Assembly: GCA_032718475.1 (NCBI GenBank)
Contig: JAUCBJ010003342.1
Location: 50,216-114,215, forward strand
Length of the DNA stretch: 64,000 nt
Direction of reading: 5' to 3'
Origin: Nemertoderma westbladi
Taxonomy: Eukaryota; Animalia; Xenacoelomorpha
Made by a program: the position numbers and the translations under genes. A model generated the notes under the pieces. That model was not told the origin of the DNA and searched no databases. It saw only the letters and a list, made by a program, of their open reading frames with translations. Positions 1 to 64,000 of the stretch are shown piece after piece; within the stretch, counting starts at the first letter, position 1; every line of letters starts with the position of its first letter.

Positions 1-253
1 TTCTGCAGGGCAGTAGCCCCAGTTCCCAGCTACATAACTGGACATTCTGCAGGGCAGTAGCCCCAGTTCCCAGCTACATAACTGGACATTCTGCAGGGCA
101 GTAGCCCCAGTTCCCAGCTACATAACTGGACATTCTGCAGGGCAGTACCCCCAGTTCCCAGCTACATAACTGGACATTCTGCAGGGCAGTAGCCCCAGTT
201 CCCAGCTACTTACCTGGACATTCTGCAGGGCAGTAGCCCCAGTTCCCAGCTAC
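1..253. repeat. 44-bp tandem repeat (~5.7 copies, runs off the left edge), derived from the 3' end of host exon 5
   Basis: Unit ttctgcagggcagtagccccagttcccagctacataactggaca starts at 1, 45, 89, 133, 177, 221; the last copy overlaps coding sequence (AGNWGYCPAECP on minus strand). Confidence 0.95.
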
Positions 254-402
254 AATCATTCCATTCCCATCAACTGAAGTTGGGCACCAACTTAGATCAA
301 CAGAAATCGCTTTACATTCATTGTACTCGAAGTCTTCATGGGTAAACGGGAGAACGCAATTCCTGAACGGTCTTGGGCCGGAATTGGTTCGACACTCTTC
401 AT
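214..402 (-). CDS. Host gene exon 5: fibronectin type II domain
   Basis: AG acceptor at 404-403, GTAAGT donor at 213-208, phase 1-1, 189 bp; translates DEECRTNSGPRPFRNCVLPFTHEDFEYNECKAISVDLSWCPTSVDGNGMIVAGNWGYCPAECP (FN2 pattern C-x-x-PF...C...WC-x-T...WGYC). Confidence 0.85.
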
Positions 403-585
403 CTTGAGTAAAAAGTTATCATTATACAGTATTACATTTTTCAAGCCCGATACTGTAAGACATATGATGAGTTTTTATTAAAAGTAGTTTTTTTATTTAA
501 TATATATGAACACAATGTAGAACAGAAGTAGTACTATAAAGATGTTTCCATTAAGTTTTCCACTACCTAATGATCTATTCAGTAT

Positions 586-1567
586 AGGGGGAGTTCGAGG
601 AGGCACTTGAGAGGATGTTGGAGAGGCGTCAGCAGACTATCCGGAGAGCTGCCGAGTTTAAAACCGGCAGCTGGACGTCGACTCTCCCACTGACTGAACA
701 CCATTACGACCTGTCTCCACAGGAGTTCCGTGACGGTCTGGCAGTGCGGTACGGTAGACCCCTCCTGGGAGTGCCGAGCCGTTATGACGGGTGCGGGACC
801 GCGTTCGACCAGAACCATGGGTTGAACTGCAAGAAAGGGCGGCCTCGTGATCCAACGTCACAACGAGTTGCGGGACACCGTTGGCGACCTCGCTGGGCTC
901 GCGTTCGGGCCGCGCAACGTCACGTTGGATCCCGTGGTGTGGGAGCAGCTGGAGGGGTGAGACGTGGCTGGGCTGCAGTGTGACGTGGGGGTGCGGGGCG
1001 CATTTAACATACAGACTCAGGCGTTGTTTGATATTCGATCAACCAATCTTGACGCCGGGTCGTATGTTAACCACACCTCCATGTCTGTGTTGGAATCCGT
1101 GGAAGACGAGAAGAAACGGCTTTATTTAGCAGCAGTAACTGCTCGGCGTGGAGACTTCTCGCCTTTCGTGGATTCCTGCGATGGTGTGTTGGCCCCGCAG
1201 GCGAACAGATTCCTGCGGATAATCGCGGACAGACTGCACCGCTTGTGGGGTAAGCCTTACTCGTCCGTCATGGGTTGGGTACGCTCGCGAGTGCTGTTTG
1301 CAGTTGTCCGTGGGACCTCCCACTGCCTGCGTGGGTCAGCACCAAGTGGCGCATTGGCCTGGGACTGGAGGATGGGGCTGGCCTAACTTCACAGCCGTAG
1401 CCAGGTGGCTGGTCGGTTGGTTGGGTGTAGTTGTAGGTCTATAGGTTGGACGATATGTTTTACAGTTTAAATTTCTCACATCAAATTTTAATTGTCTGTC
1501 TGTTATTTATATTGCATTTGATAGGTTGTTCTGGTGGTGGGGTTTTTAGAGATTTTTGATTAATAAA
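586..1567 (+). mobile_element. 5'-truncated CRE-like non-LTR retrotransposon (zinc knuckle plus restriction-like endonuclease), frameshifted
   Basis: Joined frames give EFRDGLAVRYG..DGCG..HGLNCKKGG.VIQRHNELRD..LQCDVGVRG..ALFDIR..EKKRLY..FSPFV.S.DGVL..WGKPYS.VMGWVR..CLRGS, a typical CRE-clade C-terminus; AATAAA at ~1562. Confidence 0.8.
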
Positions 1568-1713
1568 CGGTGTTCATTTCAATATAGGTATAAAGCATAG
1601 GTACTAACTACAGTAAAACATATGTGGGTACTCTTTCTATTCAGTATAAAATTTATTTTCATGTTCAGCTCATTTTTGTTTGGTAAGATCCATTTTATGC
1701 AACATTAACTAAC

Positions 1714-1832
1714 CATCCACCTTTTTAGCTTCTTCACATACGAGTTTAATAGAGGTGATTGTGTTGATACCCAATTCATCTCCATAGAAGCCTGGTAGTA
1801 ACATTATGGGGGAACCTGTGTAGCTCACACCT
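1714..1832 (-). CDS. Host gene exon 4: fourth beta/gamma-crystallin Greek key
   Basis: CAG acceptor 1835-1833, GTTAGT donor 1713-1708, phase 2-1; GGVSYTGSPIMLLPGFYGDELGINTITSIKLVCEEAKKVD joins exon 3 (..SWRLY) and exon 5 in frame. Confidence 0.8.
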
Positions 1833-2887
1833 CTGGAATATAATTAACCGTGTAAGGGGACCATTACCTTTTCCATAATTTACAAAATTAGATTGATAGA
1901 AGGGCTTACATGTGGTTACATCGGTTTTCACCATTGATGATTTTTGACCACTAAACTCTACTTTCTACAACAGTATTTATGGCTGTTATTCATGACTATG
2001 TATAAAACAACCCTTTTTCAGTTTGTCGATTTTGACTTTTTCATCACTAAATTCCCAACTACTTGTTTATTTTTTACTCAATTGTCATCAAACCTATACT
2101 AAAATGTTCAGAACTTTGTAAAACATGGCCATCTGGATGTTCTGTCACTGAAGGGATATCTTTCATCATGGGGGTGAGAATATCGAAAGACCCTTATCCG
2201 ATCCTTAGGTGCTTCCATAGTAGAATATCTACCTCCCTTCCAATTAAACTTCCGGTTTCGTTCAGGGACCCTGCTGTCAGACAATTTGTACCAGTCGAGG
2301 ATGTGTAGTATACCCCGGTAGCAGTGTCATCAAATAAGAATTTGACTTGCAATGTATTGAGAACTACTAGAACAATAACTACTATTTCTCATCAATAGAA
2401 GTTACTGCACTTATGGTGCGAATAACGTAACCCAATAATACAGGTTAATATACAACAAAGTAATATAGGGTAAGGTGACATTTAATATAGAAATGCACCT
2501 GAGAATAAACTATATATCAAACACCAACACATTAAATACGCCGCAATATAGGCAACAATCGTCACTAAACACTGACCGGTCTACTATTAACACCTCAACT
2601 ATGTACACTCCCAAAATGTCAGTTTACCATCTCAGCTGTGAGTACTGTTGTCAACTGTTACTTTGTAATGTATTACCCAGTCAGCTGAATAACTTTTCTC
2701 AGTGAATTCTATGGGAATATCTATTATTATTATTATCACAATTTAATTTAAAAAAGATTAATTAAAAAGCGCCACTAATTGAATGCCACCCCAAATTAGA
2801 TGATTTAACACCAAAATAAATTATTTTGCACCAAATATATATTTTTGTAGCACCAATTCACATCCCCCAATTTTGAATATCCTTCTC

Positions 2888-3232
2888 ACCAAAAACAATT
2901 ATTCATCCCCCAAAAACAATTATTCATCCCCCAAAAACAATTATTCATCCCCCAAAAACAATTATTCATCCCCCAAAAACAATTATTGATTCCCCAAAAA
3001 CAATTATTCATCCCTCAAAAACAATTATTCATCCCCCAAAAACCATTATTGATTCCCCAAAAACAATTATTCATCCCCCAAAAACAATTATTGATTCCCC
3101 AAAAACAATTATCCATCCCCCAAAAACAATTATTCATCCCCCAAAAACAATTATTCATCCCACCAAAACAATTATTCTACCCCCAAAAACAATTATTCTA
3201 CCCCCATAAACAATTATTCTACCCCCATAAAC
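2888..3232. repeat. 21-bp minisatellite (~16 copies)
   Basis: Unit cccccaaaaacaattattcat; explains the spurious (IPQKQLF)n ORF. Confidence 0.95.
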
Positions 3233-4870
3233 AAGCGAATAGGCCAAGCGAGTTTGTTGTTACAGGACATAAGGGGTGCTAATAGTTCTATATCTTGTGG
3301 AAAACTCAGCTAGTTTCAACTTTACCTTCCACATATTGTTGATAAACAGTATCTTAGTAAATTAAACGCAGTTAGATAACTAGCCAATGCCCCGAGTCTG
3401 GGCTTGTGCAGGACAGTGGTAATGCACAGGTTGAAAACTATAAGTCAGTCTTTGTTTGTAATAACTAATGGTTTTGCTGCAGGAACTACATACAGCTGAA
3501 CAAGTGAGGTACAATATGATGTAGAATGGTCTAACGTAGAATAATACTATACTATATAGGAGTTCTATCAGGACCGCTGGATACGGTAATGCATGTGTCA
3601 AACCCTCTAGGCTCTGATTGGCTGCTATGAGTAGCTACAAATTGGCTGTGTAACAGTGACAATATATGACTAATCAATGTTTGGGTAATCTAATCTCCAG
3701 CATTCCCTCAAATATACAAATATTTGTATCTAATATCTGTATACAAATATACAATATTATAATATTCTTAGGTTCCGCATCCCTACCACCCCCCCGCCCC
3801 CCCTCCCCCTCCCTCCCCCTCCACCACCCCCCACCCTAGGTAGATAGTTACTTACTAGCGTTGCTATAAAACTATCTCCCTACCACTTTATATTATACAG
3901 AAATTATGGTGTTATCTTATTATTGTTTGTGAATTTATTTTGTGGAAAATAAACTTATCTTATCTTATCTTACAGTATTAGAGATTGTTAGCGACTAGTC
4001 CCTGTACAACTCTATGCACAATGTGTAAACAATATAACACAGTTACTGTATGGCATTGGCATAGCTTGCGCAACATGTGATTGTGGCTGGTTTGGCCGCT
4101 AGCCCTTAATTGCTATATTGACTTTATTAGGTAGCAAATCGCTTATTGGTGGGTGAGAATAACTGCCGTAAAATGGATGGTGGCTAATACGGCGGCATAT
4201 TGGTTTCTGAAGTGGTGAAGTGCTTATAGGGATAATCCCGTAACAATGGTTGAATCGTTAATTCTATCTATGTGCTGCATGAGTGGAGCGTTGTTGCTGT
4301 TGCTGGTACTAACTAGAAAGGTGGATATTTAAACTATAATTATCATTTATAAAATCAAGGGTGTTGCGGCATTGGGGTTCAATTGAATTATATTGGCCAT
4401 TGATAGGACAGTTTAGTACTTCAGCAATAAATATTTTGTACTGCAGTAATAACTATTTACATACTTGTGTGTAAAGTAGCACTTTACAGTGTGATAATCC
4501 GAGTGGCTTTTTACACGAACGAACGTTAGAGAGTGAGTGAAAATAAAGCCACGAGGAACAGAACACTGTAAAGTACTTTGCAACAAGTATGTATGTAGTT
4601 TTATTCAAAAATTTTAACATTACGAAATGATAGTACATATACATTATAAGTGATAGAAACTGCACAAATTATATTAGTGGCTGTATAAATAATTTAAAAA
4701 ATGACAAATTATGTTATAAATAAGTTAGCTTATATTTATGGTGGCGTGTGGAGCCATGTTACTGTATAATAATATAGCTAGGCCCTACTGGTTATTAATA
4801 GCTATACCCCGCCTACCGGTAGGTATTGCAGTAGGCCTATCTGGCTGTCAGGCAAATTTCCACCTATTGT

Positions 4871-4928
4871 TAACCATGACGGCGTTAAGTAATGTCCACT
4901 AGGGTATTACTTAACGCCGTCATGGTTA
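4871..4928. repeat. Perfect 23-bp inverted repeat with 12-nt spacer
   Basis: taaccatgacggcgttaagtaat / attacttaacgccgtcatggtta. Confidence 0.9.
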
Positions 4929-5282
4929 TCATGCAAACAATAACACCAAATACAATACTAAATGTACAGGCCAATACAATGCTGTAATGTCCTCTAAAGT
5001 TGTAAAGTGCTAAATAACAACTCGCTGTTAATACTAACGGCGTTGAGTAATGTTACAATTTTGGAATAATAATTATTTGTTATGCAGTAATAATTATTTG
5101 TTACTGTGTAATAATAATTATTTGTTACTGCAGTAATAATTATTTGTTACTGCAGTAACTAACAATTATGCACTAACTAAAGTTACATTTGGAAGACAAT
5201 GATGGTGACAGACACCATTATCAGTGATTAATTGGAAATTACTCCATAATCCAATAAATATATAGTAGGCCTAAATACGTAC

Positions 5283-5430
5283 CCATAGAGTCTCCAGGAG
5301 AATTTTCCAGTTATGATGATGGACTTTGTAAAAACAGTAAAATCATCGGCAAGATTACTTATGCTGCATCTGGAGGAAGCGGCTTTGTCAACTCTATCAG
5401 TTGGGGGGATGCACGTTTCGTAAGAGAGAC
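5283..5430 (-). CDS. Host gene exon 3: beta/gamma-crystallin domain 2 (part)
   Basis: AG acceptor 5432-5431, GTACGT donor 5282-5277, phase 1-2; GLSYETCIPPTDRVDKAASSRCSISNLADDFTVFTKSIIITGKFSWRLY. Confidence 0.8.
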
Positions 5431-5873
5431 CTTAAATAAATTAAGTTGAACTTTACAGAAAATAAAGCCCTCATTTGCGGTCTATAAAGCAATTATCCAA
5501 TCAATCTCCAAAAATGCGGATAATAAAATATTTAACCAATCAAATAATGTTCTAGAAGTTTATTCTGCTGATTTCTCATTATTTATTCTAGATCAGTAAT
5601 TACGATGGTAATTATTAATAAATTTAGCATTAAAATGTTTAGTTGTATGATATTTTCCTCCTGTAAATGTTCTGGAATATCAACTTCACTCACAAACCAA
5701 AACTATTATATTGTAGCTTGTATTAATTAATTACCCATTTGTGAAAAAATTACCGCCAACTTACTATAACCTTGCAACGTTAAACCTCCCAATTCCATTG
5801 TGCTACATTGGACAATTATTTACATTATTGTTTATGTTAAATAATCAAGATGTAATTTAATACTGGGCCTGAC

Positions 5874-6031
5874 CTGTATAGAACGTTCCATTAAACAGAG
5901 TCATTCCGTTTCCAAGAACGAGTTTCAAGGAACTGAGTGTATCGGCCGAATTCGGTAGTTGACTAGTTGAGTAGTCACCTGGCTGTGCTATGTCTATAGC
6001 ACCATCGAAGTTGTCAGTGTACAAAATCCAG
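5874..6031 (-). CDS. Host gene exon 2: beta/gamma-crystallin Greek keys
   Basis: TAG acceptor 6034-6032, GTCAGG donor 5873-5868, phase 2-1; WILYTDNFDGAIDIAQPGDYSTSQLPNSADTLSSLKLVLGNGMTLFNGTFYT. Confidence 0.85.
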
Positions 6032-6274
6032 CTACAAATTATAATTATACTACAATTATGTGTATTATCAAGTAATTTTTCAATAATAATTATCAATAAG
6101 TATATTATCAGTACTTGTTTATTAGAAGACCGTAAGGGCTAATTGCTGTACAATCACACTTTTTTTTCAAAATCAGTTCTCGGGATATCATCGAATTACT
6201 TTTAATTAGATGCTTTTAAATAGATCTCGGACATACAAGGTATCAGATAGTATCTCCAGGTCTATTTTTTACCT

Positions 6275-6347
6275 GAGCCGCTAGCTGAATGGTTAGAGCG
6301 TCAGACTTCCAACTCGGAGGTAACCAGTTCGATCCCACCTGGACGTC
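6275..6347 (+). other. tRNA-derived sequence (SINE head or tRNA pseudogene)
   Basis: A box TAGCTGAATGG and B box GTTCGATCC at tRNA spacing, but anticodon and acceptor stems do not pair. Confidence 0.55.
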
Positions 6348-7002
6348 ATTGCCGACTTTGCAAAAGCTGTGCCCAACAAAAAGTTATTTTAAAAATTTAA
6401 AATTACCGTTAGGGCTTACTTGTTGAGAGGTATATGAGCCGCTATAACTCTCTCAAACTGCTATAACTCTGTCAAACTGTCCTGATCTTAGGGCCTGATG
6501 GTCTTCTAGCCATCTTGCTGGCTCTCTAGTAAATAATTTTATGACAATTTTAATACTGTATAAGACTCTGCACTATAATCGAGTTTTATTGGTGTTGTAA
6601 GGGTCTAAGCCACGATTCTAAGTAAAACAAATTCCTTTTTATCATATGGCCATTTCGTGTCTTAACACACGTCTTCAGTGATATAAATACAGTATATATT
6701 AAAATGTTTACATAATTTACATATTAAAATAAGTACGTACGCGGTTAAATTTAATTGAATAATATACTGTAAAAGATACTAATTTACGAGGCTATCGTAC
6801 TGTATATGCCTGGTTACGAGGGTACTATTAAATAATTAAAATAAATAAAATTATGAGCAGTGGTAAAAAGAGAGATTAGGCTGACATGGAGGATAGATTA
6901 AATTAAAATAGGTAAGTAAAATAAAGTTAAAAATATAATTGTATGATACTTTATAAATCGATAAAATGCGAAGTGTGGCTAAGGATAGGCTAGGTAGACC
7001 AG

Positions 7003-7550
7003 GCTAGGTAGATACAATTAATTAAGCTAAAATAAGTAAAAATAAATAAAAAGATATACGGCGATTTAGGTATGGATGGCTAGGTAGATACAATTAATTA
7101 AGTTAAAATAAGTAAAAATAAATAAAAAGATATACGCGATTTAGGTATGGATGGCTAGGTAGATACAATTAATTAAGTTAAAATAAGTAAAAATAAATAA
7201 AAATATATACGGCGATTTAGGTATGGATGGCTTGGTAGATACAATTAATTAAGTTAAAATAAGTAAAAATAAATAAAAATATATACGCGATTTAGGTATG
7301 GATGGCTAGGTAGATACAATTAATTAAGTTAAAATAAGTAAAAATAAATAAAAATATATACGGCGATTTAGGTATGGATGGTTAGGGAGATACAATTAAT
7401 TAAGTTAAAATAAGTAAAAATAAATAAAAATATATACGCGATTTAGGTATGGATGGCTAGGTAGATACAATTAATTAAGTTAAAATAAGTAAAAATAAAT
7501 AAAAAGATATACGGCGATTTAGGTATGGATGGCTAGGGAGATACAATTAA
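7003..7550. repeat. 75/76-bp tandem repeat (~7 copies) with alternating unit lengths
   Basis: Units start at 7005, 7081, 7156, 7232, 7307, 7383, 7458, 7534. Confidence 0.95.
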
Positions 7551-7798
7551 ATAAAATGAAATAAAGTTGAAATTAAATGAAATAAATTTAAATTATTTAA
7601 AACATGACCAGATAATCGATAAATTTCATAAAATGAGATAAAGTTGATAGATGACACCACAATGCTGGAATAAATTACTGCAGGTCTATCAGCTGTTGAA
7701 ACGAGCCGCATACAATAATAAAATATATAATATAACACCACCATCGAAGGTACGCTAATGTTATACAAATTGAATTGAGTTACAAAAAGCAGAATGAT

Positions 7799-8640
7799 TT
7801 AGTATAATGGTGGAATAACTTTGTTGAGGGGAGGGCGGTGTAGATTAATAAGGATGGCTTCAGTGTGAATACGCCGGTGGTGATTACGAAATTGCTGTAC
7901 GCAGGTAACAGTATATTTCCGACACTCGGCGAAGTGTTCCAGAAGGATGACTTCTGGGTTGCTGGTCACCACGTTCGGTTTGTTGGGTTTAGGAGGGGCA
8001 TTTAGGGACTTCCGATATTCTTGGATATTCTCCCGGTGCTTGTTGAGTCGTTTGTGGAGGTGCTGCTCAGTTCGGCCGAGGTAGTACTGGGGCGGGTGTT
8101 CATTGCACGTTATTATATGTATAAATCATTATGGGCCTTACAGTTGAACCGGCCTCGAATACGGTCTCCCCATGGTGTGTGTGAGAGGTCGTTAATCACT
8201 GGGCATGTTAGACACCGAGATTGACCACACGGGTGGTTGCCAAGTGCTAGGGTTGGTTCTCGTTTTCGTATAAGTAATTTACCCAAACTAGGTTCGTTAC
8301 GTGGTATCGAAAGCCCGTGGGCGTGAAGGCGTTTGTTATGCCTACTGGTAACCGCGTTGAGTGAGGGAAGGAATTGTGGCGTGGTTGGTAAATACACGAT
8401 TTGATCGCTAGGTGGCGCAGGTAGTATTTTAGGCCGTTTTATTGGGGGGAGGGCAGGTGATGGGTCCCATGCGTACATAGTTAGAAGGAAGTTAAGGGGA
8501 TAGCCACGCAATTTACATTTGTCCAAGTATTGGTGCCTGTAGATCCTAAAAACTGAATGCGAGTCAGTCACACGCCGAATTCGAAGAACTTCGGATTTCA
8601 CAATAGCCAGAAGGGCCGGTTTATGGTGGAAGCTGGCGTA
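7799..8640 (-). mobile_element. Penelope-like element 3' fragment (RT thumb region, linker, GIY-YIG endonuclease), frameshifted
   Basis: KSEVLRIRR..RGYP..LGKLLIR..PCGQSRCLTC..FNCKAHNDLY / IITCNEHPPQYYLGRTEQHLHKRLNKHR..RRIHTEAILINLHRPPLN. Confidence 0.85.
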
Positions 8641-9029
8641 TGCTCTGCACTATGGTACTGACAAACACCAGGCACAGTCACTCATCTATGGCATTCTAAA
8701 AACGTATATTCGTCATAGGAAATGTTTAACACTAGTTGGCAAAGCCGGTGATTCTAGTTTTACCATGACCTATTTTTATTTCTTTCATTTTGTTGCCAAA
8801 TTTTCCTAACATATATTAAATTGTATGAAACCAATATGAATCTATTCTAGAATGCATTGTAACAGAACCGAAATCCTGAATATGTAAAGTCTATGACAAC
8901 TTAATTATCCTATTCTTCTAATAAACCCTATATTAGAGAGCGGGTTTCAAATTAAATGGTTGGTTGATATTTGATTTGGATATTGTTCTAAAATAAACAT
9001 TGTTTCAAGTGGATCACATTTATACTAAC

Positions 9030-9262
9030 GTTCCACACACGACTCTTACAGAAGAGACAACGTCATTCATTCCGTCGGATGATAACTGGGTGGAGTCAGT
9101 CGTCATTGAGTACTCTTTGGATATGCCTGACTGGTCATCGTCCTGGTACAACCAAATCTCAGGTATGCAGCCTGAGATTTCCTCACAATAGGCTGGAGTG
9201 CTCGACCAGACCACTAGAGTGATCCCCCCGACGACCCCCAACATAAAGGTACCTAAATGCAT
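9030..9262 (-). CDS. Host gene first coding exon: signal peptide plus first crystallin Greek key
   Basis: ATG at 9262; MHLGTFMLGVVGGITLVVWSSTPAYC (hydrophobic leader) then IWLYQDDDQSG..NDVVSSVRVVCG; GTTAGT donor at 9029, phase 2 gives SSVRVVCGTWILY across the junction. Confidence 0.85.
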
Positions 9263-12054
9263 TGTAGATCCAGCAGACCCTAGCAATATATATTATCTAG
9301 TTGTCTAATTATCTAAATAAATCCACAAATGCAAACATATAATTTGTTTTAATTGGTATAATACACGTTTATGCTTCTCAGTGTATATTGTTTATACTGC
9401 TCTACTACACTGCTAACTAACTAGTGGTTGTTATTCCACATATTATGAGGGCAATGCATGCCAATGGTGATGATCGGATGTGTGCACTGTGCATGAGTAT
9501 AGATTTTACTCAGGAAGAGCATACTCCGTATGGGTTAACATATTTATGTTAGGTAATATAATTAGATTTATGTTGGGTAATTAGGCGATGGGATGATGTG
9601 TCTTGCTGTTATATATTGATCATTTTCCTCATATTATTTCTAGGAAAAAGCTTATTAATCTGTTAATGTAAAATCAGCAGTAAGTAGATCAGTTGTGTAA
9701 TGTGAAGACTGCTTGGCGCCTATTTCTATTGTACTGCTGCACTAACTGCGGTTCTGTTAATGGATGATTTGGTCTTCGGTATTTTGAATTTAACAACACT
9801 TTTAATACATTTTTAATTTGTTTGGATAATTATTATGGGCGAATGTATTATATGCGGAACCCACGAAACGAGATCGCCCCGGACGCCTGTGCCGACGCTG
9901 CAAAGATGCCTCAACAACATCGTTGTCACATTCCCAACCTAGTGTTAATTATGCGAAACAAACGGGACCGCGTAATGTCCGATCACCATCCAACACCCCT
10001 TTGGCACCACACTCGCCACGCCCCCTACTATCAACGATGAATTATGATGTTCAACAATCCAGCGATGACGAACGCCCCCCACCATAATGGGCATATTTTC
10101 AGTGATACACCAGTCAGACAGGTAGCCATTGCATATTTCACCCCCCAACGCTACTTATATTAATTTAACTTCTGTATCTATAACTAACTATGCATTGCTA
10201 TGGTTTTTTATGTTTTTTTATTTATTTTATTTTGTATCCACTGTAACTATTGTTTGTGACTGTTGTTTGTGACGTGTACATATTTTTAATTTTTTATTTA
10301 AAGATCCGTTTTTAGTTATATTTTTGCCCTAATTGTGTGTTTATTATACTTTCTATTGAATACTTTTAAATAATGTACCTGTCCTGTATAAATATGTGTT
10401 TTATCTGTTTTTAGCGTATATAATAATCTTAATTGATTTCCAAATTGACTTTTAAAATGTGTTTTATTTGCCATTGTAAAGACCTATATAATATATGTAC
10501 AGTAGGCTCTAGTAATTTTTGTGGTAGCTAGTAATTAATATATATTGGTTGGATGCGTGGGGTGTGGTGGGTTGGGGGAATAGGGCGGGTTTCAGGTGTG
10601 GGGTGGTGGGTTTGAGGTGTGGGATGTTTGGTTGACAGTTTGGGGTGTTTGGTTGGAGGTGTAGGATGGTGGGCTGGAAGTATGTGACAAATGCTTCCAA
10701 TGGCATGGTGGGTTGGCGGAGGTGTCTCGTGTCCGAGAAGCCCAATAAACGGAAAAGCTCAAAAACTGCAGCCTTTTCATTTTCTGGGGAGGTTTATTTC
10801 ATTTTTTTTATTTACTAGCCAGTTACTTGACTAGCTAAATTTTCTAAACAGACCACCCCAGTAAAAGAAAAATCTCAGTATAGTAGCTTTTTCGTTTACT
10901 GGGGTGGTCAATTTCTTGTAATTGCGACCATCATACTCATATTTTTATTTAGTAGGTAGTTACTAGCTAAATTTGACTAGCTATATTTGCTTCACAAACG
11001 CTTTATTACACGATTGTTCAAAGAAATTTCACTGGAAATGAGGTAAAAACGAGCCTTAACATTTTCAACAGACAACCCCAGTTACCGAAAAAGCGCCCAA
11101 AGATCTTTACTGACATAATCACATGAGGGTGCCGTCCAATCTTAGAAGCTTTATTCGCAACACTATTTTTGTCCGACTACACTGTGAACAAATGATACTT
11201 TTATCACACGAACATTTTGGAAACCCAAACATGATAAATTCATTCTTGTCATTTATTTCTCAGAATAAACGGTATCTAAGTATAATACATATATTTTATA
11301 CAATCTACTCACAGATTTAAGAAATATGCATATAATTTGAAAGGCAATGTAAAAATAATTTTACTACCCGCCAGGAATATAAAAAATCACGAATTTTGTG
11401 AGCATTAAAAGCCTTTTATTCAAACAATTAGACTGGTATTTAGCATACATTTTTTCCGATGCACACAAAACTTGAGTCCCTTCCATTGCCTTACAATACG
11501 CTAATAATATGCATATTTTTTATGCGATTTTCACGTGATGCACTATATTTTACAATTCCATACTCATATTTGAGTAAATCAATTGTAGATGAATGACTCC
11601 ATTGAATTTTTGTAATTGCAGGTTGTATTTTAGATTTTTTTACTCTACATTATTTGGAGGCAGGTGCGAAGTTAGACCCATTTTTATTATCAGAGACTTG
11701 ACAACTGACCCTAACCAAGGACCAACACGAAACACAGACAGTATGACACCGTCAACTGACCCTAACCAAGGACCCAAATGAAACACTGCCAAAATTTAAA
11801 AACAAATTTTAGCTATATACCAAATAATTACTAGCTAACCAGACCATAATACATCACTGCCACTACAGTATGTAGGGAATGGCCAATTCTGCTCAGCCTA
11901 CTTGAGTAATAAAATGGATCCAATTCCGCACCTTCCAAATTATTTGACAATTATTAATTGAACGAAAAAAATGTTGTTTGTTTGTTCAAAATTTAATAAA
12001 AGTGTGTTATTCCACTGTAAATCAATAAACTGAATTTCTTTACCTATTTTTCAG

Positions 12055-12185
12055 AACTGACGACTGTATTAGAGGAAATAGTAAATGAGATGATCAAGCA
12101 ACACAAACCAATGATGAATGAAATCAAGAATCTAGGTGAAAAAATGAACGACATGCATGAGGATGTGAAAAAGCTACTGGAAAAG
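12055..12185 (+). pseudogene. Probable exon (coiled-coil) of a spliced gene ending in a piggyBac-type cysteine-rich domain
   Basis: Polypyrimidine-CAG acceptor, AAG|GTAAAC donor in phase 0; LTTVLEEIVNEMIKQHKPMMNEIKNLGEKMNDMHEDVKKLLEK. Confidence 0.5.
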
Positions 12186-12653
12186 GTAAACAGCTCTACA
12201 TATCACCAAGTTTTCAGCCTCATCATAATGGCAGTGATAGGCTACCAAAGCAATACTCTTGGCTCTGCGTATTGAAAAAAAATGGGTTGATCCATGACCT
12301 TTTCAATAATTAATATTGTGGTAATATTGAAGCTAAAAGATGGAAGATGACACTGTTTGGAGAGCCAATGCGATAGTGATATGCATAGTGGGTGTCCCGT
12401 CCCAGGCCATGTTCCATATTTGGAACAATACTTTAATGTGGACGAATATGGTTCCAATTTGTTCCATATATGAAATGTTCCATATTTAGAACTGTGGCGT
12501 TCAGAACATTCCAGAACATGTACACACCAATTTAAGCAATTATCAGCATTGGTGCTGGAATATTCCGGAACAAAACAATTCCAGCAAAAATCATAATGTT
12601 CTGCAACACTCTGTAACATCTGACTGCCAAAGAGAACTTTGTTTCAAGAGAAT

Positions 12654-14290
12654 ATTGTTCCAAATATGGAACAAATGATTTACTTGTTCCATATATGGAA
12701 CGTTGTTCCATATATGGAACAATACTTTGATATTGTTGAATATTAACAATATTGTTCCAAACATGGAACAAATGATTAACTTGTTCCATATATGGAACAA
12801 TACTTTAATATTGTTGAATATTAACAATATTGTTCCAAATATGGAACAAATGATTAACCTGTTCCATATATGGAACAATACTTTAATATTGTTGAATATT
12901 AACAATATTGTTCCAAATATGGAACAAATAATTAACTTGTTCCATATATGGAACAATACTTTAATATTGTTGAATATTAACAATATTGTTCCAAATATGG
13001 AACAAATGATTAACTTGTTCCATATATGGAACGATACTTTAATATTGTTGAATATTAACAATATTGTTCCAAATATGGAACAAATAATTAACTTGTTCCA
13101 TATATGGAATATTACTTTAATATTTTTGAATATTAACAATATTGTTCCAAATATGGAACAAATAATTAACTTGTTCCAGATATGGAACAATACTTTAATA
13201 TTGATGAATATTAACAATTTTGTTCCAAATATGGAACAAATGATTAACTTGTTCCATATATGGAACAATACTTTAATATTGTTGAATATTAACAATATTG
13301 TTCCAAATATGGAACAAATGATTAACCTGTTCCATATATGGAACAATACTTTAACATTGTTGAATATTAACAATATTGTTCCAAATATGGAACAAATGAT
13401 TAAACTGTTCCATATATGGAATATTACTTTAATATTTTTGAATATTAACAATATTGTTCCAAATATGGAACAAATAATTAACCTGTTCCATATATGGAAC
13501 AATACTTTAATATTGTAGAATATTAACAATATTGTTCCAAATATGGAACAAATAATTAACCTGTTCCATATATGGAATATTACTTTAATATTGCTGAATA
13601 TTAACAATATTGTTCCATAAAAAGAACAAATGATTAACCTGTTCCATATATGGAACAATACTTTAATATTGCTGAATATTAACAATATTGTTCCAAATAT
13701 GGAACAAATGATTAACTTGTTCCATATATGGAACGATACTTTAATATTGTTGAATATTAACAATATTGTTCCAAATATGGAACAAATAATTAACTTGTTC
13801 CATATATGGAATATTACTTTAATATTATTGAATATTAACAATATTGTTCCAAATATGGAACAAATAATTAACTTGTTCCAGATATGGAACAATACTTTAA
13901 TATTGATGAATATTAACAATATTGATCCAAATATGGAACAAAGGATTAACTTGTTCCATATATGGAACAATACTTTAATATTGTTGAATATTAACAATAT
14001 TGTTCCAAATATGGAACAAATTATTAACCTGTTCCATATATGGAACAATACTAATATTGTTGAATATTAACAATATTGTTCCTGTTCCATATATGGAACA
14101 ATACTAATATTGTTGAATATTAACAATATTGTTCCAAATATGGAACAAATGATTAAATTGTTCCATATATGGAACAATACTTTAATATTGTTGAATATTA
14201 ACAATATTGTTCCAAATATGGAACTTAAATATAGTACGTTGTTCCATATAGGGAAAAATACTTTAATATGGAACTTGTTCCATATATGGA
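12654..14290. repeat. 78-bp tandem array (~20 copies) built of palindromes
   Basis: Period 78 (e.g. 12721, 12799); each unit has ttgttccatatatggaacaa (perfect 20-bp palindrome) and ttgttccaaatatggaacaa; explains the 26-aa-periodic ORFs on both strands. Confidence 0.95.
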
Positions 14291-14594
14291 AAAATACTTT
14301 AATGTTGTTAAATATTAACAATATTAAACAATGTAGTGTATTTGGAACAATAGGTGCATACTGTTCCATTTTGGAACAATATTGCATAAACAACAGAAAT
14401 GGGTTCCCCAATGAATTTTCTATAAGGATCCAAATTGTATTGCATTCTGATCTATGGTGTGGACAAAATCGTCATGTGGTGGCATTTTGGAAAGAAAAAT
14501 TTTAGAGCATGTAGTCTTCACTAATAATGAGCAGAATTTAGTCATAAATATTTAATTTTTTTATATTATATTTAATACATTATTTTCTCTACAG

Positions 14595-14951
14595 GACGTT
14601 GCTCAGAGTACTTCCAAGTCTAATCCGAGTCCAGGTATGCTCCAAGTCCAGCCTGAGTCCAAGCTACAGGACGTTGCTCAGAGTACTTCCAAGTCCAATC
14701 CGAGTCCAGGTGTGCTCCAAGTCCAGCCTGAGTCCAAGTCCAGACCAAAAAAGCGGCCCGCTCAAAGAAGTCCTTTTCCTCACATTCTCTGAAAATACCA
14801 AAAGGAAGGTCAACGAAATCGTTGCAGAAATTGTGCCCGCAACAATAATGCGCAAGTGAAAAGTAATCTCTTTTGTCCTGATTGCAGCGGTCAACCGGCC
14901 CTCTGTGGCGAGTGCACACAGGAGTGGCACATTTTTCATTTTGGTGAATGA
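14595..14951 (+). pseudogene. Terminal exon with 75-bp internal duplication and piggyBac-type C-terminal zinc-binding domain; in-frame TGA at 14790
   Basis: ttttctctacag acceptor, phase 0; ..PHIL*KYQKEGQRNRCRNCARNNNAQVKSNLFCPDCSGQPALCGECTQEWHIFHFGE*. Confidence 0.6.
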
Positions 14952-15067
14952 ACTGAAATGTGTTGATAACTTGGACGAGCATATTTTAGGAATATTTGAT
15001 AAAATTTACAAAACAAAATTGTTTGTTATATTATATACACACATTGAAACAATATAAAACTGACAAT

Positions 15068-15505
15068 AGAAACAAGCCTGGCGGTCTCCTGGGGTCCCAT
15101 TCACTCCGCATTTTGGACACTAAAAGTGTAACTCCTCTCTCAAAAATAATCGAATCGCTTAGATTTTTTTACACAATGTAGTGATGGCATTTCTGAAGAG
15201 GGTCACAGTCCCGGAATTTCGAAATTCGAAATAGAAAATTTTTTACAGCCGAAAAACCGCCGAAAACGACCGAAATGTACTGCCAAAAACCCAAAAAAAA
15301 CCTAAAAAAAACAATTTTGTTAAGCCATTTTGGAAATATGGTATCCATGGCAACCAACTTAGAGGAGACACAACTAGGTCATGGTAGTATAGTTGTGTTA
15401 AAGTTTCATCAAAATCGGTCCAGGCGTTTGGCCTAGAGAGAACGCACAAACAAACAAACAAACTAGGATAATAATAAGGGCCCATAAATGTTTAGGATGG
15501 GACCA
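15068..15505 (+). mobile_element. Non-autonomous Helitron/Helentron-like (HINE-type) short repeat
   Basis: Contains aagtttcatcaaaatcggtccaggcgttt, an (acaa)n microsatellite and an imperfect 3' hairpin, a layout common in arthropod rolling-circle non-autonomous repeats. Confidence 0.4.
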
Positions 15506-15716
15506 ACAAAATTGTTTGTTATAATATTATACACATTGAAACAATAGAAAATTGTTTTCTATTGTATTGTAATATGTTTGTTTTTTATTGAAAACTGTAG
15601 AATAGAAATTGAATATATGAATTGATTTTGATTGTAGTATGATTGTTGGAGTTTGATTATTTTTGATTGCTTTTTTTAAATTTGCAGTATGAGGATAGAT
15701 TCAGAACCATAGTAAT

Positions 15717-16596
15717 TTATATTCTCATTGAATAGAAATTACTTGCCTCATTCCACTCGAAAGTATTAGTTGTCTTATTGTGTGCTACAGTGACAATTCT
15801 ATCTTTATTCTTTTGTGGTGTTGTTTTTGTTCTTCCAACTTTAATTAGCAGTGGAGACAGCACTGTAGACAAATCACACTGCATTGCCTCAACTTCTCTC
15901 TGCAAGAAATAGCCATATACTGGTCTGGCAGATTCACCAGCTTCATTCTGCAAAAATATAATATATGACGCACTTTTCCTCTATAGCTCTGGTTCCAGTA
16001 TGCTATACATTGATATTCACCTTCTTCTAATTCAAGCACTTTTCTCACACTGCTCTTCTTTTTTGCAGGATATTCAACCAAACACATGGACTTGGCCTTC
16101 TCATATTCATTTTCGACTTTCTTCAATCTATCTTGCATATTTTGTTGTTCACCTTCAATTGGGCTTCTCAATAATTTAATTGGATACCAAATAATTATCT
16201 GCTGCTGCTCATTATTGAACTCTTTGGGTGCTTGAATTTCAATTTCCAGCTCTCCATCAACCAAAAAATAAATTTATCTTGTTTTTGGTTCTTGTGCTCT
16301 GTGAAAAGCATCTCTCAATTCATCTAAAACACACTCCAAGCCTCGGTTAGAATATATCTTGGAAATTTCACCACCAATCGAAAGCAAAATTTCGTATCTT
16401 TGGTATGGTCCAGTTGCTTGTCGAAATCCAAGCACTGTTGCTTCTAAAGGTTTCACAGAATCCAACTCACAAATTTTTTGTATGGGAGTGTGCTTCAATA
16501 GATGCAAAACATATTCCTTTTGTTCATTTTCATGTCATTTTCATATATGTTCATATCATGAGCATACCAAGCTACATATATTGTTCCTGTGGTCTT
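15717..16596 (-). pseudogene. C-terminal part of a Rep_trans-like gene interrupted by BEL element A
   Basis: Removing A and one TSD joins ..VTRCCVIASK to TTGTIYVAWYAH in frame; further fragments at 16274-16507, 15845-16264, 15717-15953. Confidence 0.6.
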
Positions 16597-18809
16597 TGAT
16601 ACGAACAAACTACCCGGCCTAACCAATAAAGACACAAAACTGCTCTATTTACTAGACAGGGCAATCAGGAGCGTATAATTACTAATGTAGGGTTGCGTGC
16701 AAAACCACTACTTACCGTTGGATGGCGCTAATCTGCCGTCCGCTAATATATTTCCTAAATTTCTACGGCTCCTGCTAAATTCTCGTTCCTTTCTCTACCA
16801 ATTACTCGATAGAGAGCTAACTGTTCGAATATATGAGCCACGCGGGAATAACCAAAACAATAAACCCGAATTGGCTCCCTAAGCTGACTTAAGACGAGTG
16901 TGAGAGATTTGACACTCAGAGTGTATTTTATAGCCTAATCTTACTGTAAAATTGCGCTTACAACTACGTCCTTTCTAATCGCATCTAATCGCAATACTGG
17001 GGTTCCCTAACGGAATGTGTGAATGTGAGAATATTTAAAATAATCAAAATTGATGCAGCGTTTATTTCGGGACTCAGACTTATCTGCGGCTGGCTTTAGA
17101 CCAGCAATTTACTGATGCGCGCTGTATACTGTATACTACGATGTGAATTTTGTCCGCTAATTCAAATAACCGCCCAGCGTGAATAGTGTACGGTACTCTA
17201 AAATTATTACCTTAACTACCCTCCGCTATGCAGCATACAAATTCTTAATTTTACTAATTAATTACAGTCACAAATATGTAATGGCGTACTAATTACTAAG
17301 TATTCCAGAGTGCGTAATTCTAAATTATTACGCAACGGGTCACACTAGCAACAGCCTAAAATACCGTATTATTTTCAACCTAATCAGAAATTAATTACAG
17401 TAAACTAAGAAATAGAAATCAATCAAAGGGAAAAGAGCGCCTATCCAAGCTGCCAAGCATTCGTGATTTATTAGGCACACTTTAGTAACACACCAATCAG
17501 CATAACAATCTATAGTTTATTCTTACCAATTTAGTTCTTAACACACAATTCACAATCAGCAGTCAAACAACAATCGCAATCTACAGTTTAGCTAGCAATT
17601 CACAACTCGCAACGTAAAGCACGCAGATCTCTCCCGGCTACATCTAGGCTTCCTAACTAACCCAAATCCTGTCCCCCTAATACTACAAAATAGAGACAAA
17701 ACCTGGATCATCAGCCCCTAATTACTGAACCGACGTACCTGACCCACTTTACGCTGCAAACTTTGCATTCGCAATAGTAATCCCCCCAATGTTGCTTGTC
17801 TTTGAATCCTCCGCACTCCCGTCGTCGCTAACCCCCCAATGCGCCCGCCGCGCTTATCGGTACCCTAGCCCTCCATCAGAATGAGTAGCTACCGTAGCGG
17901 TACATGCAAATCACAAAGTCTGACAGTCTAAGAAATCCCGTGGGATTATTGTCGAAAGGAATCACATAGAACCATTTTCTAAGGGGTAGAAATCATAGTT
18001 CCAATTTGTAATTAACAGTGATCGTTGAGATTGATTTAGAAACACAAACAAGAATCAAACAGAAATTGCAAATTAGCGAATCATTGCAAGAAAATCAAAA
18101 GGGCAGTAATTTACACAGAAAACTAAGCATCGAATAATAGTTGAACAGGGAATAAAGTGAAGGTGAGCAGTGTGGGGTGTGGTGGATGACTAAGGATGTG
18201 TGGAAATAAGTAACAATGGAAGTACGCCAATTTATAGGTGATTTGAGAAGGGTGATGCAATCGATCTCTCATTGGCTCCCCAATCCGAGCTACCATTAGA
18301 CCAACCTGGAAGCAGTTAGGCCAATAAGAGAGCCGGATTGTGAACCTATTGCTCCCTGGATTCGCAAATTGCCACCATAAAAGGAAATTTTCCCGATGCT
18401 TAATTTGGCGGTACTAATAATATCATGCACAAATATAAATTTAGCGCAATTATAGAGAAATTAAAACCAGTAGCTAGCCTCATCAAGGCTAATAACGGCA
18501 AGCCCATATCCAGGGTCCAACAAGGACTTGCTACCCTGGAACTATCTACTTATATCCTATTACAAAATTACATAGGTAGGGCTACATACTATACAAAATG
18601 GATGAGTTCAAAATATATGGGCGTTTCAACTTCCTTATCTAAATATCATTGCGCGTTATGCCTTATCTAAATAATTATACTGCATCACGGACTAATATAT
18701 GATACTATATAATGGACTAATATATTATACTGTATAATGGACTAACGTATGTACAGTACAACGGACTAATATATTACATAATGTAGGTACAGCGCCATAT
18801 ACCGTAACA
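16597..18809 (-). repeat. 3' LTR of element A (2213 bp)
   Basis: tgatacgaacaaac...accgtaaca; matches 31776-33997. Confidence 0.95.
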
Positions 18810-19317
18810 CCGCTCCAAGGGAAGTCATGCAATGTTTCCCTCCAATTGTAGAAGAGTGTAAGGCGATGTATACAAAACAAAATAAATCTCTTTCAAATAA
18901 TCTAAATATCTTGATACTATACTATTTACAAATATTGCTATAGATATTGCATAATGAATTGCATACAAATTAAATTTACAAAATATTATCTCTCTCAATG
19001 TTAACGATTATTACATACAAATTAAATTTACAAAAATACTGTTTTCCATTCGTTCTACATAATGATTACTACATACAAATTAAATTTACAAAAACTTTCA
19101 AATATATAAAAAAATTTGCTAGGGTAGGTGAAAGGAGTAAGCCAAACCCGCAGGTTTGTCTCCCCAATCAACTCCTTCGCCTCTCTCATAATATAAATCC
19201 AAATCAGTGCGACTAGTGTATATGAGTCAAGTCGGATGTTTAAAAAAAATGCTACAATATACATCAGAGCGACGATGATGTATATATCTAGAGTCTGTCG
19301 CCCCGTGATACGATGCA

Positions 19318-21371
19318 TTACTGACCCGCTCCTGGGTTCTTCGGGCTCGCTCCTCTCTTTCGCCCCCTACCCAGATACACCAATCGTCCTCCAGTTGACT
19401 CTGTTGACGTGGTCTGTGAGGCGTCACTCCCCGGAACCGGCGACGATGTTCCCTGAGCTCCGACAGATTCCCGGCTCGTGCTTCGTCCTTGGCCTCGTCC
19501 CAATTGTCGTGCTCCTGTGGTCGCTTCCGCCAACTCTTCCTTCTGCAATTGCACCCGCGCCTTCTCCGATGCACCCTGCGCCTTGCGTTGCACGCGCTGT
19601 GCTTCTATAATAGAGTGATAGTGGTCGTCCTTGACTTGACGCTTGTCGTGGACCTCTCCTCCTGGTTCCTTCCGTGAGCCTTGAGCTCCAACGGTCGTCG
19701 TTGTGGGCGCTGCGGTTCGCTGTTCCTCGATTCTTTGAGCGGTCAACGACCCCACTGGTACGTGAGTCAACAGGAATTCGTTGCGGTATTGAATAGCCGC
19801 CATCCTCCAATCTCCTCGCGCGCGCACCACTTTCCTAGTTTCCGAAAACAAACCCTTCGTAATACGGTCGCAAATAGCAATAAAGTTCCAAGTGTACTTG
19901 TTGTCCATATTTAGCTGTCTGAAGTATTCCCGAACGACTATGACTCCAGTGTTCTGTGGAAGGTCTAGAGCAGTTAGGATGAGCTCCTGATATTGTGGTA
20001 GCGACTGCAGATATGGCTCGTACGCAACATGTGATGGGTCTACCGCCCAAAATCCATATCCCGCCTTAAATGGTAACCAACGCATCTGCGCTTGAATGTG
20101 GTAGTCAGCCACACTCTCCCACTTATCTAGCATCTCCCGAAGTAGGTTAGCGCTATGGTTTTGGAAGGAATCGTCTCGCAGTTGGCATCTCGCGCTACGA
20201 TGTCCCTTTACTCCACAATATCCACATTGAGAAATGAAAACGGTGCACGTATGAAACGAATGGTCGGTCTCATTGCACCAACGGCAGACCTTATGCGCCG
20301 CCTCCACTACCGCGTCGCACGATTTTTGATTGTGCCTTGTGCAGCCGCACAACTTGCACCTACGCGCTTGTGGAAACCAGGCCCTCTCGTATATGAGGTC
20401 TCCAATCGGTTTCGCACTTCCTTCTTTCCCAATGTCTAATACGATGTCGTCCTCTCCGGTTAAAGGTTGTCGATCCGGAACGAAGTAAACATCCTCGCCC
20501 TTGTCCTATATCTCCAATATTTCCTCCCGCATTCGTTTCGGATATGTCTTCTCCACCGGAAGATCTACTCCAAACACCTCTACTAACGTCTCCGGCCAAC
20601 TCTCTCTAACAGGTCTATCAGCCTCCGAGTGGAAGGGAGTACCAAACCCGTGGGTTTGATTCCCGAACCACTTCTCCAAAGCTTCTGGCATCGGATACTC
20701 CATCGACGGTCGGTCTCCCAAATCTCCGATATTCTGTCGATATATCCCTTCGAATATTGCTAATCCTCTCCTAACCATTGACGTATTCTCTAGCGATTGG
20801 TTGAAGAATGGGGTTAAGAAACGCTTCATCACGTCGGAGTGGATTCCCCCTTTCGAGCGAACGTATTGATCTCCTCTGAACACCAATGGATGACGCTTCA
20901 AAACTCGCGCAACGATATCCGCTAATAAACAAGTTACCGTGTTCGACTCAAGCACCAAATAATATTGTAGTGACGCACGGGGTGGCGCGCATATGTTCCA
21001 ATACACTAACGCTTGCCGCTTGAAGTGGGATTTGAACTCCGCTCCCGGTGGCGTGTTATATTCACCATACGCCTCCTCGTATATATTTCTTCTGCGTCTT
21101 CAACTTGAAGTCCCAATTATACAATAAATGTGCTATGAAGCCCATACCAGTCTTGGCAGAGTTGGGATACTCCCTATAAATTCCCATGTCTTGTGCCCAT
21201 AGCAACAATAGCTTGGTGTCGACAAATATATTTCCCATTTAGCTCCATCACCGACCTCTCATGGTAGTAAAAGTTCGAATCTTTACATCCCGGTCGGGCA
21301 AATGGCAGCTCCGCCTCCTCTCTGGCAGTAAATCCTTTCCGCGGTTGCGCTCTAATTTCCTTCTCCATTAT
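19318..21371 (-). pseudogene. Degenerate extra ORF (ORF3) of element A: partial exonuclease-like domain plus three CCHC knuckles
   Basis: Frameshifted pieces IFVDTKLLLLWAQ..KTGMGFIAHLLYNWDFK, PPRASLQYYLVLES..LLADIVARVLKRHP, CRWCNETDHSFHTC..QCGYCGVKGHRSARC..WESVADYH align by eye with ORF3 of element B. Confidence 0.8.
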
Positions 21372-22135
21372 GAGCCGCGTATATACATATATATATCCCA
21401 ATAAGGTTCCATTACGTAACTAATTACACTGTGGGTAAATCAGTTAGATGTCGCCGAAGGACAGACCTCTTGAGCCCCCCCCCCCCCCCCCCCCGCCTTA
21501 CAGCAGTTCAGGTTCGACTCTCTAGATCCCGTCTCATTCCTAACTATCCTCTAACCTATTCCCATGCATAGCACAAAACTTTGGAGGTAAACTGGCTGTG
21601 ACCAACTCACTTTTTGATGCCCAAACTACTCCCATTACTTGTACTAAACTACAGTAGTTAGAAAGGACCATAGTCTCAATGCTCGACTATACCAAACCCA
21701 CAGGTTTGATAATCGAACATCACACTTCACTGCAAACTACTGAGTGGGGTCCGTGTACGCCCTGGTGCTACTAACCTTTAGCACCTTAGTTGCACTGTTG
21801 GCACCAATCCGTGGAAGTTGCTAAACTCAATTTACACTCCTACGTAATATAGCCGTCACCATGGTTTCTAAATGCTATTTTCCAGGCTTCACGACTTTTC
21901 AAATTACTGTTTATCTATAGACGAATTCAAAATGCGTCTATACACAGCGTCTGGAATTGTCTTGGGTTCACTTCTAATTTTTTAAAAATTTATAATTTTC
22001 CAAAAATTTTTGAAAATAAAATTTTGTTTTGATACCCACCAGACAAAACTCAACGCAAATCACCACAAACCCGCTCCTATGCATTTCCTAGTATTTGCAT
22101 ACGAGGAATGCATACGAAGTGAGTTGTGTCCAACA

Positions 22136-23607
22136 CTAATTTTTGTTTGAGGCAGGAGACAAATTATAATCTCCTGTCTCGATGCGTGTCTCTTCTAATA
22201 ACACAATATCTTGGACCGGTCGGTCCAAGGTGTGTAAACCATTAGTTTTACACTTCTTTGGGTGCGGACACTTGCACCTAATTTTCACAGTGACTGTGCG
22301 CACTATGTTTTGCACGTCCGGGTGTATGTGCAAGATCACTCCCGTCTCCCAATATTTTCTCTTGACAATCGGCTCGGTTATCAATACGTAATCTCCCCTT
22401 TGGAGACTCCGAACCGTTTTGTACCACTTTGTTCTGGTAGATATGGTGGGAAGATAGTATTCCCGCCAATATTCCCAGAATGTGTACGCGACTAATTGTG
22501 TTACTTTCCAGCTTTTACGACTATATAGGTCGGCACTAATGGGTTCTGATGCCGGCACAAGAAATGCTGGACTCTGCATTAGCAAATGATTCGGCGTTAA
22601 TGCAACACCGTCTGGCAACATAGCTATCGGCCTCGAGTTCAGTGTATGCTCGATTTCGATGAAAGCTGTGACCAGCTCGTCGTCGGTAAGTTGTTTGTTT
22701 ACAGGCAATGTTTTAGCAATGGCCTGCTTTATAGAGCGAACCAAATGCTCCCAACTTCCTCCTCTCCAAGGACTTTCTGGAGTATTAAATCTCCATTCTA
22801 TTCTTTGCGGCAAAAGTGCTGCAGAAATTTCTTTATTCTGTGCCACTTTATGAGCCGCGTTCAACTCGCTATTCCCTCTGACAAAGTTTGTACCCTTATC
22901 GGAGTAGAACGCCTTTACTAGTCCTCTCCTGACCATAAATCTCTTTAAGGCCAGGAGCAGAGATTTGGTCGACATGTCTGCCACACGCTCGATATGTATG
23001 GCTCTACTAGCCATACATGTCAGTAGCAGGCCCCATCGCTTGTGGGTCAGCCGTCCACTCTTTGCCTCAATCGGACCAAAACAATCCACCCCTGTGTTCG
23101 TAAAGGGTGGGTCATATGCCTGTACTCTCGCTTCCGGGAGTTCAGCCATCTCCTGTTCCAATACTCTGGCGTTCACCCTCTTGCAAACCAGGCAGGCATC
23201 ATACATAGTGCCGACTGCCCTGCTTGGCTGCAATAGAATGAATCGCTGTCTCGCTGCCGACAAACAGTGTAACTTTCCCGCGTGATGCAACCTCTTGTGT
23301 ATATCCCATAGAATCGCTCTTTGCAATTCTATTGGTTGACTAGGGATTATCACTGTGGGAACCTAAACTGTGAGTTTATGTCGACAGTCTGGATTCTCGA
23401 TCTATGACAAATTAAACCCTTATGGATTAATGGACTCCATTTTCTAAGGGGTTTATAGAGAACTGGTCGTTGAGCCGATAATAGATGTAATTCTTTTGGG
23501 AAGGCACACATTTGATAGTGCTTCAAATGCTTTAATTCCGCTTGATCAATCTCATCCTCTGTCAGAGGTTGTTTCAATTTCCGAATTCGCTCACTATTAG
23601 CGCTCAA
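22136..23607 (-). CDS. pol: Element A integrase (HHCC finger, DDE core, Pao C-terminal domain), split by a frameshift at ~23350
   Basis: HKRLHHAG..CLVCKR; GVDCFGP; SDKGTNF; PWRGGSWE; LNSRP; FWEYWREYYL; RPVQDIVLL. Confidence 0.92.
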
Positions 23608-23761
23608 TTGTTCTCCTAAATGTTTTGAATGTTTTAAACAAAGGTACGAAATGTATCGGCTTAACCACGCAGTTCTTTTACAAATTGTCAGCCAAGAGGC
23701 AGACGAATTTAGTAATTTGTCATAAATACTACATGGCTCTAATTCCAGCGACGGTTGTCCG

Positions 23762-24883
23762 CTAACTAATGGAAGTTTCGAATGTGTCGGTCATTTTCTG
23801 TCCGTCACTTACCAACTGTGACTCTGGTTTAGTCTGTAAGGGTGGTTTTATGTCATAACTTACCCTTCCGGACCTAGTAGTCACGTAAGTCTGTTGGTCT
23901 GACAGGTCTCCGGGCCGCTCCAATGACTCTTCAAGCCGCTCCAATGACTCTTCAGGCCGCTCCAATGACTTAAGTTTGGCTTTAGACTTTGACTTAGAGA
24001 CTTTCTCCACTTTGACTTCTGCATCTTCAGGCATCGGATTGGTCACTATCTTCAGTCGCTCTGGCCAATGTTCCTGTGTCCTCGTTAGAAACTCCTGCGA
24101 CTCTTCCTGACAGAATTCCGCCGGCATTGCACCTCTCGAAGTTATGTCGGCCGGGTTTAACACTCCCGGACAATGTCTCCATTGTTCCTTCGTCGAAAAG
24201 TCGACGATCTGAGCGCGTCTGTTGGCCACAAATGTCTTTAGTGCAATATTGTCGGCCGCAATGTATACTAACATTAAGGATGCATCTGTCCAATAGAATA
24301 AGGTCAATGTCGTGTCTAACTCCTCTGTTACCTGCTTACTTACCTCGACTGAAACTACTGCCGCCTGTAACTCTGCATGAGGGACAGTCATGTATTTGAC
24401 CGACATTGTCTTTGATCTAGAAGTCACAATGGCCATCTCAAATTTATCCTGACTCACCTCTCGGCGAAGGTAGGCTACCATACCAAAGCCGGTGTCACTT
24501 GCGTCACTAAATAAATGGAGTTCGAGATCAGCTGGGAATACCAGCTGATTCGGAAAGTAGGAACGGGGTACATCTATATTTTTCAATAGATGCAACTCGG
24601 CTTCCCACTCTCTCCACTGCTTTGCATGTATAGGAGATATTGGTTCGTCCCACTCTAGGTCGGATAACCAAATTTTTCTCATGCACGCTCGTGCCTGTAA
24701 TATTACCGGACTGATAAAGTTCATCGGGTCAAATAGTCTACTTAAAGTCGATAAGCAAATTCTCTTTGTCAAAACTTTGTCTGGGCTACTGGGCTCAAAC
24801 CTAACTCTTACCTGGAATTTATCCGTGTTCGGATTCCAAGCGAGTCCCAGTACTCGCGCCATGGGGATGGGTTCTACCCCCAA
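23762..24883 (-). CDS. pol: Element A Pao-type RT C-terminus/RNase H region
   Basis: RVLGLAWNP; TKRICLSTLSRLFDP; LHLFSDAS; PHAELQAA; WTDA; WRHCPGVLNPADITSRG. Confidence 0.92.
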   Translation of the reverse strand: MGVEPIPMARVLGLAWNPNTDKFQVRVRFEPSSPDKVLTKRICLSTLSRLFDPMNFISPVILQARACMRKIWLSDLEWDEPISPIHAKQWREWEAELHLLKNIDVPRSYFPNQLVFPADLELHLFSDASDTGFGMVAYLRREVSQDKFEMAIVTSRSKTMSVKYMTVPHAELQAAVVSVEVSKQVTEELDTTLTLFYWTDASLMLVYIAADNIALKTFVANRRAQIVDFSTKEQWRHCPGVLNPADITSRGAMPAEFCQEESQEFLTRTQEHWPERLKIVTNPMPEDAEVKVEKVSKSKSKAKLKSLERPEESLERLEESLERPGDLSDQQTYVTTRSGRVSYDIKPPLQTKPESQLVSDGQKMTDTFETSIS

Positions 24884-24892
24884 TTCTATGTC

Positions 24893-27800
24893 TCAGCTCC
24901 CGCAATCTTTTACCGGGAACGACTCTAATAGGGCCTCCGAGTTCGTAGTGAACTTGGTCAGAGGGAAACCCCCTGTAGCCAAGCACTCCTGCAGGCCGTG
25001 AGCCACTTCTATGGCTTGTTCTGCCGTGTCCTTGGACACCAATCCGTCGTCCATGTAGAAGTTTCTCAAGATGGACTCGATCACTTCTACTGGATACTTA
25101 CCAATCTGGGCTGTTGCCGTTTTCTTTAGAACAAACAGCGTGCCATTCGGACTATAGCGGGCACCAAATATCCTAACGTACATTTGGTATGTAACCACTG
25201 GGCCGGATAAGTCTTCATTCTCGTACCTGAGAAATCGAAGGCTATCCTGGTCGGCCTTACAGGCTCTTACCTGGTGGAACATCGCCTCGATGTCACAAGT
25301 AAATGCGAATCGCCGCTGTCTAAAACGCAACAATATTCCTATCAAATAATTGTTCAGGTTGGGTCCGTCCATCAACTCTGAATTCAGGGACATACCTCTG
25401 TAGACTGCTGCGCAGTCGTTGACTACTCGGACTTTGTCAGGTTTGTCAGGGTGAGTCACATAGTGGTGTGGGAGGTAATAAGTCTGGTCTGTCACTAAGT
25501 CAGGGTCCTCTACCTTCCCAGCAAATCCCTTGGCGAAATAGTTGTTGATCTGGGCGCAATACTTCTCCCTAATGTCCGGATTCTTCAACAACCGAGCCCT
25601 TACTCCGTTCAATCTTTTCAAGGCTAAGTTGTAGTTGTTCTCCAACTTAGGAGGTTGTCGACGCCACAACATTCCAACTTCAAAATGTCCAGTCGGTAGC
25701 AGACGTATGGTATCTTCCATCATCTCCAGCGACCGTTTCTCATCAGTGGACATGGCTAGGTCATATCCACCGGGTTCCATTGCGTCCCTATCCAGCCACT
25801 CGACGGTTCTGGCTCCTGTCTCGAGGTCCTGGCGTATCAATTCCTTCTGCAATTCCTCCTCACTGTATTGGAAAATGTCTAGGTCTCGATATTTAGCCAC
25901 TTGACCCTCCACTATGTCGGTATAAGTCAAAACGTTACTCAGATAAGTAGCGTGGGCCGCTGAACCAGACCCACGGGTCTGATAACAGTAGTCCTCGGGT
26001 TCACTATCTGTCCGGTCATTGTGAAGTGGTTCCGACAACCTAACATTATCGGGAATCAACTCCTCGTCCGACTCGCTAAAGTCACTATAGTGGTCAATAC
26101 AGGTTCTCCTAAACTCGTCTATGTCTGGTGGTTCTACTAACGGTGGTTGAGTTATAGGCTGTAATTCGTCGTATCTGTCTATTGGCTTGTCGCCACCTGT
26201 AAACTCATAAGACATGGGTACTCTTGTATACCAACCTAGTATAGTCCTATGGGCATGTGGTCCATTGACATGCGGCTCAGCTGGTCTCGTTTCCCATATT
26301 TGGTGTGCTATCAGCTGTTCTGCACCAATCAACATAGAAACATCCCTATAACCTACCTGGTGTCTCGGTATCCTGAGCTTGTCAAAATACTCCTGTGCTA
26401 TGGGACTCATCGGCGGCACCTTACCTAACTGCCTGCCGAACCCCTTCATAGCTAGACACTTAAATCCGTCCAATGGCAAAGCTCTCTGTTCTTGTCGAGT
26501 ATGCTGGTCTCTTGGAAGTAGGGAGTCTAGTTCCACCGAAATTCTGTGTCCCTTGAGGTCCCCTACCCCATGCATAGACTTCAACTCTATTTGGATTTCC
26601 TCTGCGTCCTGGAAGCTAGAAACGGCTCTCGCCACTTCCTCGTCGATATACGATAATGTGGACGCAGTGTCCAACATCACATATATTCGCTTCGATCCCT
26701 TATCGCCAGTGAGTTTCACCGGAATCACGCTAAATATTTCCGACGTGGCCGATGATAAATACGTCCGCGCGCTGGTCGATGAACTATCCGCGGTGAAACC
26801 TTGGCAGGTCACCTCTCTCGTGCTCGACTCGCCATCCTCGTCCGACGAACCTGGTTGGTAACCATCGTCCTGAATGCCGGTATACGTATTCCTTCTTATC
26901 GATCTGGGTTCTTTGCTCCCCTTCCTGTGAGGATTTCGCTGTAAGTAACGGTCCGTTGGGGTGTGGAAATCTGCATGTAGCAACTTGTGATGTAGTCTGC
27001 CGCATTCCATGCATCCGTCCTTGCTGTTCGGGCACTGCCGCCGTACATGACCTGGTGCAAGACATGCCCAACAGGTGTCCAACGTCCGCACTTGAACTCT
27101 TCTCTGTTCCGAATTTAATTCTTTGAACCGTCTGCAACTATCTAACTTATGGTCGTCAGATCTTACCTCCTTTAGTAAACAGTATTGGCAACCTACAAAT
27201 CCATCCGGCAACTCCTGTTGCTTTAACCTAGGTCTATCTAACCGCTCACCTGACCATACACCTGATCTAAAGGCTGGGGTACTCGAATTATATCTGTCTA
27301 CTGAGTTAAATGTCACAGTGGTCCTGTCATCGTCAAAACTTACCATAGACTTACCGGTAACAGGTTTAGACTCTCTCATATTCTCCTCTGAGAAATTTGA
27401 TTTCATCTCTGCTACTGCATCTGTGGCTATCAAGTCATGAATATGCTGAAGTGTCAACACCTTACCTTGACCCTCCAACTTATTCTCTAATTTGCGCCAT
27501 TTCTGTCTGTAACGCATGTTTAAACGTCTTATTACGCTCTTTAAAACTTCGGCGTGATCACCATGATGAGGTAGATTCACCGTCCTCAAGATGTCCAATG
27601 CGTTCGAAATAGCGTTCGCTAAGTTCAACAGCTCTAACGGAGTTGTAATCCTTCCGCCCTTACCCAAGTCTTCTACTATCGACTGTGCCATCTTGGTTTT
27701 ATTCCCGTAGATGTCGCTAAGCGTCTTCATCGCCAACTCAAATGCTCTTTCATTACCGACGAAATTGTCAGCAATGGCTCTAGGTTCTCGATGGAGCATC

Positions 27801-28099
27801 TGAAGCAAGTAGTTGAACTTCTCATTGGGAGTAAAGGTGCTGTTGGTTAGCTGCTCGTCGACATAGGTTTTGAAAGTCCTCCAGTGCTTGTGGTTACCCA
27901 TAAACTTCTGGGGTTGTTGCGTCGGCAGTCCTTGTCTAGCAGCAAACTTACCTATGTCCCTAAGGGTTGCGTCGTTCCGGGTTAACAAATGGTTTAGTTC
28001 CACAGGGTTGTTAAGTCTGGTCCTTTCCCGGGGATTGAGACTTACCTGCTCCGCGTCCATCCTTCTTTCCTTATAGTTTCGGGACTTCTGACGTCTCAT
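24893..28099 (-). CDS. gag-pol: Element A Gag core, zinc knuckles, aspartic protease and reverse transcriptase
   Basis: KFMGNHKHWRTF..EKFNYL (Pao Gag); CWACLAPGHVRRQC..CMECGRLHHKLLH; MLDTASTLSYI; YLPHH..KVRVVND; DIEAMFHQV; FYMDD. Confidence 0.95.
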   Translation of the reverse strand: MRRQKSRNYKERRMDAEQVSLNPRERTRLNNPVELNHLLTRNDATLRDIGKFAARQGLPTQQPQKFMGNHKHWRTFKTYVDEQLTNSTFTPNEKFNYLLQMLHREPRAIADNFVGNERAFELAMKTLSDIYGNKTKMAQSIVEDLGKGGRITTPLELLNLANAISNALDILRTVNLPHHGDHAEVLKSVIRRLNMRYRQKWRKLENKLEGQGKVLTLQHIHDLIATDAVAEMKSNFSEENMRESKPVTGKSMVSFDDDRTTVTFNSVDRYNSSTPAFRSGVWSGERLDRPRLKQQELPDGFVGCQYCLLKEVRSDDHKLDSCRRFKELNSEQRRVQVRTLDTCWACLAPGHVRRQCPNSKDGCMECGRLHHKLLHADFHTPTDRYLQRNPHRKGSKEPRSIRRNTYTGIQDDGYQPGSSDEDGESSTREVTCQGFTADSSSTSARTYLSSATSEIFSVIPVKLTGDKGSKRIYVMLDTASTLSYIDEEVARAVSSFQDAEEIQIELKSMHGVGDLKGHRISVELDSLLPRDQHTRQEQRALPLDGFKCLAMKGFGRQLGKVPPMSPIAQEYFDKLRIPRHQVGYRDVSMLIGAEQLIAHQIWETRPAEPHVNGPHAHRTILGWYTRVPMSYEFTGGDKPIDRYDELQPITQPPLVEPPDIDEFRRTCIDHYSDFSESDEELIPDNVRLSEPLHNDRTDSEPEDYCYQTRGSGSAAHATYLSNVLTYTDIVEGQVAKYRDLDIFQYSEEELQKELIRQDLETGARTVEWLDRDAMEPGGYDLAMSTDEKRSLEMMEDTIRLLPTGHFEVGMLWRRQPPKLENNYNLALKRLNGVRARLLKNPDIREKYCAQINNYFAKGFAGKVEDPDLVTDQTYYLPHHYVTHPDKPDKVRVVNDCAAVYRGMSLNSELMDGPNLNNYLIGILLRFRQRRFAFTCDIEAMFHQVRACKADQDSLRFLRYENEDLSGPVVTYQMYVRIFGARYSPNGTLFVLKKTATAQIGKYPVEVIESILRNFYMDDGLVSKDTAEQAIEVAHGLQECLATGGFPLTKFTTNSEALLESFPVKDCGS

Positions 28100-30429
28100 G
28101 TCTTCCTCTTCATCGCTTGATTCGGTGTCAGTCCTCGCGATGGTTTGCGCGCCGAGGCCCTGACCCAGGCTTCTTGAATAAATTTCTCAGCTGAGTTTTC
28201 GAAATTGGGATTATGTATCGTAGGGACAGGCATCCTTACCTGAGGTCTATGTGGTATAGTTGCCTCCGATATACGTACTCTTTGACTAGGCTGGACTTTA
28301 TCTAACTCAAGCCTGCTAGGATTAGAATTACTTCTTACCTGGGCTGCTTCCTTTAACCGTAGGTTGCTAAGCATGTCCGTTATAGGTTGGATGTGCGGTG
28401 ATATAGCTTGCGCTAAACTAGCACTTAACTCATCCCTCGTAATAAATTCCTGGCTAGGGTTCTGTTGTATAGTCAGCTCTATCTGAGTAATCCGCTGTCT
28501 CTCATATGATCCCTCTTCCGGTTTAACCCGGAAGTTCTCCGTCGAACTGGGTCGGCGCTCCGTCCGCGTATTCCAAACTCGCGGGTTCGGTTCGCCCAAT
28601 ACTCGGCCCGTCGGAGTTTCTCCTCTAAACTCTTCGTTGTTCTCGCGTTCGGTATGTAGTGGTGCGGTGCGATGATGCGCTGGATTCTGCGCGATAGGTG
28701 AAGCACTAATACCAACTGGCATGCGATATGTAGAGAACGGTTTAGCGATCCGTGTACTCGTAATAGCTGGACCGGGTATAGGAATTCTGGTCGTCGTCGA
28801 CTCGCGTATGGTCGGAGTTCTCGCTTCCTGTTCGGCCTTCTGCAGTGCGAACAGTTCTCGCAACTCAGTCCCTACACTCGCCCCACATTCTTCGATCATT
28901 CGCATCCCCTTCTCGGCGATTTCATTCGCCTTCCTGGTCCGTTCTTCGCACTCTAAATTTAATCTCGCACTTTCCAACTGCGCCAGTTTACGTTCTTCTT
29001 CTTCCCTCGCTCGTCTCGCTGCGCTCTCTTCTTCCACTCGCGCCTTCTCTTCATACAATGCCCGTCGCTCCCTCTCGCGCTCAAGTTTGCGCTCCTTGCG
29101 CTCGCGTTCGAGTTGGAGTTTGCGTCTTCTTTGCTCGCGTTCCTCAGCTTCCCGTTTGCGTTTGCGTTGAAGTTGGAGTTCGCATTCTTCGCGTTCGCAT
29201 TGGAGTTGGAGTTCGCGCTCTTCGCGTTCGCGTTCAAGTTGGAGTTCTCGTTCTTCCTGTTCGCGTTCCGCTTGTTCCCGCTTACCTTTATCTTCCAACT
29301 CTCGCAACTTTGCGTCTAACTTACGTATGCGCTCCCGTTCCCGCTCGGCTTCCTTCCGTGCCTCCGATGCACGCAAAACTTCCGCCTGCTGTTCGTCCAG
29401 TCGGCGTCTTCTCTCCTCTGCCGAGTTGTGAGAAACAAGGGATCTAGCACATATAACCGTCCCTCGCTCGTGACTAACCTGGGAATCGCCACTGTCTCTA
29501 GATGCGTCGTCGGGTGGAGTCAACGTCCTCTGTTGGATGTTCTCCGTCGTCGGTAGCACCTGGCCCGGTACCACCACTCCACTCTGCATCAGCCAGCTGG
29601 TAACTTCCCGCTGATACCTGCGCTCCTCCTTATCTTGCGTTTCTTCCCGCTCCACTAAATCTCTCGACTCTGCGTCACTCACCTGAGTCACCTGCGCTTG
29701 TGATGCCCATAGCAGCCAGTTCTCCGTCCTAACTCGCCGAAATCGCTCCGATAACGTGCGGTGCTCCAACAAGGCTGCTAAAACCCTGTCGTAAATCCTC
29801 GTCGCCACGTCGCTCGACTGAGATTCTACTGCCTTCTTTGCTAGGACTGCAAGCTCCTCCGTTTGTTTGAATAACGCTGAGTTGTATCCTTTTCTAATCT
29901 CTACTAACCCTTCCCTTCCGATGTTCGCTGAGTCGGCTAACATCTTCCTTACCTTGTCCGCCGTCCGAGTTATATGTCCGGCATGCGCGCGAAGTTTCTT
30001 CTTTATCGCGATGTCTAGTTCTCTTTCACTTACCTGACTCACACTTGGTGGACTTGAAGGATTATTTCGGGAACTACGGGTACTCCTTTTAGCCGCTGGG
30101 ACCACGGCACTTACCATACCCACAGGTCTGGAAACCGGGCTCCGGGCTCTCGCTTCTGCTACACTACCCTCCCTATCACTCACCTCTGGTTGGGTTGCTG
30201 TACAATCCTTCCTTACAGTAGCGGTAGGGGATCCTAATACTATTACGTGAGGTTGTTGTTCTTCCTCACTAATTACTGTCTCGTCCTCCTGTTCACTTAC
30301 GTCAGCGTCACTCGCTGCGTCATCATAGTCGGCATTGTCGTCAACAGTAATATTAACGCTATCGTCAGTCGGCGGTCCTGCCGCCGTCTCATAGCTGTCC
30401 TCTAGTGCCTCCTTCTCTGAGACACTCAT
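28096..30429 (-). CDS. gag: Element A Gag N-terminal ORF (acidic N-terminus, long coiled coil)
   Basis: 777-aa ORF directly upstream of, and overlapping by 4 nt (ATGA), the Gag-core ORF. Confidence 0.75.
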   Translation of the reverse strand: MSVSEKEALEDSYETAAGPPTDDSVNITVDDNADYDDAASDADVSEQEDETVISEEEQQPHVIVLGSPTATVRKDCTATQPEVSDREGSVAEARARSPVSRPVGMVSAVVPAAKRSTRSSRNNPSSPPSVSQVSERELDIAIKKKLRAHAGHITRTADKVRKMLADSANIGREGLVEIRKGYNSALFKQTEELAVLAKKAVESQSSDVATRIYDRVLAALLEHRTLSERFRRVRTENWLLWASQAQVTQVSDAESRDLVEREETQDKEERRYQREVTSWLMQSGVVVPGQVLPTTENIQQRTLTPPDDASRDSGDSQVSHERGTVICARSLVSHNSAEERRRRLDEQQAEVLRASEARKEAERERERIRKLDAKLRELEDKGKREQAEREQEERELQLEREREERELQLQCEREECELQLQRKRKREAEEREQRRRKLQLERERKERKLERERERRALYEEKARVEEESAARRAREEEERKLAQLESARLNLECEERTRKANEIAEKGMRMIEECGASVGTELRELFALQKAEQEARTPTIRESTTTRIPIPGPAITSTRIAKPFSTYRMPVGISASPIAQNPAHHRTAPLHTERENNEEFRGETPTGRVLGEPNPRVWNTRTERRPSSTENFRVKPEEGSYERQRITQIELTIQQNPSQEFITRDELSASLAQAISPHIQPITDMLSNLRLKEAAQVRSNSNPSRLELDKVQPSQRVRISEATIPHRPQVRMPVPTIHNPNFENSAEKFIQEAWVRASARKPSRGLTPNQAMKRKT

Positions 30430-31765
30430 AGTCTAAATAATATTTGCCTTCCGGCAAAATATCTCGCAAAAGTTCGAGATATATATATAATTTAATCAAA
30501 ATGCGATTAAATTATTTGTCAAATAATCAATTGTCCAAAATGTCAAAATAAATTCGCAATGCAATATTGTGAATTTAATAGGATCTAATTTTAGCAAATA
30601 CCAGTACAATATTTAAACAAAATATTATTCTATAGCTATTATATAGTATTTAAATACCGGTATGACACAAATAATTTTTTGAATCTAATACAAAATATTC
30701 AAAATAAACTTGCCACCCGAATATTTCTAATTTTACATATATAACTCTAATTAACGCAATTTTAATTTCAAATATTATATGTATCCACTAGCGCGTGGCT
30801 ACATCTTCGGGTTGCGACTCTCTCTCTCTCTCTAACTCGAGCGATTCAAAAACCCATGGTCGGCTAAACCTAACTATCCTAACTAATAAATTGAGTTCAG
30901 CTTCGCAGTTAAACAACCGATAATTTTTTACTGCTTCCACAAACACAATGGTGCCAACAGAACAACTAACCTTGTTTGCTATGAGATTCCACGTCCGCGT
31001 CCAAAGTTTCAGTCCTTTCGCTGATTGCAAACCGAACCCGCAGACCCACACGAACCCCAAACTCAGAAGCTCCGTCTTGCCATGTATCTCCAGATGGTAT
31101 AAAATAACTAAGCGGTTATCTAACATACCGGTACAAAACTCTAGATTTTATTACAAAATAATTTTGACCAAAACTAAATTCTCACAAACCTAGCTAAAAT
31201 TTTTTCAAAAACTTACTAATTACGGCCTGCCCTGACGGCCTAAGGAACCGCTGTATTTGCGATTAGTAAACGCACTACCGTATATCCACTGTACGCAATA
31301 CAGTAAGTAAAACAGTACACCAACCTAACAGCCTAATGAATACTGTGTGCGGAACAGCAAAACAAATGTCTTTTCTACTGTACGCAGTAACAGCGATCAG
31401 CCTAATGTACTACTGTACTATTGTACGCGACCAGTGAATACAGTAATCTAAACTAACAGCCTAATGATACACTCGTCACTGTAAGCAGTAGGCCTACAGC
31501 AGACAATATGCGTGCTTTACTGTTAAAGCAGTCAAGCAATCTAAAGTAACAGTAAATAATACAGTAATCTAATGCTGAATACACTCTTTACTGCTGCAAG
31601 CAACAGCCAATATCACGTGCTTTACTGTTGAGGTAACGGCAAATAATACAGTAATCTAATTTAACAGCCTAAGAATACACTCTCTGTCCTACTGTACGCA
31701 GTACAGTACCTAATAAATACAGTAATCTAATTCGTACTTACTGTACGCAGTACAGCAAAACAAAA

Positions 31766-31775
31766 CGTGCTTTAC
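31766..31775 (-). promoter_or_regulatory. Non-canonical primer-binding-site position of element A (GTAAAGCACG)
   Basis: Abuts the terminal CA of the 5' LTR; no TGG; complementary to LTR positions 32803-32812. Confidence 0.6.
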
Positions 31776-33997
31776 TGTTACGAACAAACTACCCGGCCTA
31801 ACCAATAAAGACACAAAACTGCTCTATTTACTAGACAGGGCAATCAGGAGCGTATAATTACTAATATAGGGTTGCATGCAAAACCACTACTTACCGTTGG
31901 ATGGCGCTAATCTGCCGTCCGCTAATATATTTCCTAAATTTCTACAGCTCCTGCTAAATTCTCGTTCCTTTCTCTACCAATTACTCGATAGAGAGCTAAC
32001 TGTTTGAATATATGAGCCACGCGGGAATAACCAAAACAATAAACCCAAATCGGCTCCCTAAGCTGACTTAAGACGAGTGTGAGAGATTTGACACTCAGAG
32101 TGTATTTTATAGCCTAATCCTACTGTAAAATTGCGCTTACAACTACGTCCTTTCTAATCGCATCTAATCGCATCTAATCACAATACTGGGGTTCCCTAAC
32201 GGAATGTGTGAATGTGAGAATATTTAAAATAATCAAAATTGATGCAGCGTTTATTTCGGGACTCAGACTTATCTGCGGCTGGCTTTAGACCAGCAATTTA
32301 CTGATGCGCGCTGTATACTGTATACTACGATGTGAATTTTGTCCGCTAATTCAAATAACCGCCCAGCGTGAATAGTGTACGGTACTCTAAAATTATTACC
32401 TTAACTACCCTCCGCTATGCAGCGTACAAATTCTTAATTTTACTAATTAATTACAGTCACAAATATGTAACGGCGTACTAATTACTAAGTATTCCAGAGT
32501 GCGTAATTCTAAATTATTACGCAACGGGTCACACTAGCAACAGCCTAAAATACCGTATTATTTTCAACCTAATCAGAAATTAATTACAGTAAACTAAGAA
32601 ATAGAAATCAATCAAAGGGAAAAGAGCGCCTATCCAAGCTGCCAAGCATTCGTGATTTATTAGGCACACTTTAGTAACACACCAATCAGCATAACAATCT
32701 ATAGTTTATACTTACCAATTTAGTTCTTAACGCACAATTCACAATCAGCAGTCAAACAACAATCGCAATCTACAGTTTAGCTAGCAATTCACAACTCGCA
32801 ACGTAAAGCACGCAGATCTCTCCCGGCTACGTCTAGGCTTCCTAACTAACCCAAATCCTGTCCCCCTAATACTACAAAATAGAGACAAAACCTGGATCAT
32901 CAGCCCCTAATTACTGAACCGGCGTACCTGACCCACTTTACGCTGCAAACTTTGCATTCGCAATAGTAATCCCCCCAATGTTGCTTGTCTTTGAATCCTC
33001 CGCACTCCCGTCGTCGCTAACCCCCCAATGCGCCCGCCGCGCTTACCGGTACCCTAGCCCTCCATCAGAATGAGTAGCTACCGTAGCGGTACATGCAAAT
33101 CACAAGGTCTGACAGTCTAAGAAATCCCATGGGATTATTGTCGAAAGGAATCACATAGAACCATTTACTAAGGGGTAGAAATCATAGTTCCAATTTGTAA
33201 TTAACAGTGATCATTGAGATTGATTGAGAAACACAAACAAGAATCAAACAGAAATTGCAAATTAGCGAATTATTGCAAGAAAATCAAAAGGGCAGTAATT
33301 TACACAGAAAACTAAGCATCGAATAATAGTTGAACAGGGAATAAAGTGAAGGTGAGCTGTGTGGGGTGTGGTGGATGACTAAGGATGTGTGGAATAAGTA
33401 ACAATGGAAGTACGCCAATTTATAGGTGATTTGAGAAGGGTGATGCAATCGATCTCTCATTGGCTCCCCAATCCGAGCTACAATTAGACCAACCTGGAAG
33501 CAGTTAGGCCAATAAGAGAGCCGGATTGTGAACCTATTGCTCCCTGGATTCGCAAATTGCCACCATAAAAGGTAATTTTCCCGATGCTTAATTTGGCGGT
33601 ACTAATTATATCATGCACAAATATAAATTTAGCGCAATTATAGAGAAATTAAAACCAGTAGCTAGCCTCATCAAGGCTAATAACGGCAAGCCCATATCCA
33701 GGGTCCAACAAGGACTTGCTACCCTGGAACTATCTACTTATATCCTATTACAAAATTACATAGGTAGGGCTACATACTATACAAAATGGATGAGTTCAAA
33801 ATATATGGGCGTTTCAACTTCCTTATCTAAATATCATTGCGCGTTATGCCTTATCTAAATAATTATACTGCATCACGGACTAATATATGATACTATATAA
33901 TGGACTAATATATTATACTGTATAATGGACTAACGTATGTACAGTACAACGGACTAATATATTACATAATGTAGGTACAGCGCCATATACCGTAACA
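31776..33997 (-). repeat. 5' LTR of element A (2222 bp)
   Basis: tgttacgaacaaac...accgtaaca; candidate TTCAGT initiator at 32918-32913. Confidence 0.95.
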
Positions 33998-35113
33998 GTC
34001 TTAGAGGCGATGACACAACACCTTGTCACCTCTTTTGCTAGAGCTCGCCAGTGATTCCTCCCATTTTGCTGTACAAATAATCCCTCATATGGCTGTATGT
34101 TTTCTAATGCACTTCTCATCACTTCCACGCCAAGATCTCTAGATATGTAATTCATAGAGTACAAGGATATCTCAACTCTTGTACATCCATATTGCTGGAT
34201 CAATGGGACAGGGTTTCTGCAATCAGCATAGTCTGCCAAATGCCCTCCAAAATTCTCCAATACTTATCCTGCTTCAAACTGGCAAACAATTTTGTTGTAC
34301 AGCTTCACTCTCATTGTATTTCCGCCCCAAGATGTGATGTATGTCAACACATGATTTCCCACATGGTTCCCACAGGTTTTCCAAAATTGTGGGCTGATCA
34401 CCCTCCAATGCTGCTTGAAATGTCCCTTCCAACCTCCAACCTTTTGTTTCCACTAGATGTTTGACTATTGCCTTCCTATCGAGGGTTCCAGCAAAGTCCT
34501 TAACGTTAGCATAGTCAACAGAGTATATTCCCCATCCACATGTCTGCAGTACTCTGCCAAATTCAGCCAAGTGCTCCTGCAGATCATCTAGGTTGATTAC
34601 AGATACATCCAACTTTGCAACAAAGACAGCAACAGGTTCTTTTTGTTCAAGGTTTTTCCAGTTTTTGATATATTTATCAGTCATCTCTCTTTCAATTTTA
34701 TGCACTGTTCGCATTATCACTCCATGCGATTGTAATGGTACAGAGGCTAATATTTTTGTGTGTATAAAGTCATCACAGTTCTTCCCGATTGTTTGTGTTG
34801 CCTCCCTCCTCAACTTCTCCACAATATAAGAGGCAGACCCAAACCTTCCAGTTGTTAACATGACATAACTTTTGGTTCTCACAACTTGATCTTCTCGAAG
34901 ATACCCATATACATAAAGATCGTCAACAAACATTTCCAATTCAGGCACATCTTGAAGCAACATACAACCTCCATTGCCTCCTAGGTAATCTACTTTTGAT
35001 ATATCAGTCAAAAGATTAGACTCATGGGCATTCTCTAACAGTAGATGCATGCAAGCTGACTTCGGTGCTCTCAACCCCACATTCACTGTCATAGGAATAA
35101 AATTCGCAGTCAT
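33998..35113 (-). pseudogene. N-terminal part of a Rep_trans-like (rolling-circle initiator-like) gene
   Basis: Frames join as IYSVDYANVKDFAG..TILEN / VGNHVLTYITSWGGNTMRVKLYNKIVCQFEAG*VLENFGGHLADYADC..GCTRVEISLY; one frameshift and one stop. Confidence 0.55.
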
Positions 35114-35519
35114 AGGATCAAAGTTCGCAATCGATTTGTAAGTGAGGCAGACTTATTAATTTTCATTGGAACAAAATTTACTAAAATCGGAAAAAAGTTT
35201 GCTGTGAATTGGTACAAAATTCGCCTTTTCACATTTTAGGAACAAAATTCGTGCTCCGAGCTCAGACAACTGAGAGGCAAAGCATGCACATTGTTGCGTG
35301 GTAGTATGCGCAAGTTTCAGTGCAGTATTTGCATCAGCATTATGTGCAGTTATGGATTATAAATAATAAATAATATAATTTTGGAATAATAAACAATGTG
35401 ATTATTGAATAATAAATAATGCGATTGTGGATGATAAATAATGCGATTATGGAGCATCAACATCTAAAGGCAGAAGAAAACAATCGTCTACTTTGGATTC
35501 TTATTAATTTTACTAAAGA

Positions 35520-35680
35520 AGGGGATGCATATTTTGTAATAATACTGGTGATAATGAATGATAAGCCATGTGAATTTGTATCGAAGGTTTCAAATGGACC
35601 CAGAAGCCTGAAAAAACACTTACAAAATCGACATCTGTCAGTGTATGAAGAATTTCAGGAAGCCGAAAAAGTAATTGCCT
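35520..35680 (+). pseudogene. BED zinc-finger remnant (DNA transposon, possibly hAT)
   Basis: KPCEFVSKVSNGPRSLKKHLQNRH. Confidence 0.45.
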
Positions 35681-35989
35681 CAAAGGAAGAACCAATTTGT
35701 AAAGACAAAAACGGGACAAAAATGAGACAAAATATTGGTCATCTGGTGATCCAATTTGAGGCACCATTGAAAATTTTCTTGTTGTAAAAAAAAACAAAAT
35801 ATGACCAAGAGTACAATACACAATACAATCAATCGGCAACATTATAAACAACACCTAATTTTCAGTGAGTTAACAAGACCATATTAATACATTACTGGCG
35901 ACATTTGTGGTATGCAGTTTCATCAAGAGCTCGTGCCAACATGTTCACAAATAAAGATTATGGATTCCCTGATAAAATGAAGTATATGA

Positions 35990-37632
35990 GTGATGGAAAA
36001 TTTGGAGTGCCAACTCACCGTACAATATATAACAATATCTCAAAACAAGAAACAAAACAAGAATGAAGAGATGCTCGTCTATGCATCTTATAAAAATCTT
36101 GAGATTTTAAATGGAGCAAATGTCATTGTGATGGAAACAGGAAATACAATCACCCAGAGTTCTACAATCCGGGTCAGTTGTATACTATATCCCTATTGTT
36201 AATGGTGAGTGTCATCTGCTGGTATAACATTGATGAAAGGAGTTGGAACCCCATCATATCACAACCTGTTCTTTAAGCTTAGGGAAGAGTTATTTGTCCG
36301 ATTTGGTGCCACAAGATTGGTTATCGCTGAAGCTACATGGCTATTTGTTTATAAGTTGGCTGCCATAGAAAGTTGTCAACACGTTCGTGGGGCCTTCGCG
36401 CAGGACAAGGCTCAGTTATCAGATACAGATTAAAATTGAGCAATTCTAACCCAAAATTGGTACTTAGAAATTTAAATAAATAATTAAGAAGTTTAACCAA
36501 ACCGCCAAAAAGAATAAATCAAAGAGAAGAAAGTTCCCCCCTCGCTTCAACCGCCCACTTAATCTGCACCACCCCAACAACCCAAAGGAGCACAGAGGAT
36601 AAATGAAAGGTAGGATATAGCAAGCTGGCTTATTAGTTACACTAGTAAGTAGTACCTGCCTCATGTCCTATAGATGTAATTACCCGTGGCCAAGTAGTGG
36701 TGAGATGATTGGACTGGTTCCCATCGAATAGGCAATATCAAGAATGCCAAGGATTGATCGAGCTGGAAGTATAGAGTGATGGAATGCATTTTAACTTAAT
36801 TACGTTTTGATTAATTAAAAACACATTTCTTAATGCACATCTCTTGAACTAATTAAAAACTATAATGGAATGGGGTATGGGGAATACAGTTGTATAATTT
36901 TTAAGTATAAATTATTTAAATCTTATACTTGAAAATAATTAATATCCTTTAAGAGGCAGGTTGAAATTGCTGTTTTTACCCTAATCAACTTAATTAACTA
37001 ATTAACTGCTATTATCTTAGCTTCTCGAAGGCCACACAGAAATTCAATTTGAAAAATTCCTAAACTTTTGCCAGACTACATGTGTACCAAGTTTGGATAG
37101 ATTTCATTAAGAATTGGCTGAATTATTAACGTTTAAAATTGAACACAACAGAAAAACAGACATACCGATTGAGTTAGTGGTACCTGTATGCTAAGCACGC
37201 TTACTTTCGTCGCTCGCACTACAGGCTTTTCCAGCAAGTAAGATATATGGTTGTGCATTCCACTATGCAAACGCTATAAACGAGAAACGCGATAAGATAG
37301 GATTCAACACTCAAGACGGTTTGCAAGAAATCAGCTGAATCATAAAGTTATGGTCCAAACAAATCTGTACCCTCCCCTTTGTGCCAGACTGTCACCATCT
37401 CCATTTCGCGAATATGCTAATAAACATGAACCTACCAGTTCTCAGCAACCACATAAAAAATGGTATACTGCAATTCCGAAACTACTTTAAGGAATTCTGG
37501 ATGAGACCCAATGTTTTCCCTCTTTGGGGCCAGTTTGGGAACTTTGAGGCCCATGAACCACCAACTACAGCACTGGCACAACAGCCTCCATTCACTCCTT
37601 TCCAACTAACATTCATTCATTCATTTGTTTAA
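35990..37632 (+). mobile_element. Degraded Mutator-like (MULE) transposase fragments with later insertions
   Basis: EMLVYASYKNLEILNGA..; GQLYTI; LM..SYHNLFFKLRE; FRNYFKEFWM..PLW resemble MULE DDE transposase segments. Confidence 0.55.
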
Positions 37633-38164
37633 TTCGGACCAGCCGACAATAAAATCATTAGAATAACTGAACACAATTACATAAATATACAACAGTTAAT
37701 ATGTGATAAATAATGACATTACACGTGTACTTCATGAAGTAAAAAGAGGTTCGCCTCTTGATTGACTTATTGGAAAGTTGGTACTTTTAATGGCGGCTAA
37801 CTGGGTGCCTGCTTCATCTCGACGTTTGGATGATGTAGGGACTATTCATATTGTTATTAATGATGTGGGTATTGCTGACCATATGACTGCTGTTATTTTA
37901 TCGTGACCCAACTATCATAATAAATAATATAAAAAGGAGATTCTCAGATTCTTAAAAGGTCATAATGACAGTTGTGACCTCTGGTGACCTCCAATTTGGT
38001 ATTGGTATTGAATCTTAAAACTGACTAGATAAAAACGTACTCCAGATAGCATAAAATGGCACACAATTAAATCAAATTAAGTTATTTGAATTAAAGAATT
38101 AAATTTTCCGAATATGTTCTGACTAAAAAGAATATATCTGATAAAGCAATTAAAATAAATACGA

Positions 38165-39386
38165 CTAAATTATGGCAAAATATTCCTTTATGCAGTTTCG
38201 TTTTTCCAGCAATGTCAGGGATTGTAAGTCGAAGCAGGCCGCAATGAAGCCGGCGTTCGCAGTATCTGCCGAAGTCGGTGCGCCCAAGACCATCCGGTTA
38301 ACAATGGATTCCTTCACGTACTGGTACATTAGTATAGACTCGAGTTGCGGTAATGGATGTTCAAGAGCAGCGCTGTGATACGCACTAAGGATACCTCGGC
38401 CACCCTTCGTTCCACCAGGTGAGAGACTCGATACTGCGAGGCTGATAAAGACACTATGAAGTGCCTTGTTGCGGCACTCGTACATTGTCAGTGTGCCCAC
38501 CGCGAGTCAAAGAGCCTCCTGCGAGATCGGCCTGAGCTGCGACAGATGATAGAGTGTGGTGTTCCTGATGTAGCAGCAAACGTTGAGTAGACTACGGAGC
38601 GCGTTTCTATAGGTGATATCAAGGGGGGTCACATCGCATTGGTTGAGGGCTCCAATGTGTAATTTTAGCAAGTAGACAATAGCCGGTAACGCAATGGATC
38701 GCCAAAGGTTAAACACGGCTGCCACACCAGGAGCCACCTCGTGGACCAACCCTTTGACTGGAACATGTGGGCCAGAGCAGCGATTTTCTGCACCGATGCA
38801 CCCAGAGGGTTGGTCATAGCCTGGGCTAAGTTGTAGCCCAGAAAGGTCCACGAGTTCTTGGCAGGGATCAGTTGGCCTTCTAATGTGATGAAAGTTGGGA
38901 GATGTAGAGATCGTTGGTTCGAAAAAACCGACCAGTTGATTTTACTCTTTTCCACTGACAGCTTTATGTTTTTGGCGCTTGAGCTAAACGTAGTGTACAG
39001 CTGCTTAATGTTTGGCGCTGTTAGCCATCAACAGAAAATTGTCAGCATATGAGATTGCTCCCAACCAGATCGAGTTAATTGATTATCTGATGTTTGTGTC
39101 CTGAAGGTCATCAATAATACTCCGAGTATATAGATTGAACAGGAGGCGATAGGAGCGACCCCTGTTTAACTCCGCAGGAGACTTGGATTCCGTCGCTGTC
39201 TACTATACCGGCAAACTTTAGGAATATCGTACTGACGGTGTAATAGTTTAGCACGGTCGCGACCACATGGGGGTTGATGAATTCCAACATCTTGCGACCG
39301 AGTGCGTCATAGTCTACCGTGTCGAACGCCTACTCAATGTCCAGCTGACATAGGAACAGTGGCGATTTGCTGGATAGATTGTTCTC
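38165..39386 (-). mobile_element. Decayed non-LTR retrotransposon RT, 3' part; interrupted by element B
   Basis: LCQLDIE*AFDTVD; CGVKQGSLLSP/LFNLY; ISYADN; continues across TSD TTCTC from 61803-61930. Confidence 0.8.
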
Positions 39387-40568
39387 TGTTCGCGCTTTCA
39401 GACCTTTAGCAGTTTAACCTGCCAAATTTAGATGTCTTCTAGATTATAAATCGACTTTAGCCTATGACGAGTATTTGATACACTACATTAGACGAAGCCA
39501 GTCTATGCGCGACCATTCACCCGCTGGATATACCCGGGAGACTGGATTCGGAAGCTTTGACCTTATTGCGGTGTAGGCCTACTGTATTATTCGACTGATC
39601 GTTAATATATAATTTCTGACAAATATTATTCACTTTCGGGAAATATTAACAGTTCCTTTAGGACGTGGCGCTCTAAATATGTAAACAGAGTTATGACTTA
39701 CACTAGACACAATGGGATGGCTATTGATTCACGTATAAAGCGCATTCTTTAGGAGATGCTTTGTTATCAGTCACAATCATGCACACTACCGCACAATACT
39801 GCACACCGATCTGCCGACCTTTACTAATTTTAGTCACATATAAAGAGAACAACAACCGACACATGTAGTGCCTATGAAATAGCATTAGATTCACTCCAAA
39901 ACCAATATAATGTAAGTCGCAATTGTTATATGTAACCGGTCTCTTACCTTCAGTATATCAAGAAGATTGGGGGTTTTATAATTATTTATCGATATTATCC
40001 AATATAATAATATTCCATCAACTGATATAATTAATAACCGACAGTAAATAGCAGTAAAAATGCGGTATTTGTAGTTGACAATATGATTTGACACACTGAC
40101 TTGCATGAGTTGATATGATTAGGTGAGGTAACAGTTATATGTTTCTATGATCAAGCCTACTAATGTTTGGCTAAAGCCTGAAACACAGAAATTCCAAAGC
40201 CGGTCTTCTGGCTGTGGACAAAATACACATACTGACTGAATTGCATGAGTTTCTGTATACAATCTCCAACACAGAGTGAAAACCGCTCTGATTGGTCGAC
40301 CGAACAAAGAACGAACAAAGAACAAAGAAAAGTTACACGTGGACATAGCTGATAGATGTCGTCATCGGAGTTCCGATGTTTAGAGTATTTGGCTTATTGC
40401 GACATAAAATCGCTAGTTATGTCCGCTAAAGTACACATACAGAAGAAATGGCTTTTTATGTCCACTAAAACACCGGTACAGTAAGGAAACGGCTTTTTAT
40501 GTCTGTTAAAACAACTACAGAGTACTTTGCAGGGAAAATAACCAGCTAATTCCGCAAAAGCCTTTACA
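39387..40568 (-). repeat. 3' LTR of element B (1182 bp)
   Basis: tgttcgcgctttcag...gcctttaca; matches 60631-61802. Confidence 0.95.
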
Positions 40569-42575
40569 CCGCTCCCAGAAAATGGGATTTAATTCTATAA
40601 AATATAAAAAATCACAGTTTCTAAAATATAAAAATACTCTAAACAGTAAGTCTTTCTTACGCGGACGGCGTTTACGCAGTTTTTTGAGGCTAGCAAGAGT
40701 CCTTTTTTCTTTGGGGCGAGCCACTTTACTAGGAGGGCTATAACTCCTGGGTGAAGGGTGCAATACAATTGCATCAGAAGGTTTAGGATTACGATCGGTG
40801 TATCCGCCGGTCGAGGTACCTGGTTGATCGATATCAACTTCAGTGGAGCGAGGTCTAACGGCCTTTAGGGCGCGTCTTAGGACAGCAGCTCCTACTGGTC
40901 CCTGACGAGTCGTCTGGACAATAGCGGTAGGTGGACCGTGAGTGGTGAGAAACTTCCTCGGTTTAATGGTTCTTTCCAGCTCGCGTTCTCTGGCTCGATA
41001 TTCGTAGGGCCGTCGAGATACTTCCTGTAACTCAGGGTGCGAGTTGATAAATAAATCGCCATACTCAGGGTCTTGACGGATGAAATTGATCAAATGGTAT
41101 GAATTAATAACGTTAGGATTGACATTCCTGAGATATTTTCGAACAAATTTGGTGGAAATACACTCACCAACACGCTTCATTAGTTCGTAACTCGGTGTGC
41201 GTGTTTTTTGTTCAACAGATGCGAATAGATAATGATGGAACGCGTAAACTCCCTCGTAGGCGCGTCTAGGGTAATAGCGATGGCGTGACTCACAATGCAA
41301 ATCCGCGTTCGCTTCCCAAGCTCGGATGTAGCGCAGGGTAATTATTTCATCTACGCTTTCCAGATCGCGGTTAAAAGGGCAATTAAAACTGGCATGTCCT
41401 TTAAGTTGACAGTGGTGGCATTGATTCATAAATTGAGGGCAGACTGCAAAAATGTGCGAGTTATTGAGTCTGCAATGCGCACAATAGATCTCCATCATCG
41501 GTTGTTCATGGAAATAGGAGCAGGGTACGTCTGAGTCCATAGGGGTGAAATGATCTCTCGATGCGCATAATCGGCAACGTTTTCGAGAAACATAGTTGGC
41601 GTGCCGATAATCGTATGCGGTGAGACATTGTGGACCTTGATACCATTCCAAGACGTAGTCGTTATCGCCGCTCCGGGGCGCTGTAGGCTGAATCTCCTCA
41701 GATTCTAAGCATATTGGTTCGTCTTCCAATTGCATAGCTGAGATAGGTGCGGCTGTCTCCGCAAGCGAACCCACTGTCTGAACTTCCACGACAGAATAAC
41801 CCGTGGGTATTCGAGGTCTTTGTATAACAGATGAATGTAAGTTCTGTATACAAATGTCCTTGAAAAGGGCGAATCCCGCGCTGTTTAACTTCTCCGCAGC
41901 TGAGTCTCTTAGGCTGAGTTTGGTCAGAGCGCGGTCCTTGAACTGACTATCAACGTTACGGAACGGAGTCAGAAAGCGCCTGAAACATTCAAAGCGGATG
42001 AATTTATTGTGTTCATCTAGCTTGGCGAGTTTGGTTCCAAGTATTAAGGGATGGGCGCGTATGGTACGACTGCACACATCGGCTAGCCAACCGGCAAGTG
42101 CGGCGTTTTCAAAGATCGTGTATATAGCTAAGGAGGGACGAAGTGGAACACTCATAAAGCTATACACGGCGCCAGGTGCGGTCAATGGTCCGTCAAAGTA
42201 TAATCGAGAATAATGATCTCCATATACTTGTTGATAGTTGATAGGATTTCCAACCTTGAAATTCCATCCGTATTCTTGAAAGGCAAGATGTCCGATGGAG
42301 GTTCGTTGTACTTTAGTAATGCCGCTGGGTGTATTTGCATACATAGTGCAGAAGAAACCTCGGCCTTCTGCCCAGGGAGCAATCAGCTGAGTATCTACGA
42401 AAGGATATGGGATATTCTCCATGTTCCGAAAGTCGTTTTGGAGATCTCCATAAACAGCTGAGCCGATTTTAAGGATTCTTTCGTTAAACAACATCTCAAG
42501 CACGGGCTGGGGTAACATCGATCCATCGATACCCATGGCTGGTTTGCGCTCGGTGTCGGTGACGTAACGCTGTGC
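40515..42575 (-). CDS. Element B ORF3, C-terminal 686 aa: rest of DEDDy-like exonuclease plus three CCHC knuckles and basic tail
   Basis: LPQPVLEMLFNERILKIGSAVYGDL; FVDTQLIA; SIGHLAFQEYG; PLRPSLAIYTIFEN; CRLC..H..C, CAHC..H..C, CHHCQLKGHASFNC; in frame with 50197-52521 once C is removed. Confidence 0.85.
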   Translation of the reverse strand, partial: AQRYVTDTERKPAMGIDGSMLPQPVLEMLFNERILKIGSAVYGDLQNDFRNMENIPYPFVDTQLIAPWAEGRGFFCTMYANTPSGITKVQRTSIGHLAFQEYGWNFKVGNPINYQQVYGDHYSRLYFDGPLTAPGAVYSFMSVPLRPSLAIYTIFENAALAGWLADVCSRTIRAHPLILGTKLAKLDEHNKFIRFECFRRFLTPFRNVDSQFKDRALTKLSLRDSAAEKLNSAGFALFKDICIQNLHSSVIQRPRIPTGYSVVEVQTVGSLAETAAPISAMQLEDEPICLESEEIQPTAPRSGDNDYVLEWYQGPQCLTAYDYRHANYVSRKRCRLCASRDHFTPMDSDVPCSYFHEQPMMEIYCAHCRLNNSHIFAVCPQFMNQCHHCQLKGHASFNCPFNRDLESVDEIITLRYIRAWEANADLHCESRHRYYPRRAYEGVYAFHHYLFASVEQKTRTPSYELMKRVGECISTKFVRKYLRNVNPNVINSYHLINFIRQDPEYGDLFINSHPELQEVSRRPYEYRARERELERTIKPRKFLTTHGPPTAIVQTTRQGPVGAAVLRRALKAVRPRSTEVDIDQPGTSTGGYTDRNPKPSDAIVLHPSPRSYSPPSKVARPKEKRTLASLKKLRKRRPRKKDLLFRVFLYFRNCDFLYFIELNPIFWERCKGFCGISWLFSLQSTL

Positions 42576-42580
42576 GAGTT

Positions 42581-43118
42581 TGTTAGCTTATCCAATTCCG
42601 CTAACACAAACCCATAGAGTGAGCCATTAAGCAATATTGGGAGCACGAGGTTGATTACCAATATCAACCTCGTGTTACCCCAATAAAGTGGGAAGGGAAG
42701 GAGAAACACACAATGGAGGGTCAGGGGCCAAACCCCTAACCAAGAGAGAACACAAGGAGTGAAGGGAAACACTCCAAAGGGTGCCAACAGGGATATCAAC
42801 CAATCAGAGGGGGGAAAGGCATCGATTAGGTACAGCAATAAGGCCACCGTGCAATATAACCAGTTACCAGTAATCATACCAGTCAGTTATCCCAGTATCA
42901 TATTGGTGCTAGTTAGGTTAGATAGTTTAGCTAGGGAAGGACCGGGACTTTAGTTACCGTATCCCGCCTTCCGTGTACAACAACCTACTGCCATCTATAT
43001 CTTATTAGACTGATCATTATATACACCGAACATCAGAACTCATTTTACTCTTTACACACGGCGGGGACGCGTGAACTAAACATCGGATAAATCGGGATCC
43101 CTCCTGGATCCCGTCACA
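42581..43118 (+). repeat. 5' LTR of element C (538 bp)
   Basis: Matches 49655-50196; AATATAA at ~42853 and TCAGTT initiator at 42883. Confidence 0.95.
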
Positions 43119-43127
43119 GTAACTAAA
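43119..43127 (+). promoter_or_regulatory. Non-canonical primer-binding-site position of element C (GTAACTAAA)
   Basis: Abuts the LTR terminal CA; complementary to TTTAGTTAC at 42949-42957. Confidence 0.6.
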
Positions 43128-43187
43128 TCCGTGCTGCTGCCCTGGATAAACTCAATAACCACCAGCCACCAATCACTAAAGACGAAG

Positions 43188-45988
43188 ATGAGTCGAGAGA
43201 GAGGAACGACACCGCCGCGGACCCCGGACGACGATCTAACGATCCGCGAGGCCACGGCGAGACGATACGAACCCACGACGCCGGTCGATGCTACGTCGAC
43301 CACGTCGACGCCGGTTGACGCCACGTCGATAACGAGCAACCCGGCGAACCAAGATGTGGGGGGTCGTCTACGAGGAGAGAGCGAGTCGAGTAGAGGAGAG
43401 AGTGAGACGGGAGAGGAGAAAGACGAGTCGACGCGGAGCGAGGGTCGACGTACCGATGTCGCCGGCCAGCCACAGGCCGAGGGCGACGGACGGCCCACCG
43501 GAACGGCAACGGTGGGGCCGACGGTACGACGCCGAACCCGGAGGGAGAGAGGAGATGTCGACGACGAGGACGTCGGGGTCGTCCGGCTCCGACGAGCCTA
43601 CGCCGCGACCCGGGAACAACTGAAGGAAGCTAGAGGAGGGGCTGAGATAGACCAGGTGAAGTTGAGGAGACGACTAGGTGAGTCGAACAGATACTTTGAT
43701 TACCTAGTGCGTTCTGGGCAGGGAGAACTGGCCGAGGAGAGAGCGAGAGGGGTTGCCTTCGAACTGTTTGGGCTATGGGAACGTAGGGGTATGGGGCCTG
43801 GTGTAGTGTACATAGGGCCATACTTAGTCGATGCCAGGGAAGTTAAGTTAGTGGGTTGGGCGGGACCGCACGAGGGCGAATCCGAGGTTAGCTCCGAGGA
43901 TTCGGTCTCGTCGGTCAGCGAGGACCCCGGAAAGCGGGGGAAAGTTGGTAGGACGGAGGGGCGGCGGGAGTCCGTCGCAACCGATAAGTCTGCTACATCC
44001 TCCGCAAAAGAAAGAAGGGTGCAGGAGATAAATCTGGCTGCATATAAATTAAAAATTGAAGAATTAGAGTGGCGACTGAGGGGAAGGAAGGAGCGAGAGA
44101 GTGAACGCGAAGAGCGTGAGGCAAGAGAACAGAGCGTGCGGTACACGTACAGTACGTACAGTAACCGTACGGGCGGGGGGGGTAGTAGTAGTGCGTTAGG
44201 AAATATTGGTATTAATAGTACCGTAGTAAATAACCCTAATCCCTTTATTACAGGAAATATTTTACCCGGTAGTAGTAATTTAAGTTTAAATTCAAATAAT
44301 AATATTAATTCAAATATTCAGAATAATCAAAATAATTCAGAATAGTTTAAATTAAATAAAAAATAATTTAAATAATAATCCCGTTTCAAAATTCTAATAA
44401 TTTAATTGATTTAACAAATAATATTGGGAATGGTGCTATTAATGTGAACGCGTCAGACGTGTATAGCCCGGCAGACGGCGGCCTGGTAGGCCACGTAGTT
44501 AGTAGGCAGGAAGTGGCGCGGTTGAGCCAACCCGAGGTGGGCCTGGTAGGCCACGCAGTAGTAGAGAGAGAGGCGGGGGTGAATAGACCCGGCCGCAGTA
44601 GAGACAGTGTGTCGACTAGAGAGGGGTGTAGAGACGAAGTAAGAGATATTGAAGTTAGATGTGGCGGGTGGGGGGGGGGGGGGCTACGGGCGCCCCACCA
44701 CATGAGATTAGCGGCGAGAGAGGGGGGGCAGAGAATGCCCCACAAGAGGGGTGTAGAAGTGTAGTAAGAGGTAGTGAAGTTAGAAGTGGCGGGTGGGGGG
44801 GGGGGCTACGGGCGCCCCACCACAGAAGATTAGTGGCGAGAGAAAGGGGGTAGAGAGTGTCCGACAAGAGGGACGCAGAAGTGTAGTGAGAGATAGTGAA
44901 GTTAGAAGTGGCGGGTGGGGGGGGGGGCTACGGGCACCCCACCGCGAGAGATTAGTAGCGAGAGAGGGGGGGCAGAGAGTGTCCCACAGGCGTCAGCGGA
45001 TAATGCGCGGGCCGAATTAGGTAAACCGCAACACCCGGCGACGGAGAGTAATAGGGGGATTGCGAGTATCCCCAGCGGCGTGCGATCGAGCAGAGAGAGA
45101 CAGGTTGACGTCGCGAGAGGGCGGGCGACGGAACGTCGAGCCCAGTCAGAGGATAGGAGATCAGTAGAGTTTAATAGAGAGGTCGAAGATAGAAGAAGAT
45201 TAGTAGAGTTTAGCCGAGAGGTCGAAGAGAGAAGGAGTGAAGATAATAGGAGAGTCGTTGCTAGGGGCAACCGGAGAGCGAGGACGGATAGCGAGCCGTC
45301 GATAGTAGAGATGGAGGTAGGGAGTCAGTGGGGTCGAACTTCGGGAGATTGCCGTCGCCCCGGAGAAACGCACCGCACACCAAGAGAGGGGTACAGGATG
45401 TACCGATACGAAGACGAGAGCAGGATAGGGGATCGAAGGAAAGCTTCCCGACGTGATATAGCTGCCGATCGAGAGTACGGTAGTCGCGGGGAGATTCGAG
45501 ATTCGCGAAGAATAAACTTCGGTTCGGAAGGGCACATGCAGACTGCAGGACATACTGTAGGCCTTACTGCACATACTATTATAGGCCATGCTGGGAGAGA
45601 TAGAGTAGGCGATAGGGTAGCGCGAACGACGGGATTAAACCCGGAAGTCGCGGAGTACATACCGGTAGGTAGGCGAGAGGTAGGTAGGCCTATATCGGTA
45701 CAGCAGCATGACTATAATACACAGGGACATAACATATATCCAGGGGAGGGGGGAATTATTGCAGATAGATGTATGGGCCCCAATATATTAACATCAACCC
45801 CAGTACCAAACATACCGGTGGGAGGGGGACAGGGTGACATTCCCCCATCACAATATCAACAATATACCCCAATAGGAGCGAGAACATCGAACCCCTTGGA
45901 CGAGAACAGATCATGCGACACGGAAATATGGAGGGGGCCGTTACCCCCAATGATATATCCGACGCAACAAGAAATCAACAACAGATAG
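43188..45988 (+). pseudogene. gag: Element C Gag N-terminal region, broken by stops and frameshifts
   Basis: Low-complexity R/E/G-rich ORFs 43131-44345 and 44915-45988 upstream of the Gag core; first ATG at 43188. Confidence 0.55.
44620..44990. repeat. ~123-bp tandem repeat (3 copies) with poly-G tracts inside element C gag
   Basis: gaagttaga(t/a)gtggcgggtg(G)nctacggg at 44651, 44776, 44898. Confidence 0.85.
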
Positions 45989-46055
45989 GACGGACGGACC
46001 GCACCCAACAGGAGAAACTATACAACATCCATCGAACCCATTAGAAGCGCAAGCG

Positions 46056-48263
46056 ATGGGAATGGCCACATTGATCGATGCGTTAAAAACTAGGATCGAG
46101 TTACCACCTGTGGAACCATTTAAATTCGATGGGAGTAGGCCGGAAGAATATCTACAGTTTCGGCGCATGTATAGTAATGAAATACTAACAAAGAACTTGA
46201 CGCAGGCGGAGTGCCTAAAATATCTGCAAGTATATACTGGAGGCCCAGCATACGACATCGTGAGGCAATACCAGGGCATCGAGGGCGGCTTCACAACAGC
46301 ATGGCGGGCGCTAGATAGGGAATACGGGCACCCGGCCAAGATCATCCGGCAAACCCTGAGAGGCATAACATCGGATGGCCTACAGGACAATCCCGTTAGC
46401 ATAAGGACCTTTGCAAACAAGGTCGAGAAGGCGTTAATCGTGTTAAAGACGCTAGACGCACCATACGAACTCAACGCGTCTAACAACATCACCACGATAG
46501 CGCAGGCACTGCCGGTCTGGTTACGAAGGAAGTGGAGGAAAATCGCTTTCTCCACACGTGAGAAGAAAGGTGCGGAACCGGGCCTAGAAGAAATGTCGAG
46601 CTTCCTCAACTATGAAGCCGAATTAATAACAGACCCAGTCTATAGCGAGGATAGTTTGGGGACAAGCCATAAACCCGAACACGATCCTGCAGATCCATTC
46701 CCGAGAGTAGGACAATCACTACCACATGCGGCCACACAGGGGACTGCTAGTCCACAGTTAGCTGGTAGCAGGGCCACACCGTGGCGGGGACAGAAAGAAA
46801 ATAACACCATAAATAAACATAATCCCAATGTACCCAGTAGGCCGAATACAGACAACCAAAACACTAAATCGGTACATATAAACCTAGGCGCGATACGTGA
46901 GGGACTATACAGGGAACGCTATAACCCAGGATTCGAATGTCAATTACATCGGGACGGAACACATAAGACCAGGAGTTGTAAGCACTGGCAAGCGTTGCCC
47001 AAACAAGATCGTATAGCCTACACAGACGCAAACGGACTATGTCATCGATGTGTGGTAGAAGGGCACAGATCCGGAGAGTGTAGAGAAACAGCAGTTAGAG
47101 AGTCCGAGACTGGAGGCCAGGCAATGGCCACAAGCACGACAGAAGAGGAGAAGAAGAGAAAAGTACTACTCGGGGTAGTACCAGTAAAGATATCAGGAGA
47201 GGGCGGTCGATCAGTAACGACGTTAATGCTGGTCGACAGCGGAGCAGCCTTCACGCTGGTGGAGAACTGGGTGGCCGAAGAGATAGGGCTAAAGACGAGG
47301 CCGAACAGAATGGCGGTAACTACCGTCTCGAGTAAAGATGAGGTCCTGGAGATGAGGACGGGGCGGTGCAGGATAGCAGCGATTGCACCGGGATGCGGCT
47401 ATGGGGCGACGATCGACCCCATCCACGTCATCGAATCGATAAACATCAACGCCAGGCGACCAACCAACATTGAGGTCGAGCAGTATAGATTCCTGGACGG
47501 TATCGATTTCTCAATACCAAAGGTGGACGTTAGGAAGGTGTCCATTATAGTAGGAATGGACTGCCCGACGGCCCATGAGAGGATGAAGACGGTCTTCGGC
47601 GAAGACAGGCAGCGGGACCCGACGGCGATCCTCACGCCGTTCGGATGGACGCTTAGCGGCCCAGTTAAAACTAAGATCCCATGCAGTGTGACAGAGACAT
47701 CTGGGTGCATGATACCAGGCACCGAAGACGCAGAGGAAGTAGAGGAGAAACGAGAGATAGTAGAGCCAGATAGGGAGGTGACAGTAAGAAAGTGGGCAGA
47801 GGAGAGTAGGTTTCCCAGCAAGCATCGGTATGGAGATGAAGCGGAGCAGACGGCGAGGTGTCCGGAGGACAACACTCCAGAGGAGTGTCTGGAGGAGTGT
47901 CTAGAGGAGTGTCCGGAAGAGATGCTGGTCCGGTTTGGAGGCATACCGACAAGGGGGAAGTCGAGAAGGAAGGCAGGATGGAAAGGAATAGGACTACTGT
48001 TCTGCCTGTTCTTTCACTTTCTATTCATTCTGCCGGCGGGAGACAACAAAGAAAGAGATGGCATTTTGATGCCAAGAGAGGACATAGTTAAGAAGGCGGT
48101 GGAGAGACCCGATTTTGGGGTGGTGAAAGGGGGAGAGCCAATTCCAGACGAGTTGGAGTTGGCGAGGAAAGTGGGTGGAAAGATAAGAGGACGCGCAGGG
48201 GGACAGCGGGACAGTGCCTCGTGGAAGAATCGATGGAAGATCGAGGGGCAGCTTAGAGTTTAG
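46056..48263 (+). CDS. gag-pro: Element C Gag core, zinc knuckles and aspartic protease; no RT follows
   Basis: FDGSRPEEYLQF..CLKYL..LDREYG; CHRCVVEGHRSGEC; LVDSGAAFTLV; IIVGMD; TPFGWTLSGP. Confidence 0.9.
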   Translation: MGMATLIDALKTRIELPPVEPFKFDGSRPEEYLQFRRMYSNEILTKNLTQAECLKYLQVYTGGPAYDIVRQYQGIEGGFTTAWRALDREYGHPAKIIRQTLRGITSDGLQDNPVSIRTFANKVEKALIVLKTLDAPYELNASNNITTIAQALPVWLRRKWRKIAFSTREKKGAEPGLEEMSSFLNYEAELITDPVYSEDSLGTSHKPEHDPADPFPRVGQSLPHAATQGTASPQLAGSRATPWRGQKENNTINKHNPNVPSRPNTDNQNTKSVHINLGAIREGLYRERYNPGFECQLHRDGTHKTRSCKHWQALPKQDRIAYTDANGLCHRCVVEGHRSGECRETAVRESETGGQAMATSTTEEEKKRKVLLGVVPVKISGEGGRSVTTLMLVDSGAAFTLVENWVAEEIGLKTRPNRMAVTTVSSKDEVLEMRTGRCRIAAIAPGCGYGATIDPIHVIESININARRPTNIEVEQYRFLDGIDFSIPKVDVRKVSIIVGMDCPTAHERMKTVFGEDRQRDPTAILTPFGWTLSGPVKTKIPCSVTETSGCMIPGTEDAEEVEEKREIVEPDREVTVRKWAEESRFPSKHRYGDEAEQTARCPEDNTPEECLEECLEECPEEMLVRFGGIPTRGKSRRKAGWKGIGLLFCLFFHFLFILPAGDNKERDGILMPREDIVKKAVERPDFGVVKGGEPIPDELELARKVGGKIRGRAGGQRDSASWKNRWKIEGQLRV

Positions 48264-48479
48264 TCGTCCAATATTTGGACTGAGGGGGGTGGGAATGAGG
48301 GCGAGACGCCCTTCCCACAAGAAATTAATTATTTAATTAAAAATAAAAATAAATAATAATAAATAATTAAATAATTAAAATAATAGTTAGTAGAAGTAAG
48401 AAGTAGTTCGAAGATAGGAGAGTAAGTTAGAAGGCGGCGGGGTAAGGGAGTGTGGCATATTGTCATGCATCATTTCACG

Positions 48480-49070
48480 AGTAGTAGTAGGGGGGTTGTG
48501 GGCACCGTAAGCGCCACGTAGAAAGTAGTAAGAGAGGGGTTGTGGGCACCGGAAGCGCCACGTAGAAAGTAGTAGCAGAGAGTGGTTGTGGGCACCGGAA
48601 GCGCCACGTAGATAGAGGTATTAGTGGAGGTGGAGATGTAGATAGAGTAGAGTGGTAGAGATGGGCACATAGGGTGCCAGCTAGTAGAGTTAGAGATAGT
48701 AGAGAGTTAGTAGAGTTAGAAAGATAGTAGCAGAGTAGAAGCAGTAGTAGAGTGGTTGTGGGCACCGTTAGCGCCACGTAGATGGAGGTAGAGTTAGTAA
48801 GAGGGTACGTAGTACCGGTTGTGGTTGTGGGCACCGTTAGCGCCACGTAGATGGAGGTAGAGTTAGTAAGAGGGTACGTAGTACCGGTTGTGGTTGAGGG
48901 CACCGTTAGCGCCACGTAGATGGAGGTAGAGTTAGTAAGAGGGTACGTAGTACCGGTTGTGGTTGTGGGCACCGTTAGCGCCACGTAGATAAAGGTAGAG
49001 TTAGTAAGAGGGTTTAGTTAGAAGTAGTAGAATGGTTGTGGGCACCACAAGCGCCACGTAGATGGAGGAT
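48480..49070. repeat. Tandem repeats (44-46 and 69-bp periods) in the 3' UTR of element C
   Basis: Core ggttgtgggcaccgttagcgccacgtaga occurs 8 times. Confidence 0.9.
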
Positions 49071-49654
49071 TTTAGTCAGAGTTAGAAAAGAGTTAGTAGA
49101 CTTAGCAGAAAGTTAGAGAGTTCTAGTTAGAGTTAGTAGAAAGTTAGAGGCTTTAGTTAGAGCTAGAAGTAGTAAGAGTTAGCAGAGAGTAGAGTAGAGT
49201 TAGTAGAGTTAGGAGTTAGTTAGAGTTAGAGAAGTTAGATAGTTAGCAAGTTAGACCTTAGATACGGTAGATAGTATGATAGCACAGGGGTAGCATTAGA
49301 GGTCAGGGCCTTAGAGAGTGGCAGGGAGTAGAGAGGAGATAGTGAAAGGAACTGTTGGCGAGAGAGAAGAGTGCGATTCAGGTGTGGGGAGAGGGTAAGA
49401 GCGAGTTGAGTCAGAGAGCGGAGTTAGAGTGGTAAGAGTGTTGGGGAAACAAAAATTGTGTGAGAGAAGTGCACGATCGGCCCGACACGAGACGCCAGAG
49501 GGTAGTGACATCATACCCATAGGGAGCGGCCCGGAAAGCCGACTCCAAGAAAATAACTCCACCCCACACCCGATAATAGATCGGGATCCAGCGGAATTGT
49601 AGCGCACTTTAGTTGGATGCTATCTTCTTACCGGGAAGATAGCATGGGGGGGAG

Positions 49655-50196
49655 TGTTAGCTTATCCAATTCCGCTAACACAAACCCATAGAGTGAGCCA
49701 TTAAGCAATATTGGGAGCACGAGGTTGATTACCAATATCAACCTCGTGTTACCCCAATAAAGTGGGAAGGGAAGGAGAAACACACAATGGAGGGTCAGGG
49801 GCCAAACCCCTAACCAAGAGAGAACACAAGGAGTGAAGGGAAACACTCCAAAGGGTGCCAACAGGGATATCAACCAATCAGAGGGGGGAAAGGCATCGAT
49901 TAGGTACAGCAATAAGGCCACCGTGCAATATAACCAGTTACCAGTAATCATACCAGTCAGTTATCCCAGTATCATATTGGTGCTAGTTAGGTTAGATAGT
50001 TTAGCTAGGGAAGGACCGGGACTTTAGTTACCGTATCCCGCCTTCCGTGTACAACAACCTATCTGCCTATATCTATATCTTATTACACTGATCATTATAT
50101 ACACCGAACATCAGAACTCATTTTACTCTTTACACACGGCGGGGACGCGTGAACTAAACATCGGATAAATCGGGATCCCTCCTGGATCCCGTCACA
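49655..50196 (+). repeat. 3' LTR of element C (542 bp)
   Basis: Matches 42581-43118. Confidence 0.95.
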
Positions 50197-52521
50197 GAGT
50201 TCGAATTGTCCATGTCGGAGTTTCTTTTGTATCTCGGTAAGGGTCTCAAAAGAATAATCAATCACATCGGAACACGCTCGAGTAAATACGTGGGTAGAAC
50301 CAGCTAGTCCTCGTATGTGTATCATTCGCGTAGTTCCTAGTTCTCCAACCGGAATGCTACCTTCGTTATCGTAAGTGACAACTCCATACATCTCGATAAC
50401 GTTAAGAGTCTCATTCCACTCTTTAGTGGCGTTTTCTAGAGTCATTCCCACTGGATGCCACAAGGTAGCGCATTCGCTAGCATTAGGTAGATCTCTATAC
50501 TTTAAATATTGTGTAGTATATGTTTCTACATCTCCATATCGTTGTATTCTTTCCTCCTCGAATAACACGTCGAGATTCCAGTGTACTAATCGAGTTTTGA
50601 TGAATCCATCAAGATTATACGGAGGTATTGTCTCTTTCTCTATTCTGGAAACATTATAGGGTTTTCGAAATGAGTTTACTTTAACTAACTGATCCAGATG
50701 TTTCTGCAGTTGTTCGAGTTCGACAAGATCGAGAGGATTTATTAGTGGTAGAAACCTCAGACTATGTGTAGGATCTTCCGGTTTTACCATGTAATATTGC
50801 GTTAGATTGACGTAATAAGGGTGATCTTTGATCCCATAAAACGAGTTCGGTAAAGGTCTAGCGCGTATGTTAACATCGTGTACCATACGACGGACAAGAT
50901 CCGCTCTATTGTCCGGAGGTTCAACGAGTATACCATCTACAAGAGCGGCCTCGATTGGCGGACGTTGCAACATGGGAGCGTCAGCGATAAGATCTCGAGA
51001 TCTTAGGTTGATATCAACCAGTTGAGGCTGTGCCGTGGCGAAGAGTTTGTCTCCGAAATGGGGAACCATCAAAGGATGGATGATGGTTTTAGAATAGAGA
51101 TCCGTCATAAGAATTTGAGCTTCTGGCTGAGCTAAAGCTGCTTCTTCTCTCTCATCCATTTCTATGTGTTTCTCCTCGAGCTGATTTTCCTCCGCTTGTT
51201 GTTGTAAACGCTCGTCTAGGAACTCTTGTAAAGAGTAGGTTCGTCCACGTTCGATGTCTTCCTCGAGATTCTGGATTTCTCTATTGAACTGGGGTAAAGC
51301 TAATTCTTTCACCACTTGGACTTGTTGCTGCAATTTGCGTTTCTCTAAACAATCGTAAGTTCCTTTTCCGATTTTCTGCCGAATAGCGTCTAACGCGTTT
51401 CGTACAACGCTCTCTTCGACTTCAGTAACGGGTTGTATCGGGTTTAAGCCTGGACGGTTGTACGGGTTAAACGGCGATATTAGATGACCGCGTCCTAATC
51501 TGGCTAGGTAGGGTTGGCGAATATCTAGTGAGCCTACTACTGGAGTGCCACCGATCAACTGTTCGGGCAACACAAGATCTTTAAATAGTGAGTACAGTTC
51601 AGGGGGATCCATTATACTATTAGGATCAAGCGTTTGAGGTCTCACTGAGGAATGAGGAGGTCTGACCGAGTATTCCGGAACTCTGATCATTGGTTTATTC
51701 AAGGATCGTTTGAGTCGAGCGAGTATAGGTGATACGTCGAACAGGTTTCGCTCGAAACTCCCATAAGTATATCGTGTAAAACTGTGTTTAGCGCAACGTC
51801 TCCGCGGGTGTTTATGTCTTTCCGTTTGCTTATTGGGTCTAGGGCATTCGTCGCAGTAATACCAAAGACGCACGTCCTGCAGGGGAAACGCGGGTGATCG
51901 TTCTCCAGTTTTACAATATTCCTCCATCTGTTTGAAGCTATCTGGGACGACAGGTAGCGGTCGATCAGCGGTAAGATACATCATAGTGAAATAGAGTCGT
52001 TTGAGTTCTATCATAGGGTCATGATGTATACCTTGAGGATATCGAGTTTCTAGATTTTGTTGACTGGCAATATTGAGATATGTTTCTCTCAGGAATTCCA
52101 GATAATCGTTGAAGTCGCTGTGTTTATCCGGCTCTTCAACGTCTTCCCTTTCGAGTCTGTTTCGAATAGTATTCTCTTGTTCTATTCTCGGTTTATCGTT
52201 CCAACTCCGCTGGGTATGATATTTAAATAAAACCATTTCCCTTTCGGTGTCTACATCGTCCGTATCGTGTAAATCGATAGGATGGCCAGTAGTTAAGAAG
52301 TCCATATACGTACCATTACGATGCGTATAGTGAGCGGTGAATTTTCTATAATCCAATTCACGCGTAAGTTGCTCCTGGGACATTGGCGGTTCGATATAAC
52401 GACCATCGTCCTCCGTAGTAGTTGGACCAGCGTCGCCGCGTATCAAGCTATCCACAAACGCTTGTAAAGGTAGAGTATATCGCTCCCTGATACCAAGATC
52501 ATCTTCTATCAACTCAGTCAT
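50197..52521 (-). CDS. Element B ORF3, N-terminal 775 aa, including a Cys/His cluster, coiled coil and exonuclease motif I
   Basis: Uninterrupted ORF from ATG 52521; YCDEC..HKH..C..H; VVTYDNEG (DxE); the last 33 aa of the tracked 808-aa ORF are read-through into the C LTR. Confidence 0.85.
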
Positions 52522-54227
52522 ATCTGCTACATGAGTTTATCATTATTATAATGAGTTTATATTTAGGCTAGCGGGCGTCGCTGCCTACCCCTCTCTGCCC
52601 CCGGACAGTGCAAGATCCTCAGCGCCGATGTACCGTCGTCGCTGTGTTTTCGCCAACGTAGTAGCTACACAACGACAACGATAACCGGCACAAGTCACTC
52701 CACTGTCCGTCCCTAAGGCTTAGATTTACTTCAGGTTCTTGCTGCAGAGTTAGGGCTACTTTCACAATTGCGACTCGCTACTGTAAACACACTTTAGTAG
52801 TAACATTCACCTATAAACGCACAAATTCCACACAACTGTCACAAATTATACATATTCGGGCCATTTGTCCGTTAGTCAAGTGCCTTCCAGAATGCCACGT
52901 TATTATTATGTATCCTTGGATACTAGCAGTGTGCTATTTGTTCCCTATGCTATTCAATGGGGCAAGCTTTCTATTGTTCTTTTAACTCACTTCTAATTCT
53001 AGCGTGGTTGTTGCTATGGTGACATTATGGAAAGCTAGCGGTAGAATTAGGGTAATTCTCATGCATACAGATCTGGGATGCTATTTAATAGTAATTCTTT
53101 AATTGTCAATATTCCTCTTTATACATGATTTTATGAATTTTATCGGCTATTGACTATATATTGGAGATTCTCGCACACTAATATACTTAATAGAGTGAAT
53201 CTCCGCTCCCATGATCTATTAATTAATGGAATTTTGGGAATGTTATAAATTGTATAAAAATGACAATTTATCAAATTCATTAAAAGATATGAATTTAAAT
53301 TTATTCCCGTAAATTTTATTATTTAATATTAAAATAGACACAATTTTATTCCAGAACATATCTGGGGGGACTGGGATCCTTGATTCTAGGAAATTTGTCC
53401 TTTTAAGAGTATCGGCAAGTGCTACGATATCTTAATTGACTAGAATTTTAAAGGATCTAAATTTTGACAGATTTTAATTTATAGATTTTCTAGAGTTAAC
53501 TGGTAAGTAGTTACTCTATTGTATCTGTTTGACAGATTTTATAAATATTAATAGTTAATATTTAAGATGGGCACCGGTTTATTCCAGAACATGTCTGGGG
53601 ACGTTAACCACTGATTCTAGAATTTTTGTCTTTTAAGTATATCGGTGGGTGCCGCGATATCTTAATCGACTAGAATTACAGATGGTCAAAGGGTTTAACA
53701 GATTTATTTTGTGTTTTACGCTACTGTTAAAGGGACATCACGCTACTATATGTATTATTTAATATACGGTATGAGAGCAATATCGCACGAAGCAATGTCA
53801 GTGAGAAGAGGCAAGTCGTTTCCAAGGTCTACCCAGAGCTTGGTTTAGCCGAGACACGAGGATCTGAATTTTGCATTCCTAATACTCTACTTTACCAATA
53901 ATACTTGAATATAGTAGGAGCTTTATTGTACTTTAATAAGTACGGATATTTCATCTTACTGTAGTTACATATTTGTAATGTAATACGGACAGTAAGGAAA
54001 GAGAAAAATTATTATTTCTCGCCGTCGCGGTAAATATATAATATATAAGTAATTAAGTAATAAACACTAATATATATTGCACTAATCTACTAAATAATCG
54101 CTAAAATAACATTCTACTAAATAAAATTAAAGAAAACGATTATAATAAAATTACATAATAATACGTACCTAAATATAAAATAATAAGAATATAAAATAAT
54201 ATAGTCACACACCCACTCCAGACGCTG

Positions 54228-54860
54228 TTACGTTGGGGAGTCCCTAGATGTTTGTTGGATTAGGGAGGTGGTCGTGGGAAGAGTATCTTGCCTTCCATAG
54301 TTTCCGGACAGTTCTCTGCCTCTTTCCAGTAAACATAAACGACCAACTGGGCGATTGAGTTGTTGTGTTTCGAATACAATTCCAGGTTTCCTCTTCGTCC
54401 TGGAATAGTGACGATAGAAACATCGCTTCAAATACACAACGGCCTTACAAAGCCGATTCCAGGATCTATAGTGGTCCATCGCTCCCGGCAGGAGAGGTGA
54501 GAGTCCCGGCGAGACGTCTGGTGTTCCAGATCTCCAGTCTCTCTCTCTGATCTCCACAACAGATCGGTTCGCGGTGGGGGAGTTTAGATCCACAGTGTCG
54601 TCCCTGGCAATGTGTAGTACAGACAGATCTATCCCGGGTTTAAATAACCTTGATTTACTCGTCCGGGTTTTAGGTTTGACTTTCTCCGCTCCCATGGCTT
54701 GTCCAATCTCAGCCGTGGTAAGATGGGGAGGCCATTCATCTTCTTTACTTAGGAAGTCGGGTCCACCTAACCAGTCTGGAGTATCTGTCAGTTCTTGAGG
54801 AGTTGCTCCTCTGGAAGAGATGTCGGCTAGATTAATCGTCTCGGGGCAATGTCTCCATGA
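54228..54860 (-). pseudogene. pol: Deleted pol remnant of element B (end of RNase H region fused to last integrase residues)
   Basis: WRHCPETINLADISSRG..WLGGPDFL..EWP; SWNRLCKAVVYLKR; RPVGRLCLLE, with no RT or DDE core. Confidence 0.85.
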
Positions 54861-56011
54861 TCTACATTGGAGTTAATATCGTCATTATCTGAGGAGTATG
54901 GTGTTCCCTCAGTTAGGTCGTCAACTTCACTGCTCTCTACTTCCCATTCACTTAATTGATATACCTGTTCCTTTGGTAATCTTTCCATGAGAGTTCTACG
55001 GGAAGGGCCAGTAAAGTACCAACCTACTCTAGTTCTTCCCGCATAGACTTGTAATGGTTGCGGTTGAACAGGCCGTTTCTCCAATGTCTCTAGCGCTTCA
55101 TGCGCATTTTGGCCGATGAGTATTTGCACTCCAGGGTAATCTGTGTTGAATCTAGGTATATTAAGCTGCTGGGTGGAATCGTCCTCATCCCAGTTATAAG
55201 GTTCTACTTGGCTGGTAGCGAAGTTCTTTATCGCCACCATTTTTACTGACCTTATACTATGTTCTCCTAGTTCATCCTGGGGGGTGGACAACGCACCTAC
55301 ATAATAATCCGCTATTACTGTAGATTTCCAAACCTGCATAATTCCTGACATGTTTAACTTAGTTCGGAACTTGGGTTGTCCAGCAAAGATGTCTTCGGCT
55401 AGTTCTTTGTCGATGAATGTTCCTGTGCTACTGGAGTCAAGGAGGGCGTTCACTATATAACTCCTTTTAGGTCCGTGGACCCTCAACTGTACTACTGGAA
55501 ATTCTCGGATTCCTACATTGGAAGTTGGTGCTTTCCAAGATGGTTGTCGGTCAGAAGTAGTTAGGGGGAGCTCGCTATCGGTGTCCTTTTCATACATAAG
55601 TGCTCGATACACTGCGGTATTTATCAGGTAACAGGATTCGTTTTCATCGGAGAATTCGTCCGTATAGAATCCTTCCATCTCAGAACTTTGGTCAGTGTCG
55701 TTCACATCACTGAATTGGACATGCAGTTCGGAATCACTTACCTGACTCGGGCTGTTTCGTTCGAATTCAGTATGCAATAAGAGATGATGTTTTGCGCCGC
55801 ACTTCACACACCTTGCGTCTGAGTAACAGGTTCGCCGTTGGTGTCCTTGTCTGAGGCAATTATAACACAACCGCTTATCCCACATGACTTCCCGTCTATC
55901 CTTTAATGATTTCTTTAGGAATTCATCACACACATTCAAACGGTGGGTCCCGTCACATAGCGCACATTTCGGTTTGATATTACTTACCTTATTTTGAGTA
56001 ACGTTGTGCAC
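54827..56011 (-). CDS. gag-pro: Element B Gag zinc knuckles plus aspartic protease
   Basis: CALC..HRLNVC; CYNCLRQGHQRRTC..CVKCGAKHHLLLH; ALLDSSSTGTFI; ILIGQN; TRVGW. Confidence 0.9.
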   Translation of the reverse strand: MHNVTQNKVSNIKPKCALCDGTHRLNVCDEFLKKSLKDRREVMWDKRLCYNCLRQGHQRRTCYSDARCVKCGAKHHLLLHTEFERNSPSQVSDSELHVQFSDVNDTDQSSEMEGFYTDEFSDENESCYLINTAVYRALMYEKDTDSELPLTTSDRQPSWKAPTSNVGIREFPVVQLRVHGPKRSYIVNALLDSSSTGTFIDKELAEDIFAGQPKFRTKLNMSGIMQVWKSTVIADYYVGALSTPQDELGEHSIRSVKMVAIKNFATSQVEPYNWDEDDSTQQLNIPRFNTDYPGVQILIGQNAHEALETLEKRPVQPQPLQVYAGRTRVGWYFTGPSRRTLMERLPKEQVYQLSEWEVESSEVDDLTEGTPYSSDNDDINSNVDHGDIAPRRLI

Positions 56012-56034
56012 ACTCGTTCTTTCTTCGGGCTTTC

Positions 56035-59000
56035 TTACCTGAATTCTCTTAGGAGACGTAGGAGGAGTTTTCTTACCTGTTCTCTCCTGTCATTGGTTCG
56101 AGACTTGAATTTACTTACGTCTTTAGGCGTTTTATTGACATAATAAGATCTTTCAGTGTCTTTCCCGCTGTCTTCTTCTTGAGAAGCCTGGCTTTCGCTG
56201 TCATCGGTATAACACACTGGTGTTACCTTTCTCCTAGAAACGGGTTTCTCACTAACCTTGTTTTCCGGTGTCTTCTCTCTGGACTGCTTTAGGAGCTGTA
56301 ATTTCACTTCTCCATCTAAGAATGACATGAGATCAGCCATGGTAGGGTCTCGTCGTTGTTGTTCCATCATATATAACACTTTCTTATCCCAGCGTGTACC
56401 TACTCCACCCTTAGGTAAAGTAGAGGCCACGGCTCCAATAACCATAGAACTCTGATATTCATGAGACTTACCTAGCCAATCAAATTGTCTACAGATCTCC
56501 TGAATCTCATAGGAAAACTCTATAATCCCACTGCTAATGAACTTTCGGGGCGCTACCAATTTTGCATACAAATACCTAGCTATGTTATTCCTATTACCAT
56601 ACCTGGTGTTTAGTGTATCCCAAACTTGTCTTAATCCATCTGGATGTCCAATAAACTTTAACGCCATTAACTTGGGAGATCCTTCCAAGCACTCGATGAG
56701 GAATCTAAGTTTCTCTCCATTAGATAGCACAGAGTTCTGTATGTTATCTTTGTAATATTCATTAAAAGGTAACCATTTCATCTCATCTCCATTGAACTTG
56801 ACTATCTCTCCCACCTTTACCGCTTGACGGGCTTCGGTTCTAGCCATTTGACGCGTAAAACTTTCTTGGGCCATCGTGTTATTTAATATCGAGTTATCGG
56901 TATATAAATTTCTCGGATTATGATCAGGTCTATAGGGAATATCATTGTCAACCGGTTTATAATTACCCTTAATAGGGTTTACTATAGGAGTTTCCACTTC
57001 ACTAGCTGTATAGATGCGTGTAGGCTCCACACCTTGCGCATGAAATACTTCAGGCCTAACAGGTTGACACATTGTTACAGGGGGTGGTGGTATACCCTTT
57101 TGTGTATTTACTAATTTATCGCGTTCTAACGCGATACTTTGCTGCACTTCTTGCAACTCTAACCTACTTTCCCTTACTGTTCCCTTAAACTGATGAACAG
57201 TCTCCTGCATCTGCCCGAGCAGGAGATTCATCCCTCGCCGCCCCTCATCCACCCACTTGACCACCGAAGCGGGAGCCGCCAAAGGAGTAGCGGGCAGACG
57301 AGAGACGACGGGCGATAAATTCTTGATGTCTTGCTCGGCGTCCAGGACGGGTTCGGACTCGGGAACAGTCCTACTGGGCACAGGTAGTTTAGTACTGTGC
57401 AAAGGGAATTTAGAGGTAGGTTCTGGGAGTACAGGTGTCTCTATCACCGAAGGGGTGGCTTCGAGAACAGGCCTAATTATTTCAGGCTCATCTACTATAG
57501 TAGGGAGTCTTTCTATTTTAATTATTTGGTCTGTGGGTTCTATACTACCTAAGTCTGTGTTAGTTAGTTGCCTTCTAACAGCTGGGGGCAAATCAGGCAA
57601 TTTCTGACTGTGGGACATTCTTCTACGCCTACTTAAACGAGATCTATTTCCTCCGCCTTCAGGATCGGTGGTATCGCCTTCATCAGAGGATGTAAATCCC
57701 TGTCTTTTGGGAGTAGATCGACTCATCATCTGCATTTGACTAGCTGTTAACTGTTTATTTATGCAGTCTTGATTCTCTTGAATATTTTCCAACTCTAGTT
57801 GGGTGGTCTCTTCAGATGCTCTTCGTTCTGCTTCTGCCACTGCTCGCTTTCTTTCCGCTTCTGCAGCTTTTCTTTCCGCTTCTGCCGCTGCCGCTTATGC
57901 CTCTGCCGCTGCCTCTGCCGCTTTTCTTTCCACTTCTGCCACTTTTCTTTCTGCTTCTGCCGCTGCCACTGCCGCTGCTGCTGTCTTTCTGTCTTCTATA
58001 CGTTTTTTCTTGACTTGTTCTTCTTGGACCCTAGCGATGCGGAGCCTTTCATCAAATTTAGCTTGGTTCGCAGCTATCATATCTGCATCGATTGCGTCCA
58101 ACACAAGCTTGGCTCCTTCACTATTAGGGCTAAGTCCAGACAGCCATCTCCTCAACTCTTCGTCACCTACAAATCGTTGATAGTCTGACAGATAGATGTC
58201 AATAGCATCCCTCTTATGCGGTTTTTCTGCTGTCACTTCACTTTCCACTTGGGAAAAGGTAGCGTCTGTTGATTCTCCATGGGTTGAGCGCTCAGCCAAC
58301 TGAGATTTCCACGGGGCAGTTCTTTGAACTTTGAGACTCACCCGCTGAAACCAAGTCTTTACGGCAACTTGCAACGACGTGTCTTGTCTTCTTTTCGAAG
58401 CCTCCTCAAAGGCCGATAAGATTAGTCTGATTCTTAGAATTCTTTCTCTAACTTGATAAAGCAGCTCTCCCTGCTCTTGAGGTCCTTGTGGTTGTCGAAA
58501 CAGTTGTTCCTCTAATCGCTCCATAGAGCTGAAGAATCCCTGTACGTATCCTGCTGCTGACCTCTTCCACACAGCTGGATCGCTGGTTTCTTTTGTCACT
58601 CCCATCCTGTGTATGTCTTCCCAGGCAGCTTCCGATAAGTCAAACGGGAGTCCGGGTCCGGGGAAGTTCCATTGCGACTCGACAATAGAATTCAGTTCTT
58701 CCCTTGTATATCCCGCATAACTATCCTTGGTCGATCGCTTACTTCTCGCCCAATCAATCTGGTGTTCCTCCACCACAATCAATACCCTAGTGAGTACGGC
58801 TGCGGGAAGGATGAGAAGGGGATCCAAATAAACCGCATCTGCCATCTTTGCTCCGCACTCGGGTGTCAGCTCTATAGTATCCGCACTACTGGAGCTGTCG
58901 GGCCGCTGAGAAATAAGTTCTCGGCTCGAGTGTTGCTGCTGTTCCGCTGCTTCTTGGTCCCGCTTGACCTGAGCTCGAGTGCCTATGATAGACCTACGGT

Positions 59001-59160
59001 GTTGGACTAGCCTAGGGTCTGATACTACTACTGGAGGGATGATCTTTCTTACAGTAGGAGGTGAGTTGAACTTCGGTCTCACACGTTCCACACTCCTGTC
59101 TGGGTCACAGATGGTTGTATCTAGGAGACTGTCTGACAGGTTTTGCTTTGTGTCAGACAT
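56035..59160 (-). CDS. gag: Element B Gag (two ORFs, 57895-59160 and 56035-57840, interrupted in an AAEAERK repeat)
   Basis: KFNGDEMKWLPF..EKLRFLIECLEG..LNTRYG (Pao Gag core). Confidence 0.85.
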
Positions 59161-60619
59161 GTTTGTTTGTACAGTTGAATGCCTACTGCTATATTACAGT
59201 TTAAGCAAGTCTAGTAATTCAGTATCCCCGTTAGCCTAGTAATTAATTACCGATATCGTTACTATATGTAACGTCATATATATACAATATATTAGAATAC
59301 CGGTATACAATTATAGTATGTATATAAGTATTATTACAGACTAGGTTTGTCACAGAATACCGGTATATAATTTCAGCACAAATATATAAATATATAATAA
59401 GCCTATCGTGAATACCGGTATACAGCTTACACTTATAGTATATATAAGTATAATTATGGACTAGAATTAATTACAGAATACCGGTATATAATTTCAGCAC
59501 AAATATATAGAAATATATAATAGGCCTATCGCAAATACGGGTATGTCAATTATTTTAGAATAATTGAATTTCTGAATTTTAGGGGTTACTTGTTTACTTT
59601 ACTTTACTTGATTACCGTTATTTAAGCAGTAGTCCAACTGACATTAAGACCTAATTGATGTATGACAGGCCTACTATTTTATAAATCGGTTTGAGTTGAT
59701 TTATAATATATGTGTACCCGTTTAATGGGTTTTGTCAATATTTGAAATAAATGTTATTATTTCTGGGAAGGAGTCACTACACAGAAGCTGTGCGCTCTCA
59801 GTGAAGTGCTACTTGTTGGACACTAAAACAAATAATTCTAATTTACCTAAGTAACTTAATACCACAAATTGCATACAATTCGGGGTGAGATTACAATCTC
59901 TAAATAAACACAAAAATTACACGTACGAATTTTTAGGGTAATTTTACAAGGAGTCTACAAACCAGCCTAACAAAGGGTTAGAATATCTGGTTATTACAAA
60001 CAGACAGGATACTACGGTATTTGAAAATAACAAGCAGTAGTAAATATACTGCGTTGTCCAGATAGGAAAAATACCACCGTCTGACGACTTATAGCCGTAG
60101 CGCTATAAGTACTACGTTATATTTAACGGAGTGTTCCTACCTAGAAGTTAATTACCGCGGTCTACCAGAACCAACGTGCCTATTAACCACTTTACAACAC
60201 AAATATACTGCCTACACACTAATTACCTTCGGAAAGTATTGTACACTAAACCCTAAATTAGGTACAAGTACTTATATAACAAATAACCAGCAGTTAGAAA
60301 TACTTGTACAGCTAAAAGAACCATAGTATCTGCTGGAGTGACGGGGGCACAAAATCACCAGTCTTTACCTACGCCAAGCAGCCCTGATGTAGTACCGGGG
60401 TTAGTTTAACTATAACGGTATGTATAACAAACACAATTACTGTTGTACCTGTACTGCTGTAAGTACCGGTTCGGGTGGTTAGGTAGTTAGGCCTACTGGG
60501 TACCGGTTGACCGGTACTTCAGCTTTATTGCCTACTGCAATACAGAAGCAATAACTGTTATTGTTCTTACCAGAACAATATTAAACTGTATTTATTGCCT
60601 ACACTGCAATCAGAAGATC

Positions 60620-60630
60620 ATAACTGTTAT
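60620..60630 (-). promoter_or_regulatory. Non-canonical primer-binding-site position of element B (ATAACAGTTAT)
   Basis: Abuts the LTR; 10 of 11 nt complementary to LTR positions 61372-61382. Confidence 0.5.
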
Positions 60631-61802
60631 TGTTCGCGCTTTCAGACCTTTAGCAGTTTAACCTGCCAAATTTAGATGTCTTCTAGATTATAAATCGACT
60701 TTAGCCTATGACGAGTATTTGATACACTACATTAGCCGAAGCCAGTCTATGCGCGACCATTCACCCGCTGGATATACCCGGGAGACTGGATTCGGAAGCT
60801 TTGACCTTATTGCGGTGTAGGCCTACTGTATTATTCGACTGATCGTTAATATATAATTTCTGACAAATATTATTCACTTTCGGGAAATATTAACAGTTCC
60901 TTTAGGACGTGGCGCTCTAAATATGTAAACAGAGTTATGACTTACACTAGACACAACGGGATGGCTATTGATTCACGTATAAAGCGCATTCTTTAGGAGA
61001 TGCTTTGTTATCAGTCACAATCATGCACAGTACCGCACAATACTGCACACCGATCTGCCGACCTTCACTAATTTTAGTCACATATAAAGAGAACAACAAC
61101 CGACACATGTAGTGCCTATGAAATAGCATTAGATTCACTCCAAAACCAATATAATGTAAGTCACAATTGTTATATGTAACCGGTCTCTTACCTTCAGTAT
61201 ATCAAGAAGATTGGGGGTTTTATAATTATTTATCGCTATTATCCAATATAATAATATTCCATCAACTGATATAATTAATAACCGACAGTAAATAGCAGTA
61301 AAAATGCGGTGTTTGTAGTTGACAATATGATTTGACACACTGACTTGCATGAGTTGATATGATTAGGTGAGGTAACAGTTATACGTTTCTATGATCAAGC
61401 CTACTAATGTTTGGCTAAAGCCTGAAACACAGAAATTCCAAAGCCGGTCTTCTGGCTGTGGACAAAATACACATACTGACTGAATTGCATGAGTTTCTGT
61501 ATACAATCTCCAACACAGAGTGAAAACCGCTCTGATTGGTCGACCGAACAAAGAACAAAGAAAAGTCACACGGCGGACACAGCTGATAGATGTCGTCATC
61601 GGAGTTCCGATGTTTAGAGTATTTGGCTTATTGCGACATAAAATCGCTAGTTATGTCCGCTAAAGTACACATACAGAAGAAATGGCTTTTTATGTCCACT
61701 AAAACACCGGTACAGTAAGGAAACGGCTTTTTATGTCCGTTAAAACAACTACAGAGTACTTTGCGGGGAAAATAACCAGCTAATTCCGCAAAAGCCTTTA
61801 CA
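60631..61802 (-). repeat. 5' LTR of element B (1172 bp)
   Basis: Matches 39387-40568; TTCAGTCAGT initiator-like motif at 61484-61475. Confidence 0.95.
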
Positions 61803-61930
61803 TTCTCCATACATTATAGAATTGTCGCTATGGCAGTATCACAGCCGATCCTGTCCCGATATGCAGTTTGATTATTGTGGAGTTTGATATTGATGAGGAA
61901 GTCGGTGAGAACGATACGTTCGAACACCTT
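61803..61930 (-). mobile_element. 5' piece of the non-LTR RT split by element B
   Basis: KVFERIVL..LHNNQTAYRDRIGCDTAIATIL (RT QxGFR region). Confidence 0.75.
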
Positions 61931-62154
61931 CAACCATCTCCATTTCGCGAATACGCTAATCAACATGAACCTACCAGTTCTCGGCAACCACATAAAAAAT
62001 TGTATACTGCAATTCCGAAACTGACCCAATGTTTTCCCTCTTTGGGGCCAGTTTGGGAACTTTTGAGGCCCATGGACCCCCAAATTGCCAAAGTGCAGAA
62101 AGCGCAAGATGTGACGCAGCTACGAATAGGTGCTGCCTACAATGATACATTGGC

Positions 62155-62555
62155 TATCATTAGAAAGCTTGCGTTGCAAGGATTCGAAATATGTAACAAT
62201 ATCTGAATTTCATTGAGAAACAGCTGAGATATCGGCGTTCAAAGATTGCAAGCTGTAATGTTCGCTGAATGCCATTTATTCTATTTAATAAATACATAAT
62301 GTTCTGGAACGTGTTATTTATTTTATGAGTTGGTAGGCAACAGCAGATACCAATACACCCAATACATCTATTGTGTAGCTATTCATACTTAAACAAAATG
62401 TCCCAGAACATCGTGTATTTATTAAATAGAATAAATGGCCTTCAGCGAACGATAATTCATGCAATCTTTGAACTCCTATATCTCAGCTGTTTCTCAATGA
62501 AATTCAGATATTGTTACATACTTGGAATCTTTGCAACGCAAGCTTTCTAATGATA
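62155..62555. mobile_element. MITE-like element with ~155-bp terminal inverted repeats
   Basis: tatcattagaaagcttgcgttgcaa..atgttctgg is the imperfect reverse complement of ccagaacat..ttgcaacgcaagctttctaatgata. Confidence 0.8.
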
Positions 62556-63731
62556 TGATAAAGTTACGACTAATGTGAAGAATGACCACGATACGGAGGG
62601 TACGATTTCGCAAAAGACACTTTAAAACGCCTATAAAAAAATTTAAAGGCAAAATCGAAAATTCCGACTACATGGGGTCAACCACGGTGAGTTAAACTAC
62701 AGTAGTTATGTTTCAAAGTTCAAGCAATATGATAAAGATTTGTAGAAAAATCTGGGGGGGGGGGTCCGTGTCATCAGAAAATAACACTATATTACGGTTC
62801 ATGGTGTATAATGGTACAGTTACTGTGCATCCATTTATTTATAAGGAATGTGAGTACCTGTTTAAATAATTAAATAATAAATAATATTGAAAGGGTGTTA
62901 AACAAAACTATTTTAAAATCAATTTACTTAGACACTTTGTAAATCTTCTCTTAGCCTAATGCATATTCGCAACTTCATTCATCTGTTGACAGGTAACGCT
63001 CCCTCCATATGTACGAGTTGGGGAGGGGGGGGGGGGGGGTTATGGATCAGGAAGGAATTGGTTGTATCCATTTAAAAAATTTCATTGTATATTTTATATT
63101 TTTTCTAGTAGGTAAATATCCCTGCCAGAATTTGTCCTGGTTTGTCCGAAGCTGCAGTATTCATGTCTGCATGTAATAATTAATTAACTGTATTTATTGT
63201 CGTAACACAGGCCCGTATCATGCGGGAGGGGGCTTTGGAGGACTGCCCCCCCACAAGACCCACTGCCCCCAGACATGTTTTGTTCACTCGTCTTGTTCAC
63301 AATTAATTAATAATAATAGTGTTGACCCCAGTGATCAATATTATTTGATACACATTGATATACTTATAATAGGATACACACTGACCTGACTCCCCACCAT
63401 TCCATTTTGGTCCAATTATATAATACTACATGACATTAACCTACCTACCTACCTGTAATTACTAAAAATACCCGACTGCTCCAGTTCTCTCATTGGCTAC
63501 CAGGGGTTGTTTGTTGTTGACCCATTGTCTAATTGTCTGTAATTTGGAGCCTGCTTACAGCTAAAAAGGCAGGCGTTGAGGGTTGCTTGCGCTGGTATCC
63601 ATATCCATAATTTGTTGTAACTTAACCTTAACCATATTATTCCTGAAGTGGGTCCTTCGCGCAGCACGTGACATAAACTTATGTAAGTGTTAACTCGAAA
63701 GTAATATAAGCAAAATCTAAGCAGATGTCCC

Positions 63732-64000
63732 TTAACCCTATTAGTACCGGGCTATAAAATGTTGTACAAATACCGGGAGGGGGTCATATTGACCCCCCCC
63801 CCTCTAAAATCTACAAATATTTACGAAAACGTCTGATTTTTTGTTTGTACGTAGGTATCACTTGTCTGGATCCGACCGAAAAAAAAATTTTCGAAAAAAT
63901 GTACTGGGGTGGTTATATTGCAGCACCAAAATTACAAGTAGTGCACAATTTTCACCAAATTTGAAAGTTACATTTTCGGCTAATTATTTTTCAATACAGG
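63732..64000. mobile_element. Possible left end of a TTAA-specific (piggyBac-type) non-autonomous element
   Basis: TTAA followed by CCCT and subterminal hairpin gggggtca-tat-tgaccccc; other end is outside the window. Confidence 0.35.

Follow-up and report, generated by a model that had tools for sequence, protein, structure and literature searches.

The window analysed here is a 64,000-nt stretch of contig JAUCBJ010003342.1 of Nemertoderma westbladi, in which two long open segments lie on either side of a nested retrotransposon. Are they halves of one gene, and what would its product do for the element that carries it? The original prediction read them as a hidden third ORF (ORF3) of a BEL/Pao element, encoding an exonuclease followed by zinc knuckles.

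Three BEL/Pao elements and an interrupted third gene

Three elements, A, B and C, were recognised, with C inserted in ORF3 of B.

16597..33997, minus strand: element A, BEL/Pao, gag-PR-RT-RH-IN with several stops, 2.2-kb LTRs, target duplication AAGAC
19318..21238, minus strand: decayed homologue of ORF3 in element A, ~0.9 kb past the integrase stop (tblastn E 2e-20, 24-33% identity)
39387..40568, minus strand: element B 3′ LTR, identical to the 5′ LTR at 1158/1171 aligned bases
40515..41317, minus strand: C-terminal part of ORF3, basic tract from 40685 onward
42575-40518, minus strand: C-terminal-side piece of ORF3, 686 residues, begins AQRYV
42581..50196, plus strand: nested element C, BEL/Pao-type gag and protease, GAGTT on both sides
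50197..52521, minus strand: N-terminal piece of ORF3, 775 aa from the first Met, ends HGQFEL
54648..54857, minus strand: element B pol remnant, 71 residues that match the part beyond RNase H
54827..59193, minus strand: element B gag and protease, DUF1759 (PF03564, E 4e-10), three knuckles
60631..61802, minus strand: element B 5′ LTR, 1172 nt, TGT...ACA, target duplication GAGAA on both sides

All three elements are flanked by 5-base target duplications and contain DUF1759. Judged by its sequence characters, the group belongs to BEL/Pao, with a BEL/Pao gag (DUF1759 and a knuckle cluster) and Pao-type pol domains. The domain order gag-PR-RT-RH-IN between the LTRs is intact as an order in element A (PF05380, E 8e-38; PF18701, E 9e-18; Peptidase_A17 and DUF5641). 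The 5′ LTR boundary of element B was set by the GAGAA duplication, and a consensus splice donor lies within this LTR at 61191. The gag/protease region of B has one in-frame stop and a frame change, and the protease regions of B and A match (E 2e-18). In a comparison with the pol of element A, RT, the RNase H core and integrase had no match in B, which is a deletion form without these three parts. The LTRs of element C (42581-43118 and 49655-50196) are identical at 537/538 aligned bases, its GAGTT duplication occupies 42576-42580 and 50197-50201, and no RT was found in it. No tRNA gene was found in the window. Neither the window nor the spacer upstream of ORF3 gave an Rfam match.

Excision of C together with one GAGTT had been predicted to fuse 775 and 686 aa in frame. 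This was confirmed: both pieces are stop-free and the break falls in register. The predicted length of 1461 aa was only partly upheld. The pieces are open, but the natural C-terminus and the figure itself are uncertain, because the 3′ LTR, which starts at 40568, takes in the stop and the 17 codons before it, and because a one-base gap at 40606 is common among other copies. The frame crosses the polypurine tract and then runs 54 nt into this LTR. The position assigned to the gene, that of env, is seen in element A, where the homologue follows the integrase; it is not seen in B, which has no RT, RNase H core or integrase. A membrane helix usually requires a 19-residue hydropathy mean of 1.6. The highest 19-residue means of ORF3 were 1.07 and 1.19 and no glycoprotein family matched, in agreement with the predicted lack of an env-like signal peptide or membrane anchor. 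The N-terminal ~700 aa have no recognised relative (the N-terminal piece gave no Pfam match and no usable atlas match), and the candidate ExoI motif comes thereafter.

Other copies of the gene were compared with the window copy. Among the 40 listed of 701 differences, 22 are inside the ORF. Ten of these vary among the other copies, and 9/10 are synonymous, against 34% expected (p = 4e-4); for the 12 that are private to the window copy the count is 4/12 (Fisher p = 0.011 against 9/10). As the differences among the other copies are mostly synonymous, ORF3 is very probably under selection. We conclude that the pieces on either side of C very probably form a single accessory gene in a multi-copy BEL/Pao family.

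The predicted exonuclease domain and its zinc knuckles

42039..42575, minus strand: exonuclease part of ORF3, with ExoII (D819), DTQ, SIGHL and ExoIII Y927-x3-E931
41318..41576, minus strand: three Cys/His zinc knuckles, then a conserved Trp-containing segment (zf-CCHC_3 E 8e-4, below cut-off)

Every motif of the predicted series was present, namely the candidate ExoI YDNE (D718 and E720 in the 1461 numbering, at 50370-50362), GDL (D819), DTQ, SIGHL and IYTIFEN (Y927, E931). The insertion of C splits the domain between ExoI and ExoII, and B has ~34 extra residues between these motifs. The predicted triple CCHC knuckle stood in number, with knuckles at residues 1109, 1140 and 1161, but the exact CX2CX4HX4C spacing occurs in the third only. 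The first reads CX2CX4HX9C and the second CX2CX5HX4C.

Two relatives were found. The decayed copy in element A covers the C-terminal part and has a DTK motif, ExoIII as Y-x3-E and three knuckles, together with a frame change and a stop. The database protein P0002 likewise places its knuckles after an exonuclease domain and a Trp segment after the knuckles (E 7e-11, 150 columns), and its nearest atlas cluster is a euglenozoan PF01612 plus zf-CCHC protein (0.86) with the layout of TbRND, the RNase D of T. brucei. P0001 and P0003 were rejected as homologues, being repeat-rich proteins that match only a short acidic stretch. Wider searches found no homologue of the C-terminal-side piece at 1202-3430 aa, only P0002 itself when P0002 was the query (356-1134 aa, 7989 scored candidates), and no match to the three-row alignment at 28-398 aa. 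There was likewise no match in PHROGs, no related locus in viral contigs, metagenome contigs, prokaryote genomes or phages, and one chance match in plasmids.

The domain is very probably of the RNase D/WRN-type DEDDy (PF01612-type) fold, as suggested by several results, each modest in itself: atlas features, a profile match and weak RNase D matches. Pfam searches of both ORF3 pieces gave no match above the curated cut-off, and P0002 scored 11.9 bits against PF01612 (E 0.2), where the cut-off is 23.6. In the atlas, 29/30 matches carry PF01612 with a best score of 0.91, the top match having 155/256 features in common, below the 170 typical of family members. RNase D models matched at E 0.0018 and 0.0078. 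Among 847 targets, a profile built from 28 prokaryotic PF01612 domains put P0002 at the top (E 0.0017). Next came the B domain, with X written at the break, at 7.0 bits, where the best of 200 shuffles reached 1.6. Profile-profile comparison gave 76.7% (E 2e-5, 146 columns) and its reversed control 0.2%. Two AlphaFold models (pLDDT 33 and 38) were unusable for fold assignment. PDB sequence searches gave chance-level matches only, and in a further search RNase D (0.95) and EXD2 (1.7) ranked below an unrelated regulator (E 0.57). A kinship closer to the originally named WRN/EXD/Mut-7/Nibbler group than to RNase D did not emerge: the weak matches are to RNase D and EXD2, and neither ORF3 piece nor P0002 matched Mut7-C or related Pfam domains.

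ExoI D-x-E and ExoII D occur in both B and P0002, and in both the ExoII Asp and the following D-T motif align to the reference profile. The top-scoring local alignment sets the ExoI of B against that of P0002, although 727/1000 shuffles score as well; the ExoI of B is a candidate by motif and position only. Another candidate, VTDTE just after the break, was rejected: its counterpart in P0002 is non-catalytic, and two strands could not fit between it and ExoII. ExoIII reads Y-x3-E in B, A and P0002, at the same distance from the PL/PP motif, and the canonical Y-x3-D was found in none of them; among the 28 references 26 have Asp, two are unreadable and none has Glu. This Glu could weaken or abolish activity. 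Although B and P0002 are only 28% identical, both have acids at all four positions, the candidate ExoI of B included, and keep the ExoIII Tyr (ExoI and ExoII of the decayed A copy were not readable). The B-type product is predicted to be catalytically active, with somewhat better than even prospects.

Primer sites and possible roles of the nuclease

60620..60629, minus strand: primer-binding position of element B, no TGG tRNA site, pairs with 61373-61382
61373..61382, minus strand: candidate self-primer segment of the B LTR, 10 nt exactly complementary to the leader, also in the 3′ LTR

No TGG was found within 8 nt downstream of any of the three 5′ LTRs, the tRNA primer site being judged by TGG after the LTR and not by comparison with a tRNA set. 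The leaders of A, B and C pair with 9-10 nt of their own LTR (that of A with 32803-32812), whereas the six cross pairs reach only 5-7 nt. Own-pair length was reached by 12 (A), 15 (B) and 11 (C) of 2000 shuffles, and of the downstream control segments 6/87 (A), 1/87 (B) and 0/87 (C) equalled the leader in their pairing with the LTR. All three elements have a candidate primer site complementary to their own LTR, as in Tf1. A primer built by splicing was not favoured in the two elements compared, A and C: it failed in element A (199/300 shuffles) and was no better than the unspliced form in C (8 against 6 of 300).

Our preferred explanation is that ORF3 encodes a predicted RNase D/WRN-type 3′-5′ exonuclease with three knuckles that trims the element's own RNA at its 3′ end; we hold this tentatively, at rather less than an even chance. 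RNA is suggested as the substrate by the knuckles and by the TbRND layout of P0002's atlas neighbour. The mechanism that we favour, with considerable doubt, is that the trimmed RNA is a primer from the element's own LTR transcript. The leader, which has no tRNA site past the 5′ LTR and pairs with 9-10 nt of that LTR, would form this pairing in RNA and, by analogy with Tf1, an endonuclease would open the loop. The knuckles might then hold the single-stranded tail, as the four of TbRND do, while the nuclease trimmed back to the duplex and left a 3′ end for RT. That no tRNA primer site was seen lends circumstantial support to the earlier idea of primer maturation. The link between nuclease and primer is a co-occurrence in A and B only. 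Element C has the pairing and no exonuclease gene, which says little against primer trimming because C also has no RT. The window copy of ORF3 is interrupted, and its host element B has no RT or integrase. Against primer trimming stands Tf1, whose self-priming is reportedly credited to the RNase H of RT (so the title of a 1996 paper by Levin, cited in PMC4600332). The DEDDy ORFs described from rotifers may also weigh against it, with the same cargo in other lineages (PMC5408684).

Other explanations have to be weighed. It is very improbable that the two pieces are unrelated or that the exonuclease likeness is chance motif-spotting. The missing match above the curated cut-off, the N-terminal piece without a detected relative and the lack of a letter-by-letter read across the break would fit this. 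It is opposed by the five-base target duplication with frames in register, by P0002, which has ExoI and ExoII/III in one chain, and by a contig of study P3 (record 31) that ends at the insertion point and continues in 86 other letters. An active exoribonuclease directed against host silencing, which degrades piRNAs or siRNAs or strips decay-marking U-tails from element RNA, is possible but unlikely. A separate ORF3 product need not enter the particle, TbRND, which combines the same two domains, trims guide RNAs with U-tails (PMC7797062), and the arenavirus ExoN is described as suppressing innate signalling (PMC7968707). However, no Argonaute/PIWI interaction motif was recognised in ORF3, and the rotifer DEDDy ORFs reportedly have no clear connection with silencing or with copy number (PMC5408684).

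A further reading, with perhaps one chance in several, is that the nuclease fold has little or no catalysis left and serves to bind RNA, in the manner of EXD1 or Maelstrom, taking part in the export, packaging or localisation of element RNA. The ExoIII Glu and the basic C-terminal tract, each in 3/3 family sequences (B, the A copy and P0002), and the ~700 additional N-terminal residues in B agree with it, and inactive DEDD derivatives are named in the piRNA pathway (PMC5408684). Yet a dead site would probably lose its acidic residues over time, and the four positions and the ExoIII Tyr are kept. A DNA exonuclease that edits cDNA, clearing 3′ bases that RT has misincorporated or added without template, ahead of strand transfer or integration, seems improbable. 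PF01612 takes in polymerase proofreading domains and WRN, and the Dada DEDDy domain is thought to process DNA 3′ ends (PMC3706591). The weak matches here, however, are to RNase D and EXD2, not to polymerases. CCHC knuckle arrays usually bind single-stranded RNA. TbRND is a case of such an array acting with RNA (PMC7797062).

The rotifer report could not link the nuclease cargo of retrotransposons to a particular step (PMC5408684). The cargo now appears in two families only ~25% alike, under purifying selection, beside a primer site that departs from textbook BEL/Pao, and the LTR-leader duplex with a 3′ tail provides a specific candidate substrate. A D-E-D-E active site, if true, would be an unusual variant of DEDD chemistry. 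If primer maturation is its role, this would be the first retroelement with a nuclease dedicated to that task, and a small-RNA substrate would make the nuclease an element-encoded counter-silencing enzyme. The full picture, of a BEL/Pao lineage that dropped host tRNA primers and carries a Nibbler-like D-E-D-E nuclease with three knuckles to mature a self-cut primer, is a speculative one.

Comparison with known systems

The novelty of an exonuclease third ORF had been overstated, as DEDDy third ORFs are published for the bdelloid rotifer LTR elements Juno and Vesta and are shared with Athena/Terminons (PMC5408684). Like that of B, the rotifer ORF3 is described as a non-envelope DEDDy 3′-5′ exonuclease after pol in which one catalytic Asp became Glu, and the same functions were guessed, its role likewise being only proposed. 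The hosts differ (Juno, Vesta, TelKA and Mag clades, not BEL/Pao), as does the active site (DEED against D-E-D-E), and the sections available describe no knuckle array or 700-aa extension, the comparison being by description only (PMC5408684). Thus the cargo itself is already known, and here it occurs in BEL/Pao, a second superfamily. No report of a DEDDy third ORF in BEL/Pao was found in the literature, a search whose scope did not take in Repbase and GyDB. New here are three elements without a tRNA primer site whose leaders pair with their own LTR.

Element A resembles the ICTV Belpaoviridae in gag and pol domain order, LTRs, polypurine tract and an optional third gene (PMC8742986). In that profile the third gene is env-like, whereas here it is a nuclease; an 18-nt primer site for tRNA-Arg or tRNA-Gly is given, and none was seen in A, B or C. 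The 2.2-kb LTRs of A and the lengths of A and B exceed the quoted ranges (PMC8742986). Like A, B and C, Tf1 and Tj1 have no tRNA site and show complementarity between the primer site and a short piece of their own LTR, but they are of the Ty3/gypsy lineage, and the available parts of the sources mention no accessory exonuclease (PMC4600332, PMC6317226). Their complementary segment is the mRNA 5′ end; in A, B and C it is a candidate segment only. The Dada DNA transposons of Laccaria and Ectocarpus also carry a DEDDy domain, described as lying inside a DDE transposase, with canonical DEDD and a proposed DNA-end substrate (PMC3706591). In TbRND, as in the prediction for B, a DEDD exoribonuclease domain is followed by a CCHC array; that of TbRND binds single-stranded RNA. 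TbRND is a cellular enzyme of the mitochondrion whose four acids are canonical, and it has a short linker and four knuckles (PMC7797062). Element B has its three knuckles ~180 residues past the domain, the ExoIII Glu and a retrotransposon setting. The likeness is one of fold and layout.

Elements and the interrupted third frame

Three BEL/Pao-type LTR elements were found in the window: A (16597-33997, minus) and the following two.

61802-39387, minus: element B; LTR identity 1158/1171 aligned bases; target duplication GAGAA
42581-50196, plus: element C, nested in B; LTR identity 537/538 bases; duplication GAGTT

In element B, gag and protease remain, together with a 71-residue remnant of the region following RNase H; in a comparison with A, the RT, RNase H core and integrase of A were unmatched in B. 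The accessory gene of B, ORF3, lies in two pieces (52521-50197 and 42575-40518, minus) of 775 and 686 open codons, in register at the C insertion, which bears out the in-frame fusion of the original prediction. By simple arithmetic, 775 sense codons would occur by chance with a probability of order 1e-16. Since the LTRs differ by only ~1%, openness after the insertion is by itself no proof of selection. The frame crosses the polypurine tract and stops 54 nt within the 3′ LTR, and other copies commonly have a one-base gap at 40606. Thus, the last 30-45 residues may lie outside the natural protein.

Four public DNA runs, from three studies, showed the stretch 39300-44300 to be highly repeated. 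In run X1, 25,797 contigs matched it, with a summed depth that does not equal copy number. Record 31 of run X4, a contig from another study, spans 42246-42579 and continues with 86 letters not fitting element C, as expected of an uninterrupted copy. Among the 40 best-supported of 701 differences between copies in this stretch, 22 were inside ORF3, the counts covering its C-terminal piece. Nine of the 10 that vary in other copies were synonymous, where random transitions would give 34% (p 4e-4), compared with four of the 12 private to the window copy (Fisher p 0.011). The pattern is that of a gene which selection maintains in active lineages and which decays in the window copy.

Several other features were observed. 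TATAAA and a TAG-CAG acceptor-like run stand immediately ahead of the first ORF3 ATG (52522-52570, minus); an internal promoter and a splice acceptor are both possible. The 1.7-kb spacer ahead of ORF3 (52540-54228, minus) is non-coding and mostly AT-rich, contains an imperfect 165-nt duplication (53310-53474 and 53542-53705) and had no match in Rfam. A consensus splice donor in the B LTR, at 61191 (minus), directly follows a TATAAA tract rich in A; 250 nt beyond, at 60940, is a possible acceptor, and the pair could serve an ORF3 message or suppress 5′ polyadenylation. Both A (28096-30432) and B (57895-59193) have unusually long gag extensions with coiled-coil repeats, N-terminal to DUF1759 (minus). 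A 170-base repeat flanks B on both sides, outside the LTRs (37394-37564 and 61933-62083). Between A and B is a 292-codon open frame (34274-35152, minus) with no Pfam family above chance. A 400-base segment at 62155-62555, 82% self-complementary, resembles a miniature inverted-repeat element, and tandem arrays occupy 12548-14302 (78 bases), 6991-7582 (~75 bases) and 2802-3305 (21 bases).

The predicted exonuclease and its relatives

Element A has a decayed ORF3 homologue (24-33% identity; tblastn E 2e-20) at the third-ORF position, ~0.9 kb past the integrase stop, in a space too small for the 700-residue N-terminal region of B. A sequence search of 1.84 billion representatives returned three proteins with E up to 0.001. 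Two were dropped, and the sole true relative was P0002, a 648-aa singleton from a 9449-base ENA contig, known here from the protein alone. Its layout is that of B (exonuclease, three knuckles, Trp-containing segment), and it matched B at E 7e-11 and the knuckles of A at E 3e-4.

The evidence on the fold consisted of several results, each modest on its own. Pfam gave zero matches in either ORF3 piece and E 0.2 for P0002, and two structure predictions yielded no usable model. In a feature-based comparison of protein clusters (the atlas), the first 260 residues of the C-terminal piece had 30 neighbours, of which 29 were clusters of PF01612, the DEDDy-type family (0.91, 155/256 features shared). 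Matches to RNase D models had E values of 0.0018 and 0.0078. When 847 targets, among them 200 shuffles and the six-frame segments of the window, were scored with a profile built from 28 prokaryotic PF01612 domains, P0002 came first, followed in second place by the domain of B with X standing for the break. Profile-profile comparison gave 76.7% (E 2e-5; reversed control 0.2%) and placed IDVE of P0002 on ExoI, ADL on ExoII and YIYCE on YAAAD. We consider a DEDDy fold of ORF3 very probable.

ExoIII reads Y-x3-E in B, A and P0002, with Glu for the Asp of 26 of the 28 references (Y-x3-D). The ExoI of B, YDNE, was the best local partner of P0002 ExoI, but 727 of 1000 shuffles scored as well, so the match has no significance by itself. 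No membrane segment was found in ORF3, in agreement with the predicted lack of a transmembrane anchor. Its first 700 residues had no recognised relative in Pfam or the atlas; a Cys-x2-Cys ... Cys-x2-His cluster in this unassigned region (51783-51855, minus; residues 223-246) is possibly a further zinc site.

Leader-LTR pairing

TGG was absent within 8 nt past the 5′ LTR in A, B and C. The tRNA primer site is missing in all three, and the leader, the stretch just after the 5′ LTR, pairs with the element's own LTR instead.

Exact leader complements in the own LTR, with downstream control windows reaching the observed pairing length
A, minus: leader 31766-31775; LTR 32803-32812; 10 nt; 12/2000 shuffles; controls 6/87
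B, minus: leader 60620-60629; LTR 61373-61382; 10 nt; 15/2000 shuffles; controls 1/87
C, plus: leader 43119-43127; LTR 42949-42957; 9 nt; 11/2000 shuffles; controls 0/87

The leaders were mutually different, and cross pairs (n=6) reached only 5-7 nt. In B, the first base past the LTR is unpaired. All three LTR pairing segments end in or run into TTAC. A literature search, mostly of listings, found no paper on BEL/Pao self-priming.

Possible roles and published parallels

Gene, selection, motif set and leader-LTR pairing are established, and a role can be proposed from them. The predicted nuclease is probably catalytically active despite Glu at ExoIII; a non-catalytic role in RNA binding seems rather unlikely. 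The knuckles and the analogy with TbRND, the RNase D of Trypanosoma brucei, suggest RNA as the substrate, and cDNA editing is quite improbable. The reading we favour, tentatively, is that the enzyme would trim 3′ ends of the element's own RNA. The most specific target would be the self-primer, trimmed after a loop-opening cut, a proposal to which we give low confidence. The sole link between nuclease and primer is their co-occurrence in A and B. Tf1 reportedly manages priming with RNase H. A counter-silencing role is likewise unlikely.

The word 'exonuclease' was absent from the main text of PMC3118150, PMC12440569 and PMC11673190, and the supplements of PMC3118150 contain element sequences that could carry ORF3. 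Literature searches, mostly of listings and with most subscription journals outside their scope, found no BEL/Pao exonuclease paper. Reviews PMC6338049, PMC6431247 and PMC5718144, in the parts available, mention the rotifer case discussed below and none assigns such an ORF to BEL/Pao. ORF3 is real, selected and apparently undescribed in BEL/Pao, as judged from the literature searched.

ORF3 is a variant of a cargo type already published in other elements. RNase D-like DEDDy third ORFs occur in the rotifer elements Juno and Vesta and in Athena retroelements, and DEED replaces DEDD in these ORFs, whose activity is undemonstrated (PMC5408684); the predicted motif set of B and P0002 is D-E-D-E. 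TbRND bears four CCHC knuckles (PMC7797062), whereas ORF3 has three. Dada transposases also contain a DEDDy domain (PMC3706591). For Belpaoviridae, the ICTV profile gives only env-like third genes, as the original prediction had stated of most extra BEL/Pao ORFs, and tRNA primers (PMC8742986), whereas A, B and C are without a tRNA primer site. What makes this more than one further example of such cargo is its predicted D-E-D-E site, its knuckle array and the missing tRNA primer site.
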